DNA of 64,000 bases from Nitrospirota bacterium (GCA_040757475.1 JBFLWW010000001.1:55769-119768), one strand, 5' to 3'. Shown: positions 1 to 64,000, counted from the stretch's first letter. Numbers and translations are program-made. Notes: generated by a model not told the origin, from the sequence alone.

Positions 1-67
1 AAAATTAAAAATGTAAAATTAAGGAAAAAAATTAAATTTTGATTTTGTATACAGAGGAGATTTAAAA

Positions 68-1396
68 ATGGAAAGACCAAAAGACAAAAAGGATGTGATG
101 GAGCTTGTAAAAAAACATGATGTGAAGTTCATCAGGCTCTGGTTTACTGATATTCATGGTCAGCTAAAGAGTTTTGCAATTCCTGTAGAGGAACTTGAAT
201 TTGCATTTGATGAGGGCATGGGTTTTGATGGCTCATCAATCAAGGGCTTTGCGAGGATTGATGAGAGCGATATGATTGCAAGGCCCGACCCAACTACCTT
301 TGTAATTCTTCCATGGAGGCCAAAGGAAAGGGCTGTTGCGAGGATGTTCTGCGATATCTATGAACCAGATGGTTCTCCATATAAGGGAGACCCAAGATAT
401 ATCCTTAAGCTAAACCTTGAGAAGGCAAAACAGAAGGGGGTTACCTTTTATCTTGGACCTGAACTTGAATACTTCTATTTTAAATCTGACAAGAGTCCTG
501 ATACCCTTGATGAAGGTGGTTATTTTGATTATCCTACGGATGCTGCAGAAGACCTTAGGCGTGATACTATCTTAGCCCTTGAATCCATGGGTATAAAGGT
601 GGAGTATTCCCATCATGAGGTAGCCCATTCCCAGCATGAGATAGATTTAAGATATGAAGAGGCTCTGACAATGGCTGATATAGTAATGACTCACAGGGTA
701 ATTATGAAGGAGATTGCCAAACAATACAATGTCTATGCTACATTTATGCCAAAGCCAATATTTGGCCAGAATGGAAGTGGTATGCATACACACCAGTCCC
801 TTTTTGAAGGCGACAGGAATGCCTTCTTTGACCCAAAGGACAAGTATTATCTATCAGATATAGCAAAGAAATTTATTGCAGGACAGCTTACACATATAAA
901 AGAGATTACGCTGGTTCTGAACCAATGGGTGAACTCTTATAAGAGGCTTGTCCCCGGGTATGAAGCACCTGTCTATATCTGTTGGGCAAGGCGAAACAGG
1001 TCTACCCTTGTGAGGGTTCCCCTTTATAAGCCAGGCAAGGAGAAGGCAACACGTATAGAGCTCCGTTCACCCGACCCTGCCTGTAATCCTTATCTTGCCT
1101 TTGCCTGTATGCTTCAGGCAGGACTCAAAGGCATCGAGAAAGGTTATCAGCTTCCTGAGCCTATTGAGATGGATGTTTATCACCTTTCTGATGAGGATAG
1201 AAAAAAATATAACATAGACTGCCTCCCTGGAAGCCTTATAGAGGCAATAGAATATGCAGAAAAGAGCGAACTTCTAAGGGAAACACTCGGCGACCATATT
1301 TTTGAACAGCTTATAACCAGCAAAAGAGTGGAGTGGGATGACTATAGAATAAGGATTCACCCTTATGAGATAGAGCGGTATCTGCCGATTCTTTAA
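68..1396 (+). CDS. glnA: glutamine synthetase, type I
   Basis: 442-aa ORF with GS-I motifs (NGSGMHTHQSLF, RVPLYKPGKEKATRIELRSPD). SD-like GAGGAG lies just upstream of the ATG. Confidence 0.95.
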   Translation: MERPKDKKDVMELVKKHDVKFIRLWFTDIHGQLKSFAIPVEELEFAFDEGMGFDGSSIKGFARIDESDMIARPDPTTFVILPWRPKERAVARMFCDIYEPDGSPYKGDPRYILKLNLEKAKQKGVTFYLGPELEYFYFKSDKSPDTLDEGGYFDYPTDAAEDLRRDTILALESMGIKVEYSHHEVAHSQHEIDLRYEEALTMADIVMTHRVIMKEIAKQYNVYATFMPKPIFGQNGSGMHTHQSLFEGDRNAFFDPKDKYYLSDIAKKFIAGQLTHIKEITLVLNQWVNSYKRLVPGYEAPVYICWARRNRSTLVRVPLYKPGKEKATRIELRSPDPACNPYLAFACMLQAGLKGIEKGYQLPEPIEMDVYHLSDEDRKKYNIDCLPGSLIEAIEYAEKSELLRETLGDHIFEQLITSKRVEWDDYRIRIHPYEIERYLPIL

Positions 1397-1435
1397 AAAT
1401 TTTATTTCCTGATTTAAACTGTGGTAAAATTATAA

Positions 1436-1900
1436 ATGAAAGTGGTCTGCCAGAACAGAAAGGCATATCACGATTACCATATTGAGGAGACCTTAGAGGC
1501 AGGCATTGCTCTTTTAGGAACAGAGGTAAAATCCCTGAGAGAAGGGAAGGCAAACCTGAAGGATAGCTATGTGATTGTTAAGGACTCAGAGGTATTTCTC
1601 CTGAATTGTCATGTCAGTCCTTACAGTCACGGAAATATCTCAAACTATGACCCTGTCAGGACGAGAAAGCTCCTTCTCCACAGGGCTGAAATAGAAAGAC
1701 TCAGTGGCAAAACAACGCATAAGGGATATACATTAATACCCCTGAAGATTTATTTTAAGGACAGCAGGGCAAAGGTTGAGATAGGCCTTGCAAAAGGCAA
1801 AAGGCTTTTTGAAAAAAGGGAGACAATAAAAGAGAGAGAGGCCAGGCGAGAGATCGCAAGAGCCATAAAAGGGGGTGAAAGGGCTCGACGGGGGCTATGA
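1436..1900 (+). CDS. smpB: SsrA-binding protein SmpB
   Basis: 154-aa ORF with a typical SmpB N-terminus ([25 protein letters not shown]) and a basic C-tail. The tmRNA gene follows immediately. Confidence 0.93.
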
Positions 1901-2216
1901 GGCTCAGGTGGCATGTCGTGGTTCCATCACCACGCTAAAAGATGGAAACAAACACAAACGCCAATAGTGAATTGGCACTCGCTGCTTAATTAAAGCAGCA
2001 CGCTACCCTGAGATTGCCTGTGTTTCGGGGATAGCGTCGGACAGCAGGCTGGCTACAGGGATTGCCCCTGACCCTGGTGCGAGATTAAGGGGGATGGAGT
2101 CTCAGGGAGCCTGCCTGCTGGCAACCTGAGATTCGAGACTGAGTAAACAGGATAAACATGTAGAAGCCTGAGAGTAGTGCTTTCGGACGCGGGTTCAATT
2201 CCCGCCACCTCCACCA
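1871..2216 (+). ncRNA. ssrA: tmRNA (transfer-messenger RNA)
   Basis: 5' GGGGGTGAAAGGGCTCGACGGGG pairs with 3' CACCTCC-ACCA, forming a 7-bp acceptor stem with G3:U. The T-arm is GCGGG-TTCAATT-CCCGC. An internal tag frame ends ..GCC AAT AGT GAA TTG GCA CTC GCT GCT TAA (ANSELALAA) at 1960-1989 and is followed by the hairpin GCTGCTT/AAGCAGC. Confidence 0.9.
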
Positions 2217-2315
2217 TCCTATTCAGTTTTTCTTCGAATACCTGGTTGAAAAACTCCTTCTATATATTGGAAAATGTATGGTGTCATGATATAGTGAGTA
2301 GCTGAGATTTTTTAA

Positions 2316-2981
2316 GTGAAAAAGGGATTCTTTTTATTTTTAGCCATATCGCTTATAGCAGTTTCCTTGTTTGCTCAGGCAGAGACAGAGGTCTCACTTA
2401 GGTTCAGCAGACAGGAAGGTCAGGTGCGTATTGTGCTTGATGCAGGACACGGAGGCTATGACTTTGGGATTATCTCTGGAGATGTGAAGGAGAAAGACAT
2501 CAGTCTGAATCTAACTAAAGATTTAGGTGCAGTCCTTTCAAAGAAAGGTAAAAAGGTTTTTCTTACGCGTAAGGTTGACCAGTACATATCACTCATTGAT
2601 AGGATAACCCTCGTTAACCAGAAGAGCCCTGAGGTATTTATAAGTATCCATTCTTCAATGTCTGAGAATTTCGTCCTTTACAGTCCTGAGTTTGAAGAAC
2701 AAGGTTCTGATGAAATAGTTGACCTTTACAACCTATCATCGAGACAGAAAAAATATATCGGAAAAAGCAAGGCTCTTTCAGATTGCATTGGAGAGGCAAT
2801 AAAAGATGAGTTCAAGGTAGATGTTATTCGCAGAGAGATGTTTCTTCCTATACTCAATTCTGCTGGTGCACCTTCTGTTTTAATCGAATTCCCTTCACCG
2901 AAATTTGTGGTTTATGACCAGGAGATGAGGGCGAGACTTGTAAATTCGATTATCAATGGAATCACAGCATATGAATATTAA
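2316..2981 (+). CDS. N-acetylmuramoyl-L-alanine amidase (amidase_3 family), secreted
   Basis: GTG start and a signal peptide. Motifs: VLDAGHGGYDFG, EKDISLNL and FISIHSS. Confidence 0.8.
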   Translation: MKKGFFLFLAISLIAVSLFAQAETEVSLRFSRQEGQVRIVLDAGHGGYDFGIISGDVKEKDISLNLTKDLGAVLSKKGKKVFLTRKVDQYISLIDRITLVNQKSPEVFISIHSSMSENFVLYSPEFEEQGSDEIVDLYNLSSRQKKYIGKSKALSDCIGEAIKDEFKVDVIRREMFLPILNSAGAPSVLIEFPSPKFVVYDQEMRARLVNSIINGITAYEY

Positions 2982-3531
2982 AAGGCTATCTGGCATAATA
3001 CTGCTGATATTACTTTTTCTGTGCGGTGCTGCAGGCGGATATTTTTATTTCTCGAAGGTCTTTTCTAAGGACAGGCCCCCTACAGAAGAGATAGTTGAGA
3101 CATTAACTAAGACAGAAGACCTGTTTTCTCTGAGGATTTATTATCCTGTAGGTGATCGGCTCCAGATGGAAGAAAGGAGGATTCTGAGGAGGACTGCACA
3201 GATGGCGATTGCAGAGGCTATAGTAGAAGAATTCCTTAAGGGGCCTGCAGGTGTAATGGTATCAAATATACCGAAAGATGCAAGGCTTCTCGGTCTATAT
3301 AAAGATACAGAGATGATACTCTATGTTGATCTGTCAGACGAGTTTCGTAGGAATTTTCAGGGCGATGCTGTTACAGAGTTCCTCCTTCTTAAGGGTCTGT
3401 ATGAGAGCCTTATTTCAAATATACAGGACATCAAAGATGTAAAAGTCCTTATAGAGGGGAAGGAGATAGAAACGCTCGGAGGCCATCTTTATCTCTCATA
3501 TCCTTTAAAAGATATGGTTTCACATGAATAA
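2956..3531 (+). CDS. GerMN-domain protein (membrane-anchored)
   Basis: N-terminal TM helix. The pattern L.IYYP....L..E.R......A.A.VEEFLKGP...S.IP is typical of GerMN. The ATG at 2971 is an alternative start. Confidence 0.6.
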   Translation: MESQHMNIKRLSGIILLILLFLCGAAGGYFYFSKVFSKDRPPTEEIVETLTKTEDLFSLRIYYPVGDRLQMEERRILRRTAQMAIAEAIVEEFLKGPAGVMVSNIPKDARLLGLYKDTEMILYVDLSDEFRRNFQGDAVTEFLLLKGLYESLISNIQDIKDVKVLIEGKEIETLGGHLYLSYPLKDMVSHE

Positions 3532-4333
3532 GAAAGACAGGCCAATTGGTGTCTTTGATTCTGGGATAGGTGGGCTCACAGTTTTAAAGGAGATAATAAA
3601 GGAACTGCCTGATGAAGGCACTATTTATCTCGGCGATACTGCGAGGGTTCCATACGGGATAAGGTCGCCGGAGACAGTCATTAGATATTCATTCGAAAAT
3701 ACGAGATTCCTCTCTTCGAGAGATATTAAAATCCTTGTAGTTGCCTGCAATACCGCATCGTCTGTCAGCCTCGATGCCATCAAAGGGAGCATCCCGATAC
3801 CTGTTATTGGAGTTATTGAGCCAGGTGCAAAGGCTGCTGTCAGGGCTACAAGGAACAAGAAGATCGGGGTTATAGGCACAGAGGCAACAATAAAAAGCAG
3901 TTCTTATACAAAGGCGATCAAGACTATTAATGAAAATATAGAGGTATTCGGTCTTCCATGTCCTTTATTTGTGCCGCTTGTAGAGGAAGGGTGGACAGAG
4001 GGGGATGTTGTTACCTTGATTGCCAAAAGGTATCTTGAGGGAATAAAAGATAAAGGTATAGATACCCTTGTACTCGGATGCACACATTATCCTTTACTGA
4101 AAAAGGTTATATCCTCGGTTATAGGTGAAGATGTAAGACTTATAGACTCTGCAGTTGAGGTAGCACAGGAGATAAAGGCAACTCTCGAGATTGCTGGTTT
4201 AAAGAGGGAACAGAAGGATGTGCCCCTAAGAGAGTTTTATGTAACAGATTCGCCTGAGAGGTTCATAAAAGTCGGCAAGAACTTTCTTGGACAGAAGATA
4301 GAGCATATAGAGAAAATAGCACTCAACTATTAG
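3524..4333 (+). CDS. murI: glutamate racemase
   Basis: Motifs IGVFDSGIGGLTV, VVACNTAS and LGCTHYP. Confidence 0.93.
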   Translation: MNKKDRPIGVFDSGIGGLTVLKEIIKELPDEGTIYLGDTARVPYGIRSPETVIRYSFENTRFLSSRDIKILVVACNTASSVSLDAIKGSIPIPVIGVIEPGAKAAVRATRNKKIGVIGTEATIKSSSYTKAIKTINENIEVFGLPCPLFVPLVEEGWTEGDVVTLIAKRYLEGIKDKGIDTLVLGCTHYPLLKKVISSVIGEDVRLIDSAVEVAQEIKATLEIAGLKREQKDVPLREFYVTDSPERFIKVGKNFLGQKIEHIEKIALNY

Positions 4334-4368
4334 CTGAAAGCTGAGAGCTAAATGCTTAAAGCTGAAAA
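4334..4368. repeat. heptamer array (single arm): CTGAAAG CTGAGAG CTAAATG CTTAAAG CTGAAAA
   Basis: Five consecutive 7-nt units read directly in the murI-rph spacer. Confidence 0.8.
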
Positions 4369-4378
4369 TGGAGGCTGA

Positions 4379-5110
4379 ATGAGACCTGATGGCAGGAAAA
4401 ACAATGAGATACGTGATGTAAGGGTTCACAGGAATTTCGTAGGGACTGCTGAGGGTTCAGTACTGATTTCGATGGGGAATACAAGGGTAATATGTACGGC
4501 CTCCATTGAGGACAAAGTTCCACCTTTTCTGAAGGATCAGAAGAGGGGATGGATAACAGCAGAGTACTCTATGCTTCCACGGTCAACACCGACAAGGATT
4601 ATGAGGGAATCCAGCACAGGCAGGATTGGAGGAAGGACTCATGAGATTCAGAGGCTTATAGGCAGGGCACTCAGGTCTGTTGTTGATCTGTCAACCCTCG
4701 GCGAAAGGACAATGTGGATAGACTGCGATGTAATACAGGCAGACGGAGGCACAAGGACAGCAGCAATAACAGGTGCGTTTATATGCCTCTCAGATGCATT
4801 GAGATATGCACTGAGAAACGGTCTTGTAGAAAAGATGCCAATCAAGGACTATCTTGCTGCTGTAAGCGTAGGGATTGTCAATGGCGAGCCGATGATTGAC
4901 CTCTGTTATTCAGAAGACTCTATAGCAGAGGTGGACATGAATATTGTGATGACAGGAAGCGGAAAGCTCGTCGAGATACAGGGAACTGCAGAGGGGATAC
5001 CTTTTTCAAAGGCAACATTGGATAATCTTATAAAACTTGCAGAAGAGGGTATAAACAGACTTATAGAGATACAGAAAAGGTTAATAGAGGGTGAACCAAT
5101 CAGTTTCTGA
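4379..5110 (+). CDS. rph: ribonuclease PH
   Basis: 243 aa. Starts MRPDGR..NE.R and contains [18 protein letters not shown]. Confidence 0.93.
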
Positions 5111-5190
5111 AAAAGCTTCCCTAATATGGTAAAATGAAATTGTATGGGCATTTGGTCCTGAACCGCTACTGGTTCAGGATTGAATCTGTT

Positions 5191-5218
5191 TAGAATTTAG
5201 ATATTAGAGATTAGGATT
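5191..5218. repeat. heptamer array (single arm): TAGAATT TAGATAT TAGAGAT TAGGATT
   Basis: Four consecutive 7-nt units upstream of ftsH. The hairpin TCCTGAACC..GGTTCAGGA lies at about 5155-5179. Confidence 0.75.
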
Positions 5219-5239
5219 TGTCTTTCTGGAGGTAATGGA

Positions 5240-7048
5240 TTGAACATTTATAGAAGTCTGTTTGTCTGGTTATTAATTGGAGTGATGATGATACTTCTTT
5301 TCAATCTTCTAAGTGCTCCCAAGAAGATGGAAGAGGAGATAATATTTTCTGAGTTTATGACCAGGCTTGAGGCAGGTGATGTTGAAGAGGTTGTCATAAA
5401 AGAGAACCATATAACTGGCAGATTAAAAGATGGTAAAAGGTTCAAGACATATGCTGCGGAATATCCTGACCTTGTAAAGATCTTAAGGTTTCAGAATGTA
5501 AGGATTACTGCAAAGCCTGCAGAACAGAACCCATGGTATTGGAACCTCTTTTTCTCATGGGGTCCTATAATCTTCCTCGCCCTTGTCTGGATATTCTTCA
5601 TGCGGCAGATGCAGACAGGCGGTAACAGGGCATTATCCTTTGGCAAGGCAAAGGCAAAACTGGTCTCTGAAAAGTCGGTCAAGGTAACCTTTGCTGATGT
5701 TGCGGGAATAGAAGAGGCAAAGGGAGAGGTTCAGGAGGTTATAGACTTTCTCAAGGATCCCCAGAAGTTTCAGAAGCTCGGAGGTAAGATCCCTAAGGGC
5801 GTACTCTTAGTTGGTGCACCAGGTACAGGTAAGACACTTCTTGCGAGGGCTATTGCAGGTGAAGCTGGAGTGCCTTTCTTCTCGATATCAGGCTCTGACT
5901 TTGTGGAGATGTTTGTTGGAGTTGGTGCATCGAGGGTCAGGGACCTTTTTGAGCAGGCAAAGAAGAATGCACCATGCATTATCTTTATTGACGAGATAGA
6001 TGCTGTTGGACGCCACAGGGGAGCAGGCCTCGGCGGGGGTCATGATGAGCGTGAGCAGACCCTGAATCAGCTCCTCGTAGAGATGGATGGTTTTGAAAGC
6101 AATCAGGGAATCATTATCCTCGCAGCCACAAACAGGCCAGATGTCCTCGACCCTGCACTTCTAAGGCCAGGCAGGTTTGACAGGCAGGTAGTTGTCCCAC
6201 AACCCGATGTAAAGGGAAGACTTGAAATACTTAAGGTTCATACAAGGAACATCCCGGTTGATGAGAGGGTTAGCCTTGAGCAGATAGCCAGAGGAACACC
6301 TGGTTTTTCTGGTGCTGACCTTGCAAATCTTGTTAATGAGGCTGCCTTGCTTGCAGCAAGAAAGTCAAAGAGCAGGGTCGAGATGTCTGATTTTGAAGCA
6401 GCAAAGGATAAGGTGCTGATGGGTGTGGAAAGAAAGAGTATGATAATAAGCGAGACAGAGAAGAGGAATACCGCCTATCATGAGGCAGGCCATGCGCTTG
6501 TCGCAAAGTTAACACCAGGCACTGACCCGATACATAAGGTGAGCATTATCCCGAGGGGGAGGGCCCTCGGTGTTACACAACAGCTTCCTATAGATGACAG
6601 ATACACTTATTCTAAGGACTATCTTATGAAGGCCCTGTCGGTTCTCCTCGGAGGCAGGGCTGCAGAGGAGATCGCATTGAAACATATGACCACAGGGGCT
6701 GGCAATGACCTTGAACGTGCAACAGAGCTTGCGAGAAAGATGGTTACAGAGTGGGGCATGTCTGAAAAGCTTGGCCCCCTTACATTCGGGAAAAAGGATG
6801 AACAGATATTTCTTGGAAGAGAGATAGCAAAGCACAAGGATTACAGTGAAAAGACAGCAATTGATATAGATGAAGAGGTTAAGAGGATAGTGATTGAGTC
6901 ATATAATATATCTAAAAAACTCCTCGCAGAAAAACACGACCTTCTTGATGCACTCGCAAAGGCACTTCTCGAAAAGGAGACCATGGATGGGGCTGAGATA
7001 GATGCAATCATCCGTGAAGTAGAATCAAAAAGGACAGTTCAGGCTTGA
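5240..7048 (+). CDS. ftsH: ATP-dependent zinc metalloprotease FtsH
   Basis: TTG start after GGAGG. Two N-terminal TM helices, Walker [14 protein letters not shown], the SRH region and zinc motif HEAGHA. Confidence 0.96.
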
Positions 7049-7890
7049 GGCTTGCCTGGAAAGACTTTTTATTAGACTTTTCTAAAAAGACCTATATCAT
7101 GGGAATCCTGAATGTCACACCTGATTCCTTTTCTGAGGATGGTCTGTACTTGGATAAGTCTCAAGCAGTCAAAAGGGCGCTCCAGATGGTCGAGGACGGC
7201 GCTGATATTATTGATATCGGAGGTGAATCAACAAGGCCTGGCTCAGAACCAGTCACCATCGAAGAAGAGTTAAGACGCACCATACCTGTTATTGAGAGAC
7301 TCGCAAAGGAGATTAAAAACCCGATATCCATTGATACATATAAGTCAGAAGTAGCTAAAAGTGCGCTTGATGCAGGAGCAGCGATGGTTAATGATATAAG
7401 CGGATTAAGATTCGACCCTCATATGCCCGAGGTTGTCTCTGAATATAAGGTGCCAGTTATAATAATGCACATAAAGGGAAAACCAAAGGATATGCAGGTA
7501 AATCCAGTATACGAGGCACTAATCCCTGAGATTATGGATTACCTGAGGATAGGTATAAGATTAGCAATGAAATCAGGAATCTCGGAAGATAAGATTATAA
7601 TAGACCCTGGAATTGGCTTTGGTAAGACATTTGACCATAACCTCGAGATAATTAATAACCTTCGTGAATTCACATTCCTAAGAAAGCCAATCCTGATAGG
7701 CCCATCAAGAAAGGCATTCATAGGAAAGATCCTTGGAGATGTGCCTGTAACAGATAGGCTTGAAGGTACTGCAGCAGCGGTCACCATCTCTATAATGAAT
7801 GGTGCAAATATAATCCGTGTTCATGATGTTAAGGAGATGGTAAGGGTTGCAAAGGTGGCAGATGCAATAAAAAGGGAAAGGGTTAGTTAA
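7045..7890 (+). CDS. folP: dihydropteroate synthase
   Basis: Motifs [11 protein letters not shown] and [13 protein letters not shown]. The gene overlaps ftsH by 4 nt. Confidence 0.93.
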
Positions 7891-9302
7891 TGAGGACAAC
7901 ACCGAGCCCCAGCTACAGCGTAACACTCAGACTTGAGATAATAAATCAGGTTGGTATGTTTGGAAAGATTGGTACTGCTATCGGTGAGGTGGGTGGAGAT
8001 ATCGGAGCTGTTGATATTGTTAGAGTCGGGAAAGGCGTGATTGTGAGAGACATCACTGTTAATGCACGGGACGAGGCGCATGAAAAGGATATTGTTGATG
8101 CTGTTAGAAAGATTGAAGGGGTCAGGGTTATCCATGTCTCAGACAGGACATTTTTACTACACCACGGTGGGAAGATAGAGATACATAATAGAGTGCCTGT
8201 AAAAAACCGCGACGATCTCTCAAGGGTCTATACTCCGGGGGTTGCGCGTGTATGCATGGCAATATATCACGATAAAGAGAGGGCTTACAGGTTCACGATA
8301 AAGAGGAATTCAGTAGCAATAGTAACAGATGGAAGTGCGGTCCTCGGCCTTGGAGACATCGGGCCTGAGGCAGCAATGCCTGTTATGGAAGGGAAGGCGA
8401 TGCTCTTTAAGGAATTTGCAAATATTGATGCCTTTCCGATTTCTCTTTCGACAACGGATACTGAGGAAATAATCAAGACCATAAAATACATCTCACCTGC
8501 CTTTGGAGGTATAAACCTCGAGGATATCTCCTCTCCACGGTGTTTTGAGATAGAGGAGAGGCTCAAACAGGAACTCGACATTCCTGTCTTTCATGACGAC
8601 CAGCACGGCACAGCAGTTGTGATCTTAGCTGCACTTATCAATGCAGTAAAGGTAGTGGGCAAACAACTGGAAAAGCTGAAAATAATTATTTCAGGTGCTG
8701 GTGCTGCAGGAACAACGTGCTGTAAGATACTTAAAGAAGTGGGCATAATAGATATAGTTGTTTGCGACAGGGAAGGTACAATTTATAAAGACAGAAAAGT
8801 GCATATGAATCCTGTGAAGATATGGCTTTCAGAAAATACAAATCCGAGGATGATTAAAGGAAGCCTCTCAGATGCGATGGATGGTGCGGATGTCTTCATA
8901 GGAGTCTCTGCGCCAAACCTTATAACAGTTGATGATATTAAAAGGATGGCCTCTGACCCTATTGTCTTTGTCCTTGCTAATCCGGAACCAGAGATAGTCC
9001 CTGATGATGCATCGCCCCATGTTCGGGTCCTCGCAACTGGAAGGTCTGATTATCCAAACCAGATTAATAATATGCTCTGTTTTCCCGGACTATTCAGAGG
9101 GCTCCTTGATTCGAGGGCCAGAACTGTTAATGAAGAGATCAAGCTTGCTGCTGCGAGGGCAATAGCCTCAATAGTTGATGAGAAGGAACTGAGTGAAGAC
9201 TATATCGTACCGAGTATCTTTGATAGAAGGGTTGTCACAACAGTTGCCGCAGGTGTTTCGGATGCAGCCTATAGGAGTGGTGTAGCGCGGAAGGAGAAAT
9301 AA
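7890..9302 (+). CDS. NAD(P)-dependent malic enzyme with N-terminal ACT domain
   Basis: About 75 aa of ACT-like N-terminus, then the malic-enzyme core (VYTPGVA, VTDGSAVLGLGD, FHDDQHGTAVV, GAGAAG). Confidence 0.88.
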   Translation: MRTTPSPSYSVTLRLEIINQVGMFGKIGTAIGEVGGDIGAVDIVRVGKGVIVRDITVNARDEAHEKDIVDAVRKIEGVRVIHVSDRTFLLHHGGKIEIHNRVPVKNRDDLSRVYTPGVARVCMAIYHDKERAYRFTIKRNSVAIVTDGSAVLGLGDIGPEAAMPVMEGKAMLFKEFANIDAFPISLSTTDTEEIIKTIKYISPAFGGINLEDISSPRCFEIEERLKQELDIPVFHDDQHGTAVVILAALINAVKVVGKQLEKLKIIISGAGAAGTTCCKILKEVGIIDIVVCDREGTIYKDRKVHMNPVKIWLSENTNPRMIKGSLSDAMDGADVFIGVSAPNLITVDDIKRMASDPIVFVLANPEPEIVPDDASPHVRVLATGRSDYPNQINNMLCFPGLFRGLLDSRARTVNEEIKLAAARAIASIVDEKELSEDYIVPSIFDRRVVTTVAAGVSDAAYRSGVARKEK

Positions 9303-9359
9303 TTGAGACCCGAATGTGCGTGTCAAATATCTGTGACTTTGTGATATGATTTTTCTGGT

Positions 9360-10352
9360 ATGCCTGAATTGAGATTAAACCTGATAACAAGGGAGTGGGT
9401 TATTATTGCTACTGAAAGGGCAAAAAGACCTGAAGATTTCAGGCAGAAAAGGGACAAGAAGATATTGCCGGAATTTCTTGAATCCTGCCCATTCTGCCCT
9501 GGCAATGAGCATAAGACACCGAATGAGATAATGAGGATGCCGGATGATGGTAGCTGGCTCGTCAGGGTTATACCGAATAAGTTTGCAGCCCTTTCCTCGG
9601 TGGGTCAGAGGCTCAGGAAAAACGAAGGAATGAAACATCTTGTAACAGGTACAGGCAGACACGAGGTGATAATAGAATCTCCCTTACATAATATGCCCAC
9701 CGCTCTCCTTTCTGTTGGGGATATAGCCAATATAATAAAGACTTACAAAAACAGGTTCGTTGCTGTCTACAATGACCCTTTAATCGAGCATGTCATTATC
9801 TTTAAAAACCAGGGCGAGAGTTCAGGCACATCCATTGTGCATCCCCATTCACAGCTAATTGGAGCTCCAGTTACACCCATTCAGGTAAGAGACAGGATAT
9901 TCGAGGCAAGAAGGTATTTCGACAACACAGGTGAATGTATGATGTGCGCATCCCTCAGAGATGAGCTTGCTGATGGAAGGAGGGTCATATTAAATACAGA
10001 GCACTTTGTTACATTTATACCCTATGCTGCTTTATCTCCATTTCATACATGGATCTTCCCAAAAAGACATACTGCCACCTTTGGAGACATACGCGATGAG
10101 GAAATAGTTGACCTTGCATATAACCTGAAAACAATACTATCTAAACTCCATTATGGCTTGGACAACCCTGATTTCAACTATGTCATACGTTCAGAAAGCC
10201 TTAGAGAATGTGGCTCAGAATACTTCCACTGGTATCTGAGTATCGTTCCCCGCCTTATACAGGCATCTGGCTTTGAACTCGGTTCGGGTATGTACACCAA
10301 TACATCCATCCCTGAGGAGGTTGCAGAGTTTTTGAGAAAAGTTAAGCTTTAA
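9360..10352 (+). CDS. galT: galactose-1-phosphate uridylyltransferase-type (HIT superfamily) nucleotidyltransferase
   Basis: N-terminal zinc motif CPFCPGNE, active site HPHSQ, and a second half-domain with WIFPKRH. Confidence 0.8.
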   Translation: MPELRLNLITREWVIIATERAKRPEDFRQKRDKKILPEFLESCPFCPGNEHKTPNEIMRMPDDGSWLVRVIPNKFAALSSVGQRLRKNEGMKHLVTGTGRHEVIIESPLHNMPTALLSVGDIANIIKTYKNRFVAVYNDPLIEHVIIFKNQGESSGTSIVHPHSQLIGAPVTPIQVRDRIFEARRYFDNTGECMMCASLRDELADGRRVILNTEHFVTFIPYAALSPFHTWIFPKRHTATFGDIRDEEIVDLAYNLKTILSKLHYGLDNPDFNYVIRSESLRECGSEYFHWYLSIVPRLIQASGFELGSGMYTNTSIPEEVAEFLRKVKL

Positions 10353-10355
10353 TAA

Positions 10356-10414
10356 GCATAGAGCTAAGAGCGAAGAGTGAATAGTCAAAAACTCTATGCT
10401 CTTTGCTCTCTGCT
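10356..10414. repeat. two-arm heptamer element (GCATAGA GCTAAGA GCGAAGA GTGAATA GTCAAAA / ACTCTAT GCTCTTT GCTCTCT GCT)
   Basis: It fills the convergent galT/cooC spacer. The right-arm units complement the left-arm units, so it probably also acts as a bidirectional terminator. Confidence 0.8.
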
Positions 10415-10417
10415 AAT

Positions 10418-11185
10418 TCATGGGATATTCAATGAATCAAGGATGCCGAATATAGTCCTTACTGCTGATGATTCATCAGGGAGTTGAAAGATTGGTTTCC
10501 CCTGAAGGTCATAATTAAATATTGTGCTGTCCTGAGGAACAAGACCTGCAACCTGAAGACCGAATCCCTCTGCAAGATTCTTAAGTTCTTCCCCCTCAGG
10601 CCCAGAAATCCTGTTTATAATGAGGACTCTTCTATCAATATCGAGCTTGAGCTCGTCAACCAGCCCATTTATCCTCTTTGCTGTCTGGACACCTCTCTGA
10701 GTTGGATCACTCACAATTAAAAGTAAGTTCACCATGTGAGTCGTCCTCCTGCTAAGATGCTCCATGCCAGCTTCATTATCTATAACGACATATGGATATG
10801 TCTCAGAGAGTCTGTCTGTATATTTTCTTATGATATTATTTGCAGCGCAATAGCATCCAGGTCCTTCGGGTCTTCCCATTACCATCAAATCAAATCCCTT
10901 TGATTCTATAATTGACTGCTGAACCTGGTAGTCAAAGAGCTCTTCTATGGACATACCGCCTGGCCTCTCACTCCCACTTCTTATTGTCTGGAGAGACTCC
11001 TCTCTTAATTTACCTATTGTTGTATGTACATCAACTCCGAGTACCTCATTAAGGCAGTTATTAGAATCTGCATCCACAGCAAGCACAGGCTTCTTTTTTC
11101 TCTCAATAATATAACGGACAGTAAGTCCTGCAATAGTTGTCTTCCCTGTGCCACCTTTTCCTGCTAATGCGATTACAAATGCCAT
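10418..11185 (-). CDS. cooC: CooC/AcsF-family P-loop ATPase (nickel-insertion accessory type)
   Basis: Deviant Walker A GKGGTGKTT at residues 9-17 and the CooC-type C-x-C metal motif GPGCYCAANN. Confidence 0.8.
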   Translation of the reverse strand: MAFVIALAGKGGTGKTTIAGLTVRYIIERKKKPVLAVDADSNNCLNEVLGVDVHTTIGKLREESLQTIRSGSERPGGMSIEELFDYQVQQSIIESKGFDLMVMGRPEGPGCYCAANNIIRKYTDRLSETYPYVVIDNEAGMEHLSRRTTHMVNLLLIVSDPTQRGVQTAKRINGLVDELKLDIDRRVLIINRISGPEGEELKNLAEGFGLQVAGLVPQDSTIFNYDLQGKPIFQLPDESSAVRTIFGILDSLNIP

Positions 11186-11295
11186 TTATTATGTACCTTA
11201 ACTCTTAAGTATAACCTAAACAGAGTCTGTTTTGGTTCATCTCCGAATTAGTTGACGAATTGGGTGGAAAAGCTAAGATACATATGCGACATTAA

Positions 11296-11600
11296 GGATT
11301 AGTGGATCATTATGCAAAAGCATACACCATTTTTCATACGATACGAGGCAGGTGGAAGAGTTTCTTTGGTACCTTACTCTACCCGCTTACGATTAAATCA
11401 TGGCAGTCAGACAATGGCTCGGAAAACCTGGGAGAATTTGATGAACAACTGAAAAAGGATGGTATCCCTCATCTATGATAAACCATTGTTTCATCAAAGA
11501 CTTGCTGATTACCTGGTCTTCTATAATACCCAGAGACCTCATAAGTCTTTAGGATTGAAAAGTCCTATAGAGTATTTGATTGAAAATGGAGGAATGTCGC
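11296..11600 (+). mobile_element. degenerate IS481/IS3-type DDE transposase remnant (frameshifted, internally deleted)
   Basis: Frame 1 reads ..PLTIKSWQSDNGSENLGEFDEQLKKDGIPHL* (the DDE E-region). Frame 2 then reads ..YNTQRPHKSLGLKSPIEYL (integrase-core C-terminus). The roughly 40 aa normally between them are missing, and no terminal inverted repeats are visible. Confidence 0.6.
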
Positions 11601-12525
11601 AAAAGTCTTTAACTTATACACTGAGTTTACTTATGATTCTACATCTGATACTTTTACAGGCCAACTGCCTGATGGAACATCAGTAACTTTTTATGGTACA
11701 CCCCAACCTCAATGCGTAGACAATGATGGTGATGGACATTATGCCCCTACTGCAACCTGTCCACAGGGAGATGACTGTGATGATAATGTCTATGACCCTA
11801 CTGTATATTATGGAGCACCTGAGCTTTGTGACGGGAAAGACAACAATTGTGATGGATATATAGATGAAGGTTGTTATGAGGATGACAGGACTAAAGCCTT
11901 CAAGGAGATGGATGAAAAGTGGAATACATTAAGCTATGAAGACAGGGCTGATATTGTCAAAAATACAGATACCCTCAACAAATTTACAAATAGATATGCC
12001 ACCTTAAGAGGCAAGCGTGTAACAAATATGATTATTAATGTAAAGGCAACAAATCCCGATTATGCAAATATAGATACTAAGCTTGTAGAGGCATTAATCT
12101 TTGTTGAGTCATCAGATAACTTTCTTGCATTGAGTAATAAAGGTGCCCTCGGTCTGGGGCAGATAACAACTGCAGCTGCACAACAAATAGGCCAAGCAAC
12201 TATAGATGCTTATTCCGCTTTCACAAACCTTCAGAGTAACCTTGACTTATCAAGTTTTAAATATCATAACCTTGCCCTTGATAACAGGACATTGCCAGAG
12301 AAAAATGTTGACATGACCTTCAGCTATATCAACTGGCTTTCAGAACGCCCTTATATAGCAGGTGATATAGATAAAATGCTGGCAGCTTATAATTGGAGAT
12401 CGAGAAGATTTAGAAATTGGTTCAAAAAACATGGAGACAAGTGGTTTGAAAAGATACCCCCAGAGAAGAAGGAGGTCCTGGGGTTAAAGAGTATGTCACA
12501 AATATTAAAAAACGTGCAGGTATAA
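11584..12525 (+). pseudogene. 5'-truncated gene: Cys-rich DNDGDG / CDGKDNNCDG repeat region fused to a lytic transglycosylase (SLT) domain
   Basis: The frame is open from 11584, immediately after the IS remnant, but the first ATG is at 11908. It encodes ..CVDNDGDGHYAPTATCPQGDDCDDN..ELCDGKDNNCDGYIDEGC and then the SLT motif IFVESSDNFLALSNKGALGLGQIT. Confidence 0.55.
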
Positions 12526-12534
12526 GATAGGAGG

Positions 12535-12804
12535 TTGTATATGGTAAAGAGAATATTTATGGCTTTTATTATGCTGTTTGCCTCTACTTCTCTGGTGTTA
12601 GCCGAGCATCTAAGAGTAAAAGAAATCCATAATCTTTTTAACGATGACCTTGGTATTTGGCAAAGGATGTTTTATCAAGCCATGGGAAGTATGGGTGGCT
12701 TTTTTGGTGATCCTACATGGTCTCCTGATGGCAAGAGAATAGTGTTTTCTGGGGTATATAAACGTGGTCATGATGCTGATCTTTATGTTATTACTCTTGA
12801 GTAG
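12535..12804 (+). CDS. small secreted protein with a single PD40 (TolB-like) repeat, probably a fragment
   Basis: Signal peptide plus WSPDGKRIVFSG. At 89 aa it is far shorter than any beta-propeller. Confidence 0.35.
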   Translation: MYMVKRIFMAFIMLFASTSLVLAEHLRVKEIHNLFNDDLGIWQRMFYQAMGSMGGFFGDPTWSPDGKRIVFSGVYKRGHDADLYVITLE

Positions 12805-12874
12805 ATATTCTGTTTAACCTACATATTACAACATTTCGTCAAGAGCCATTTTAAAATCTTTTTAGATAGTCATC

Positions 12875-14886
<2,012 letters not shown>

Positions 14887-14996
14887 CTAAAATTTAGCAC
14901 AACAGGACTCATTTGTCTAAATCTCTGTTTTACAATTTATCTAAATCATGATATATTAACGCAATTTTATTGCACTCAAATAGGAGAAAATAATTT

Positions 14997-16499
14997 ATGA
15001 AAAAGGGATGGGGTTCTTTTTTTATTTTGATTTTTCTCTTAGGGGTATGGATTTTACCTGCCATGGCAGCAGACCCATCCACAGAGATAGAACAGCTTAA
15101 AGAAGAGGTAAAAAAACTTCTAAAACGGATTGAGGAGTTAGAAAAAAAGCAGACTGAAAGCGAGATAAAAACAAAAGAGACTGAAAAGAAGGTTGCAGAA
15201 ACAGAGAAGAAGGTATTACAGGCCGGATATGATAAGGGCTTCTATATAAAGACCCCTGATGAAAATTTCACCTTAAAAACCAATCTGTTTATCCAGTTTC
15301 GTTACACCTATCTGGATTTTGACAGGAAGGTTAATACCAACAACGAGAACTGGAGTAATTTCTTTATGCGGCGTGCCAGGGTCTTTTTCTCAGGTAATGC
15401 TCTAAATAAAGACTGGACATATTATTTCCATATCCAGTTAGAGCCTGTTGGCGCTGTTAACCTGCATGATGCATATGTGACATGGAAAAAATATCCTTAT
15501 GCCCAGATTCAGGTTGGCCGTGCCAAGCACCCATACAGCTTGGAATTCTGGCAATCTGCAAGCCAGCTTAATGGAGTAGAAAGAACTATCTTCTCAGGGG
15601 AGACAGATGTGGACGGCAAAGAAGACAGCAGAAAATGGCCTGGTGGTAATGCAAATTTTCAGGTGAGCAATGAAGATAGTGTTACAAAATATCCTGTTGG
15701 TGGTTTTAATCTCTTCAGGTCACAGGGTATTCAACTACAGGGTGACATAAATATCTTCGGTCAGGATGGATTTTTACAATACTGGGCCGGTATTTATAAC
15801 GGCAGAAACACAAAGGGCAGTGTCAGTATTGATAATAACCCTCTTTATGTAGGTAGAATCTCTATAAATCCATTCGGGAAATATAATCTAACCCAGCAGG
15901 GCGACATAGATTACAGCAAAGACCCAAAACTCTGTCTGCTTGTCTCTGGTGTGCAGTATGTAGATAGGTTGACCAAATATCGAAGCACTACTGACACACC
16001 ACCTACAGATGGCTATGGGGATGAGGTAACAGCCACTTATGGTATTGAGGGGACTGGTTATAATCTGGCAGGTCTATTCAGGTACATGGGATTTTCTCTG
16101 GATGCTGAATATGGCTATGAGCGTTTGAAGCAGAAAAGGACAGGTGGGCATACATGGGATAGATTCGGCTACAGGACTAATGTTGGCTATTTCTTCATAC
16201 CAAAGAAATTAGAGATGGTAGTTAGGTATGCATATGTAGAGCGCATTAAAGATAACACGCAGGAGAAATCTCTTGCTTCGGGTCTCGGGCTGGTGAGTGT
16301 TAATGATGGAAGCTACAATGCTATTGAGGATAATCTCAAGGAATACACAATTGGTTTAAACTACTACTTTACCGCTCACAACCTTAAGCTCTTTGTAGAT
16401 TACAGTTATCTGGTGAGGAATTTAACCCCGGTTGGTGTGGGCATGATTAATGACCAGCATGATAATAGATTCAGAACAATGATTCAGTATTTATTCTAA
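14997..16499 (+). CDS. outer-membrane porin, phosphate-selective porin O/P-like, with N-terminal coiled coil
   Basis: Signal peptide, an EELEKK coiled coil, a beta-barrel-type alternating pattern and a C-terminal aromatic residue (..MIQYLF). Confidence 0.72.
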   Translation: MKKGWGSFFILIFLLGVWILPAMAADPSTEIEQLKEEVKKLLKRIEELEKKQTESEIKTKETEKKVAETEKKVLQAGYDKGFYIKTPDENFTLKTNLFIQFRYTYLDFDRKVNTNNENWSNFFMRRARVFFSGNALNKDWTYYFHIQLEPVGAVNLHDAYVTWKKYPYAQIQVGRAKHPYSLEFWQSASQLNGVERTIFSGETDVDGKEDSRKWPGGNANFQVSNEDSVTKYPVGGFNLFRSQGIQLQGDINIFGQDGFLQYWAGIYNGRNTKGSVSIDNNPLYVGRISINPFGKYNLTQQGDIDYSKDPKLCLLVSGVQYVDRLTKYRSTTDTPPTDGYGDEVTATYGIEGTGYNLAGLFRYMGFSLDAEYGYERLKQKRTGGHTWDRFGYRTNVGYFFIPKKLEMVVRYAYVERIKDNTQEKSLASGLGLVSVNDGSYNAIEDNLKEYTIGLNYYFTAHNLKLFVDYSYLVRNLTPVGVGMINDQHDNRFRTMIQYLF

Positions 16500-16555
16500 G
16501 GGCTTTGCACTGTATTAATTGATTTTTTCCTGAGCGGTATTTTATTTTACTCATT

Positions 16556-17545
16556 ATGAATTACAGGAAGATTCTGAAAGAATTTGAAAAGAAGAAGATA
16601 CTTGTCATCGGAGATTTAATCCTCGACCGTTATATATGGGGAAAGGTAAACAGGATATCTCCAGAAGCCCCTGTCCCTGTTGTTGAGGTTACAGACGAAA
16701 ACTTTCTTCTTGGAGGGGCCTCCAATGTCGCAAACAACATAATAGCCCTCGGAGGTCATGTAACAATAGTTGGTGTAGCAGGCAATGATAGGGCTGGGGA
16801 GGTCTTGACGAATATACTGGAGGAGAAGGGGATACAATGTGGGGGTGTCTTTCGGTGCTCAAGACCCACAACAGTCAAGACAAGGGTAATAGCACATAAT
16901 CAGCAGGTAGTAAGATTTGACAGGGAAGATAAAGCTAAGGTTGATGGGAAGATTCTCAGGGGGCTCATGGATTACATAAGCAAGGTGATGTCAAACCATG
17001 ATGCAGTGATTATATCTGATTACAAGAAGGGTGTTGTGTCATCTGAACTGGTGAAAGAGATAGTAAAACTTTCTAAGAAGGAAAAAATCTTTGTCTCGGT
17101 TGACCCAAAGATTGGCCATTTTCACTATTACAAGAATGTTTCACTTATTACACCTAATGTCATGGAGGCATATGCTGCTTCAGGCATAGAAATTAAAGAC
17201 GAGAAATCTCTTATAAATGCAGGCAGGGCACTTTTAAGAAAAATCTCATGTAATGCTGTACTTATTACACGTGGTGAACATGGCATGAGCCTTTTCGAGA
17301 AGAAGAATATAGTGCATATACCTACCGTGGCGAGAAATGTATATGATGTTACTGGTGCAGGAGATACAGTAATAGCAGCTTTTACTCTCGCATATGCAGC
17401 AGGTGCGCGCATGGAAGAGGCAGCAGTTATCGCAAATCATGCAGCAGGTATAGTTGTAGCTGAGGTTGGCACAGCAGTAGCAACAAAGGAACAATTGCGC
17501 AGGTCATTGAGATTAAATCGTGGTAAATTAATACAGGCGCTCTGA
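16556..17545 (+). CDS. D-glycero-beta-D-manno-heptose-7-phosphate kinase (RfaE domain I type, PfkB family)
   Basis: Motifs VIGDLILDRYIWG..RISPEAPVPV and PfkB motif DVTGAGDT. Confidence 0.85.
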   Translation: MNYRKILKEFEKKKILVIGDLILDRYIWGKVNRISPEAPVPVVEVTDENFLLGGASNVANNIIALGGHVTIVGVAGNDRAGEVLTNILEEKGIQCGGVFRCSRPTTVKTRVIAHNQQVVRFDREDKAKVDGKILRGLMDYISKVMSNHDAVIISDYKKGVVSSELVKEIVKLSKKEKIFVSVDPKIGHFHYYKNVSLITPNVMEAYAASGIEIKDEKSLINAGRALLRKISCNAVLITRGEHGMSLFEKKNIVHIPTVARNVYDVTGAGDTVIAAFTLAYAAGARMEEAAVIANHAAGIVVAEVGTAVATKEQLRRSLRLNRGKLIQAL

Positions 17546-17552
17546 ACAACGT

Positions 17553-17660
17553 GATAATAACCAAATTCCAAGCACCAATAATCAAATAATAACCAAGTAC
17601 CAATACCAAACATTACTGGGTGATTGCATCATTGGTTATTGTAATTTGGTTATTGGAATT
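17553..17660. repeat. two-arm heptamer element, CCAATAA/TTGGTTATTG class
   Basis: The left arm is ..ATAACCA AATTCCA AGCACCA ATAATCA.. and the right arm is ATTGGTTATTGTAATTTGGTTATTGGAATT. TTGGTTATTG (17632-17641) recurs at 61071-61080. Confidence 0.8.
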
Positions 17661-17673
17661 TAATTTATATTAT

Positions 17674-18738
17674 ATGGTAAGGGCAGTAGCATTATTCTCA
17701 GGCGGTCTTGATAGCACACTTGCAATTCTCACAGTTTTAAAGCAGGACATCGAGGTCAAGGCAATAACATTCCTGACATATTTCGGGTGTGATATATCTG
17801 ACAGGTCTTCATGCTCGAAAAACCCTTTTCCTGTCGCAGAGAAATTCGGTTTTGAGGTTAAACTCTGCCACTTATCGGATAAATTCATAGAGATAGTAAA
17901 GAATCCTGAATTTGGCCATGGTAAGAATATGAATCCATGCATAGATTGCAGAATCCTTATGCTCAAAGAGGCAAGAGAATTTATGGAGATGGCAGGAGCG
18001 GATTTTATTGTGACAGGAGAAGTGCTTGGCCAGAGACCGATGAGTCAGAGGAGAGATACATTTAATGTTATTGACAGAGAGACAGGGGTTACTGGTTATG
18101 TGTTGAGGCCACTCAGTGCAAAACTCTTGAAGGTTACAATCCCTGAGGCCAGAGGAATTATTAACAGGGAAATGCTCTATGACTTCAGCGGACGATCAAG
18201 AAGGCCACAGATGGCCCTTGCGAGGGAATTCGGGCTTACGGATTATCCCGCACCTGCAGGCGGATGCCTCCTAACAGACCCTAATTATTCATATAGACTG
18301 AGTGACCTCCTGCGACATAATCCTAACCCCTCTCTGAATGAATTACACTTATTGAGGGTTGGAAGGCATTTCAGGGTGTCCCCTTCGTGTAAAGTAATTA
18401 TTGGCAGAGATAAGGAAGAAAACAGCAGAATAGAGTCTCTTTCTGACGGATACGATTATCTGCTTAAAGTAGAGAATGCTGGAAGTCCAATAACATTGTT
18501 GTCAGGGGAAAGGGCAGAAAATTTTTTATCTCTCGCAGCATCTCTATGTGCAAGGTATTCTGATGCAAAGAATCTCTCTGAAGTGGCTGTGACCGTTATT
18601 AATGGAGGTAATTCATATATACTAAGGGTTCCACCTGCAGATGATAACATGATCGCAGTCTACAGGATAGAGAGGAAAGAGAGGGTTACAGCCTTACAGG
18701 AACTCCCCTTAACTTCAGATATTCTTTTGCCTCTCTAA
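17674..18738 (+). CDS. PP-loop ATP pyrophosphatase family protein (MnmA/ThiI-like, probable tRNA thiolation enzyme)
   Basis: PP-loop ALFSGGLDS lies directly after the ATG at 17674, followed by CIDCR...[11 protein letters not shown]. The track start at 17620 lies inside the repeat element. Confidence 0.6.
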
Positions 18739-19525
18739 CAGTATATTCCCTGTAATGGAATATTGATGCTGCAAGGACTGCATCTGCCTTACCATAGACA
18801 AGACCTTCATAGAGATGTTCAAGATTGCCCACTCCACCAGAGGCAATGACAGGAATAGATACAGTCTCGGAAATTGCCCTTGTAAGTTCGATGTCATAGC
18901 CATCCTTAGTACCATCCTTATCCATACTCGTAAGCATAATCTCACCTGCCCCAAGTTTTTGCATCAATCTTGCCCATTTTACCGCATCTATGAGCTTCAT
19001 CTTCCTCCCCCCATGTGTCGAGATTGCCCAAGTCAGATCATCGGCTCGTAGTTTAAGACGGACATCCTTTAGTGAGGGATCATCAAACCAGTCTTCACCT
19101 GTTGCATCAGGCATATGGGTGTACACCCTCCTTGCATCGATGGCGACTACAATACACTGACTGCCAAACCTCTCTGCTGCTCTGCTAATAAAATATGGGT
19201 CTTTTACAGCAGCGGTATTTGTAGAAACTTTATCACACCCTGCATTAAGCAGGTCTCTAATGTCATCAAGGGTCTTTATACCTCCACCAACAGTGAGGGG
19301 CATGAATACATCATTTGCTGTTTTTTCTACCACATCAAGTATAATTTTTCTTTTTTCATGAGATGCTGTAATATCAAGGAAGATAAGTTCATCAGCTCCT
19401 TGCTCATCATAGAATTTTGCATTCTCAACAGGGTCTCCTGCATCCCTTAGATTGACAAAACTTACACCTTTAACAACACGCCCATCTTTTACATCAAGAC
19501 AGGGAATTATTCTTTTAGCAAGCAT
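18686..19525 (-). CDS. hisF: imidazole glycerol phosphate synthase, cyclase subunit
   Basis: Motifs [22 protein letters not shown] and ASGGVG. It carries an insert of about 25-30 aa relative to the usual length of about 253 aa. Confidence 0.95.
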
Positions 19526-20237
19526 TTGCTATCCTTATTGCTTCTCTTAAATCTAACGCCCCTGAATAGATTGCTTTCCCTGTTATCACACCCCAGAGGT
19601 TCTTTATCTTCATCAGATTTTTTATATCCTCAGTGGATGAGACACCACCTGATGCGATTACCGGGATATTGACAGCCTGAACTATCTCCTGTATTGTCCT
19701 GATATTTGGCCCTGTGAGCATACCATCTCTCGATATGTCTGTATAGATTATCCCTGCAGCACCTGATGCCTCTACTGACCTCGCAAGCCCTTTTGCATCA
19801 ACAGATGTCACCTCTTCCCATCCTTTTACTGCAACCTTCCCTCCCCGTGCATCTATACCAACCAGTATCTTGCCTGGATACCTGTCACAGGCCATTTTGA
19901 CAATATCAGGATTATTTACTGCTACAGTTCCGAGTATAACCCTGTTTATACCTGTCTCAATAAGGCTATCAATCTTTTTTATATCCCTTATACCGCCGCC
20001 AACCTCAATGCCGATTGTTACAGATTCTCTTATCCTGATTATTGTATTCAGATTCTTCTGGCTGCCTGTAAGGGCACCATCAAGATCAATAATATGAAGC
20101 AATTCTGCCCCTAAAGATTCCCACTGTTTAGCCATTGCTGCAGGGTCATTTGAATAAACTGTCACTGCCTCTTTCCTCCCCTGAAGAAGCCTGACACACT
20201 GCCCATCTTTTAAATCTATTGCAGGAATAACAAGCAT
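19515..20237 (-). CDS. hisA: 1-(5-phosphoribosyl)-5-[(5-phosphoribosylamino)methylideneamino]imidazole-4-carboxamide isomerase
   Basis: Motifs [25 protein letters not shown] and ASGGVS. It overlaps hisF by 11 nt. Confidence 0.93.
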
Positions 20238-20299
20238 GGATTAATATAACATAAAGAGAGTAACGAGTGACGGGAAGAGATATAAAAAAAATTTAAAGA

Positions 20300-20384
20300 G
20301 CAAAATGAAAAATTACAATTCAAAATTCAAAAATACATTTTTCCTTAATTTTGCATTTTTAATTTTTATTTTTGAATTTTTCAT
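20300..20384. repeat. two-arm heptamer element, CAAAA/TTTTG class, overlapping the start of the DUF3108 gene
   Basis: The left arm is GCAAAAT GAAAAAT TACAATT CAAAATT CAAAAAT and the right arm is CCTTAAT TTTGCAT TTTTAAT TTTTATT TTTGAAT TTTTCAT. The 19-mer TTCCTTAATTTTGCATTTT (20341-20359) is identical to 25397-25415. Confidence 0.85.
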
Positions 20385-21069
20385 ACATACACCCATTGCC
20401 ACACCCTTCAACATACCTGAGAAATTTGAATATGATCTTACATGGAAAGGTATCAGGGCCGGGACAGCATCCCTCGAGATAATAAACGATGGAAATAAGA
20501 TAAGGATTGTTTCGACTGCACGATCAGCAAAATGGATCTCTGTATTTTATACAGTAGATGACAGGGTAGAAAGTACTCTGATAAAAAATGAATCATCATT
20601 TATCGGCCAACCATTAAACTACAGGCTCAAGATAAGAGAAGGCAGACATAGAAGAGATAAGGAGGTCATTTTTAAGCAAGACATTGGTAAAGCCACATAT
20701 ATAGACTACCTTACTAATGAAAAACAAGAATTCGACATACCTTTTTTTATCTTTGACCCAGTATCAAGTTTTTATTATCTTAGAACACTTCAACTTGAGG
20801 TAGGAAAGCCTGTTTATATGACTATTTTTGACAGCAAGAAGGTGTGGAATGTAGAGATTAAGGTTCTGAAAAAAGAGCGGCTGGAGCTTCCTACCGGGGT
20901 TTTCGATACAATACTCGTAAAACCCATTATGAAATCAGAAGGCATCTTTCACAGAAAAGGTGATATACTTATCTGGCTTACAGATGATAAAAGGCGCATA
21001 CCAGTAAGAATGAAGACAAAGATAGTTGTAGGCTCTGTGGTGGCAACTCTTGTAGGAGGAGACTATTGA
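20305..21069 (+). CDS. DUF3108-domain protein (secreted)
   Basis: Hydrophobic N-terminus, then YDLTWKGIRAGTASLEI... and a C-terminal ..IPVRMKTKIVVGSVVATLV pattern typical of DUF3108. Confidence 0.7.
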   Translation: MKNYNSKFKNTFFLNFAFLIFIFEFFIHTPIATPFNIPEKFEYDLTWKGIRAGTASLEIINDGNKIRIVSTARSAKWISVFYTVDDRVESTLIKNESSFIGQPLNYRLKIREGRHRRDKEVIFKQDIGKATYIDYLTNEKQEFDIPFFIFDPVSSFYYLRTLQLEVGKPVYMTIFDSKKVWNVEIKVLKKERLELPTGVFDTILVKPIMKSEGIFHRKGDILIWLTDDKRRIPVRMKTKIVVGSVVATLVGGDY

Positions 21070-21818
21070 TACCCCTGTCTGTTGCCATTATTACAAAAGA
21101 TGAAGAGATTAATATTGGTAATTCGATTGAAAGCGTCAAAGATGCTGCAGAGATCGTGGTCATAGATTCCTTCAGTTCAGATAAAACAGTTGAGATCTGC
21201 AGGAGATATACAGACAGGGTATTTCAGAAAGAATGGCAGGGATATGCAAGACAGAAACAGATGGCTGTGGACATAGCAAAAGGCCCATGGGTGTTAATTC
21301 TCGATGCTGATGAAAGGGTTACACCAGCGCTGAGAGATGAGATTACTGAAATCCTGAAAAACACAGTGTGTAATGGTTTTTATATACCCAGGAAAAACTT
21401 TTTCCTCGGAAAATGGATCAGACACAGCGGATGGTGGCCGGATTACACCCTGAGGCTTTTCAGGAAAGACACAGCATTTATTGAAGATCGTGAGGTTCAT
21501 GAGAAGGTTATTGTAAAAGGCAGGTTAGGATATCTCAAGAACCCTGTGGAGCATTATACCTGCAGGACTATCTCTGATTTTTTACAGAAGATGGAAAATT
21601 ATTCAACACTATCGGCAGAGGAGATGAAGGTGAGAGACTCTATACCCGGTGTATTTTCACTCGTACTACGTCCTTTATTTACATTTTTAAAAATGTTTTT
21701 TCTCAGGCGGGGTTTTCTGGATGGGGTTCACGGATTGATACTATCCGTGCTTTACAGTTATTATACTTTTCTGAAATATATAAAGGTGTGGGAGTGCTCT
21801 AAGGGAACCGAAAAATAG
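21066..21818 (+). CDS. glycosyltransferase family 2 (LPS-core type)
   Basis: Motifs LSVAIITKDEE..I...I.S, VVIDSFSSDKT and ILDADE. It overlaps the upstream gene by 4 nt. Confidence 0.85.
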   Translation: MIPLSVAIITKDEEINIGNSIESVKDAAEIVVIDSFSSDKTVEICRRYTDRVFQKEWQGYARQKQMAVDIAKGPWVLILDADERVTPALRDEITEILKNTVCNGFYIPRKNFFLGKWIRHSGWWPDYTLRLFRKDTAFIEDREVHEKVIVKGRLGYLKNPVEHYTCRTISDFLQKMENYSTLSAEEMKVRDSIPGVFSLVLRPLFTFLKMFFLRRGFLDGVHGLILSVLYSYYTFLKYIKVWECSKGTEK

Positions 21819-21972
21819 AGATAGGAAAGGCTGTCTCAGAATTTTTATAATCGACAGGATTATTAATATGGCAATCGTAAGTGCCTTAAAGATTAAAGGT
21901 TTATTCGTTTACGCCTCAAAGGGTTTTACTTTAAGGTGTCGTATAAAAATTCTTCACCAGCCTTCCCTATCT
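21819..21972. repeat. 154-bp element bounded by ~37-bp imperfect inverted repeats (MITE-like or structured RNA)
   Basis: AGATAGGAAAGGCTG..TCAGAATTTTTATA (21819-21849) faces TATAAAAATTCTTCACCAGCCTTCCCTATCT (21942-21972). The inner pair is CCTTAAAG/CTTTAAGG. Confidence 0.5.
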
Positions 21973-22016
21973 AACCTGATAGTTTTATACATAGGGAATA
22001 ATGAAGGGAGGTCGCT

Positions 22017-23318
22017 GTGCATATAGGGATAATCGGTACTGGCTATGTCGGTCTTGTAACAGGAGCCTGTTTTGCAGAGTTTGGTGTCTTTGTAACATGT
22101 GTTGATAAGGATGAAAAGAAGATAAAATTTCTAAATAAGGGTATTGTTTCTTTTTATGAGCCGGGGCTTGAGGACCTCGTAAGGAGAAATATAAAACAAG
22201 GCCGCCTGAATTTTACTACAAAGATTGCGGATGCTGTTGATTCTTCCCTGGTGATATTCATAGCTGTTGGTACACCACCGAGGGGTAATGGCTCTGCTGA
22301 TCTGAAATATATAGAAGCTGTGGCTAAGGAGATAGCTTCCCATTTAGACGGATATAAAGTAATCGTCACAAAAAGCACAGTACCTGTCGGGACAGGCCAG
22401 AAGCTGAGGGAGATAATATCCAGAAATCTTAAAGAACAGGTGGATTTTGATATTGTCTCAAACCCGGAGTTTCTCAGGGAAGGCTCTGCAATAGAAGACT
22501 TTATGAGGCCAAACAGGGTCATTATAGGTGCAAAGAGTCAACAGGCAATAGCAATAATGAAAGACCTTTATAAACCTCTTTATCTTATCGAGACGCCGTT
22601 TGTTATAACTAATATGGAGACAGCAGAATTGATAAAGTATGCATCCAATTCGTTTTTAGCAACAAAGATTTCTTTTATCAATGAGATTGCAAACCTTTGT
22701 GAGAAGGTGGGAGCTGATGTCCATACGGTAGCAAAGGGCATGGGACTTGACCAGAGGATAGGTGCAAAATTTCTCCACCCTGGCCCTGGCTATGGCGGCT
22801 CATGCTTTCCAAAAGATACAAAGGCTATCATCAACATTGCAGAAAAACACAGAGTTGAACTCAATGTTATTAATGCAGCAGTAAAGGCTAATGAGAGGCA
22901 AAGAGAGTTTATGATTGATAAGGTCAGGACGGCTATGGGAGAGCTTAAAGGTAAGACTATTGCTGTCCTCGGTCTTTCTTTTAAGCCGAATACTGACGAT
23001 ATCAGAGATGCACCCTCTATTTATATAATCAAAAAGCTTTTAGAGTCCGGGGCAAGGATTAGAGCATATGACCCTGCGGCAATGAGCCGTCTTAAGGCAG
23101 TATTACCTGAGATTAGATATTGCAGGGACTCATATGATGCGGTCAGGGGTGTTGATGCACTCATGATTGTGACCGAATGGAACCAATTCAGGAACCTCGA
23201 CTTAGAAAGGATTAAAAGACTGTTGAGACAACCTTACTTTTTTGATCTGAGAAATATATACGAGCCAGCGAAGCTGAAGGAACTCGGATTTAAATATTTC
23301 TGCGTTGGAAGGGTTTGA
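22017..23318 (+). CDS. ugd: UDP-glucose 6-dehydrogenase
   Basis: GTG start after GGGAGG. Motifs IGTGYVGLV and GGSCFPKD. Confidence 0.93.
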   Translation: MHIGIIGTGYVGLVTGACFAEFGVFVTCVDKDEKKIKFLNKGIVSFYEPGLEDLVRRNIKQGRLNFTTKIADAVDSSLVIFIAVGTPPRGNGSADLKYIEAVAKEIASHLDGYKVIVTKSTVPVGTGQKLREIISRNLKEQVDFDIVSNPEFLREGSAIEDFMRPNRVIIGAKSQQAIAIMKDLYKPLYLIETPFVITNMETAELIKYASNSFLATKISFINEIANLCEKVGADVHTVAKGMGLDQRIGAKFLHPGPGYGGSCFPKDTKAIINIAEKHRVELNVINAAVKANERQREFMIDKVRTAMGELKGKTIAVLGLSFKPNTDDIRDAPSIYIIKKLLESGARIRAYDPAAMSRLKAVLPEIRYCRDSYDAVRGVDALMIVTEWNQFRNLDLERIKRLLRQPYFFDLRNIYEPAKLKELGFKYFCVGRV

Positions 23319-23327
23319 GATGCGGTT

Positions 23328-23402
23328 GGGCGATTAGCTCAGTGGGAGAGCGCTGCCTTCACACGGCAGAGGTCGTAGGTTCGAAACCTACATCGCCTAC
23401 CA
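23328..23402 (+). tRNA. tRNA-Val (anticodon CAC)
   Basis: Cloverleaf read by eye. Acceptor GGGCGAT/ATCGCCT, D-arm GCTC-AGTGGGA-GAGC, anticodon arm CTGCC-TTCACAC-GGCAG, T-arm GTAGG-TTCGAAA-CCTAC, encoded CCA. Confidence 0.9.
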
Positions 23403-23426
23403 ACCTTTTTATCGCTATCTCCTTCT

Positions 23427-25345
<1,919 letters not shown>

Positions 25346-25356
25346 TTTATCTCCTT

Positions 25357-25437
25357 AAAATCAAAAATCAAATATTAAAAAATCAAAATTATGGAGTTCC
25401 TTAATTTTGCATTTTGATTTTTGCATTTTACATTTTT
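25357..25437. repeat. two-arm heptamer element, CAAAA/TTTTG class, inside the por operon (porA-porB spacer)
   Basis: The left arm is AAAATCAAAAATCAAATATTAAAAAATCAAAATT and the right arm is TTCCTTAATTTTGCATTTTGATTTTTGCATTTTACATTTTT. Confidence 0.85.
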
Positions 25438-25438
25438 A

Positions 25439-26617
25439 TTACTCTCTCACACCAATATATTCCTTAAAGGTTTTTACTTTTCCTGTCTTTACTATCTCTA
25501 CAAGCTCTGATAAGACCTGCTCTGCATGCTGAGGCAGGAAATCCCTACCACCCAGACCGTATATCTTATTTATCATTGTCGGCCTTTCTTTGAAGGGATA
25601 GAGGGCAGAACTGACCTCCATAAAAAGAGGACCATAAGCGCCAAAGGAGTCTGCCCTGTCAAGGACACAGATTGCCTTGAGATGTTTTAAGACATCACCA
25701 ACCTCTTCATAGGGAAATGGTCTGAAGAGTCTTGGTTTTAAAAGCCCTGCCTTAATACCCATATCTCTAAATTCATCTATAACATCCTTCGAGGTCCCAG
25801 CAGCAGAGTTTAATATCACAATGGCTATCTCTGCATCGTCGAGCCCGTATGTCTCAAAAAGACCATATCTCCTTCCGCTTATCTTTTCGAATTCTGTTGC
25901 AACATCGAGGACTACATCTTTAACCTTCGTCATTACCTCGTGCTGAGCACGCTTGAATTCGTGATAAAGGTCTGGAAGTATCAATGGCCCCATGCTTTTT
26001 GGATGTTCTAAATCCAAGAGTGGATTTAAAGACTTATATTCACCGACAAAGTTTTTGACCCCATCATCCTCCAGATACTCTATCCTCTCTATTGAATGGC
26101 TTATTATAAAGCCATCCAGACATATCATTACAGGAAGCCTTATATCCATATGCTCTGCAATCCTGAATGCCTGTATGGTATTATCATATGCCTCCTGTGC
26201 ATTCTCAGACCATAGCTGTATCCAGCCAGAGTCCCTCGCACCCATTGCATCAGAATGGTCTCCATGAATATTAAGAGGTGCAGAGAGTGACCTGTTCACA
26301 ACAGGCATAACTATCGGGAGTCTCATGCCAGAGGCAACAAAGAGCATCTCCCACATAAGTGCAAGCCCTGGGCCACATGTGGCTGTTGCAACCCTTCCAC
26401 CACCAGCTGCAGCTCCAATACATGCACTCATCGCGCTATGCTCACTCTCAACAAGTATCAGTTCTGTATCAACCTTTCCGTCAGATACAAAGCTCGAGAA
26501 CCTTTGCATCAGGTCTGTCTGTGGGGTAATTGGGTATGCAGCACAGACATCTGGATTTATCTGTCTTAATGCCTCTGCTACTGCCTCATTTCCAGTTACA
26601 GCTACAATCTTCGCCAT
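25439..26617 (-). CDS. porA: 2-oxoacid:ferredoxin oxidoreductase, alpha subunit
   Basis: 392 aa, with GNEAVAEA......AYPITPQT and ESEHSA. Confidence 0.88.
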   Translation of the reverse strand: MAKIVAVTGNEAVAEALRQINPDVCAAYPITPQTDLMQRFSSFVSDGKVDTELILVESEHSAMSACIGAAAGGGRVATATCGPGLALMWEMLFVASGMRLPIVMPVVNRSLSAPLNIHGDHSDAMGARDSGWIQLWSENAQEAYDNTIQAFRIAEHMDIRLPVMICLDGFIISHSIERIEYLEDDGVKNFVGEYKSLNPLLDLEHPKSMGPLILPDLYHEFKRAQHEVMTKVKDVVLDVATEFEKISGRRYGLFETYGLDDAEIAIVILNSAAGTSKDVIDEFRDMGIKAGLLKPRLFRPFPYEEVGDVLKHLKAICVLDRADSFGAYGPLFMEVSSALYPFKERPTMINKIYGLGGRDFLPQHAEQVLSELVEIVKTGKVKTFKEYIGVRE

Positions 26618-26675
26618 TATTTGCCCTCCTCTGGGGCGTAATGGGGGACGTTGTCCCCCTTATGAAATCCCCCTT

Positions 26676-26969
26676 TTATACTGATTCCTCTACCATAACG
26701 ATTGCTTTTTTGCCCTTTTTCCCAAGACATTCAAGGGCACATATACCGCACCCTTTACAGTAGTCATAATTAAAATCTGTTCTTTTCCCATCTTTTACTA
26801 TAACCGCCATATCAGGACAATAAAGCCAGCAAAAAAGACACTGTATACAATTTTCTTCCTTCCATACGGGCCTGAAGGCCCTCCATGAGCCTGTCTTGAA
26901 CTCGACAGCATTCCCTGGCTCCAATATTACAGCCCCTGGTGTAAGCTCTCTCCATCCTTTTAGTCTCAT
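26676..26969 (-). CDS. porD: 2-oxoacid:ferredoxin oxidoreductase, delta subunit (2x[4Fe-4S] ferredoxin)
   Basis: Two clusters: CIQCLFCWLYCP and CKGCGICALEC. Confidence 0.85.
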   Translation of the reverse strand: MRLKGWRELTPGAVILEPGNAVEFKTGSWRAFRPVWKEENCIQCLFCWLYCPDMAVIVKDGKRTDFNYDYCKGCGICALECLGKKGKKAIVMVEESV

Positions 26970-27541
26970 CCTTCCTTTACCTCCCCATATCCGCGCCTTG
27001 TTGCCTCGAGATTGCCGTCTATTATCTTCTGAGAAAACTTCTTACCAAAGCTTTTTCTGACATCCTCGAGGAGGTACTCAAGGCTTACAAGGCCGGTCAC
27101 CTTACATACAGCACCGAGCATAGGAGCATTTGGTAATGCCCTTCCGATACACTCCATAGCTATCTTTGTTGCATCAACCGTAAAAACCTTCTGTCGCGGT
27201 TTTGCATTAAGCCTTGCCCTTATTTCCTCTGGGTCTTTTAAGGTGTTTACGACAAATATTGCATCCTCTGTAGCGCCCTCAGTAACATCAATGCTATCGA
27301 GTAATGTGGCATCAACAACACTGACAACTTGTGGCTGAAGGACAGGGCAGTGCATCCTGAGCTCCTTTGAACTTATTCTGTTGTATGCCCTGAGTGGTGC
27401 TCCAGCCCTCTCAGGACCATATTCAGGGAATGCCTGGACATATCTACCTCCACTTAAACAGGCATCTGCTAAAACCTTGGCAGCTGTCACAGTTCCCTGG
27501 CCTCCCCTTCCATGCCATCTTATTTCCACTGTATTAGCCAT
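26966..27541 (-). CDS. porC: 2-oxoacid:ferredoxin oxidoreductase, gamma subunit
   Basis: IRWHGRGGQG motif. I place the start at ATG 27541, preceded by GGAGGG; the track start is 27556. Confidence 0.85.
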   Translation of the reverse strand: MANTVEIRWHGRGGQGTVTAAKVLADACLSGGRYVQAFPEYGPERAGAPLRAYNRISSKELRMHCPVLQPQVVSVVDATLLDSIDVTEGATEDAIFVVNTLKDPEEIRARLNAKPRQKVFTVDATKIAMECIGRALPNAPMLGAVCKVTGLVSLEYLLEDVRKSFGKKFSQKIIDGNLEATRRGYGEVKEG

Positions 27542-27610
27542 GCTTTCCCTCCACAAAAATTTAGCTGCTAATTGTAGTCAATTATTAGTTTATTTTTCAA
27601 GCTCTCTAAC

Positions 27611-27655
27611 TTTTGAGTCATTGAGTTTGCTCAGTTTACTTAGTTTATCGGGTTT
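27611..27655. repeat. single-arm 7-9-nt periodic array, GAGTTT/GGGTTT class
   Basis: TTGAGTCA TTGAGTTT GCTCAGTTT ACTTAGTTT ATCGGGTTT. The 14-mer AGTTTATCGGGTTT (27642-27655) is identical to 52591-52604. Confidence 0.75.
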
Positions 27656-27671
27656 CCGTGGAGGAATCAGG

Positions 27672-27708
27672 GGGAAATTAAAAAGGGGGACAGTATTCCT
27701 GCCCCCTT
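27672..27708 (-). terminator. rho-independent terminator downstream of atpE
   Basis: Stem AAGGGGG/CCCCCTT (27683-27689 / 27702-27708), followed on the minus strand by TTTTAATTT. Confidence 0.6.
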
Positions 27709-27733
27709 AAAGGACATAAAGTATTATGCGTCC

Positions 27734-28087
27734 TTAACCGAGGAGTTTCCCGAAAGGATTTACAAAGAGGATGATAAGCGCAACAACGAGGGCGTAGATT
27801 GTGAGTGACTCTATCATGGCAAGACCAATAATAAGGGATGTCGTGACCTTACCTGATGCACCTGGATTCCTGGCTATTCCCTCACATGCCTTGCTTGTAG
27901 CAACACCCTGACCAATGCCACAGCCCAAGGCACCAACTCCAACTCCAAGACCGGCGGCAAGTGCAGCCATTGCATAGTACCAGATATTTGACCCTTTCCC
28001 GGCAGCTGCCTCCTCAGCAAAAGCAATAGGCGCTAATACCAACAGAAGTACAAGGCTGAGTAGAAGTGCAACCATGGTTTTCTTCAT
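27734..28087 (-). CDS. atpE: F0F1 ATP synthase subunit c with N-terminal signal-like extension
   Basis: The hairpin core is [19 protein letters not shown]...[21 protein letters not shown]. It is preceded by about 30 aa, [30 protein letters not shown]. Confidence 0.9.
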
Positions 28088-28121
28088 GCTCCTTACTTCC
28101 TCCTTTCATTAAAGAAATTAA

Positions 28122-28820
28122 TTAATGTGCCTCTTCAACGGCACCGGCAAAATAAAGTGTAGACAAAAGTGTAAAGACAAAGGCCTGAACAACGCTGACA
28201 AGGAGACCGAGTGCTAAAATTGTGGTTGGGATAATCCATGGGGCAAGCATTGCAAGAACGAGAAGTAGTATATGTTTTGCTGTCATATTGCCAAATAACC
28301 GTACTGTAAGGGTCAGGGGCCTTGCGAAGTGGCCAATAAGTTCTATAAAAAACATCATTATCATAAGTGGAAGAGCTGGCAAAGAACGTATCGGCCCAAG
28401 ATAATGATTTATGTACTTAATACCATGAGCCCTAAATCCGAAAAATTGATATAAAAGAAAGACCGGTACCGCCATAGCTGCATTTGTATTTACATTAGCA
28501 GTTGCTGCAGTGAATCCTGGTACCAGACCCATGAGATTACAGAGGAGTATAAACATAAATATCGTGCAGATAAAAGGAAAAAGCGTTCTGCCCCAGTGGT
28601 GACCTATATTATCCTCCACCAATTTCAACATTGCCTCAACTATTGTCTCGATAAAATTCTGGATGCCTTTCGGTATCAGTCGGAGAGAGCCTCTTATAAC
28701 AAGTGCTGTAATTATTAAGATTGCCGATGCAAGAAAGGCATGGCTCACATTGTGCGGTATTACCTCAGGATTAATAATGGCATCCATTAAAAGTGTCTCG
28801 TGCAAAGCTTCCACAGCCAT
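28122..28820 (-). CDS. atpB: F0F1 ATP synthase subunit a
   Basis: 232 aa and polytopic, with the conserved LTLTVRLFGNM arginine motif. Confidence 0.9.
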   Translation of the reverse strand: MAVEALHETLLMDAIINPEVIPHNVSHAFLASAILIITALVIRGSLRLIPKGIQNFIETIVEAMLKLVEDNIGHHWGRTLFPFICTIFMFILLCNLMGLVPGFTAATANVNTNAAMAVPVFLLYQFFGFRAHGIKYINHYLGPIRSLPALPLMIMMFFIELIGHFARPLTLTVRLFGNMTAKHILLLVLAMLAPWIIPTTILALGLLVSVVQAFVFTLLSTLYFAGAVEEAH

Positions 28821-28850
28821 AGGTGCCTCCTTAGAGAAAAAATCAAAAAT

Positions 28851-28879
28851 ATATTACATAAGCTCCCCTGAAAAGTCAA
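28851..28879 (-). promoter_or_regulatory. candidate sigma70-type promoter for atpBE
   Basis: The minus strand reads TTGACT-17 nt-TAATAT about 30 nt upstream of AAGGAGG-ATG. Confidence 0.45.
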
Positions 28880-28961
28880 GAAAGAAAAATAAGTTACTGT
28901 ATTTTTTAAAAAGGGAGTTTAATAATCAGAATTAATAAGAGAATTCAAGGTAGGTGAAATA

Positions 28962-29405
28962 ATGAAAAAAGAAAGAATGAAAAGGGAATTTACTGAAGAA
29001 GAAAAAAAGGACATGCCTCTTTATCCCATAGGGATTGTAGCAGAACTTATAGGTACAACTGACCAGACGCTTCGCCTTTATGAAAAGCACGGCCTGCTAA
29101 AACCAGCCCGGAGGAATAAAAACAGATTTTATTCTGAGAATGACATAAAGTGGCTTAGATGTCTGAGAGACCTGATACATAACAGAAAGATCAGCATTGA
29201 AGGCATAAAGAAGCTGCTTGATTATGCGCCATGTTGGGAGATAACAGAGTGTTCAGAGGAGAGAAGAAATAAGTGCTCTGCATATATAGACAGAACAAAG
29301 CCATGCTGGGAACTGAACAGAATAATATGCCAGAGGGAATCAGGCAGGATATGTGAGGACTGCGTTGTATTCTTATCCAAGATTATCAAGAAAAGTGTTA
29401 ATTAA
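28962..29405 (+). CDS. MerR-family (HspR-like) transcriptional regulator with C-terminal Cys-rich domain containing two PCWE motifs
   Basis: The HTH is YPIGIVAELIGTTDQTLRLYEKHGLLKP.R....R.YS..D. The C-terminus is APCWEITECSEERRNKCSAYIDRTKPCWELNRIICQRESGRICEDCVVF, with 7 Cys. Confidence 0.8.
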   Translation: MKKERMKREFTEEEKKDMPLYPIGIVAELIGTTDQTLRLYEKHGLLKPARRNKNRFYSENDIKWLRCLRDLIHNRKISIEGIKKLLDYAPCWEITECSEERRNKCSAYIDRTKPCWELNRIICQRESGRICEDCVVFLSKIIKKSVN

Positions 29406-30795
29406 ACGCTGCTATCACAGCATTGAGTTTCCCTTCGACAAACTCTTTTATTTCCCTGAGAGATTCTTCGTCTTTTGCCTCGAACCTCATCACAAGCGCA
29501 GGCTGGGTGTTTGAAGCCCTAATAAGTGCCCATCCTTTATCAAACTTAATCCTTATACCGTCAATATCATTAAGAGGGTAGTCCCTGAATGCCTCTTTTG
29601 TCTTATCAACTATCTTGAACTTTATCTCATCTGGGCATTCAAATCTTATCTCAGGTGTTGACACACTCTTGGGGATATCTGCGAGGAGCCGCTTTATGGA
29701 ATAGGGTCTTCCGTTCTTTGCAAGTATCTCAAGAAGCCTCAAGCTCGCATATATAGCGTCATCGTATCCGAAATACCTGTCAGAGAAGAATATATGGCCG
29801 CTCATCTCTCCACCAAGCAGTGCGCCTGCCTCTTTCATCTTACTTTTTATGAGTGAGTGTCCTGCCTTCCACATAATGGGATTCCCTCCGAGCCTTCGTA
29901 TCTCATCATACATTACCTGAGAACATTTCACCTCACCCACAAATGTTGGGGGTTTTGAGCTTTGAGCTTTGAGCTTTAGGCTTTGAGTTTCAATGATGTC
30001 CCTTGCAAATATAATCATCAGCCTGTCTCCCCATACCACATCACCATCCCTATCAACAACACCAATCCTGTCAGCATCTCCATCATAGCCGATTCCGAGG
30101 TCTGCACCATGAGCTGATACATTTGCAATAAGGTCTTTTATATTATCCATTACTGTAGGGTCAGGATGGTGGTTTGGAAAATTTCCATCGGGTTCGCAAT
30201 AAAGCTCTATCACCTCGCAGCCTAAGTCCTTCATTAGTTGCGGTGCCAGAAGGCCGGCTGTGCCATTACCCGCGTCAATTACAACCTTTATCCTGTCAAA
30301 TTGAGAGAAATTTCTCTTAAGGTGTCCTATATATTTTGGGATTATCTCATATACTTCGGTTGTCCCTCTCCCCTGAGTAAAATCACCCTGTTCCACTATC
30401 CTCTTTACATCCTGTATCTTTTCTCCATAAAGGGTTTCTTTGCCTACACTGAGTTTCATGCCATTGAATTCAGGAGGGTTGTGGCTTCCTGTAATCATCA
30501 CTCCACCGTCAACAGGGAGATGGAATAGAGAGAAGTACTGAAGAGGAGTTGGGCATATGCCAATATCTACAACATCAATTCCGCTAACAAGGAGCCCATG
30601 CGACAATGCTTCAAGTATAGCAGGAGAACTCAGTCGCACATCCCTTCCAATGCTCACCTTTATTTTTTCTTTTTTGAGGGCGGCCCTCAGATAAACTGCA
30701 AATGCCCTGCCTATCTTTTCTATAACCTCTTCTGTGAGGTCCCTTCCCCATATCCCTCTTATATCATACTGTCTGAAGATTGCAGGATTTAACAC
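29398..30795 (-). CDS. phosphomannomutase/phosphoglucomutase (alpha-D-phosphohexomutase)
   Basis: Active-site loop TGSHNPPEFNGMK, metal loop GYDGDADR and GGEMSGH. Confidence 0.9.
   Translation of the reverse strand: MLNPAIFRQYDIRGIWGRDLTEEVIEKIGRAFAVYLRAALKKEKIKVSIGRDVRLSSPAILEALSHGLLVSGIDVVDIGICPTPLQYFSLFHLPVDGGVMITGSHNPPEFNGMKLSVGKETLYGEKIQDVKRIVEQGDFTQGRGTTEVYEIIPKYIGHLKRNFSQFDRIKVVIDAGNGTAGLLAPQLMKDLGCEVIELYCEPDGNFPNHHPDPTVMDNIKDLIANVSAHGADLGIGYDGDADRIGVVDRDGDVVWGDRLMIIFARDIIETQSLKLKAQSSKPPTFVGEVKCSQVMYDEIRRLGGNPIMWKAGHSLIKSKMKEAGALLGGEMSGHIFFSDRYFGYDDAIYASLRLLEILAKNGRPYSIKRLLADIPKSVSTPEIRFECPDEIKFKIVDKTKEAFRDYPLNDIDGIRIKFDKGWALIRASNTQPALVMRFEAKDEESLREIKEFVEGKLNAVIAAFN
29953..29992. repeat. 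heptamer array inside the phosphomannomutase ORF
   Basis: The minus strand reads ACTCAAA GCCTAAA GCTCAAA GCTCAAA GCTCAAA, translated as ..ETQSLKLKAQSSKPP... Confidence 0.8.
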
Positions 30796-30803
30796 CGCCC
30801 CTC

Positions 30804-33227
30804 CTAATCAAAGTTAAGGTCTGAGGGTTCCTTCCTCTCCATAGTTGAAGAAGACGAAGAATATTGTTTCGGCTGTGTCCCTTCCTTGAAATACTCCTTT
30901 ACAGCACCTGCCTCATTCCTCGCTAAAAGCCCTGTTGCAGGGTCTATTGGATAAGTGACTATACCATCAGGGAAAGAAAATTCTTCAGGCTCTCCATTCA
31001 GGACATTCTTCATGAAAGACACCCAGATAGGAGATGCTGCACGTGCACCTGTCTCCTGAGGGCCAAGAGGTCTCATATCATCAAAACCAACCCAGACAGC
31101 AGAGACCAAATCTAGAGTATAGCCCACAAACCATGCATCTCTGTATTCGTTTGTCGTCCCTGTCTTTCCGGCAACAGGCCTGCCTAATTCCTTCGCCCTC
31201 CACCCTGTCCCGTATTTCACAACATCCTCCATCATCGAGGTTATCAGGAATGCAGTCTGGGGGCTTATAACCTGCTGCAACTCTGGTTCATTGCTTTCAA
31301 GAACCCTTCCCTTTGAATCTGTGATATATTTAATTGCAATAGGTTTTACCTTCACACCATTGCTCGCAAATACAGTGTAACATAAGGCCAGTTCCATCGG
31401 AGTAATGCTCATTGAACCGAGAGCAATACTGAGGTCTCTCGGCATCTCTCCCTGAAATCCTATAGCCCTTGCAAACTCTATCACACTATTTACTCCGATT
31501 GCATCAACCAATTTTACTGTGACCACATTTCTCGAATATGCTAATGCCTCTCTCAGGCGTGTTGGCCCGTAAAATTTATGGTCATAGTTTTCAGGACTCC
31601 ATTCACCCCTCGGGCCACCAGGGTATGTCACAGGCTCATCCTGTATGATACTCGCAGGTGTAAAACCATGATCCATGGCAGATGCATAGATAATCGGCTT
31701 GAATGCAGAACCTGGCTGACGCTTTGCATATACAGCCCTGTTAAACTCGCTCTTTACAAAATCATATCCACCAATAATCACCCTGATGAATCCGGTATTC
31801 GGCTCCAGAGCGACTATTGCTCCCTCTACATCCGGTTCCTGCTCAAGTGAAAGGCGGACATCTCTGCCACGTATACTTTTTATGCTCACCTTCACTATAT
31901 CCCCTGATTTAAGTATCTGTGTCAATTTAAAATCCTTCAAAACCTTATGGGTGCCCTTCTTTGGATTAATAACATTTGAGGCCCATCTTGCATCCTCTAT
32001 AGAAAGTTTTCCTATAATGCCTCTTGTCTTTATCAGGGCCTCCCTGTTGCTGACCTTTAGGACAAGTCCTGAAGAGATATCTCCTGGGTTTGTAACAACC
32101 ATAGTTGTAAGCTCCTTACTCTTCAGCTCTTTTTTAATATCTATATCTTTTTTATGTTCTAATGGCCCGCGCCATCCTCTTCTTTTGTCGAGTTCCCTGA
32201 GCCCTTCCTGTAGCGCCTTCGCTGCCAACAACTGTCCCCTTCTATCCAATGTTGTATATACCTTTAACCCTTCTTTATATACAGTTTCTTCACCATACTT
32301 CTCTTCAAGATATTTTCTTATGTATTCTATGAAGTAGTTATTTGCCTCTATCTCCTTCCTTACACTTGAAAGATAAACAGGCTGTTTCAATGCATTTTCT
32401 TTTTCAGACTTTTTAATGAATCCCTCTTCCTCCATGCGTGAAAGCACAATCTGCTGCCTCTCTTTTGCCTTTGTCAGGTCGTTATATGGAGAATATAATG
32501 AAGGTGCCTTTATGAGACCTGCAATGAGTGCAGCCTCAGGCAGGGTTATATCCTTTACTGATTTTCCAAAATATATCCTCGAAGCCATCTCAACACCATA
32601 TGCTCCATGGCCAAAATAGACCTTGTTCAGGTAGAGCTCAAGAATCTCTTTCTTAGAAAGGTTCTTTTCCATCTTTATCGCAAGAGCTGCCTCCCTTAGC
32701 TTTCTTTTTAGAGTTTTCTCCGGAGTAAGGAAGATCACCTTTGCGAGCTGCTGGGTTATTGTGCTTCCACCCTCCCTGAGCTCTACATAAAGAACATCCT
32801 TTATAATCGCCCTCATTATCGCAAGATAATCAATGCCTTTATGTCTCCAGAACCTTGAATCCTCAACAGCAATTACCGCATTTATCATGTGTTCTGGCAT
32901 CCTATTTATCGGGACGAATATACCTTTTTCTACCTTGAGCTCTCCTATAAGGACATCGTCATCAGCATATATCTTTGTGCCTGTTGTTGGCTTATATTGC
33001 TTCAGCTCTTCAATAGATGGGATACCCCTGCTAATTGCAAAATAGCCTCCTGCAAAAGCTCCAGATGTAATCGAGAAAACTATCAGTATAATGATAAATT
33101 TTAGTCTCACCTGAGAATACCTCTCAATAGTTGGAACATCATATGAAGTTATGAATTTAATTATTATATCAAATTTTACAAAAACTATTTCCGCACGATA
33201 TACACCTTTTTGATAAATCAGCAGCAT
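30804..33227 (-). CDS. mrcA: penicillin-binding protein 1A (bifunctional transglycosylase/transpeptidase)
   Basis: GT51 motifs EDSRFW.H.GID and RKLREA. TPase motifs SAFKP, SRN and KTGTT. The GTG at 33110 (VRLKFIIILIV.. TM helix) is a likely alternative start. Confidence 0.9.
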   Translation of the reverse strand: MLLIYQKGVYRAEIVFVKFDIIIKFITSYDVPTIERYSQVRLKFIIILIVFSITSGAFAGGYFAISRGIPSIEELKQYKPTTGTKIYADDDVLIGELKVEKGIFVPINRMPEHMINAVIAVEDSRFWRHKGIDYLAIMRAIIKDVLYVELREGGSTITQQLAKVIFLTPEKTLKRKLREAALAIKMEKNLSKKEILELYLNKVYFGHGAYGVEMASRIYFGKSVKDITLPEAALIAGLIKAPSLYSPYNDLTKAKERQQIVLSRMEEEGFIKKSEKENALKQPVYLSSVRKEIEANNYFIEYIRKYLEEKYGEETVYKEGLKVYTTLDRRGQLLAAKALQEGLRELDKRRGWRGPLEHKKDIDIKKELKSKELTTMVVTNPGDISSGLVLKVSNREALIKTRGIIGKLSIEDARWASNVINPKKGTHKVLKDFKLTQILKSGDIVKVSIKSIRGRDVRLSLEQEPDVEGAIVALEPNTGFIRVIIGGYDFVKSEFNRAVYAKRQPGSAFKPIIYASAMDHGFTPASIIQDEPVTYPGGPRGEWSPENYDHKFYGPTRLREALAYSRNVVTVKLVDAIGVNSVIEFARAIGFQGEMPRDLSIALGSMSITPMELALCYTVFASNGVKVKPIAIKYITDSKGRVLESNEPELQQVISPQTAFLITSMMEDVVKYGTGWRAKELGRPVAGKTGTTNEYRDAWFVGYTLDLVSAVWVGFDDMRPLGPQETGARAASPIWVSFMKNVLNGEPEEFSFPDGIVTYPIDPATGLLARNEAGAVKEYFKEGTQPKQYSSSSSTMERKEPSDLNFD

Positions 33228-33294
33228 CTATGTAAAACAACCTTGAAACAATAGCGTCTCAAGGCTTATTATAAAATAGAGGGAGATAACATAA

Positions 33295-34047
33295 TTGACT
33301 GTTCTGGCTTACTCAAGGCTAAAACAAAGGGCCCTTAGAATTTCTGAGGCCTTAGGTGAACCGTCTTTTTATACCAATCATAAAAAAGAGATGCAGGTAT
33401 CTTCTGAATCTCTAAGGACAAATTCAATCCTGAAAAAATGCAGGTCTTATCTCGACGAATCTTTGATGGATCCAGGGCACGGGTTGGCCCATGCTGAGGC
33501 AGTAGCAATTGACGCAGGAACCATCATACAGGTTGAGGGCAAAATTCATAACCTGGACAGCAGCACAGTCAACGAGCTTATTATTTATGTGCAGATAGCA
33601 GGACTCCTGCATGATATAAAACGCAAAGAAAAAGACCATACCATTGCTGGAAGCGAGGAAGCTAAAAGGGTATTAAATGATTTTCAGATAGAAGACCGCT
33701 ACAGACGATACATCGTAGCTGCTATCAGAAATCATGAGGCATTTAAAGAGGTCTTAGAATCTGAAGACGAAACAGATAGGTTAATCAGTGATTCACTTTA
33801 TGATGCGGATAAATTCAGGTGGGGGCCTGATAACTTCACCACCACCCTCTGGTTGATGTTGAATTCAGCAAATATACCAATAGAAACATTACATAAAAAT
33901 TTCATAGGAAACATAAAATATATAGAAAGTATTAAGGACACCTTCCGGACCCAGACAGGTAGAAAATATGGTCCGGAAATCATAGACATGGGGATTGCAA
34001 TCGGCCATGCTATTTATAAAGAGATGACAGATATGCGGGGTAAATAA
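33295..34047 (+). CDS. HD-domain metal-dependent phosphohydrolase
   Basis: TTG start after GGGAG, with GHGLAHAEAV...GLLHDIKR (H..HD). Confidence 0.7.
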   Translation: MTVLAYSRLKQRALRISEALGEPSFYTNHKKEMQVSSESLRTNSILKKCRSYLDESLMDPGHGLAHAEAVAIDAGTIIQVEGKIHNLDSSTVNELIIYVQIAGLLHDIKRKEKDHTIAGSEEAKRVLNDFQIEDRYRRYIVAAIRNHEAFKEVLESEDETDRLISDSLYDADKFRWGPDNFTTTLWLMLNSANIPIETLHKNFIGNIKYIESIKDTFRTQTGRKYGPEIIDMGIAIGHAIYKEMTDMRGK

Positions 34048-34049
34048 TT

Positions 34050-34979
34050 ATGGAATTGATAACAGACTCGAATAATATTTCAGGGAAATACAGGGATAGT
34101 ATAATCACACTCGGAAACTTCGATGGTCTGCACCTGGGTCATCAGGCACTTGTAAAAATGGTGATAGACAGGGCAAAGGAGATCAGCGGAACCAGCATAG
34201 TAGTGACCTTTCACCCCCATCCTCTAAAGATATTAGCACCTGATAAATGTCCACCTCTAATAAGCATCTATGAAGAGAAGATAACGATGTTTACAAACAT
34301 GGGTGTTGATGTACTTGTAAAAATTCCCTTCACCTTGGAATTTGCATCGAAAAGCCCAAGAGAGTTTGTAAAAGATATTTTATGTGATTCCCTGAATGTA
34401 AGGGAAATTTTCGTCGGGCACAACTACCGCTTTGGAAGAGGACGTGAGGGGAATATAGAAAGATTAAAGGCCCTCGGCGTAGAGTTAGGTTTCAGGGTAA
34501 ACGAGATTGATTATATAGCAGTTAACCACGAGGTTGTAAGCAGCACAAAGATAAGAGACCTGTTAAAAGATGGTGAGATTGAACACGCTGCAAAGTTATT
34601 AGGAAGACCCTATGCTATCACTGGGACCGTTATACAGGGAGATGGAAGAGGTAAGGCATTAGGATTCCCGACTGCCAATATTGTGCCAGAACATGAAATA
34701 ATCCCTGCCAGAGGTGTATATGCAGTTAAGGTCTCTCTCAGAGGCCAGCACTATAGCGGTATAGCTAACATTGGGTATCGTCCTACATTTGACAAGGATA
34801 TACTCACCACTGAGGCCAATATCTTTGACTTAAATGAAGACATATATGGAGAAAAAATCACCTTATATTTCATCCACAGGATCCGGGATGAAAAAAAGTT
34901 TCCCGATGCAGATGCACTAATTCAACAGATCAATCTTGATGTAGAGAGTGCAAAAGTCTATCTGCAACTACATCAATAA
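34050..34979 (+). CDS. ribF: bifunctional riboflavin kinase / FMN adenylyltransferase
   Basis: Motifs [18 protein letters not shown] and a riboflavin-kinase C-terminal half. Confidence 0.93.
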
Positions 34980-36144
34980 ATTCTTCGGTAAGTGCATATT
35001 TCTCCACAGGTGGCTCTGCAATCAGTTTTAAGTCTTTCGTCATAACACCACCTTCGATAGTATCGGTGACAACTTTTTCTAAGGTTTTTGCAAACTTTAC
35101 AACTTCTGGAGTGCCATCCAATTCCCCGCGCTTAGCAATTGCCCCGGTCCATGCGAAGATAGAGGCAACCGAGTTGGTAGAAGTCGGCTTTCCTTTTAAG
35201 TGCTCGCGATAATGCCGCATCACAGTGCCATGAGCTGCCTCATACTCATATTTTCCATCAGGAGATAACAGGACTGAGGTCATTAGCCCTAAGCTGCCGA
35301 ACCCTGAGGCAACCATATCGGACATTACATCACCGTCATAGTTCATACAGGCCCAGAGCATACCACCCTCGCTTTTCGTAATCTGGGCTACTGCATCATC
35401 TATTAACATATAACGATATTTAATACCAGCAGCATCAAACCGAGCCTGATTAGCCCTAATTTCTTCTGCAAAAATATCCCTGAAAAAGGCATGATATTTT
35501 TTAGAGATGGTATCCTTTGTACCAAACCAGAGATCAACCTTCTCACTGAGGGCATAATTGATACATGATTTTGCAAAACTACGGATTGATGCCTCAGTAT
35601 TATGTATCCCCATGATTACGCCAGGGCCCTTGAATTCATGGACAATTAAAGAAACCTTCTTACCTTCGCCAGACGGAGTGAATACCAGTTCAGCCTTACC
35701 AGGCTCTGATACCTTGTACTCAACATTTTTGTATATATCACCATAGGCATGGCGGCCGATAATTATCGGTTTCTTCCACCTGCGGACTGCCGGAGGGATA
35801 TTTTTAAGGATAATCGGTTTACGAAAGACTGTGCCGCCAAGGATTGAACGAATTGTAGTATTAGGACTCTTCCACTGTTGCTTGAGATTATATTCTTTTA
35901 CACGTGCAGCATCAGGAGTTATGGTTGCACATTTAACACCAATGCCATATTCTTTGATTGCATTAGCTGCATCAACAGTAACCAGGTCATCAGTGTCATC
36001 ACGGTGCTTGATACTTAGATCATAATAACGCAAATCGGCCTTCAAAAATGGGAGGATTAGCTTATTCTTGATCATATGCCAGACGACCCTGGCCATTTCA
36101 TCACCATCTATTTCCACAATAGGATTTTTAACCGCAATTTTCAT
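34930..36144 (-). CDS. icd: NADP-dependent isocitrate dehydrogenase (homodimeric, subfamily II / eukaryote-like)
   Basis: 404 aa, with [21 protein letters not shown] and NYDGDVMSD. Confidence 0.93.
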
Positions 36145-36175
36145 GTCTTAATACCTTTTGGTATTCAAGGTAAGT

Positions 36176-36901
36176 TTAGTTGGCTCTACTGCACTCATAT
36201 TTAGCATCTCGAAATAATCCTTCTTGTCTTAATCTTAAGAGTTCTTGAATGGCAAAATCATCAGCATACTTTTCAACCTCTGAATGGAGGGCCTTAAGCT
36301 CACGCCTTCTACGCACAGTCCTCCTACCACCTGATAAGGAATGATTTACCACAGCAGTGAAGTAGCACTTGTTCCCTGCCCTCCTTGTATGTCCTATTTC
36401 ATGAAGGAAAAGAAAGGTATAAAGCTCATCAGGTTTAATTTCCACCCCTAATTGCTTATTCAGACTCTGACATACAGATTCGCGATCCAGTTCCGGATTA
36501 AGATAGACATCATAACCTCCGTTACATCCCTTTGATAGGGTATTGTAGGCAAGTTTGCCCTTACTCCATTTTCCATCAATATCACCCTCAATGCCTATGT
36601 AGCTGATATTGTATTCATTTGCGTATCTCAGCATTGTCTGAAAATCTATGAGGCTATGAAAGAATTTGATTTTTTCCAGTATCTCTGAAACATGCTTAAC
36701 AAATATACCTTTGTATGTCCTCGGTATTTCAACATCTAAAGTACCTAAAAGGGGTAGTCTGAGCAAGAGCATCCTTTCATCAAGTCTATCTACCTTGATT
36801 CCTTTAAATCTCAGTATAAAATAAACAAAACCTATCCCAATCATTAGCCCAATGATGAGGGTAAAAAGGGGAGAAATTCCTTGTATCATCATAAAAATCA
36901 C
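36176..36901 (-). CDS. hypothetical membrane-anchored protein with HExxH motif
   Basis: One N-terminal TM helix and FLFLHEIGHTRR near the C-terminus. I recognise no family. Confidence 0.4.
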   Translation of the reverse strand: MIFMMIQGISPLFTLIIGLMIGIGFVYFILRFKGIKVDRLDERMLLLRLPLLGTLDVEIPRTYKGIFVKHVSEILEKIKFFHSLIDFQTMLRYANEYNISYIGIEGDIDGKWSKGKLAYNTLSKGCNGGYDVYLNPELDRESVCQSLNKQLGVEIKPDELYTFLFLHEIGHTRRAGNKCYFTAVVNHSLSGGRRTVRRRRELKALHSEVEKYADDFAIQELLRLRQEGLFRDAKYECSRAN

Positions 36902-37009
36902 CTCTTTTTTATAAATATTCCATGGTCAGGGATGTAGCCGCAACCTTTAGGAGGTTATAGATTCGAGAGAAACCCAGGAGAAAAGGTCAGGCAGAGCTAT
37001 TGGTGGCCA

Positions 37010-37381
37010 CTAAAATATTTTAGGCGGAATATATTGATGACCCCCTTCTATAACCTCTATCCCTGCCTTCTCCTTCACAGCCTTCAAGATGTCATCCTTC
37101 CTTGGGCAAAAGTTAACGAGGCACGTCCCCGCATGAATGGCATCCAGAGACTCATTTAAGGCTACAAGCTGTCCCTTGAGCAGAGCCAGACTAAGCACCG
37201 CCCTATTTCTATTCCCCTCACATTCGCCGCAGTCCACTATTCCAACTATCGCTACTTCTTGGCCTTTATACCTCTCGAACTCGCCCTCTCTCCGGTTTAG
37301 TGCCACCAGACATTTCGTATCTGCAGGGCAAAGATTTTTGATTCTAATCATTTGACAGGCTAAAAGAGCTATCTTCTTCAT
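37010..37381 (-). CDS. CGGC-domain protein
   Basis: Pattern KKIALLAC......CP....C.........F..Y...E..IVGIVDCGECEG....IHAGTC....CP...I......G..VIEGGH. The central CGGC is CGEC here. Confidence 0.6.
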   Translation of the reverse strand: MKKIALLACQMIRIKNLCPADTKCLVALNRREGEFERYKGQEVAIVGIVDCGECEGNRNRAVLSLALLKGQLVALNESLDAIHAGTCLVNFCPRKDDILKAVKEKAGIEVIEGGHQYIPPKIF

Positions 37382-37441
37382 TATTTTTCACCTCCTTTTA
37401 GATTTATTATAGCCCATCACAAAACCGATAGTACACCAAAT

Positions 37442-37480
37442 AAAAAGGCCGATCCCGATGTATCCGGATCGGCCTTTTTA
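37442..37480 (-). terminator. rho-independent terminator downstream of hppA
   Basis: AAAAAGGCCGATCC-CGATGTAT-CCGGATCGGCCTTTTT: a 9-10-bp GC-rich stem flanked by A and T runs, so it could act in both directions. Confidence 0.75.
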
Positions 37481-37492
37481 GATGCCCAATCT

Positions 37493-39559
37493 TTACACCA
37501 GCAAAGGAACAATCAAAAGCGCCACAATATTAACGACCTTGATCATGGGGTTCATTGCCGGTCCTGCGGTATCTTTATACGGGTCACCGACAGTGTCACC
37601 TGTAACAGCAGCCTTGTGCGCATCAGACTTCTTTCCACCATACATGCCTTCCTCTATAAACTTCTTTGCATTATCCCATGCACCGCCTCCGCTCGTCATC
37701 GCGATTGCTAAGAAGAGGCCTGTAAGAATGACCCCGATCAGCATAGCTCCAAGGGCCTCTTTCCCAAGGATGAAACCCACAAGAACCGGCGAAGCTACTG
37801 GAAGTAGAGACGGGATAATCATCTCTTTAATGGCACCTTTTGTAACAATGTCAACACACTGTCCATATTGTGGTTTGGCTTTGCCTTCCATAATGCCTGC
37901 TATTTCACGGAACTGGCGTCTTACCTCTTCTACAACACCTCCGGCTGCCTTACCCACTGCTAACATAAGCCTTGAACCATAATAGAATGGTAGCAAAGCA
38001 CCTATAAACAACCCAGATAGAACAAGCGGGTTTGCAAGCTTAAAGTGAAGCTCAATGCCATGTGCCAGAAATTCACGTGAGTACTCAGCAAATAGAACCA
38101 ATGCACAGAGCCCTGCTGAAGTAATTGCATATCCCTTTGTTACTGCCTTTGTTGTATTTCCGACTGCATCAAGCGGATCAAGAACAGTCCCACGGACCTT
38201 CTCATCCATCTGTGACATCTCGGCAATACCAGCAGCATTGTCTGTAACCGGTCCATAGGAGTCAATAGCGACCACGATACCTGTCATAGAGAGCATAGCA
38301 GCAGCAGCAAGACCTATAGCATAGAGACCAATATCTTCTTTACCTGCGAATCCACCACCTAAGGCATAGGATGCAAGGATGGCACCCACGACAACGAGGG
38401 CAGGTGGCATAGTTGACCTCATGCTGACTGATAAGCCAGCAATAATATTAGTGGCAGGACCTGTTGTGCTCGCCTTCGCAATCAGCTTTACAGGGCCAAA
38501 GCCCTTGGAAGTAAAGAACTCGGTGATCGCCATCATAAGCCCTGTAGCCAATAGGCCAACACCGGCTGTTAAAAGCACTGTCCATGGCGTGAATGCCAAG
38601 GCCTCTTTTGAGTCTGGTAAAAATTTTCCGATAAACCAGATCGAGACAAAATAGAATGCTATTGCAGCTAATATACCTGCGGCGGCTAACCCTTTGTAGA
38701 GTGCACCCATGATATACTGCTTTGCACCCAACCTTACGAAGAATGTCCCAACGATAGAGGCTATAATAGAGATCCCACCTAAAAGCAACGGGAAGAATGC
38801 CCAGGTGCTCTCTGCACCAAAGACAGTCTTACCAAGTAGCATTGCAGCCACTATTGTTACTATATAGGTCTCATAGAGGTCTGCAGCCATACCAGCACAA
38901 TCTCCTACATTGTCTCCAACCTGGTCAGCGATAACTGCAGGGTTTCTCGGGTCATCCTCGGGTATGCCTGCCTCAACCTTACCCACGAGGTCAGCACCAA
39001 CATCAGCAGCCTTTGTATAGATACCACCTGCAATACGGGCAAAGACACTCATGAGTGAGCAACCAAATCCAAGACCGACAAGGGCATAAAATGCCTTTTC
39101 TGGCACAATAGCCTTGGCTATAGAATAGTAAACTGCAATGCTCAGAAGAGCCAAACCCACTACCAGGAGACCTGCTACAGAACCACCCCGGAAGGCCAAT
39201 CTAAGGGCGTTTCTTAAACTGGTATAGGCAGCCTGTGAAGTCCTCAGGTTTCCCCTAACAGTAATCATCATTCCGACATAGCCTGCTGTTGCAGAGCCAG
39301 TAGCCCCGAGCAAGAACCCAAAGGCTGCAATCCAGTGCAGAAAGATCCCTATCAGCACAAATATGAAAATCCCGACCAATGCAACTGTCCTGTACTCACG
39401 GCTGAGAAAGGCCTGGGCACCTTCGCGTATAGCAGCAGCAATCTCCTGCATCCGAGCAGTTCCTTTCTCCTGCTTAACCACCCAAGCCGCAGTCAGTATC
39501 CCGTAAAGGACACCTGCAGCTCCACAAATAGCAGCAAATATAATGATACCTTGTTCCAT
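37493..39559 (-). CDS. hppA: membrane-bound ion-translocating pyrophosphatase, K+-independent (H+-PPase) signature
   Basis: 688 aa and about 16 TM helices. Motifs GDNVGDCAG and [24 protein letters not shown] carries the Lys/Thr pair diagnostic of K+-independent enzymes. Confidence 0.95.
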
Positions 39560-39577
39560 TCTTCACCTCCATTTTTT

Positions 39578-39649
39578 AGTTATGAGTGATGAGTTACGAG
39601 TGAGAAGTTAAAAACTATGGACCTTTAAACTTCTCGTTTAACTCGTTAC
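39578..39649. repeat. two-arm heptamer element (TTATGAG TGATGAG TTACGAG TGAGAAG TTAAAA / TTTAAACTTCTCGTTTAACTCGTTAC)
   Basis: Read directly in the qmoC-hppA spacer. Confidence 0.8.
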
Positions 39650-39700
39650 CGCCTTCTTTTGCTACCTGTTACTAAATCTTCCACCTCCCCTCATTTTTTA

Positions 39701-40888
39701 TCATCCCCTTTCAACCTCCCTCTCTGCATGCTTTGCAAAAACCATTGCTACAGCTCTATAAATCATATGTGCCATCTTTGAAAACGGGGCATATGCAAAC
39801 AGGAAAAAAACGAACACCAGGTGAACAAAGTAAACAGGATAAGCCAGTATAGCAATATCTGCAAGTCTTGTTAACTCTGTAAGTATCCCTGTAACTGCGA
39901 TAACAAAGACAACAGTTATGAAGATCCAGTCAAAATAACTCCCACGACCTGCTTTTTCCTTATTATTCACTCTATCTTTAATGACCAGATAGCCACCAAT
40001 TAAAAGTGCTATAGCACCTGCATTTCCAAGCCATTTAACCGGATCAGTCAATGGATATGGTGATTCGCCGAAATGGAAGATCGATGTTGCCTTAATACCA
40101 AAAAATTCATAACCATATAGGTAAACAACTGCCCATAGGGCAGTGATTGCAAGGGCTATGAATCCATAAAACACAAGCATATGAGAAATATACCTGGCTT
40201 TGGTGACATCACATTTCTGAAATCTCTTATGTGTTAATATTTCAGCTATCGTTGCAGTAATAGTTGGTATAAGTGATCCCTTCAACAGCATCTTCTGTCG
40301 AGCCTCCCCAGCACCAGCTACCATATCTTTCCAGTATCTGAAAATTCCTGCAACGAGTACTAACGCAGCAAATGCAGATATACCGCCATAAATAATCTCA
40401 AGGTATATAGCTGGTATAAATTTTGCGTAAGAGATACCGCCATCCTCTCCCCTTGGTATGGCAGAAAGGCTGAGGTGACCAAGCGATGAAAGGAGTAGAA
40501 GAAGGACCACGACAGGAACAGCAAACAGAAGGACAAGATAAGAAGGGCTACCAACTGCCTTTCCAAGAAATTGTGGTATAGAATAATGCTGTATTGACAG
40601 CTTTCTTACCGCATTAAGCACTTCACCTGGTTTCGCACCCCTCGGACAATACACTGTGCAATCACTACACTGATGGCATAGCCATATATCAGGATTGCTG
40701 AACAGCTTGTCCTTCAAACCCCATTGTGCATGTATCATCTCTTTTCTCGGAAATGGCTTATTGTCAGGTGTTACATTACAGACCACCGAACATGTGGCAC
40801 ACTGGAAGCATTTTTTTAACGACTCGCCCCCTGACTTTATAACATCCCTTACAAAACCTAAATCAGGACTTATAACCTCCTCTGCCAT
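39701..40888 (-). CDS. qmoC: quinone-interacting membrane-bound oxidoreductase subunit C (HdrC-like FeS domain + HdrE/NarI-like membrane cytochrome b domain)
   Basis: The N-terminus has CFQCATCSVVC and CHQCSDCTVYCP, followed by about 6 TM helices. It sits directly after qmoAB. Confidence 0.85.
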   Translation of the reverse strand: MAEEVISPDLGFVRDVIKSGGESLKKCFQCATCSVVCNVTPDNKPFPRKEMIHAQWGLKDKLFSNPDIWLCHQCSDCTVYCPRGAKPGEVLNAVRKLSIQHYSIPQFLGKAVGSPSYLVLLFAVPVVVLLLLLSSLGHLSLSAIPRGEDGGISYAKFIPAIYLEIIYGGISAFAALVLVAGIFRYWKDMVAGAGEARQKMLLKGSLIPTITATIAEILTHKRFQKCDVTKARYISHMLVFYGFIALAITALWAVVYLYGYEFFGIKATSIFHFGESPYPLTDPVKWLGNAGAIALLIGGYLVIKDRVNNKEKAGRGSYFDWIFITVVFVIAVTGILTELTRLADIAILAYPVYFVHLVFVFFLFAYAPFSKMAHMIYRAVAMVFAKHAEREVERG

Positions 40889-40904
40889 TATTTACCTCCA
40901 TAAT

Positions 40905-40966
40905 ATTGAGTCAATGAGTCAAGTTATTGGGTCAATGAATTTGGTTAAGTTACTTATTCACTTATT
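40905..40966. repeat. single-arm ~8-nt periodic array in the qmoB-qmoC spacer
   Basis: ATTGAGTCA ATGAGTCA AGTTATTGG GTCAATGA ATTTGGTT AAGTTACT TATTCACT. Confidence 0.65.
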
Positions 40967-40975
40967 TTCTTAACC

Positions 40976-43177
40976 CTATCCCTTATACGGATTAGGGCCG
41001 AATTCCTCCAATTTTTTCATGAAGTTATTTAATATATCTGGTATTTTGTAATACTCAGAGATAGATATCTGTTCCATCTGAACCCTTCCGGACTCAAGCC
41101 TTAATCTGTCCAGTGTTTCTGCAACCTTTGACAATCTTATCTTAGCCAGGTGGCTTCCTGTGGCCATATGACACTGATAATCCTCACCGTATTGACATCC
41201 CAGAATAAGTATCCCATCAACTCCTTTTGAGAGTGCATCTGCTATCCATACAAGGTTCATTGAGCCCGCGCATCTTAAGGGGATTACCCTTACAAAGGAA
41301 TTATATTGTAGGCGATTTATTCCTGCCATGTCCAGTGCTGGATATGCATCATTTTCGCAGGCAAAAACAATAGCCCTCGGCTTCTCATCCTCTTCAGGAG
41401 GAACCTCTATGTTCTTGACCATTGTTCCTATCATGTCAACAGAGTAATTCTTAAAGCTGATAATCCTTTCAGGACATGCACCAAGACAGATTGCGCATCT
41501 TCTGCAGCGAGTCGGATTATAAAGAGGATTGGCCTTTTCATCTTCATTGATAGCTCCGAAGGGACACTCTTCTGTACATCTCTTACACTGGGTACATTTT
41601 TGCATAAAGAAATCTGCATAGGATATATCTCCAGCCCTTGGATGTACTGCCTCACCCCTACCTGTCATTTCAATACACTGGATTGCCTTAAGGGCTGCCC
41701 CTGTGGCATCCTCTATGGTAGAAGGTATATCCATAGGTGCTCTTACAGAACCAGCAGCATAAATGCCGGTTCTCCGGGTTTCATAGGGGAAACAGATGAA
41801 GTTGGAGTCAGGATATCCATTGATTAAAACAGGCACCTCACCACCCTGCCTGTACCCAAGGTTTAAAATATCTGTTTCAATCATAACATATGGAATGAAC
41901 TCATCCCCTGGTTTTACCCCTGGTGGAAGCTCCTCTTCACCTAATGCAGTTACTGGAACTATCCCTGTTGCTAGAACAGCAAGGTCAACATTCACCTTTA
42001 TCTTTTCACCTATCAGGGTATTTTCTATATCTATATTGAGGTTCTTGTTTTCATCCTCTGTGATGCCTTTAACATCTCCTTTCGTCAAGAAAATCCCTGC
42101 ATCATTCTGGATGCCCTTGTAAAAATATTCATAATGACCGGGTGTTCTCATGTCCCTATAGAATATATATACCTTTGAATCAGGATACTGGTCCCTTATA
42201 TATTTTGCCTGTTTGAGAGACTCTATACAGCAGGTCGCTGAACAGTAAGGTAAATAATTCTCATCCCTCTGACCTGCGCACAGAACAAAGGCCACGCTTT
42301 TAACTGGTTTACTATCAGAGGGTCTTACAATCGCTCCCTTTGAGGCAAGCTCTTCCATCATGTAGTTTGTTACCACATTCGGATATTTGCCAAACCCAAG
42401 GTGCTCTATCTTTGTAGCATCATAAGGTATGGTACCAGCAGCCATAACTACTGCCCCAGCCCTAAAGCTCTCAACCTTTCCATCTTGTCTTACTACGACA
42501 TCATATACGCCAGGTCCACCTTCTATCTTCTCTATCATTGAAGAGGTATAAATCTTAACCTTTTGGTTCTGTTGAATCTCTTTAATTAAGTCTTTGATGA
42601 GTGGTTCTTCAAGGTCAGTATAGGGAGGTTCTGTAGGTGCCTGTTTATAAAGTTTTGCCATCCATCCGCCAAGAGAATCATTCTTTTCTACAAGGAAGAC
42701 ATCATATCCTGCCTTTGCTGCTTCATTAGCAGCAGTAATCCCAGCAAGACCACCTCCAACAATTAGTACATTTTTAGAGAGATTCTCTACCTTATAAGGT
42801 TCTGGTGCCTCCATCTTCTGCATCTTGAGGATACCCATCCTTACATAGTCTTCAGCCATCATCTGGGTGTCCTCGTTATTCGGTGGGTGGGTCCAGACAA
42901 CCCCTTCCCTGAGGTTAACCCTTTCCACAAGAGGAATGCCTAAATTGAAGACATCATAATTTACACGAGGCGAGCAGGCAGCAATAACAACTGCGTTAAC
43001 TCCTTCAGTAGCCATATCATTTTTAATGAAATCCATACCTTCCTTCTGACACAAGGCTGGATGGGTTTTGACAACGGGGGCCTTTGTTTTAGTTGCAACC
43101 TTTACTAAACTATCTATATTAAGGGATTTTCCTATCTCACAATCACTACAAATATAAACTCCTATTTTTTTCTCCAT
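40976..43177 (-). CDS. qmoB: quinone-interacting membrane-bound oxidoreductase subunit B (HdrA-like flavoprotein with FeS and MvhD-like C-terminus)
   Basis: FAD fold VLIVGGGLAGITAA, clusters CTQCKRCTEECP and CRRCAICLGACP, and a C-terminal Cys-rich domain. Confidence 0.88.
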   Translation of the reverse strand: MEKKIGVYICSDCEIGKSLNIDSLVKVATKTKAPVVKTHPALCQKEGMDFIKNDMATEGVNAVVIAACSPRVNYDVFNLGIPLVERVNLREGVVWTHPPNNEDTQMMAEDYVRMGILKMQKMEAPEPYKVENLSKNVLIVGGGLAGITAANEAAKAGYDVFLVEKNDSLGGWMAKLYKQAPTEPPYTDLEEPLIKDLIKEIQQNQKVKIYTSSMIEKIEGGPGVYDVVVRQDGKVESFRAGAVVMAAGTIPYDATKIEHLGFGKYPNVVTNYMMEELASKGAIVRPSDSKPVKSVAFVLCAGQRDENYLPYCSATCCIESLKQAKYIRDQYPDSKVYIFYRDMRTPGHYEYFYKGIQNDAGIFLTKGDVKGITEDENKNLNIDIENTLIGEKIKVNVDLAVLATGIVPVTALGEEELPPGVKPGDEFIPYVMIETDILNLGYRQGGEVPVLINGYPDSNFICFPYETRRTGIYAAGSVRAPMDIPSTIEDATGAALKAIQCIEMTGRGEAVHPRAGDISYADFFMQKCTQCKRCTEECPFGAINEDEKANPLYNPTRCRRCAICLGACPERIISFKNYSVDMIGTMVKNIEVPPEEDEKPRAIVFACENDAYPALDMAGINRLQYNSFVRVIPLRCAGSMNLVWIADALSKGVDGILILGCQYGEDYQCHMATGSHLAKIRLSKVAETLDRLRLESGRVQMEQISISEYYKIPDILNNFMKKLEEFGPNPYKG

Positions 43178-43180
43178 GAT

Positions 43181-44446
43181 TTACCTCCTCACCAAAGATT
43201 GAATGGCTTTTAGTGCTGCAGCTGTACCTTCGCGTGCACTGGAATAGACATCAACTGGCTTTGTAACACAGCCAACGGCATACATCCCGGCTGTACCAGT
43301 ATTTGATAGAACAAAGCCATCTGTATCATAAGATATGCTTGTGGGTATCTTCCATTCCTTTGTGACAGGGGCCATACCTGTGGCAAGAACAGCGAGTTCT
43401 ACTTTCTCCTGAATCTTCTTACCTGCCTCTACATCCTCTGCCACCACAGTAAGGTCCTTTGTGTTAGGGTCTTCCTCAATCTTTGCAACCTTACCTTTAA
43501 TAAACTTTATATTTTCATCGCTCTGGACCTCTTTATAAAACTTTTCATATCTCGTTCCAGGCGAACGAATGTCAATATAAAATATAAATATCTGTGCCTG
43601 AGGATATTGCTCCCGCACATAGGTTGCCTGTTTCATAGATGCCAGGCAACAGATATAGGAACAGTATGAGAGATGATTTTCATCCCTTGAGCCAGCACAC
43701 TGGACAAATGCTACTCTTGAAACCTCTTTACCATCAGAGGGACGAAGTATTTTCCCTTTAGTAGGACCATTAAAAGATGCCATCCTTTCCATCATCATGT
43801 TAGTAATGACATTCTGATACTTCCCGAATCCAAGATTATCAATCTTTGCGGCGTCGTATGGATTCCAACCAGTAGCCCAGACTATAGAACCTGCTTTTAA
43901 GGGGATGCTTTGGGACTTCATATTAAGGTCAATAGCGTTATATGTGCAAGCCTCTACACATTTGGCACATTTTTCTTTAGTGCAATACTTCTCATCAATC
44001 ACGTATCTCAATGGGAAGGCAAATTCATGTGGAAGATAAATAGCCTTTGTCTTATCCATACCAAAATTGAATTCATTAGGCCTTTCAACAGGGCATGCCT
44101 CAACACAGGCATTGCAGGCAGTACACTTCTCATTAACATAGCTGGGATTAAGCTTTACTGTTACATCAAAGTCTCCCTCTGAACCAGAGATTTTTTCCAC
44201 TTCTGCTAGGGTGTAAAATTTGACCCTCGGGTTGTTTTTGATTCTCCTGAAATTTATCTCCAGACCGCAGTTTGGTGGACATAACTTTGGGAAATATTTA
44301 TTAAGCTGGGCCACACGACCACCGAGGTATGAATTCTTCTCAATAAGAGTAACCTCATACCCAACCTCGGCTGTTTCTACAGCGGTGGTTATCCCACTTA
44401 TTCCTCCACCTACAACCAATACATTTTTCGATTTCTCTACTGCCAT
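43181..44446 (-). CDS. qmoA: quinone-interacting membrane-bound oxidoreductase subunit A (HdrA-like flavoprotein)
   Basis: Motifs VLVVGGGISGITTA, CTACNACVEACP and CAKCVEAC. Only 3 nt separate it from qmoB. Confidence 0.88.
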   Translation of the reverse strand: MAVEKSKNVLVVGGGISGITTAVETAEVGYEVTLIEKNSYLGGRVAQLNKYFPKLCPPNCGLEINFRRIKNNPRVKFYTLAEVEKISGSEGDFDVTVKLNPSYVNEKCTACNACVEACPVERPNEFNFGMDKTKAIYLPHEFAFPLRYVIDEKYCTKEKCAKCVEACTYNAIDLNMKSQSIPLKAGSIVWATGWNPYDAAKIDNLGFGKYQNVITNMMMERMASFNGPTKGKILRPSDGKEVSRVAFVQCAGSRDENHLSYCSYICCLASMKQATYVREQYPQAQIFIFYIDIRSPGTRYEKFYKEVQSDENIKFIKGKVAKIEEDPNTKDLTVVAEDVEAGKKIQEKVELAVLATGMAPVTKEWKIPTSISYDTDGFVLSNTGTAGMYAVGCVTKPVDVYSSAREGTAAALKAIQSLVRR

Positions 44447-44531
44447 ACTATCCCTCCATAAATGTTTATATAGTTAAAGAATATATGAGAAATTTTGAGC
44501 ATTATTAAGGCGTCTGTTTTAAAGTGCTATT

Positions 44532-44561
44532 AGTTAACACAAAACAGTGTATATTTGTCAA
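44532..44561 (-). promoter_or_regulatory. candidate promoter for qmoABC
   Basis: The minus strand reads TTGACA-18 nt-TTAACT about 85 nt upstream of the qmoA ATG. The -10 is weak. Confidence 0.3.
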
Positions 44562-44616
44562 CCCCAAAATTTAAGTAACCTATTAGCTTTAATATTAACA
44601 TTAATAATATTTATAT

Positions 44617-45153
44617 TTAATCACATTCCGATTTAATTGCGTCAAATGCCAGAAAGATTCTCTTTTCCTTCTCAATCCTTCCTTCTGGTAGCTTTTTAAA
44701 TTCAATTTTCTTAAGGGTTTCTAATGCCTTGGGCTTTTGGGGTATTGCCTCTAAACCTGAGCTGATTACCTCACCAGAGATGGTATTCATAACTTCTGCA
44801 TCCTCTCCATTGGTTATAACAGCAAATGGTATTTGATAAATATCAAGAATCCTTGCACAAGCCAGAACCTCCCTTTCCCTCATGACCAATGAACTACGGG
44901 CACAGCTTATAAGCATGAATCTCTTTCCTTCAACACTTACAATAAGGTCAACCTTTGATCTATTTATTTCATTGTCCACAGCAATCTCGAATTTCGTATC
45001 AACCTCAATATCCTCTTTTGAATAACCTTTCTCTTCAACGAGAAAATGTTCTATTTTCTGCCTGATTCTTTCATCATCTGTATCAATGAATGCTTGCCCC
45101 GTTATAAAATCAGTGAGTGTATCCTCTCCCTTAATTTTACACTTCTCTACCAT
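44617..45153 (-). CDS. HsdR_N-like (type I restriction enzyme R-protein N-terminal domain fold) stand-alone protein
   Basis: 178 aa with pattern ..IRQKIEHFLVEEKGYSKEDIEV......V.......VDLIVSVEGKRFMLISCA.....MREREVLACARIL..IYQIPFAVITNG.. I recalled this family from memory and did not search for it. Confidence 0.5.
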   Translation of the reverse strand: MVEKCKIKGEDTLTDFITGQAFIDTDDERIRQKIEHFLVEEKGYSKEDIEVDTKFEIAVDNEINRSKVDLIVSVEGKRFMLISCARSSLVMREREVLACARILDIYQIPFAVITNGEDAEVMNTISGEVISSGLEAIPQKPKALETLKKIEFKKLPEGRIEKEKRIFLAFDAIKSECD

Positions 45154-45164
45154 CTAATACCCCT

Positions 45165-45947
45165 TTATGCGGGTTCTGGCCTTATTTTTAACTTCAATGT
45201 TTCCTCAAGCATCAGGATATATTTTAGATATTTAAAGCCAAACTTCATAAGTGCAGTCTCATCACCCTTTATCTCCTCAACATCTTCCTTATTGATATCA
45301 ATAACATCAAGGAACCTGCTCTCAAATATATATTTTCTAAATCTGTCTAAATCATAACTTGCCATGTAAATCAGGGGCTGTTTCTTCGGGTCAAGTTTGG
45401 GTTGCCCTATAGCATCCCTCCTCAACTGAATCTCCTTCCACTCCTTGTTCATCTCATCATAAATGTCAACTCCCTGGTCAATCCTCCATGTCTCAATAGT
45501 CCACTCTTTGTCTCCCTGATAGCCAAGGCAATTCGGTTCCCTGATAAAAAAGTAGAATTCCTCATTTACTGGCCCTTTCTCTGAGCCCTTTATCATGAGA
45601 CCTTGACCGACCGGATAATATCGGCAGTTAACAGGCCGGTCTTCATAAATACTACAGCCCTCAGGTGTTACAAAGGGACATCTCCCTTCAGCCTCATCCA
45701 TCATCTTGAGCACTGCATAAGGATGTGAGGACTTTTCATCAATATGAATAGAGGTGTATTTCTTAAGGAACTCTCCTGAAGAGATTCCCAACCTCTTTTT
45801 CATCCTTAAGATGTCATAAGGGGTAAGGAGTATGTCTGTAAGTCTACAGCATTTATTGAAACAACTGATACCTTTATGACACCTGAACTTGAATTTTGAA
45901 TTCAATGTGCGCTCAATTGGTTCTACAAACCTCATATTTTGTAACAT
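45165..45947 (-). CDS. YkgJ/UPF0153-family cysteine-cluster (CxxCxxCC-type) protein, paralog 1
   Basis: FKFRCHKGISCFNKCC..LTPYDILRM...CPFVTPEGCSIYEDRPVNCRYYP, plus a C-terminal extension of about 130 aa. Confidence 0.7.
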   Translation of the reverse strand: MLQNMRFVEPIERTLNSKFKFRCHKGISCFNKCCRLTDILLTPYDILRMKKRLGISSGEFLKKYTSIHIDEKSSHPYAVLKMMDEAEGRCPFVTPEGCSIYEDRPVNCRYYPVGQGLMIKGSEKGPVNEEFYFFIREPNCLGYQGDKEWTIETWRIDQGVDIYDEMNKEWKEIQLRRDAIGQPKLDPKKQPLIYMASYDLDRFRKYIFESRFLDVIDINKEDVEEIKGDETALMKFGFKYLKYILMLEETLKLKIRPEPA

Positions 45948-45950
45948 GGT

Positions 45951-46724
45951 TTAATCCTTCTTTCTTGAGTGTAAGAGCTTATCCATCTCCTTGTCTTTAA
46001 GTCTCATTGTATCTTCCGAGAAGAGATTGAATCTTATCCATCTATAACCAAAACTTAAGAGTTCTTCTTCATCTTCTTTTATCTTTTCGATAACCTCTTT
46101 CTTCACATCATATATACCAAAAAACCTTGTTTCGAAAAGAAATCTCCTGAACTCATTCAGGTCATAACAAGCCGTATGAAGCATCTTCGTTCTTCCTGAA
46201 TCCAGCTTATTCCCCTTCTGAAAATAATCATGGTGGGTAATCTCTTTATAAGATTCGTTCATTTTATCATAGATATCAATCCCTTGATTCTTCTTCCACT
46301 CCTGTATTGTCCATTGTTTCTCCTCTTTTAATCCAAGGCATGAGGGCTTTTCCTCTATCCAAAACTCTTCTTCTTTAGAGGAAACCGGGAATATGGGATA
46401 CATTCTGCAAGACCATGGCCTATCCTGGTAAATACTGCACCCATCAGGGGTAACGAAGGGACAGCTTTTTATTTCATCCTCCAACATCTTGAGTACCACC
46501 AGTGGTAATCCCTCCTCGCCCGAGAGTGCAATGGTATATCTCTTTAGGAATTCTCCGGAAGATATCCAGAGTGACTTTCTCATTCTCAGGACATCATAAG
46601 GTGTGAGAAAGATATTTACATCACAGCAGCAGGTGTTAAAACAGGAAAGACCTTTGTGACATGAGAATCTGAATTTGTCATTTAGAGAAAGCCTTCGTTG
46701 TTTTTCGGTATATTCTTCATTCAT
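45951..46724 (-). CDS. YkgJ/UPF0153-family cysteine-cluster (CxxCxxCC-type) protein, paralog 2
   Basis: FRFSCHKGLSCFNTCC..LTPYDVLRM...CPFVTPDGCSIYQDRPWSCRMYP. It is collinear with paralog 1 over its whole length. Confidence 0.7.
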   Translation of the reverse strand: MNEEYTEKQRRLSLNDKFRFSCHKGLSCFNTCCCDVNIFLTPYDVLRMRKSLWISSGEFLKRYTIALSGEEGLPLVVLKMLEDEIKSCPFVTPDGCSIYQDRPWSCRMYPIFPVSSKEEEFWIEEKPSCLGLKEEKQWTIQEWKKNQGIDIYDKMNESYKEITHHDYFQKGNKLDSGRTKMLHTACYDLNEFRRFLFETRFFGIYDVKKEVIEKIKEDEEELLSFGYRWIRFNLFSEDTMRLKDKEMDKLLHSRKKD

Positions 46725-46743
46725 AAACTATTCTCTAAAATTT

Positions 46744-46768
46744 TGGGGGCGACCTGAAAGGTCGCCCC
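46744..46768 (-). terminator. GC-rich hairpin (attenuator/processing candidate) between aprA and the downstream genes
   Basis: GGGGGCGACC-TGAAA-GGTCGCCCCC, a perfect 10-bp stem. On the minus strand it is followed by AAAATTTT, which is a poor T-tract. Confidence 0.45.
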
Positions 46769-46799
46769 CACATAGATACCTCTCAAGATACTGGCTCAA

Positions 46800-48725
46800 C
46801 TAAATGATAGGGATCATTGGCCTTGTTAATACCGTCCATTCCTTCTTATCCACATCATACTTCACATTTATAAAGTGCCTCTGACCCTCATCCAGTTTCA
46901 GGTAATCGTGCTTAAAGTAATATCCAGGCCATCTTGACTCCTTCCTCGCCAGCCTTGTCCTTGCACATGCCTCGGCAACCCAGTATCTGTGTATCGCCTC
47001 CCATGCCCTCATCAGCTCATGATTGTTCTTCTCAACATTAGTAGCAATCTTCTCTATATCCTCTCCGCAGAACCCTAACTTCCAGATGCCGGTCTCGAGC
47101 ATCTTGTCAGATGTCCCATACAATGTCTCCCATCCACCACAATATTCTCCCATTATCTTCTGTAGCCTGAATAGGAAATTGTGCGGGGAGATATAGTTAG
47201 GATTCACATCCGGGCTTGTTGTATATCCCTTCTTCTCCTCATAGAGGGCAACGGGTCTAAATACTATTTCCTTGAGTTTACTTATTGTGGCATCAGATAC
47301 TGTTGGCTTATAGTCCTTCTGGTCATTGGCGAACCTGACCACTGCCTTTGCTGCAATCCTTCCCTGTACATGTGAGCCGCTTGAGAACTTATGGGCACAT
47401 GCCCCTACACCACAACCTGCTGTGAATAGACCCATGACAGTGGTCATGCAGTTATACTGGGCAGGGAATGCATCCGCATATTCTTTTGGCATAAGGTCTT
47501 CAGCACCACAGGTCCAACAACCACAAGAGCAGGCATGTGAACCTATGAAGACAGAATCTGACAACTGAAGCTCCATAGGTTTTTCCATTGGGTCAATATT
47601 ATGGGCAGCCCAGTTTGTGGCACCTGCGATTGTCATGTCGAGGAAGTCCTCCCAGGCCTCGCTCTCATATTCTTTTATCTTCTTCTTCAGCTCCTTTGGA
47701 TCTGTTATCTCCTTCTGAAACCTTTCTACCACCCTCTCTGTGTGCATGAGGAATGGTGTTTTGCCTTCCTGTGCGCAGAGTATCATCTCATAGTTTCTAA
47801 TAGGAGTCGGACAGGGCTTCGCATGTGCATATGGTGCCCACTTGTCTGTCTGGGATGGATATCCACCAACGTAATCCCCGTCATAAGCATTTTTTGCAGG
47901 TGTCTTAAAGAGAAGGAAGAATGTTCCAACAGGACCGTAGGAATCTTTGAACCTCGGAGGGACGAAGGTACTGTCCATCTGTGTCAACTCACCACCTGCT
48001 AGAAGAGTAAGGGCATAAGTCGAACCTCCTAACCATGGTGGCATCCATGACCTTCCAAAGCCTTCAGCCTGAGACCTTGGCCTGAATACATGGACTGCAC
48101 CACCCATTATAGAAAGGACTACCTTTGCCTTAAAGACATAGAATTTGTCTTCCCTGACGCTAAAACCTACTGCACCGCATACCCTGTTAGGCTCTTTCTC
48201 ATCCTTCAAAAGGTGCGTGATATAGACCCTCTCGATTAACTGGCCCTTATCTCCAAGGGTACCTATAGCGTTCTTTGCTGCCTCTGCCACGATAATCTTG
48301 TAGCTCTCGCCTGATATCATCACCTGCCATTCACCTGATTTTCTCAGATTTCCTGCCTCATCCGTCCATATAGGAAGTCCCCATTTCTGAAAGAGTCTGA
48401 CGGTTCCATCCACATGTCTTGCAATATCATAGACGAGGTCCTGCCTTGCAAGGCCACACTGGTCATTCGTCACATATTCAACAAACCTTTCCGGCATGCG
48501 GGGATTCTCGGTCACCTTTCCATCCATTCCCATATATGTATTAATAGCAGAAAGTCCCATCGCAACAGGGCCACTTCTGTCAACAGCAGCCTTATCCACC
48601 CATGTTACTTTTAAACCCAGTGGCTTTGCCCAGTATGCAGCCTCTACTGCAGCACCACAGCCTGCCATTCCTCCACCGAGTATCAATATATCAGTATCAA
48701 TAACCTCTGTTGTAAATTCTTTCAT
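46800..48725 (-). CDS. aprA: adenylylsulfate (APS) reductase, alpha subunit
   Basis: 641 aa with the FAD fold DILILGGGMAGCGAA. Its length and sequence are characteristic of AprA, and it pairs with aprB. Confidence 0.95.
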   Translation of the reverse strand: MKEFTTEVIDTDILILGGGMAGCGAAVEAAYWAKPLGLKVTWVDKAAVDRSGPVAMGLSAINTYMGMDGKVTENPRMPERFVEYVTNDQCGLARQDLVYDIARHVDGTVRLFQKWGLPIWTDEAGNLRKSGEWQVMISGESYKIIVAEAAKNAIGTLGDKGQLIERVYITHLLKDEKEPNRVCGAVGFSVREDKFYVFKAKVVLSIMGGAVHVFRPRSQAEGFGRSWMPPWLGGSTYALTLLAGGELTQMDSTFVPPRFKDSYGPVGTFFLLFKTPAKNAYDGDYVGGYPSQTDKWAPYAHAKPCPTPIRNYEMILCAQEGKTPFLMHTERVVERFQKEITDPKELKKKIKEYESEAWEDFLDMTIAGATNWAAHNIDPMEKPMELQLSDSVFIGSHACSCGCWTCGAEDLMPKEYADAFPAQYNCMTTVMGLFTAGCGVGACAHKFSSGSHVQGRIAAKAVVRFANDQKDYKPTVSDATISKLKEIVFRPVALYEEKKGYTTSPDVNPNYISPHNFLFRLQKIMGEYCGGWETLYGTSDKMLETGIWKLGFCGEDIEKIATNVEKNNHELMRAWEAIHRYWVAEACARTRLARKESRWPGYYFKHDYLKLDEGQRHFINVKYDVDKKEWTVLTRPMIPII

Positions 48726-48737
48726 TTTCTCACCTCC

Positions 48738-49184
48738 TTATTTTTTCTTTGTCGGGAGTTCCTTCACTCCCATTATATCAGGCTCCCCAAGGAGCAACTG
48801 AGTGGTTAAATCCGCTGCCTTTGCTTCGGGATATCCCTCGAGCGCCTTTATAGAGCCTTCTGCAGTAGTCCTCGTTGCATACTTAAATCTCTTGATCCTT
48901 CCATCCCTGAATGTGATAGTCCACATGATATCCTCTGTTCCTCTCAAAGGAGTTGATGCAGCACCGAGGGGCATAAAGTCTTGATAACCCCTGACATCCA
49001 TAGCCTGCTGTGGACATATCTTTACACAACAGTAGCACTCCCAGCAATAACTAGGCTCCTGATTGTATGCCTTCATCCTCTCCTTATCCAGAAACATCAG
49101 GTCGTTAGGGCATATGTACATACAGGCAGTTTTATCCTGCCCCTTACAGCCGTCGCACTTTTCTGTCATTACAAAACTTGGCAT
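48738..49184 (-). CDS. aprB: adenylylsulfate reductase, beta subunit (2x[4Fe-4S])
   Basis: MPSFV..EKCDGCKG......CMYICPNDLM and CWECYCCVKICP, with the typical C-terminal tail. Confidence 0.93.
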   Translation of the reverse strand: MPSFVMTEKCDGCKGQDKTACMYICPNDLMFLDKERMKAYNQEPSYCWECYCCVKICPQQAMDVRGYQDFMPLGAASTPLRGTEDIMWTITFRDGRIKRFKYATRTTAEGSIKALEGYPEAKAADLTTQLLLGEPDIMGVKELPTKKK

Positions 49185-49203
49185 CTTAACACCTCCTTTT
49201 TAC

Positions 49204-49240
49204 AAAATTTTAAATTTTAAATTTTAAATTTTAAATTTTT
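49204..49240. repeat. (TAAATTT)x5 perfect-to-near-perfect tandem heptamer upstream of aprB
   Basis: AAAATTT TAAATTT TAAATTT TAAATTT TAAATTT, read directly. Confidence 0.9.
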
Positions 49241-49287
49241 AAGACCCCCACCTCCTTTCTTCTCAGGATTTCGCTTCTTTTTAGTCC

Positions 49288-49674
49288 TTATGCAGCCTTT
49301 TTTTGTAATCCAAGTGCTTCACTAATATCAATGTCAGGTACCGGTAATGCCTCTGACTCCTTTGCAGCGAGTTCCTTTATCTTAGGAAGATCTGCAAGGA
49401 CTGCATCAATTACCTCTTTACCGATAGACTTCATAGTCTTTATCTTTTCAAAGAGGGCCCTCTTGAAGGCAATAGGTGCTTCCTCTATGAAGAATCGGGC
49501 ATCTAACCTCGCACCCGGAAGCCCCTCAATTATCTTATTGGTCTGTTCGTCTGGCACCTCCATAATCAATGCCTTTATCGCTCCTCCGAACATATCCGTT
49601 ACCTTACCCTCAAGGGGCGAACCTTTGATATCAGAAAGCCTCTTTGCATCTAATAGCACAGCCAGGTAATTCAT
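49288..49674 (-). CDS. hypothetical acidic protein (128 aa, Cys-free) between sat and aprB
   Basis: The ATG lies 14 nt after the sat stop and follows AAGGGGGTGGAGA. The gene is co-oriented and I recognise no motif. A 112-aa antisense ORF also exists. Confidence 0.5.
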   Translation of the reverse strand: MNYLAVLLDAKRLSDIKGSPLEGKVTDMFGGAIKALIMEVPDEQTNKIIEGLPGARLDARFFIEEAPIAFKRALFEKIKTMKSIGKEVIDAVLADLPKIKELAAKESEALPVPDIDISEALGLQKKAA

Positions 49675-49688
49675 TCTCCACCCCCTTT

Positions 49689-51065
49689 TTATTTAAATTT
49701 AGGAATATCCATTGGAGCCAGATCTATCTCAAGCTCCTTTTCTCTCTCTGTCAGGTACCTCTTGTTATTGAATGGGTAGCCGAATTCCTTCCACCATTTG
49801 ACCACAACCTGATATACCTCTCGCCTCATGATAACCGGTGGTGGGAAAACACCCTCTGCGAGCAAGCTCCTGATAAAGCTACCACTATACCTCTGTAATT
49901 CGTCCTTATGGGTACAGTTTTCGCTGTATGTAACCTCTCCGCAGTGTGGACAGTACCAGAACTCAGCCATGTTCTGTGGCCTCATATACAGTCCCTGAGG
50001 CACAGCATAAGGAGGTGCATCCAGACCAAAGCTTGGAATTCCCTTCTCCCAGAGGATCTGTGCTGCATACATATCATAATATGGTCCCAATGCTGCATGG
50101 TCTCTTCCAAACATGTGATATGAGATACCCATATTCTGCCGGATGATTCCATGTAAGAGTGACTCAATTGGGTTTCCATATCTCATATCCCATAGAGTAA
50201 GGGTTACCAGGTGTCTATTTGGACTGACATAACCTGCAAGGTTTACCATCTCATGAGCTTCAACTATTGCTTCATCCGGATAATCCCCTATCCTCTTAGC
50301 CCCGACTATGCAATTGACAACTATACCATCACATGGTTTTACGTCTCCGATAAAAGCAGCATTTCTCAGTAGGGCCTCATGCCCGGTATGGGGGACGTTT
50401 CTCGTCTGGTGGGCTATTACTGTTGTCCAGCCTCTCTTTTTGAATTCCTCCCTTGACTTGGCAGGTGGATACCAGAACCTATCAAAAGGTTTCCTTAGCT
50501 TGGGCTCATTGATTATCCTGTACTTTCCAGCTAAGATTATTGGGTTGAACGCACTGTATATGGTAAAACCTGGATGCTTAAAATCAAAGGGGACTTTTAC
50601 AACCTCTGGATTATGCTCAGGAGTTCCAAAGGTTCTGGTAGCTACCTCTCCTGGGCTAATCTCATAGACTTCCTCAATATCAAGAATTGCAAAAGGCTGT
50701 CCTTTAAGCCTCAAAAGGAGCGTGTCTCCTGAAGTTACACCAAGCTTTTTGTGATCCTCCTCGCTGATATCAAAAAGCATCGGGTAAGGGAAGACCCACC
50801 CGCTCAGCAGTCTTCTCTTCTCCAATAAACTCTCAAGTTCTGCTGAGGTCATCGAGCCTTCTACAGGGCTGAAGAAGCCGTAACATATAGACATGATCTC
50901 CCTGTAAACATTTCTTACAGGCATGTCCTTGTATAGGGTTGGTTTGATATCATAAACAGCGTCAGCCTTAGCAGCTATCTTTTTCCCGACCTCTGGGTCT
51001 GTGACAATCCTGTTAACCAGAGCTCCACCATGGGGCGGTGGAAGTGTTGTCATTTTTAGCTCCAT
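49689..51065 (-). CDS. sat: sulfate adenylyltransferase (ATP sulfurylase), dissimilatory type
   Basis: Motifs HQTRNVPHTGHEAL and C-terminal zinc-ribbon-like CPHCGEVTYSENCTH. Confidence 0.93.
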   Translation of the reverse strand: MELKMTTLPPPHGGALVNRIVTDPEVGKKIAAKADAVYDIKPTLYKDMPVRNVYREIMSICYGFFSPVEGSMTSAELESLLEKRRLLSGWVFPYPMLFDISEEDHKKLGVTSGDTLLLRLKGQPFAILDIEEVYEISPGEVATRTFGTPEHNPEVVKVPFDFKHPGFTIYSAFNPIILAGKYRIINEPKLRKPFDRFWYPPAKSREEFKKRGWTTVIAHQTRNVPHTGHEALLRNAAFIGDVKPCDGIVVNCIVGAKRIGDYPDEAIVEAHEMVNLAGYVSPNRHLVTLTLWDMRYGNPIESLLHGIIRQNMGISYHMFGRDHAALGPYYDMYAAQILWEKGIPSFGLDAPPYAVPQGLYMRPQNMAEFWYCPHCGEVTYSENCTHKDELQRYSGSFIRSLLAEGVFPPPVIMRREVYQVVVKWWKEFGYPFNNKRYLTEREKELEIDLAPMDIPKFK

Positions 51066-51093
51066 TATAACCTCCTTTCTTTAACTTTTATGA

Positions 51094-51738
51094 CTAACTT
51101 TCAAGAACTGCACAAACATTTTTGAATATTTCATCAATACTGCCTACACCCTCTACTGATTTCAATATCCTCCTTTCCTTGTAGTAATTTATAAGTGGTG
51201 CTGTCTGGGCATCGTAGACATCAAGCCTCCTTTTTATCGTCTCTTCTTTATCGTCATCCCTTTGAAATAGCTCACCACCACATTTATCGCATGTCCCTTC
51301 TTTCTTTGGCGGCGAAAAATATACGTTATACATCTGCTGGCAGTTCCTGCATGTCCTCCTTCCTGTTAGTCTCTTCATGAGGACATCTTTATCCACATCA
51401 ATGAGTAGGGCGGTATCAAGGGGAGCTCCCATTTCAGAGAGCACCCTGTCCAATGCTTCTGACTGAGCTGTATTCCTCGGAAAGCCATCAAGTATATAGC
51501 CCTTCTTACAGTCATCCTGAGCAATCCTTTCCTTAACAAGCCCGATTACAACGCTATCAGGCACAAGCTCACCTTTATCCATATAGGACTTTGCCTCTTT
51601 CCCGAGTGGCGTTCCCGCTGCGACTGCTGCTCTTAAAATATCCCCTGTAGAAATCTGTGGAATCCCGTATCTTTCGATCAGTTTTTTCGCCTGAGTTCCT
51701 TTACCCCCTCCTGGTGCTCCGAGAAGAACAAGTCTCAT
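51094..51738 (-). CDS. adk: adenylate kinase (zinc-lid type)
   Basis: MRLVLLGAPGGGKGTQ directly follows GGGGGAGGA-ATG at 51738. The lid is CRNC...CDKCGG. The track start 51795 lies in a 5'-UTR hairpin. Confidence 0.93.
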   Translation of the reverse strand: MRLVLLGAPGGGKGTQAKKLIERYGIPQISTGDILRAAVAAGTPLGKEAKSYMDKGELVPDSVVIGLVKERIAQDDCKKGYILDGFPRNTAQSEALDRVLSEMGAPLDTALLIDVDKDVLMKRLTGRRTCRNCQQMYNVYFSPPKKEGTCDKCGGELFQRDDDKEETIKRRLDVYDAQTAPLINYYKERRILKSVEGVGSIDEIFKNVCAVLES

Positions 51739-51855
51739 ATCCTCCCCCTCTAAAAGACATTCTCGTTTTAAAAATTTAAGATATATAGAAAGCACCTAAG
51801 GTAAAGATTAGGTGCTAAATGGCTAATGAGAATAACCTTGCGTAAAAAACAAAAC

Positions 51856-51885
51856 AGTATAATCACTATGTTATCTCAAGGTCAA
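51856..51885 (-). promoter_or_regulatory. candidate sigma70-type promoter for adk-sat
   Basis: The minus strand reads TTGACC-18 nt-TATACT about 110 nt upstream of the adk ATG. The hairpin GCACCTAA/TTAGGTGC (51792-51815) would lie in the 5' UTR. Confidence 0.4.
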
Positions 51886-51921
51886 ATTCATATTTCTGAT
51901 AAATAAATAAAATTTACTTAT

Positions 51922-51953
51922 TAGACTCCAATTAGACTCTAAAAATAGACTCC
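51922..51953. promoter_or_regulatory. three direct repeats TAGACTC(C/T) spaced 11 and 13 bp, upstream of the adk-sat promoter
   Basis: TAGACTCC 51922-51929, TAGACTCT 51933-51940 and TAGACTCC 51946-51953. Confidence 0.35.
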
Positions 51954-51977
51954 AAAAATTACAATTTATAAATAAAA

Positions 51978-52577
51978 TTATTTAAAAATTTTTGCTTCTC
52001 TGAGATATTCCCTAAGTTCCCTTAATGCCTTACCTCTATGACTAAAGGCATCTTTTTCCTCACCAGTCATCTCGGCAAATGTCCTGCTTTTTCCTTCTGG
52101 ATAAAATACTGGGTCATAGCCGAATCCATTAAAGCCCCTCGGCTCTCTACCTATCCTACCTTCCACATGTCCAAAAAATGTTTTTACGCTACTGTCTGGA
52201 AATGCTAATGCTATACAGCATACAAACCGAGCGCCTCTTTCCTCATCCACAATTGAGCGCATTTCATATAGCAGTCTTTCGATGTTGCCCCTGTCGCCCG
52301 CACCCTCACCAGCATACCTCGAAGATAATGTGCCAGGGGCCCTATTCATCGCATATACCTCAAGACCTGAATCATCAGCAAGTGCAGGTTTTCCTGTATA
52401 TTTTGCGACAGCCATCGCCTTCTTCACAGCATTCGCCTCAAATGTAGCCCCATCTTCCTCCACCTCAGGACACCCTGGAAAGTCATCGAGCGTCAGTACC
52501 GAGATTGATATATCCCCGATGATTCTCTCTATTTCTTCGATTTTCTTCTTATTTTTCGTTGCAAGAACAATTTCCAT
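51978..52577 (-). CDS. rdgB: RdgB/HAM1-family non-canonical purine NTP pyrophosphatase
   Basis: Motifs IVLATKNKKK..E, EEDGATFE.NA.KKA and FGYDP.F. Confidence 0.9.
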   Translation of the reverse strand: MEIVLATKNKKKIEEIERIIGDISISVLTLDDFPGCPEVEEDGATFEANAVKKAMAVAKYTGKPALADDSGLEVYAMNRAPGTLSSRYAGEGAGDRGNIERLLYEMRSIVDEERGARFVCCIALAFPDSSVKTFFGHVEGRIGREPRGFNGFGYDPVFYPEGKSRTFAEMTGEEKDAFSHRGKALRELREYLREAKIFK

Positions 52578-52578
52578 A

Positions 52579-52675
52579 CTTAGTTTATTGAGTTTATCGG
52601 GTTTGCTGGGTTTCTTAAATTATAACACAAGAAACAGTATAAACTCAAGAAACCCAGCAAACTGTGTAAACTGAG
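52579..52675. repeat. two-arm 7-9-nt periodic element, GAGTTT/GGGTTT class, in the divergent rdgB/RDD spacer
   Basis: The left arm is CTTAGTTTATTGAGTTTATCGGGTTTGCTGGGTTTCTT and the right arm is CAAGAAACAGTATAAACTCAAGAAACCCAGCAAACTGTGTAAACTGAG. AAGAAACCCAGCAAAC is the exact complement of part of the left arm. Confidence 0.85.
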
Positions 52676-52717
52676 CCACTGTTGAAAAATTTAGTAATCT
52701 TCTGTTAACATTTTAAA

Positions 52718-54153
<1,436 letters not shown>

Positions 54154-54155
54154 TA

Positions 54156-54941
54156 ATGCCCAGGAAGAGGCTTCTGCTTTTTCTCTTTATAATCACATCC
54201 CTCAGCTTGATGACTTATCAGAGTAACAGAGAACATCTCCTGCCCCTTAAATTCCTGAGTAACACACTTAACAGGTTTCATGCTATAGCGAATTCTGTAA
54301 AGGACTCGGTTACCTCTCCTTTTAAAAGGATGCTCATCAGGGAAGAGGAAAATATAAGATTAAAAGCAGAACTTAACAAATTATTCAAAGAACAGCAGAG
54401 GTACCAGGAGGCTCTGCTCGAAAATAAGAGACTCAGGGAGATCCTCTCGCTTAAGGAAAAAGGGCAAGGGTATGTTACTGCTGCACGTGTTATAGCAAGA
54501 GGTGCAGACCAGTGGTCAAATACATTTATCCTCGATAAGGGGCTCTCAGACGGGGTTGTAAAAGACATGACGGCTATTACACACAGAGGGCTGGTAGGGA
54601 AGATCTCATGGGTATCTGATTCTTACTCAACCCTGCTTCTCCTCACTGACATAAACTTCTCTGCAGCGGTAAGGCTTCAGGAAAGCAGAAAAGAGGGTAT
54701 AATCTCAGGTACAGGCTTCAGGAAATGCCAACTGAAATACATCCCCTCTGAAGAAGAGGTAAAGACAGGCGATATTGTAGTAACATCAGGACTTGATTCA
54801 CTATTCCCTCGGGGCATCCCTGTAGGCTATGTGTCAAAGGTGGACAAAAAGGGCACAGGGCTTTTCCAGGACATCGAAGTGCTTCCATTTGAGGATAATA
54901 CAAAGATTGAGGAGGTAGCAATAATAAAAAATCAAAGATAA
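54156..54941 (+). CDS. mreC: rod shape-determining protein MreC
   Basis: N-terminal TM helix, the coiled coil ENIRLKAELNKL, and GLVGKI plus IVVTSGLDSLFPRGIPVG. Confidence 0.88.
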   Translation: MPRKRLLLFLFIITSLSLMTYQSNREHLLPLKFLSNTLNRFHAIANSVKDSVTSPFKRMLIREEENIRLKAELNKLFKEQQRYQEALLENKRLREILSLKEKGQGYVTAARVIARGADQWSNTFILDKGLSDGVVKDMTAITHRGLVGKISWVSDSYSTLLLLTDINFSAAVRLQESRKEGIISGTGFRKCQLKYIPSEEEVKTGDIVVTSGLDSLFPRGIPVGYVSKVDKKGTGLFQDIEVLPFEDNTKIEEVAIIKNQR

Positions 54942-55033
54942 AAATTTAAATGCAAAATTGAGGAAATTTATTTTTGAAATTTTGAATTGTAATTTTGTAT
55001 TTTGCTTTTTGAATTTTGATTTTAGTGATTTTA
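54925..55033. repeat. two-arm heptamer element, CAAAA/TTTTG class (mreC-mreD junction)
   Basis: The left arm is AAAAAATCAAAGATAAAAATTTAAATGCAAAATTG and the right arm is ATTTATTTTTGAAATTTTGAATTGTAATTTTGTATTTTGCTTTTTGAATTTTGATTTTAGTGATTTT. Confidence 0.8.
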
Positions 55034-55041
55034 GAGGCATC

Positions 55042-55497
55042 ATGATAGCATACATACGATGGACATCCATAATTCTTTTAACCTTCCTCATACAGGGAAA
55101 GGTATCATTGTTCGATATCCCACCGAACTTCACATCTGTTTTAGCATACTATGCAGGCATAAGGAATGGAGAGACCAAAGGGATGTTTTTGGGCTCACTG
55201 ATTGGAATAATTGAAGATAGCCTCTCAGCTACATTCCTTGGCCCCAGTCTTCTGAGTAAGGGCCTCGTGGGTTATTTTTCTTCCTTCATGTCTGGTAGTT
55301 TCTTCAGATGGACCCCTCTTTTAGGCATCATTGGAATATCAATCCTAACATTAGTAGACAGCATCGTTGTTTTAATCTCAAGGGGTATCTTTGATAGAAT
55401 GCCAGTGAGTATCGGGGCAGCAGTTTTTATAGTCACAATACAGTCAATGATAAACGCCCCTTTAGGGATATTTCTGAGGCCGAAGAATGTACAATAA
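55042..55497 (+). CDS. mreD: rod shape-determining protein MreD
   Basis: A polytopic 151-aa protein in the canonical mreBCD position. I place the start at ATG 55042, because the track start 54958 translates the repeat element. Confidence 0.75.
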   Translation: MIAYIRWTSIILLTFLIQGKVSLFDIPPNFTSVLAYYAGIRNGETKGMFLGSLIGIIEDSLSATFLGPSLLSKGLVGYFSSFMSGSFFRWTPLLGIIGISILTLVDSIVVLISRGIFDRMPVSIGAAVFIVTIQSMINAPLGIFLRPKNVQ

Positions 55498-55572
55498 GCA
55501 GGGTTACTAAGGAGTTCATAGGTAAAACCACATAAGTATCGCTGTAGTATTAGTATTAAAGGTTGGATAAAA

Positions 55573-57426
55573 TTGAAAAGTGAATCTGAAAAGATATTGA
55601 TAATAAGCTACATAGTGATTGCGGTCTTTCTGCTGCTCATAATGAGGTTGTGGCAGCTTCAGATACTGCAGGGCAGCAAATACAGAAATATGTCTGAAGC
55701 TAACAGGCTAAGGATAATGACGATACCGGCACCCCGGGGAATAATATTTGACAGAAACGGTACCCCGCTTGTAAAAAACTCCTCTTATTACTGTGCCTCG
55801 ATAATCCCTGATGAATTTGATAGGGTTAAGGTCGAAATGCTTGCAAAAGTCCTTAACATGCCGGTTAAGGGGATATTCGAAAAAATAAACAAGAAGGAAC
55901 TAAGTCCTTTTATACCTATAAGACTAAAACAAGGGCTGTCTTTCAATGAGGTCGTATATATTGAATCGAGGCGATCAGACTTCCGGGGTCTTATCATCGA
56001 GACTGAGGTAAGCAGGGAATATATTTATGGTGATGTTGGTTCACACCTCATAGGTTATCTTGGAAAACTTAATCCCTCCCAATCAAAAGACCCTGCATTC
56101 AGGGATGTACCACCAGAGGCATTCATAGGGCAGTGGGGTGTTGAGATGCTATTCGATAAATCACTAAGGGGTATACCAGGCAAGAGGGTTATTGAGGTTG
56201 ATGCACTCGGCAGGGAGATAAAACTGTTACAGGAAAAATCTCCAATAAAAGGAGAAGACCTCATGCTGAGCATAGACATTAATCTCCAGAAAGAGGCTGA
56301 GAAAGCGTTTGGAGAAAGGGCAGGTGCACTTGTTGCAATTAAGCCCAACACCGGCGAGATACTGGGATTGATAAGCAGGCCTTCTTTTGACCCCGACCTC
56401 TTCGCAAGAGGTATAAGTCATGATGAATGGATAGCCCTTACCCAGGATAAAAAGAAGCCCATGCTTAACAGGGCACTACAGAGTCAGTATCCTCCTGGCT
56501 CAACATTCAAGATTGTTACTGCAATAGCAGGACTTGAGGAAGGAGTTATTACCCCTGAGACAAAGGTAGAGTGCAGGGGTGGAATTAACTATGGCAGGTG
56601 GCGTTTTGGCTGCTGGCGTAAAAAGGGGCACGGCGTAGTTTCCCTGCATAGGGCGCTGGTAGAATCATGTGATGTATATTTCTACGAGGTGGGTAAACGT
56701 CTCGGCATAGATAAAATTTATAATTATGCCACAAGTCTTGGCCTCGGAAAAGAAACAGGCATTGAACTTGGAAAAGAAAAGCAGGGATTGATGCCAAACA
56801 CAAAATGGAAGCAGGAAAACAAAAGACTTCCATGGTTCTTAGGTGAAACCTTTAATACAGCAATAGGACAGGGATATGTTTCTGCAACACCTATACAGAT
56901 GGCAGTTATGACAGGTGCAATAGCAAATGGTGGGAATCTATACAGGCCAACACTGATTAAGGACCTCCGACCAGTACTTTCAGGAAAGGCGAAGATAAGA
57001 CCCGAGACTCTTGATATCATTAAAAGCGCACTTTCCGGTGTTGTGAATGAGCCCGGTGGGACTGGATGGGCTGCAAAATCACCATTAATAAGCATCGGAG
57101 GTAAGACAGGGACCGCACAGGTTGTGAGGATGAAGATGGGCTTTAAGTATTCCCCAGAGAGATTCAGGGACCATGCATGGTTTGTTGCATTTGCCCCGGT
57201 AGAAAAACCAGAGGTAGCACTTGCAGTATTTGTCGAACATGGCGGACATGGCGGAGGGGCTGCAGCACCAATTGCAAAGAGGGCGATAGAAGGATATATG
57301 AACAGTTCAAAGTTCAAAGTTCAAAGTTTGACTCTGAATCAAGTTCAGGCCAAAATTCAAAATTCAAAACTCAAAACTCGAAACTCGAAATTCAAAAATG
57401 ATACACATAGATCGCAGATTAATTAA
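55573..57426 (+). CDS. mrdA: penicillin-binding protein 2 (elongasome transpeptidase)
   Basis: TTG start and TM helix. The PBP dimer domain is followed by STFK, SCD.. and KTGTAQ. The C-terminal ~40 aa are translated from a heptamer array. Confidence 0.92.
   Translation: MKSESEKILIISYIVIAVFLLLIMRLWQLQILQGSKYRNMSEANRLRIMTIPAPRGIIFDRNGTPLVKNSSYYCASIIPDEFDRVKVEMLAKVLNMPVKGIFEKINKKELSPFIPIRLKQGLSFNEVVYIESRRSDFRGLIIETEVSREYIYGDVGSHLIGYLGKLNPSQSKDPAFRDVPPEAFIGQWGVEMLFDKSLRGIPGKRVIEVDALGREIKLLQEKSPIKGEDLMLSIDINLQKEAEKAFGERAGALVAIKPNTGEILGLISRPSFDPDLFARGISHDEWIALTQDKKKPMLNRALQSQYPPGSTFKIVTAIAGLEEGVITPETKVECRGGINYGRWRFGCWRKKGHGVVSLHRALVESCDVYFYEVGKRLGIDKIYNYATSLGLGKETGIELGKEKQGLMPNTKWKQENKRLPWFLGETFNTAIGQGYVSATPIQMAVMTGAIANGGNLYRPTLIKDLRPVLSGKAKIRPETLDIIKSALSGVVNEPGGTGWAAKSPLISIGGKTGTAQVVRMKMGFKYSPERFRDHAWFVAFAPVEKPEVALAVFVEHGGHGGGAAAPIAKRAIEGYMNSSKFKVQSLTLNQVQAKIQNSKLKTRNSKFKNDTHRSQIN
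57305..57397. repeat. heptamer arrays (GTTCAAA x3; AAATTCA AAATTCA AAACTCA AAACTCG AAACTCG AAATTCA) at the mrdA/rodA junction
   Basis: Read directly. The arrays lie inside the 3' end of the mrdA ORF and end at the rodA ATG (57398). Confidence 0.85.
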
Positions 57427-58519
57427 AAATTTTGACTGGGTAACACTCTCTATCGTCATAATCATAGCATTTATCGGAATTATGACCATATACAGTGCTA
57501 CACGCCCCCTTGCCGCAGAAGAGCATTCAGGGTTCTATATAAAACAGGCATTATGGTTTGTACTCGGAATCATCGCATTATTCTTGATTGTTAGTTTTGA
57601 CTATGTATGGTTGAGCAGATTTTCACTTTACTTCTATATCGCAGGCATTATTTTTTTAATAACCGTGTTTATCTTCGGGAAGCCAGGTATGGGGGCCCAG
57701 AGATGGCTGAGCATCGGGCCTCTTTCCTTCCAGCCATCAGAGTTTTTTAAATTCACATTCATAATAATGCTCTCACAGCAATTGAGTAAAATGAATAGCC
57801 CTGTCAGCATAACATCACTTTTTCGGATATTCTTTTTAATTGTATTTCTTCCATTTCTACTTCTTATTAAACAGCCTGACCTCGGAACAGCATTAATAAT
57901 CCTGACAATCTTTGTCTCTTTAATACTTGCAAAAGGGCTCTACAAAAGGGTTGCAATACTGCTGGTAATTATAGGCTTGATATCTCTGCCTTTCCTCGGC
58001 AATATACTCTGGGAAGGACTCAGAGACTATCAGAAAAACAGGCTGGTTGCCTTTATAGAACCGGAGGTAGACCCGACAGGGGTAGGCTATCACATAAATC
58101 AGTCTAAGATTACCGTGGGCTCAGGTGAGTTCCTCGGAAAGGGTTACCTGAAAGGCACACAGGGGCCATTCAGGTTTCTCCCGGAGAAACATACAGACTT
58201 TATCTTTGCAGTCTTTGCTGAGGAGTGGGGATTCTTCGGAAGTCTCCTGCTTTTATCTCTCTATCTCATCTTAATATTGCGGGGGCTTGATACAGCGAGG
58301 AAGGCAAAGGATGACTTCGGGAGGCTACTTGCACTCGGAATAACATTCATGTTTTCAATCTATTTATTTGTTAATGTCGGGATGACACTCGGCATGATGC
58401 CAGTCGTTGGGATACCTCTACCATTCATGAGCTATGGAGGAACTGCACTCCTGTCAAATCTCCTATCAATAGGGGCACTTATCAATATCAGGACTCGACG
58501 CTTTTACCTCTTTTACTGA
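57398..58519 (+). CDS. rodA: rod shape-determining protein RodA (SEDS glycosyltransferase)
   Basis: 373 aa and about 10 TM helices. Motifs QPSEFFK, LQPDLGTA and PLPFMSYGG. Confidence 0.93.
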   Translation: MIHIDRRLIKNFDWVTLSIVIIIAFIGIMTIYSATRPLAAEEHSGFYIKQALWFVLGIIALFLIVSFDYVWLSRFSLYFYIAGIIFLITVFIFGKPGMGAQRWLSIGPLSFQPSEFFKFTFIIMLSQQLSKMNSPVSITSLFRIFFLIVFLPFLLLIKQPDLGTALIILTIFVSLILAKGLYKRVAILLVIIGLISLPFLGNILWEGLRDYQKNRLVAFIEPEVDPTGVGYHINQSKITVGSGEFLGKGYLKGTQGPFRFLPEKHTDFIFAVFAEEWGFFGSLLLLSLYLILILRGLDTARKAKDDFGRLLALGITFMFSIYLFVNVGMTLGMMPVVGIPLPFMSYGGTALLSNLLSIGALINIRTRRFYLFY

Positions 58520-58553
58520 GCAGGCTTTTTTGTTATAATTTTAAAACCTTTAA

Positions 58554-58581
58554 CTATTCGCTCTTCACTAATCACTGTTTT
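58554..58581. repeat. heptamer array (single arm): CTATTCG CTCTTCA CTAATCA CTGTTTT
   Basis: Read directly between rodA and tRNA-Met. Confidence 0.6.
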
Positions 58582-58586
58582 TAGAT

Positions 58587-58663
58587 GGCGGTGTAGCTCA
58601 GTCGGTCAGAGCATGCGGCTCATATCCGCAGTGTCCGGGGTTCAAATCCCTGCACCGCCACCA
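58587..58663 (+). tRNA. tRNA with CAT anticodon (elongator Met, or Ile2 if lysidinylated)
   Basis: Acceptor GGCGGTG/CACCGCC, anticodon arm TGCGG-CTCATAT-CCGCA, T-arm CGGGG-TTCAAAT-CCCTG, encoded CCA. Positions 1:72 are paired and there is no GGG/CCC in the anticodon stem, so it is not an initiator. Confidence 0.88.
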
Positions 58664-58695
58664 GAACATCTATAATCTCTAACCTTGCAAAAACC

Positions 58696-58725
58696 TTGAC
58701 TTTGTTTTTAGTGAGAGTTTATAAT
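58696..58725 (+). promoter_or_regulatory. sigma70-type promoter for rpmH-rnpA-yidD-yidC
   Basis: TTGACT (58696-58701), an 18-nt spacer, then TATAAT (58720-58725), 20 nt before the rpmH ATG region. Confidence 0.55.
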
Positions 58726-58744
58726 TTTTACTTGGAGAAAGGCA

Positions 58745-58885
58745 ATGGGGACATATACTACATTCCATCCGCATAAAATCAAAAGAAAGAGGACTCATGG
58801 CTTTCTTGAGAGGATGAGTTCTGCAGGCGGGCGTAAGGTACTTAAGAGGAGAAGGGACAAGGGACGGAAAAGGTTGGCCGTTTAG
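58745..58885 (+). CDS. rpmH: 50S ribosomal protein L34
   Basis: A 46-aa ORF that is absent from the track because it is under 60 aa: [46 protein letters not shown]. Confidence 0.9.
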
Positions 58886-58932
58886 AACGCAGAAAATCCC
58901 TGCAGCCCTTAACGAAGAGATATGACTTTGAT

Positions 58933-59253
58933 ATGACCTTTAAACATGGATTTGTCTTCTCTTCAAAATATCTAATCATGTATGCGAGGCCGAATGAACT
59001 CGGTTTCAACCGCCTTGGCCTTTCTGTCAGCAAAAAGGTCGGTACTGCAGTTGTAAGAAATAGGTTGAAACGCCTCTTGAGAGAGGCGATGAGAAGGCTT
59101 TTACATGAGTTTCCTTTGAATTGCGATTTTATCCTGATCACCAGAAAGTCCTCTGTAGAGGCAGGGCTGGAAGATTTTATCAGACATATTAAGAGATTTC
59201 TGTCGAGGATTATTTATGAAAAGAATACTGATATTATTAATAAAGCTGTATAA
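58933..59253 (+). CDS. rnpA: ribonuclease P protein component
   Basis: ..[12 protein letters not shown]......[19 protein letters not shown]. The frame stays open upstream (..[12 protein letters not shown]) and this stretch resembles the conserved RnpA N-terminus, so the true start may be a non-ATG codon near 58900. Confidence 0.85.
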
Positions 59254-59425
59254 ATACATTGTATCACCTTTGTTTCCTGTGAGTTGCAGGTTTACTCCTA
59301 CCTGCTCTACATACTCAATGGAGGCTATAGATAAACATGGCGTTCTCAGAGGGCTCTATCTATCAATAAGGAGGATACTGAGGTGTCATCCCTTTCATCC
59401 TGGCGGGTATGACCCTGTGAAATAG
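59216..59425 (+). CDS. yidD: membrane protein insertion efficiency factor YidD
   Basis: YK..ISP......CRF.PTCS.Y..EAI..HG...G..L...RI.RCHPF..GG.DPV. Confidence 0.9.
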
Positions 59426-59427
59426 AA

Positions 59428-60996
59428 ATGGATACGAGAACCCTTATTGCCATAGCACTCGCATTTGCTATCCTCTTTCTCTACCAGTACTTCTTTATTA
59501 AACCTGAACCACAGCAGGTTCAAAAACAAGCAAAGGTAGAAAAGAAAGAAGAACCTAAACCTGTAAAGCCTGTAGAGGTCACGATAAATAAAGGTATACC
59601 CTCTGAAGAAAAAGAGCTAAGGGTCGAGACTGAATTATATTCAGCAGTCTTTACAACAAAAGGTGGGACATTAAAATACTATGAGCTTAAACCCTATAAG
59701 GATAAAGAGGGCAAAAATATTGTACTCCTTAAAAAGTCAGGCATCCATCCTCCTCTCAGTATAGGGTCGAAAGACGACTTTGATCTGGCTAATGCAAATT
59801 TTAATGTTATCGGAAAGGATATCAAACTCAATAGAGATAAAAAGTCAGATTCATTCATATTCGAATATACAGATTCAGGATTCTCTGTTAGAAGGACATA
59901 TACGTTTCATAATGATGATTACAGGGTTGATATTAAAGATGAGGTTTCAGGACTGCCTGATTACTGGATAACCCTCGGGACTGATTTTGGCATCCATAAT
60001 GATAAAGATAAATCATCGCATATAGGTCCTGTTCTTCTCAAGGAGAGTGAGAGGGTCGAGTTTAATGCAAAGAAACTGAATGAAACGAGGAGCTATAAAG
60101 AGGGCCTGAAGTGGATAGCCCAAGAAGATAAGTATTTCTTTGCCTCACTTGTCCCACTTAACAATATGGAAGAGGCAAAGGCATGGAGGGAGAAGGACTC
60201 TCTTGTCATCGCCTTAAGAGGCAAACCTACTACAAACAGCCTTATTCTGTATGCCGGACCAAAAGAACATGACAGGCTTAGTAAACTCAATGTCGGCCTT
60301 GAGCATATCATTGACTTTGGCTTTTTTTCTATCATAGCAAGGCCACTTTTCTGGCTTCTGAAATTTTTTTATAAGTTCATTGGCAACTATGGATGGGCGA
60401 TAGTCCTTCTTACTATAATTACCAGGATACCTTTTATCCCGCTCGTTAACAAAAGCCAGAAGGCAATGAAGAAGATGCAGGAAATACAGCCCAGGCTGGC
60501 CGAGATAAAAGAAAAATACAAGAAAGACCCACAGAGGATGCAGAGGGAGATGATGGAGCTTTATAAAAAGCATAAGGTGAATCCTATGGGAGGGTGTCTC
60601 CCGATACTCCTTCAGATACCCGTATTCTTTGCACTTTATAAGATATTGTTGATAGCTATAGAATTGAGAGATGCACCATTTATGCTATGGATAAAAGACC
60701 TGTCTGCACCCGACTCTCTTTTTGGACACATCCCTTCATGGTTTCCTTTAATCGGCGACTTTGCTGTAGGTCCATTGCCCATAATCATGGGTATCACCAT
60801 GATAATCCAGCAGAAGATGACACCTACATCCATGGATCCAACACAGGCCAAGATAATGATGCTTATGCCGATTATATTCACATTTCTGTTCCTCAACTTT
60901 GCATCAGGACTTGTCCTTTACTGGCTCATAAACAACATCCTCAGTATAGCCCAGCAGTTCTATGTGAACAGGAAACTCGCAAAGCAGACAGCGTAA
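59428..60996 (+). CDS. yidC: membrane protein insertase YidC
   Basis: 522 aa. An N-terminal TM helix, a periplasmic domain and a conserved C-terminal core (NYGWAI.LLTI..R....PL, GCLP.L.Q.P.FFALY). Confidence 0.93.
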   Translation: MDTRTLIAIALAFAILFLYQYFFIKPEPQQVQKQAKVEKKEEPKPVKPVEVTINKGIPSEEKELRVETELYSAVFTTKGGTLKYYELKPYKDKEGKNIVLLKKSGIHPPLSIGSKDDFDLANANFNVIGKDIKLNRDKKSDSFIFEYTDSGFSVRRTYTFHNDDYRVDIKDEVSGLPDYWITLGTDFGIHNDKDKSSHIGPVLLKESERVEFNAKKLNETRSYKEGLKWIAQEDKYFFASLVPLNNMEEAKAWREKDSLVIALRGKPTTNSLILYAGPKEHDRLSKLNVGLEHIIDFGFFSIIARPLFWLLKFFYKFIGNYGWAIVLLTIITRIPFIPLVNKSQKAMKKMQEIQPRLAEIKEKYKKDPQRMQREMMELYKKHKVNPMGGCLPILLQIPVFFALYKILLIAIELRDAPFMLWIKDLSAPDSLFGHIPSWFPLIGDFAVGPLPIIMGITMIIQQKMTPTSMDPTQAKIMMLMPIIFTFLFLNFASGLVLYWLINNILSIAQQFYVNRKLAKQTA

Positions 60997-60997
60997 T

Positions 60998-61106
60998 CTC
61001 CAATCACCAATAATCAAACACCAATAACCAAATAAGCTCCAATAACCAATTACCAAACTCAAGAAATTGTTTGGTTATTGAAATTTGGTCATTGGTTATT
61101 ACCCAA
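60998..61106. repeat. two-arm heptamer element, CCAATAA/TTGGTTATTG class
   Basis: The left arm is CTCCAATCACCAATAATCAAACACCAATAACCAAATAAGCTCCAATAACCAATTACCAAAC and the right arm is TTTGGTTATTGAAATTTGGTCATTGGTTATTACCCAAT. Confidence 0.85.
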
Positions 61107-61125
61107 TCTGCGTTATACTATAAAT

Positions 61126-62517
61126 ATGTCCACTGACGATACCATAGCTGCGATATCCACTCCTGTTGGTGAGGGGGGAATAGGGATTGTCAGATTGAGT
61201 GGGGAAGATTCTGTAGAGATTGCAGAAAAAATCTTCTACTCTCCAAAAAATAAATTTCTTCGTGATTCAAAATCCTACAGAGTTATCTATGGCTTTATAA
61301 AAGACCCAACAACCGGAGAAGAGGTTGACGAAGTGCTCATTACAGTAATGCGCTCTCCCTACTCTTATACAAAAGAGGATGTCGTTGAGATAAACTGTCA
61401 TGGAGGAATGATTCCACTCAGAAAGACACTCGAGCTTGTCCTGAAAGAAGGTGCAAGGCTTGCAGAGCCAGGGGAGTTTACTAAGAGGGCATTTATAAAT
61501 GGAAGGATAGACCTCAGCCAGGCAGAGGCAGTACTTGATCTCATAAGGTCTAAGACGGATGAGAGCAGAAGGATTGCGATTGAGCAACTTCAGGGCGGTC
61601 TCTCTGAAAAGATAACAGCACTGAGAGACAGGTTGACAGAGCTCTGTGCCCATGTAGAGGCATACATTGACTTCCCTGAGGATGAGATAGAGACAGCATC
61701 AAAACAGGACATGTTAGGGTCAATGAAAGAGATTATCAGAGAACTTCAGGCACTCCTCAAGAGCTATGATGAGGCAAGGTTCTTCAGGGAGGGACTTTCA
61801 ACTGCAATCGTTGGAAGACCAAATGTAGGGAAATCATCCCTCCTCAATGCACTCCTTAAAAAAGATAGGGCAATAGTTACAGAGGTTCCAGGGACAACAA
61901 GGGATGTGATCGAGGAGTATCTGAATATAAATGGGCTTCCACTTAGAATCATGGATACAGCAGGTATAAGAGCTGTACAGGATATTGCTGAGAAGGAGGG
62001 TGTAAGAAGAAGTCTTCAGAGTATCGAGAATGCTGACCTTGTGATTGCCATCTTCGACAGTAGTGAACCTTTTAAAGATGAGGATTTCGAGGTTATGGAG
62101 AAGATAAAGGGTAAGAATGCAATTATTGTCATAAACAAGTGTGACCTCCCATCAGCATTTGATGAAGATACACTCTCATCTTGCATCCTGCATCCTGCAT
62201 CACGTATCTTGCAAATCTCTGCAACCCGAGGCGATGGTCTCGAGGAACTAAAGGACAGGATATTCGATTTATGTCTAAAGGACTGGAGGGAGGAAAGAGA
62301 AGGAGTTGTTATAACAAACCTCAGGCACAAGACCGCCATAGAGAATGCTAAGGCATCACTCGATAGGGCAATGTATGCATTGATAGAGAATCAACCACTC
62401 GAAATCCTTGCCCTCGAGCTCAGGGATTCCCTCGACAGGCTCGGTGAAATCGTTGGAGCTGTCACAACAGAGGATATACTGAACAGGATTTTCAACGATT
62501 TTTGTATCGGGAAATAG
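61126..62517 (+). CDS. mnmE: tRNA modification GTPase MnmE
   Basis: MSTDDTIAAISTP.G.GGIGIVR.SG, G-domain GRPNVGKSSLLN / DTAGIR / NKCD, and C-terminal FCIGK. The track start 61078 lies in the repeat element. Confidence 0.93.
   Translation: MSTDDTIAAISTPVGEGGIGIVRLSGEDSVEIAEKIFYSPKNKFLRDSKSYRVIYGFIKDPTTGEEVDEVLITVMRSPYSYTKEDVVEINCHGGMIPLRKTLELVLKEGARLAEPGEFTKRAFINGRIDLSQAEAVLDLIRSKTDESRRIAIEQLQGGLSEKITALRDRLTELCAHVEAYIDFPEDEIETASKQDMLGSMKEIIRELQALLKSYDEARFFREGLSTAIVGRPNVGKSSLLNALLKKDRAIVTEVPGTTRDVIEEYLNINGLPLRIMDTAGIRAVQDIAEKEGVRRSLQSIENADLVIAIFDSSEPFKDEDFEVMEKIKGKNAIIVINKCDLPSAFDEDTLSSCILHPASRILQISATRGDGLEELKDRIFDLCLKDWREEREGVVITNLRHKTAIENAKASLDRAMYALIENQPLEILALELRDSLDRLGEIVGAVTTEDILNRIFNDFCIGK
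62177..62218. repeat. heptamer array inside mnmE: CATCTTG CATCCTG CATCCTG CATCACG TATCTTG CAAATCT
   Basis: Read directly; it is translated as ..SSCILHPASRILQIS... Confidence 0.75.
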
Positions 62518-62616
62518 TATATATAATATATCAAACATTGGCATTGCTGTATTTTAGGTTCTATGTCTATTTTCAGATAGTTCAGATAGTATGGTAAATT
62601 AGAAAAGGAGGCTATT

Positions 62617-62811
62617 ATGGAATGCATACAGGAAAAATTTAAGAAATACTGTATCTGCACATATGAGCCATGTGAGAGAAAAAGTAGATGCTGTGAATGC
62701 CTCCATTATCACAGAAGAAATGGAGAGCTACCAGCATGCTTCTTCAATAAAGAATATGAAAGGACTTATGAACGCTCTATAGCGAATTTTATACGTATGC
62801 ATAAGAAATAA
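62617..62811 (+). CDS. small Cys-rich protein (resembles the DUF6485 family as I recall it)
   Basis: 64 aa with C.C....C.R...CC.C..YH...G.LPACFF. AAGGAGG SD upstream. Confidence 0.5.
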   Translation: MECIQEKFKKYCICTYEPCERKSRCCECLHYHRRNGELPACFFNKEYERTYERSIANFIRMHKK

Positions 62812-62896
62812 AAAGTTCAAATGTCAAAGCTCAAATTTCAAATGTCTTTGATATTTTGATTTATTTGGTATTTGAATTTTGGATTTTGAATTTGTT
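62811..62896. repeat. two-arm heptamer element, TCAAA/TTTGA class
   Basis: The left arm is GTTCAAA TGTCAAA GCTCAAA TTTCAAA and the right arm is TCTTTGA TATTTTGA TTTATTTGG TATTTGA ATTTTGG ATTTTGA ATTTG. Confidence 0.85.
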
Positions 62897-62910
62897 TTTC
62901 AGGCTAAAAG

Positions 62911-62997
62911 GCCGGTGTGGTGGAACTGGCAGACGCGCCGGACTCAAAATCCGGTGGGGGAAACCCCGTGTGGGTTCGACTCCCACCACCGGCACCA
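62911..62997 (+). tRNA. tRNA-Leu (anticodon CAA)
   Basis: Acceptor GCCGGTG/CACCGGC, anticodon arm CCGGA-CTCAAAA-TCCGG, long variable arm (GGTGGGGGAAACCCCGTG), T-arm TGGGT..TTCGACTCCCA and encoded CCA. Confidence 0.9.
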
Positions 62998-63007
62998 GTG
63001 ATAATTC

Positions 63008-64000
63008 TTAAAACACTCCTCTATCCAGCGTCCTGTACTGAATTGCCTCTGAGACATGGTGGGAGTGAATGTCATCTGAAGATTCCAGATCTGCGATTGT
63101 GCGGGAGACCTTTAGTATCCTTGTATATGCCCTTGCAGAAAGGCCGAGCTTGTGCATTGCGGTTTCAAGAAGTGATTGTGCATCTGGTTTCAACTTACAG
63201 TATTTCTTTATATGCCTCGTCTTCATCTGGCCATTTGAATAAATCTTCTTGTCATCTTTAAATCGTTCAAGCTGAATATCTTTCGCTGCAACAACCCTTT
63301 TCCTTATTTCTTCTGATTTCTCGCCAGAGTATTCGTTAGATAGCTCTTTATATGGAACTGCAGGTACTTCTATATGAATATCAATCCTATCAAGGAGTGG
63401 TCCTGATACCCTCGTCCTGTAACGATGAATCTGTCCGGGTGTGCATATACACTGATGTCTCGGATCTCCGAGGTACCCACACTGACAGGGGTTCATTGCA
63501 GCCACTAACATGAAGCTTGCAGGGTATGTAATGGATGCAATTGCCCTTGATACAGTTACATCTCTATTTTCGAGTGGTTGCCTCAGGACTTCGAGGACAT
63601 TGCGTTTGAATTCTGGAAGCTCGTCAAGGAATAGGACTCCATTATGGGCCAGAGATACATCCCCCGGCTTTGGAATCTGTCCACCCCCAATTAAGGCAAC
63701 ATCTGATATTGTATGGTGCGGTGAACGGAAGGGTCTTGTAGCAAGTAAGGGTTGTCTATCCCTGAGGAGACCGACAACACTGTGTATTCTTGTTGTCTCT
63801 AATGCCTCATCAAATGTCATTCCAGGAAGTATTGTTGGAAGCCTCTTTGCGAGCATTGTCTTACCTGAACCAGGAGGCCCAATCATCAGTACATTATGGC
63901 CACCTGCAGCAGCAACCTCGAGTGCCCTCTTAGCATGTTCCTGTCCTTTAACCTCTGAGAAATCGTCCTCATAGATAGAGTTTTCCTCCATAGCCTTATA
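63008..64000 (-). CDS. YifB/ComM-family Mg-chelatase-like AAA+ ATPase (5' end beyond the window)
   Basis: Walker [12 protein letters not shown], Walker [10 protein letters not shown], and the C-terminal ChlI-like domain. The frame stays open upstream of the track ATG to the window edge. Confidence 0.88.

Follow-up and report, generated by a model that had tools for sequence, protein, structure and literature searches.

In the Nitrospirota bacterium GCA_040757475.1, the genes for APS reductase (aprBA) are separated from qmoABC by three genes, two of which encode paralogous cysteine-cluster proteins, here called Cx1 and Cx2, and the third an HsdR_N-like protein. APS reductase and Qmo account for the first reductive step of dissimilatory sulfate reduction, and both the electron route to AprBA and the existence of further partners are still debated. 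The window, that is, the whole stretch of DNA analysed, comprises 64,000 nt (JBFLWW010000001.1:55769-119768), and coordinates count from its first letter. The features of the locus lie on the minus strand in the order aprB-aprA, hairpin, Cx1, Cx2, HsdR_N-like gene, a 170-nt gap, and qmoABC:

48738..49184, minus strand: aprB, APS reductase beta subunit (PF12139 APS-reductase_C, E = 1.7e-29, plus Fer4 domains)
46800..48725, minus strand: aprA, APS reductase alpha subunit (FAD_binding_2 and Succ_DH_flav_C matches)
46744..46770, minus strand: hairpin with a 12-bp GC-rich stem, between aprA and Cx1
45951..46724, minus strand: Cx1, 257 aa (PF03692, 39.8 bits), the core apr-linked member
45165..45947, minus strand: Cx2, 260 aa (PF03692, 41.6 bits), paralogue of Cx1
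44617..45153, minus strand: HsdR_N-like gene, 178 aa (PF13588, 69.6 bits)
44530..44561, minus strand: putative promoter-like element in the 170-nt gap ahead of qmoA, recognised by cross-locus conservation
39701..44446, minus strand: qmoABC (qmoA 44446-43181, qmoB 43177-40976, qmoC 40888-39701), with the Pfam architectures of these subunits, including FlpD in QmoB

The aprB, aprA, and qmoABC genes were identified from their ORFs and Pfam architectures, which bear out the flanking genes named in a preliminary description of this DNA; the assignments of sat, adk, and hppA rest on their translations and on conserved homologues in related loci, which match the ATP-sulfurylase, ADK, and H_PPase families of Pfam. 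The genes sat, aprB, aprA, qmoA, qmoB, and qmoC are co-oriented in a single cluster. The three ORFs reported earlier between aprA and qmoA were all recovered on the minus strand, at 257, 260, and 178 aa, and they are tightly spaced, with 75 nt between aprA and Cx1, 3 nt between Cx1 and Cx2, 11 nt between Cx2 and the HsdR_N-like gene, and 170 nt ahead of qmoA. The window aprA is 73-90% identical to the aprA of related loci, in which the qmoABC gene order is also kept.

Transcription signals around the intervening genes

A strong hairpin had been noticed upstream of the three genes, and folding confirms it. Its 12-bp, GC-rich stem, UGGGGGCGACCU-UUC-AGGUCGCCCCCA followed by AAAAUUUU, begins 29 nt past the aprA stop and has a centroid energy of -25.5 kcal/mol; the 81-nt stretch that contains it gave z = -3.45, and 0/200 shuffles folded as well. 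The GGGGCGACC...GGTCGCCCC stem recurs behind aprA in nearly all loci whose AprA is at least 73% identical, those of Syntrophobacteraceae included, and other lineages carry different strong hairpins at the same place. A search of Rfam returned no match for it, and its identity with a known RNA family was rejected. The hairpin is probably a leaky terminator or a stabiliser of the mRNA 3' end between aprA and Cx1. Because only 19 nt lie between the hairpin and the Cx1 start, Cx1 has no room for a promoter of its own.

The gap ahead of qmoA had been described as a promoter-like stretch of 170 nt. Its length stands, and cross-locus conservation points to a candidate element (TTGACA, 18 nt, TTAACTAAT) that precedes the qmoA start by about 85 nt, but a generic sigma-70 scan, which yielded fewer sites than shuffled sequence did, failed to pick up the conserved motif. 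Of 21 distinct related loci, at least 13 have this motif, TTGACAAATAT...TTTTGT-(T/A)TA(A/C)CTAAT, ahead of qmoA, and it recurs with or without the HsdR_N-like gene. The hairpin after aprA and the promoter-like motif before qmoA would therefore place the Cx genes in the apr transcription unit.

The Cx and HsdR_N-like proteins

Cx1 and Cx2 align collinearly over 254 residues with 46% identity (E = 1e-81), which upholds their proposed paralogy and collinearity and slightly raises the 40-45% identity estimated by eye. HMM search placed both above the PF03692 (CxxCxxCC) gathering cut-off of 23 bits, in agreement with the YkgJ/UPF0153 membership suggested for them. The expected cysteine signature is present, but its spacing is C-x5-C-x3-CC and not C-x4-C-x3-CC as first read: in Cx1, C22-x5-C28-x3-C32-C33 is followed by a second group consisting of C88, C96, C106, and C129. 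All eight cysteines are at least 96% conserved among 134 diverse family members, and all eight are kept in Cx2. Conservation in both paralogue groups extends to 57 positions spread along the whole 260 aa, while 22 fixed differences distinguish Cx2 from Cx1 orthologues. Cx2 forms a separate clade with 100% bootstrap support, and a tree with weak support places the single-copy apr-linked homologues with Cx1.

The AF2 model of Cx1 (pLDDT 85, pTM 0.83) had no PDB match in a Foldseek search. The C-terminal half, about 130 aa long and helical, is shared by both paralogues, as had been observed before, and matches no Pfam family at E ≤ 10 except for a chance-level HMW1C_N match. Neither protein matched a Fer4 family at E ≤ 0.1, whereas AprB, QmoA, QmoB, and QmoC each match several, and neither matched radical SAM PF04055. 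One distant Cx relative, P0458, is fused to a radical-SAM domain. Because 57 positions are conserved over the full length, Fer4 matches are absent, and one relative is a radical-SAM fusion, the sequences of Cx1 and Cx2 look more like those of an enzyme or adaptor than of a ferredoxin. At E ≤ 1e-10 the family comprises 1321 representatives of 50%-identity clusters and is thus wider than apr alone; the full-length subfamily, with 266 representatives at E ≤ 1e-30, is tied to aprA.

Public annotations of Cx orthologues read 'YkgJ family cysteine cluster protein' (YkgJ/UPF0153/COG0727), but the Pfam domain covers about 85-110 residues, to which Cx adds the conserved helical domain. To our knowledge, FliB is the only characterised member of the PF03692 family. 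In this Salmonella flagellin lysine-N-methylase, which has a protein substrate, a CX4CX3CC motif binds an oxygen-sensitive [4Fe-4S] cluster (PMC8598068). The Cx proteins resemble FliB in having an N-terminal cysteine motif of the same type and eight conserved cysteines. They differ from it in length (about 260 aa against a 373-position model), in their unrelated C-terminal domains, and in their neighbours, which are aprBA and qmoABC instead of flagellar genes. Orthology with FliB was rejected, as the match to NF038110 is partial and below cut-off (16 bits against 85 for Cx2, over residues 20-102 only; none for Cx1). We infer Fe-S binding by Cx from a relative that is distant, since just 2 of 105 family members reach the FliB model at E ≤ 0.01.

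The resemblance of the third protein to HsdR_N was borne out by HMM search, PF13588 (HSDR_N_2) matching residues 27-138 over profile positions 2-110 of 110, well above the cut-off of 25 bits. Its AF2 model (pLDDT 74) has a restriction-endonuclease-like alpha/beta fold, and Foldseek matched it to BsaXI (E = 3.8e-4), the HsdR fragment 3h1t, and several restriction-endonuclease-like proteins. At five residues, D69, C84, R86, C99, and C177, at least 118 of the 121 homologues agree; D69, at the PD position, is kept in 119 of these and C84 and R86 in 120 each. The E-x-K triad that could not be placed in the preliminary description is indeed missing, the (D/E)-x-K position reading S/K-C84-A-R86 in a register taken from predicted strands, not from structural superposition. 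The protein is predicted to be a catalytically dead PD-(D/E)xK domain. Further differences from HsdR are its three invariant cysteines, its fixed place in a respiratory operon, and the lack of a helicase or methylase partner domain or neighbour. It is a stand-alone protein between Cx2 and qmoA and not a type I HsdR, and its only PADLOC matches were to Type II methyltransferase models (MTase_II; residues 10-79 and 23-131). All named homologues are from Nitrospirota (Thermodesulfovibrionales and Dissulfurispiraceae included), every located one sits in the Cx2-to-qmoA slot, and about half of the sister lineages lack the gene. The domain, with its invariant Cys/Asp/Arg set, may have been recruited in Nitrospirota as an optional third component of the operon.

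Linkage of the Cx family to aprA

The preliminary description had reasoned that homologues without any association with apr/qmo in other genomes would indicate a neutral insertion; a survey of gene neighbourhoods gave the opposite result. In 73 of 79 informative loci, a Cx homologue follows aprA on the same strand at a distance of no more than 700 nt; because the loci were collected by similarity to Cx, this figure gauges how often Cx stands beside apr and not how often apr loci contain Cx. In two further informative loci, aprA is adjacent to Cx but divergent. The loci belong to Nitrospirota, Syntrophobacteraceae, Syntrophales, Desulfobacterales, Ca. Desulfofervidus, Chloroflexota, and Zixibacteria, so that Cx follows aprA in at least four phyla (Nitrospirota, several lineages of Thermodesulfobacteriota, Chloroflexota, and Zixibacteria). 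Most lineages have one Cx gene, and uncultured lineages often have a lone copy between aprA and qmoA; the pair occurs in the Nitrospirota/Syntrophobacteraceae-type apr module. Cx2 is present in 33/35 aprA-to-qmoA intervals of the group with AprA at 70% identity or more. Among relatives at 45% identity or more, almost every Cx gene is linked to aprA, and this linkage persists through transfer between phyla; relatives at about 38-44% identity sit in non-apr contexts (L020, L021, L095). Our literature search found no paper linking the YkgJ/PF03692 cysteine-cluster family to apr.

Because Cx follows aprA in so many of these loci and in several phyla, its proposed functional tie to the Apr/Qmo system is well supported by genome comparison; the placement of that tie at the Apr/Qmo junction does not hold, as the tie is to apr itself. 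Linkage is stronger to aprA than to qmoA: only 38 of 67 loci have qmoA within 1 kb downstream, and Cx remains with aprA where qmo is not adjacent (L022-24, L061, L062, L087, L092, L102). The three genes are also not equivalent, Cx1 being the core, Cx2 an added paralogue, and the HsdR_N-like gene an optional, Nitrospirota-specific addition. That qmoABC should directly follow aprBA holds for model organisms, but an interrupting gene is not peculiar to this genome. A Cx gene is absent from the apr clusters of model sulfate reducers that include T. yellowstonii, two further Nitrospirae bins, and S. fumaroxidans, in which qmoA comes straight after aprA, and its function is therefore dispensable in these organisms or supplied from elsewhere in their genomes. 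(Sfum_1049/1050 of S. fumaroxidans, considered as a Cx pair, proved wrong, as Sfum_1049-1051 are qmoABC.)

Sequence divergence points in the same direction as gene order. Between Nitrospirota and Thermodesulfobacteriota loci, AprB, AprA, Cx1, and Cx2 are 68-90% identical, whereas QmoA is only 58-62% and Sat 27-29% identical. In L052, L054, and L059, an aprBA-Cx1-Cx2 unit stands upstream of a second, divergent aprBA-qmoABC, and the post-aprA hairpin sequence moves along with the aprBA-Cx module. These comparisons indicate that the Cx family moves with aprBA in lateral transfer. Cx divergence tracks that of AprB and AprA better than that of QmoA (distance correlations r = 0.89, 0.84, and 0.70, respectively); the partial correlation is 0.75 for Cx and AprA given QmoA and 0.51, likewise significant, for Cx and QmoA given AprA. 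Collectively, gene order and sequence comparison show Cx1 and Cx2 to be part of the APS reductase gene module, belonging neither to qmo nor to a mobile insertion.

Candidate roles of Cx1 and Cx2

Since their relatives hold the position after aprA in so many lineages, Cx1 and Cx2 look like an unstudied accessory of APS reductase; an assembly, redox-relay, or regulatory role, as the preliminary description proposed, is a candidate. The best overall explanation, offered tentatively and with rather less than even confidence, is that they are Apr-dedicated Fe-S accessory proteins. Each would bind at least one [4Fe-4S] cluster through its N-terminal C-x5-C-x3-CC motif, by analogy with FliB, and the two would form a heteromer here and a homomer where a single copy is present. 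Both would be made below the level of AprBA, through read-through of the post-aprA hairpin, an expectation that derives from the hairpin itself. We infer a mechanism in which Cx acts on AprBA itself as a dedicated redox accessory, the candidate actions being maturation, reductive activation, repair, or covalent modification; the chemistry would fall to the N-terminal Fe-S module and target recognition to the C-terminal domain.

Alternatively, Cx1 and Cx2 could be electron-relay subunits with one or two Fe-S clusters apiece, connecting AprB to QmoAB or to other donors, ETF-type proteins for example, as an extra subunit of an Apr-Qmo supercomplex. Eight conserved cysteines could hold two clusters, Cx usually lies between aprA and qmoA, and its partial correlation with QmoA persists; moreover, three loci in which qmo is not adjacent (L022-24) have etfBA and an ETF-QO-like gene nearby, and in L025 an ETF-QO-like gene lies between Cx2 and qmoA. 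Ramos et al. (2012) allowed for a further Qmo partner and found no partner genes co-localised with the cluster (PMC3333476). Nevertheless, the proteins lack a ferredoxin-type motif, their large conserved non-cysteine surface and helical domain would be unusual for a simple carrier, they are linked to aprA more than to qmoA, and their place after a strong hairpin argues against stoichiometric output with AprBA. In Desulfovibrio, in addition, Qmo and Apr interact directly (PMC3333476), with an apr-qmo operon that has no Cx gene. A relay role thus appears rather unlikely, and we consider it unlikely that Cx is specifically the unrecognised Fe-S subunit, a co-localised "missing partner" coupling AprBA to a Qmo/ETF-type electron supply. 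If that were true, however, the textbook two-component Apr/Qmo scheme would be incomplete for a large share of environmental sulfate reducers.

The breadth of the family, and the presence of distant members beside other redox enzymes, such as ETF/ETF-QO (the third copy in L022) or a NuoF-like and formate-dehydrogenase-like pair (L095), would suit a general Fe-S/thiol-chemistry protein that is co-transcribed solely for co-regulation with sulfate respiration and handles, for example, sulfite or sulfur, or repairs clusters in several flavo-Fe-S enzymes. The near-universal linkage to aprA at 45% identity or more, which withstands inter-phylum transfer, and the mirroring of AprB/AprA divergence make such an unrelated job quite unlikely. 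Redox-sensing regulation, in which Cx Fe-S proteins would respond to redox or sulfite status by adjusting the expression or activity of qmo or apr, with the nuclease-dead HsdR_N-like domain as the nucleic-acid-binding part in Nitrospirota, draws on the position of the genes directly upstream of the conserved qmoA promoter-like motif, on a likely low expression, and on the PD-(D/E)xK fold, which often serves in nucleic-acid binding and in this protein retains D69 and R86 but not the catalytic residues. It is nonetheless improbable: domain-profile searches found no recognisable DNA-binding domain in Cx, most lineages have Cx without the HsdR_N-like protein, and Cx also occurs where no qmo promoter follows. 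That the three genes landed in a permissive site and do nothing for sulfate respiration is scarcely credible. The aprA-to-qmoA interval does accept unrelated genes, such as those for VWA-domain and BNR-repeat proteins in L004 and L006, and the HsdR_N-like gene is often missing, but more than 100 loci in several phyla carry intact Cx ORFs with near-invariant cysteines and many other conserved positions, and the HsdR_N-like family keeps its five near-invariant residues and fixed position. PADLOC found no defence-system or mobile-element signature for Cx, and GC and GC3 are ordinary, giving no sign of recent foreign origin; a defence-island or mobile-element origin was rejected on these grounds. 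For Cx1 and Cx2, neutral insertion is very unlikely, having been largely refuted by the synteny survey.

Placed directly after aprA in many uncultured lineages, the Cx family provides a concrete candidate for an Apr accessory factor, a functional lead for one subfamily of the poorly understood YkgJ/PF03692 family, and a possible genomic marker for a particular type of apr module. Should Cx prove a dispensable helper, 'apr-associated cysteine-cluster protein' would still be a useful annotation.

Other accessory genes of apr and qmo offer partial parallels. Deletion of DVU0851 (QmoD) was reportedly found by Zane et al. in 2010 only to delay growth on sulfate. DVU0851 ends the D. vulgaris qmo operon and has no homologues reported outside Desulfovibrio (PMC3125180). 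It parallels Cx as a lineage-restricted hypothetical protein that shares the apr-qmo transcript and is believed to serve in energy metabolism; by description it is set apart by its place after qmoC, not aprA, and by the spread of Cx over several phyla, and the identity of Cx with QmoD was rejected. AprM, a membrane anchor co-encoded with aprBA in lineage-I sulfur oxidisers, was proposed as an Apr partner by synteny (PMC2211403). It too is lineage-specific, co-transcribed with aprBA, and taken as a dedicated Apr partner, but, compared by description, it is a membrane protein encoded upstream of aprBA that replaces Qmo, whereas Cx usually coexists with Qmo. In Ca. Thermonerobacter thiotrophicus, two conserved hypothetical genes lie between aprA and qmoC (PMC6338057). 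The paper assigns them neither family nor function, and our search found no other published note of conserved unknown genes straight after aprA. L105 and L098 share this layout, with the order aprBA-Cx-qmoC.

Organization of the sulfate-reduction cluster

On the minus strand of the window, the genes are, in order, adk, sat, a DUF6955 gene, aprB, aprA, Cx1, Cx2, the gene for an HsdR_N-like protein (178 aa), qmoA, qmoB, qmoC and hppA. The three genes of the aprA–qmoA interval, the paralogous cysteine-cluster genes Cx1 (257 aa) and Cx2 (260 aa) and the HsdR_N-like gene, lie exactly where the preliminary description had placed them. With adk, for AMP recycling, at one end and hppA, for a membrane pyrophosphatase, at the other, the genes run in one direction and make up a single block that serves to activate and reduce sulfate.

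Features of the cluster
37493-51795, minus strand: block from adk through hppA
49288-49674, minus strand: DUF6955 (PF22271) gene, 128 aa, between sat and aprB

Gaps between neighboring genes, all on the minus strand
adk to sat: 28 nt
sat to DUF6955: 14 nt
DUF6955 to aprB: 103 nt
aprB to aprA: 12 nt
aprA to Cx1: 75 nt
Cx1 to Cx2: 3 nt
Cx2 to HsdR_N-like: 11 nt
HsdR_N-like to qmoA: 170 nt
qmoA to qmoB: 3 nt
qmoB to qmoC: 87 nt
qmoC to hppA: 141 nt

A Cx1-seeded genome scan found the nearest relatives in Nitrospirota/Thermodesulfovibrionia metagenome bins. Among related loci, the DUF6955 gene occurs only alongside the sat type that is 70–97% identical to the window sat, and is missing where sat is of another type.

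The Cx family and the HsdR_N-like protein

Cx1 and Cx2, taken for paralogs of 40–45% identity by eye, are collinear and 46% identical (E = 1e-81). Both exceed the Pfam threshold for PF03692, in agreement with the YkgJ-type assignment made earlier, and the third protein likewise exceeds that for PF13588 (HSDR_N_2); the cysteine spacing first read as C-x4-C-x3-CC is in fact C-x5-C-x3-CC. Public annotation calls these products "YkgJ family cysteine cluster protein" and [quoted passage not shown] When a profile was run against 1.84 billion cluster representatives, 266 sequences related to Cx came up at E ≤ 1e-30 and 1321 at E ≤ 1e-10; almost all span 240–300 aa and match over the full length. In 134 diverse members, eight cysteines are each at least 96% conserved, as are F20, L40, P42, D44, P74, G95, Y99, R102, P103, R107, P110 and G131 (Cx1 numbering). 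A confident AlphaFold model (105-sequence alignment; pLDDT 85, pTM 0.83) places the cysteines in a mixed α/β N-terminal half, followed by an all-helical C-terminal half for which no Pfam family was found. Foldseek found no match to the model in the PDB, nor did the sequence match any PDB sequence. No characterized PF03692 protein was found besides the flagellin lysine-N-methylase FliB, which has eight conserved cysteines (PMC8598068); Cx proteins were rejected as FliB orthologs, the cysteine module alone being common to both. One relative from the representative search, P0458 (690 aa), carries a radical-SAM domain (88–238) before a full-length Cx-family region (452–684), and could be a true fusion or a gene-calling artifact.

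In a neighbor-joining tree, Cx2 forms a separate, well-supported clade, and the single-copy apr-linked proteins cluster with Cx1, with weak support (44%). The two ortholog groups have 57 conserved positions in common and 22 fixed differences, including H165/D166 versus R176/R177, a pattern that would be expected of a heteromer of specialized paralogs.

The HsdR_N-like protein is far more restricted: only 233 homologs were found, all named ones from Nitrospirota (some labeled Thermodesulfovibrionales or Dissulfurispiraceae), and every located homolog lies between Cx2 and qmoA, namely in 13 complete aprA–qmoA intervals, in loci L019 and L049, and in three look-ups down to 62% identity. Its model (pLDDT 74) has a restriction-endonuclease fold in which D69 is retained; at the (D/E)-x-K position, where no E-x-K triad could be discerned by eye, the protein indeed reads C84-A-R86. 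D69, C84, R86, C99 and C177 each occur in no fewer than 118 of the 121 homologs. We read the protein as a domain that has lost nuclease function and keeps a conserved set of Cys, Asp and Arg residues, which, speculatively, might bind a metal.

In two loci, L004 (8824–11392) and L006 (8780–11740), unrelated genes separate Cx1 from Cx2. A VWA-domain protein and a BNR-repeat protein are encoded there, together with a 172–173-aa ORF that has no Pfam match and holds the same position in both loci. The interval thus tolerates insertions, and coupling of Cx1 to Cx2 is not obligatory. Because the HsdR_N-like gene is also missing from about half of the sister loci, we regard it as a lineage-specific extra component that is optional and has been kept under constraint.

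Association of Cx with apr across related loci

Related loci came from the Cx1-seeded genome scan (21), a scan of metagenomes with a Cx1/Cx2 alignment as the seed (80) and look-ups of single homologs (7); L001–L105 were annotated by tblastn with the window's proteins, and L106–L108 by their own gene calls. Among the 79 loci with at least 700 nt before the first Cx gene, a same-strand aprA lies within 700 nt upstream in 73. Two more (Ca. Desulfofervidus type) have aprBA adjoining but divergent, one has qmoBA adjoining and divergent, and the three with neither are the remotest relatives (38–44% identity). On the downstream side, 67 loci are informative, and in no more than 38 of them is qmoA less than 1 kb away. 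As all loci were found via Cx, these counts gauge the fidelity of Cx to apr, not the share of apr clusters that carry Cx. The gene is patchily distributed, since by locus tags aprA directly adjoins qmoA in Thermodesulfovibrio yellowstonii and two other Nitrospirae bins (PMC5812927) and in Syntrophobacter fumaroxidans (PMC5947623). The three genes form a hierarchy, Cx1 > Cx2 > HsdR_N-like.

Content of the aprA–qmoA interval in loci with both ends, by AprA identity to the window
AprA ≥ 70%, Cx1 alone: 2 loci
AprA ≥ 70%, Cx1-Cx2: 18 loci
AprA ≥ 70%, Cx1-Cx2-HsdR_N-like: 13 loci
AprA ≥ 70%, Cx1-Cx2, then second aprBA: 2 loci
AprA < 70%, one Cx gene: 12 loci

The interpretation in the preliminary description is partly supported: the functional link to the Apr/Qmo system is real, but the tie is to apr and the arrangement is widespread. 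Cx is thus part of the apr module rather than of qmo. It stays with aprA at loci where qmo is not adjacent, as in Syntrophobacteraceae (aprBA-Cx1-Cx2 and, further on, sat, etfBA, an ETF-QO-like gene and a third Cx paralog) and at a Zixibacteria locus that has aprBA-Cx at its end. Between Nitrospirota and Thermodesulfobacteriota loci, identity is 84–90% for AprB, 79–84% for AprA, 68–69% for Cx1 and 69–74% for Cx2, and lower for QmoA (58–62%) and Sat (27–29%); the hairpin sequence after aprA, GGGGCGACC...GGTCGCCCC, is common to both. Three loci from bins labeled Thermodesulfobacteriota, L052 (3015–9594), L054 (3551–10213) and L059 (3557–10212), hold tandem apr modules, the first comprising aprBA (AprA 82–84% identity) with Cx1-Cx2 and the second another aprBA (AprA 48–50%), followed by qmoABC in L054 and L059, the L052 sequence stopping inside the second aprA. 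The uneven divergence, the common hairpin and the tandem modules fit a transfer of aprBA-hairpin-Cx1-Cx2 as one block. Over 30 non-redundant loci, pairwise Cx distances correlate most strongly with those of AprB (r = 0.89), then AprA (0.84) and QmoA (0.70), and the partial correlations are 0.75 for Cx–AprA given QmoA and 0.51 for Cx–QmoA given AprA (permutation, each p = 0.001); common ancestry inflates every one of these values, so that their ranking alone is informative.

Three sat types (70–97%, 37–40% and 26–31% identity to the window Sat) precede otherwise similar aprBA-Cx modules in L002–L105, which suggests that sat was replaced repeatedly and aprBA-Cx kept together. Downstream of Cx2 in Syntrophobacteraceae-type loci is a fragment resembling the AprA C terminus (38–40% identity; L022 11482–11865, residues 491–620; L061 8759–9232; L062 6204–6677), which may be the leftover of a lost second aprA. 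In L097 and L099, of Desulfobacterales/Desulfobacteraceae type, a different Cx pair lies on the opposite strand between aprBA and qmoAB, the inferred order being aprB-aprA, a SEC-C/HEAT protein, the inverted Cx pair and qmoA-qmoB; the corresponding AprA cluster has 396 members, so this type is abundant. Proteins with a SEC-C motif or of the UPF0149 type turn up repeatedly beside Cx and apr-qmo genes in different lineages (L025 17877–18644, L097 2598–3911, L095 7455–8174).

Exact-sequence look-ups, available for part of the loci, name as sources Chloroflexi bacterium RBG_13_48_17, candidate division Zixibacteria, Ca. Desulfofervidus, Syntrophales, Desulfobacterales/Desulfobacteraceae and Thermodesulfobacteriota; homology searches supplied the labels Nitrospirota and Syntrophobacteraceae. 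Four apr-Cx-qmo contigs (L005, L009, L012 and L018), with AprA 73–86% identical to Nitrospirota ones, are labeled Methanobacteriota archaeon, Nitrospinota, Ca. Aquicultor and Ca. Methanoperedens, probably through binning contamination rather than as true hosts.

Transcription signals and a proposed role of Cx

The hairpin reported ahead of the trio is a 12-bp, GC-rich structure that begins 29 nt past the aprA stop. Its end is separated from the Cx1 start by 19 nt, too short a stretch for a promoter, so that Cx transcription must pass through the hairpin or begin inside aprA. Lineages with unrelated AprA types have strong hairpins of other sequence right after aprA (−21 to −35 kcal/mol). A promoter-like motif precedes qmoA.

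44530-44561, minus strand: promoter-like motif upstream of qmoA, TTGACAAATAT...TTTTGT-(T/A)TA(A/C)CTAAT, with a perfect TTGACA

It recurs in at least 13 of 21 distinct related loci, with or without the HsdR_N-like gene (besides the window, L001, L004, L006, L007, L009, L010, L016, L019, L029, L033, L036 and L046), and the ribosome-binding context before the qmoA start, TATGGAGG, is likewise conserved. Under such an arrangement aprBA would be an abundant transcript, the Cx genes would be expressed at a lower level by read-through, and qmoABC would be driven from its own promoter.

The Cx genes have the cysteine signature and stand behind the hairpin, and neutral insertion of Cx1 and Cx2 is effectively excluded. 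We favor a dedicated accessory for AprBA over a plain electron wire: the proteins would bind [4Fe-4S], Cx1 and Cx2 would form a heteromer, and they would act on AprBA by maturation, reductive activation or repair, or covalent modification. This preference follows from conservation of the whole protein, including a C-terminal domain that looks target-specific, from the protein-modifying activity of the sole characterized relative, from the radical-SAM fusion within the family, from the position of the genes behind a probable attenuator, and from the fact that model organisms do without the function. An electron relay is nevertheless a serious rival, in favor of which stand the position between aprA and qmoA, the ETF and ETF-QO-like neighbors and the residual Cx–QmoA correlation; a regulatory or a generic Fe-S role is also conceivable. 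At L022–L024 (about 13.8–18.8 kb), etfB, etfA and an ETF-QO-like gene (Fer4_ETF_QO) adjoin the apr-Cx module, with the third Cx paralog (about 40% identity) just past them, and in L025 an ETF-QO-like gene (11050–12750) lies between Cx2 and qmoA.

The arrangement can be described as a sat-aprBA-qmoABC cluster carrying a conserved extra Fe-S-type component. A literature search returned no paper linking the Cx family with apr; some subscription journals lay outside its scope, and an earlier mention is possible. DVU0851 ("QmoD"), the hypothetical gene ending the D. vulgaris qmo operon, is a counterpart in that it, too, is specific to a lineage and belongs to the same operon; unlike Cx, it reportedly has no homologs beyond Desulfovibrio. 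In Ca. Thermonerobacter thiotrophicus, two conserved hypothetical genes lie between aprA and qmoC (PMC6338057).
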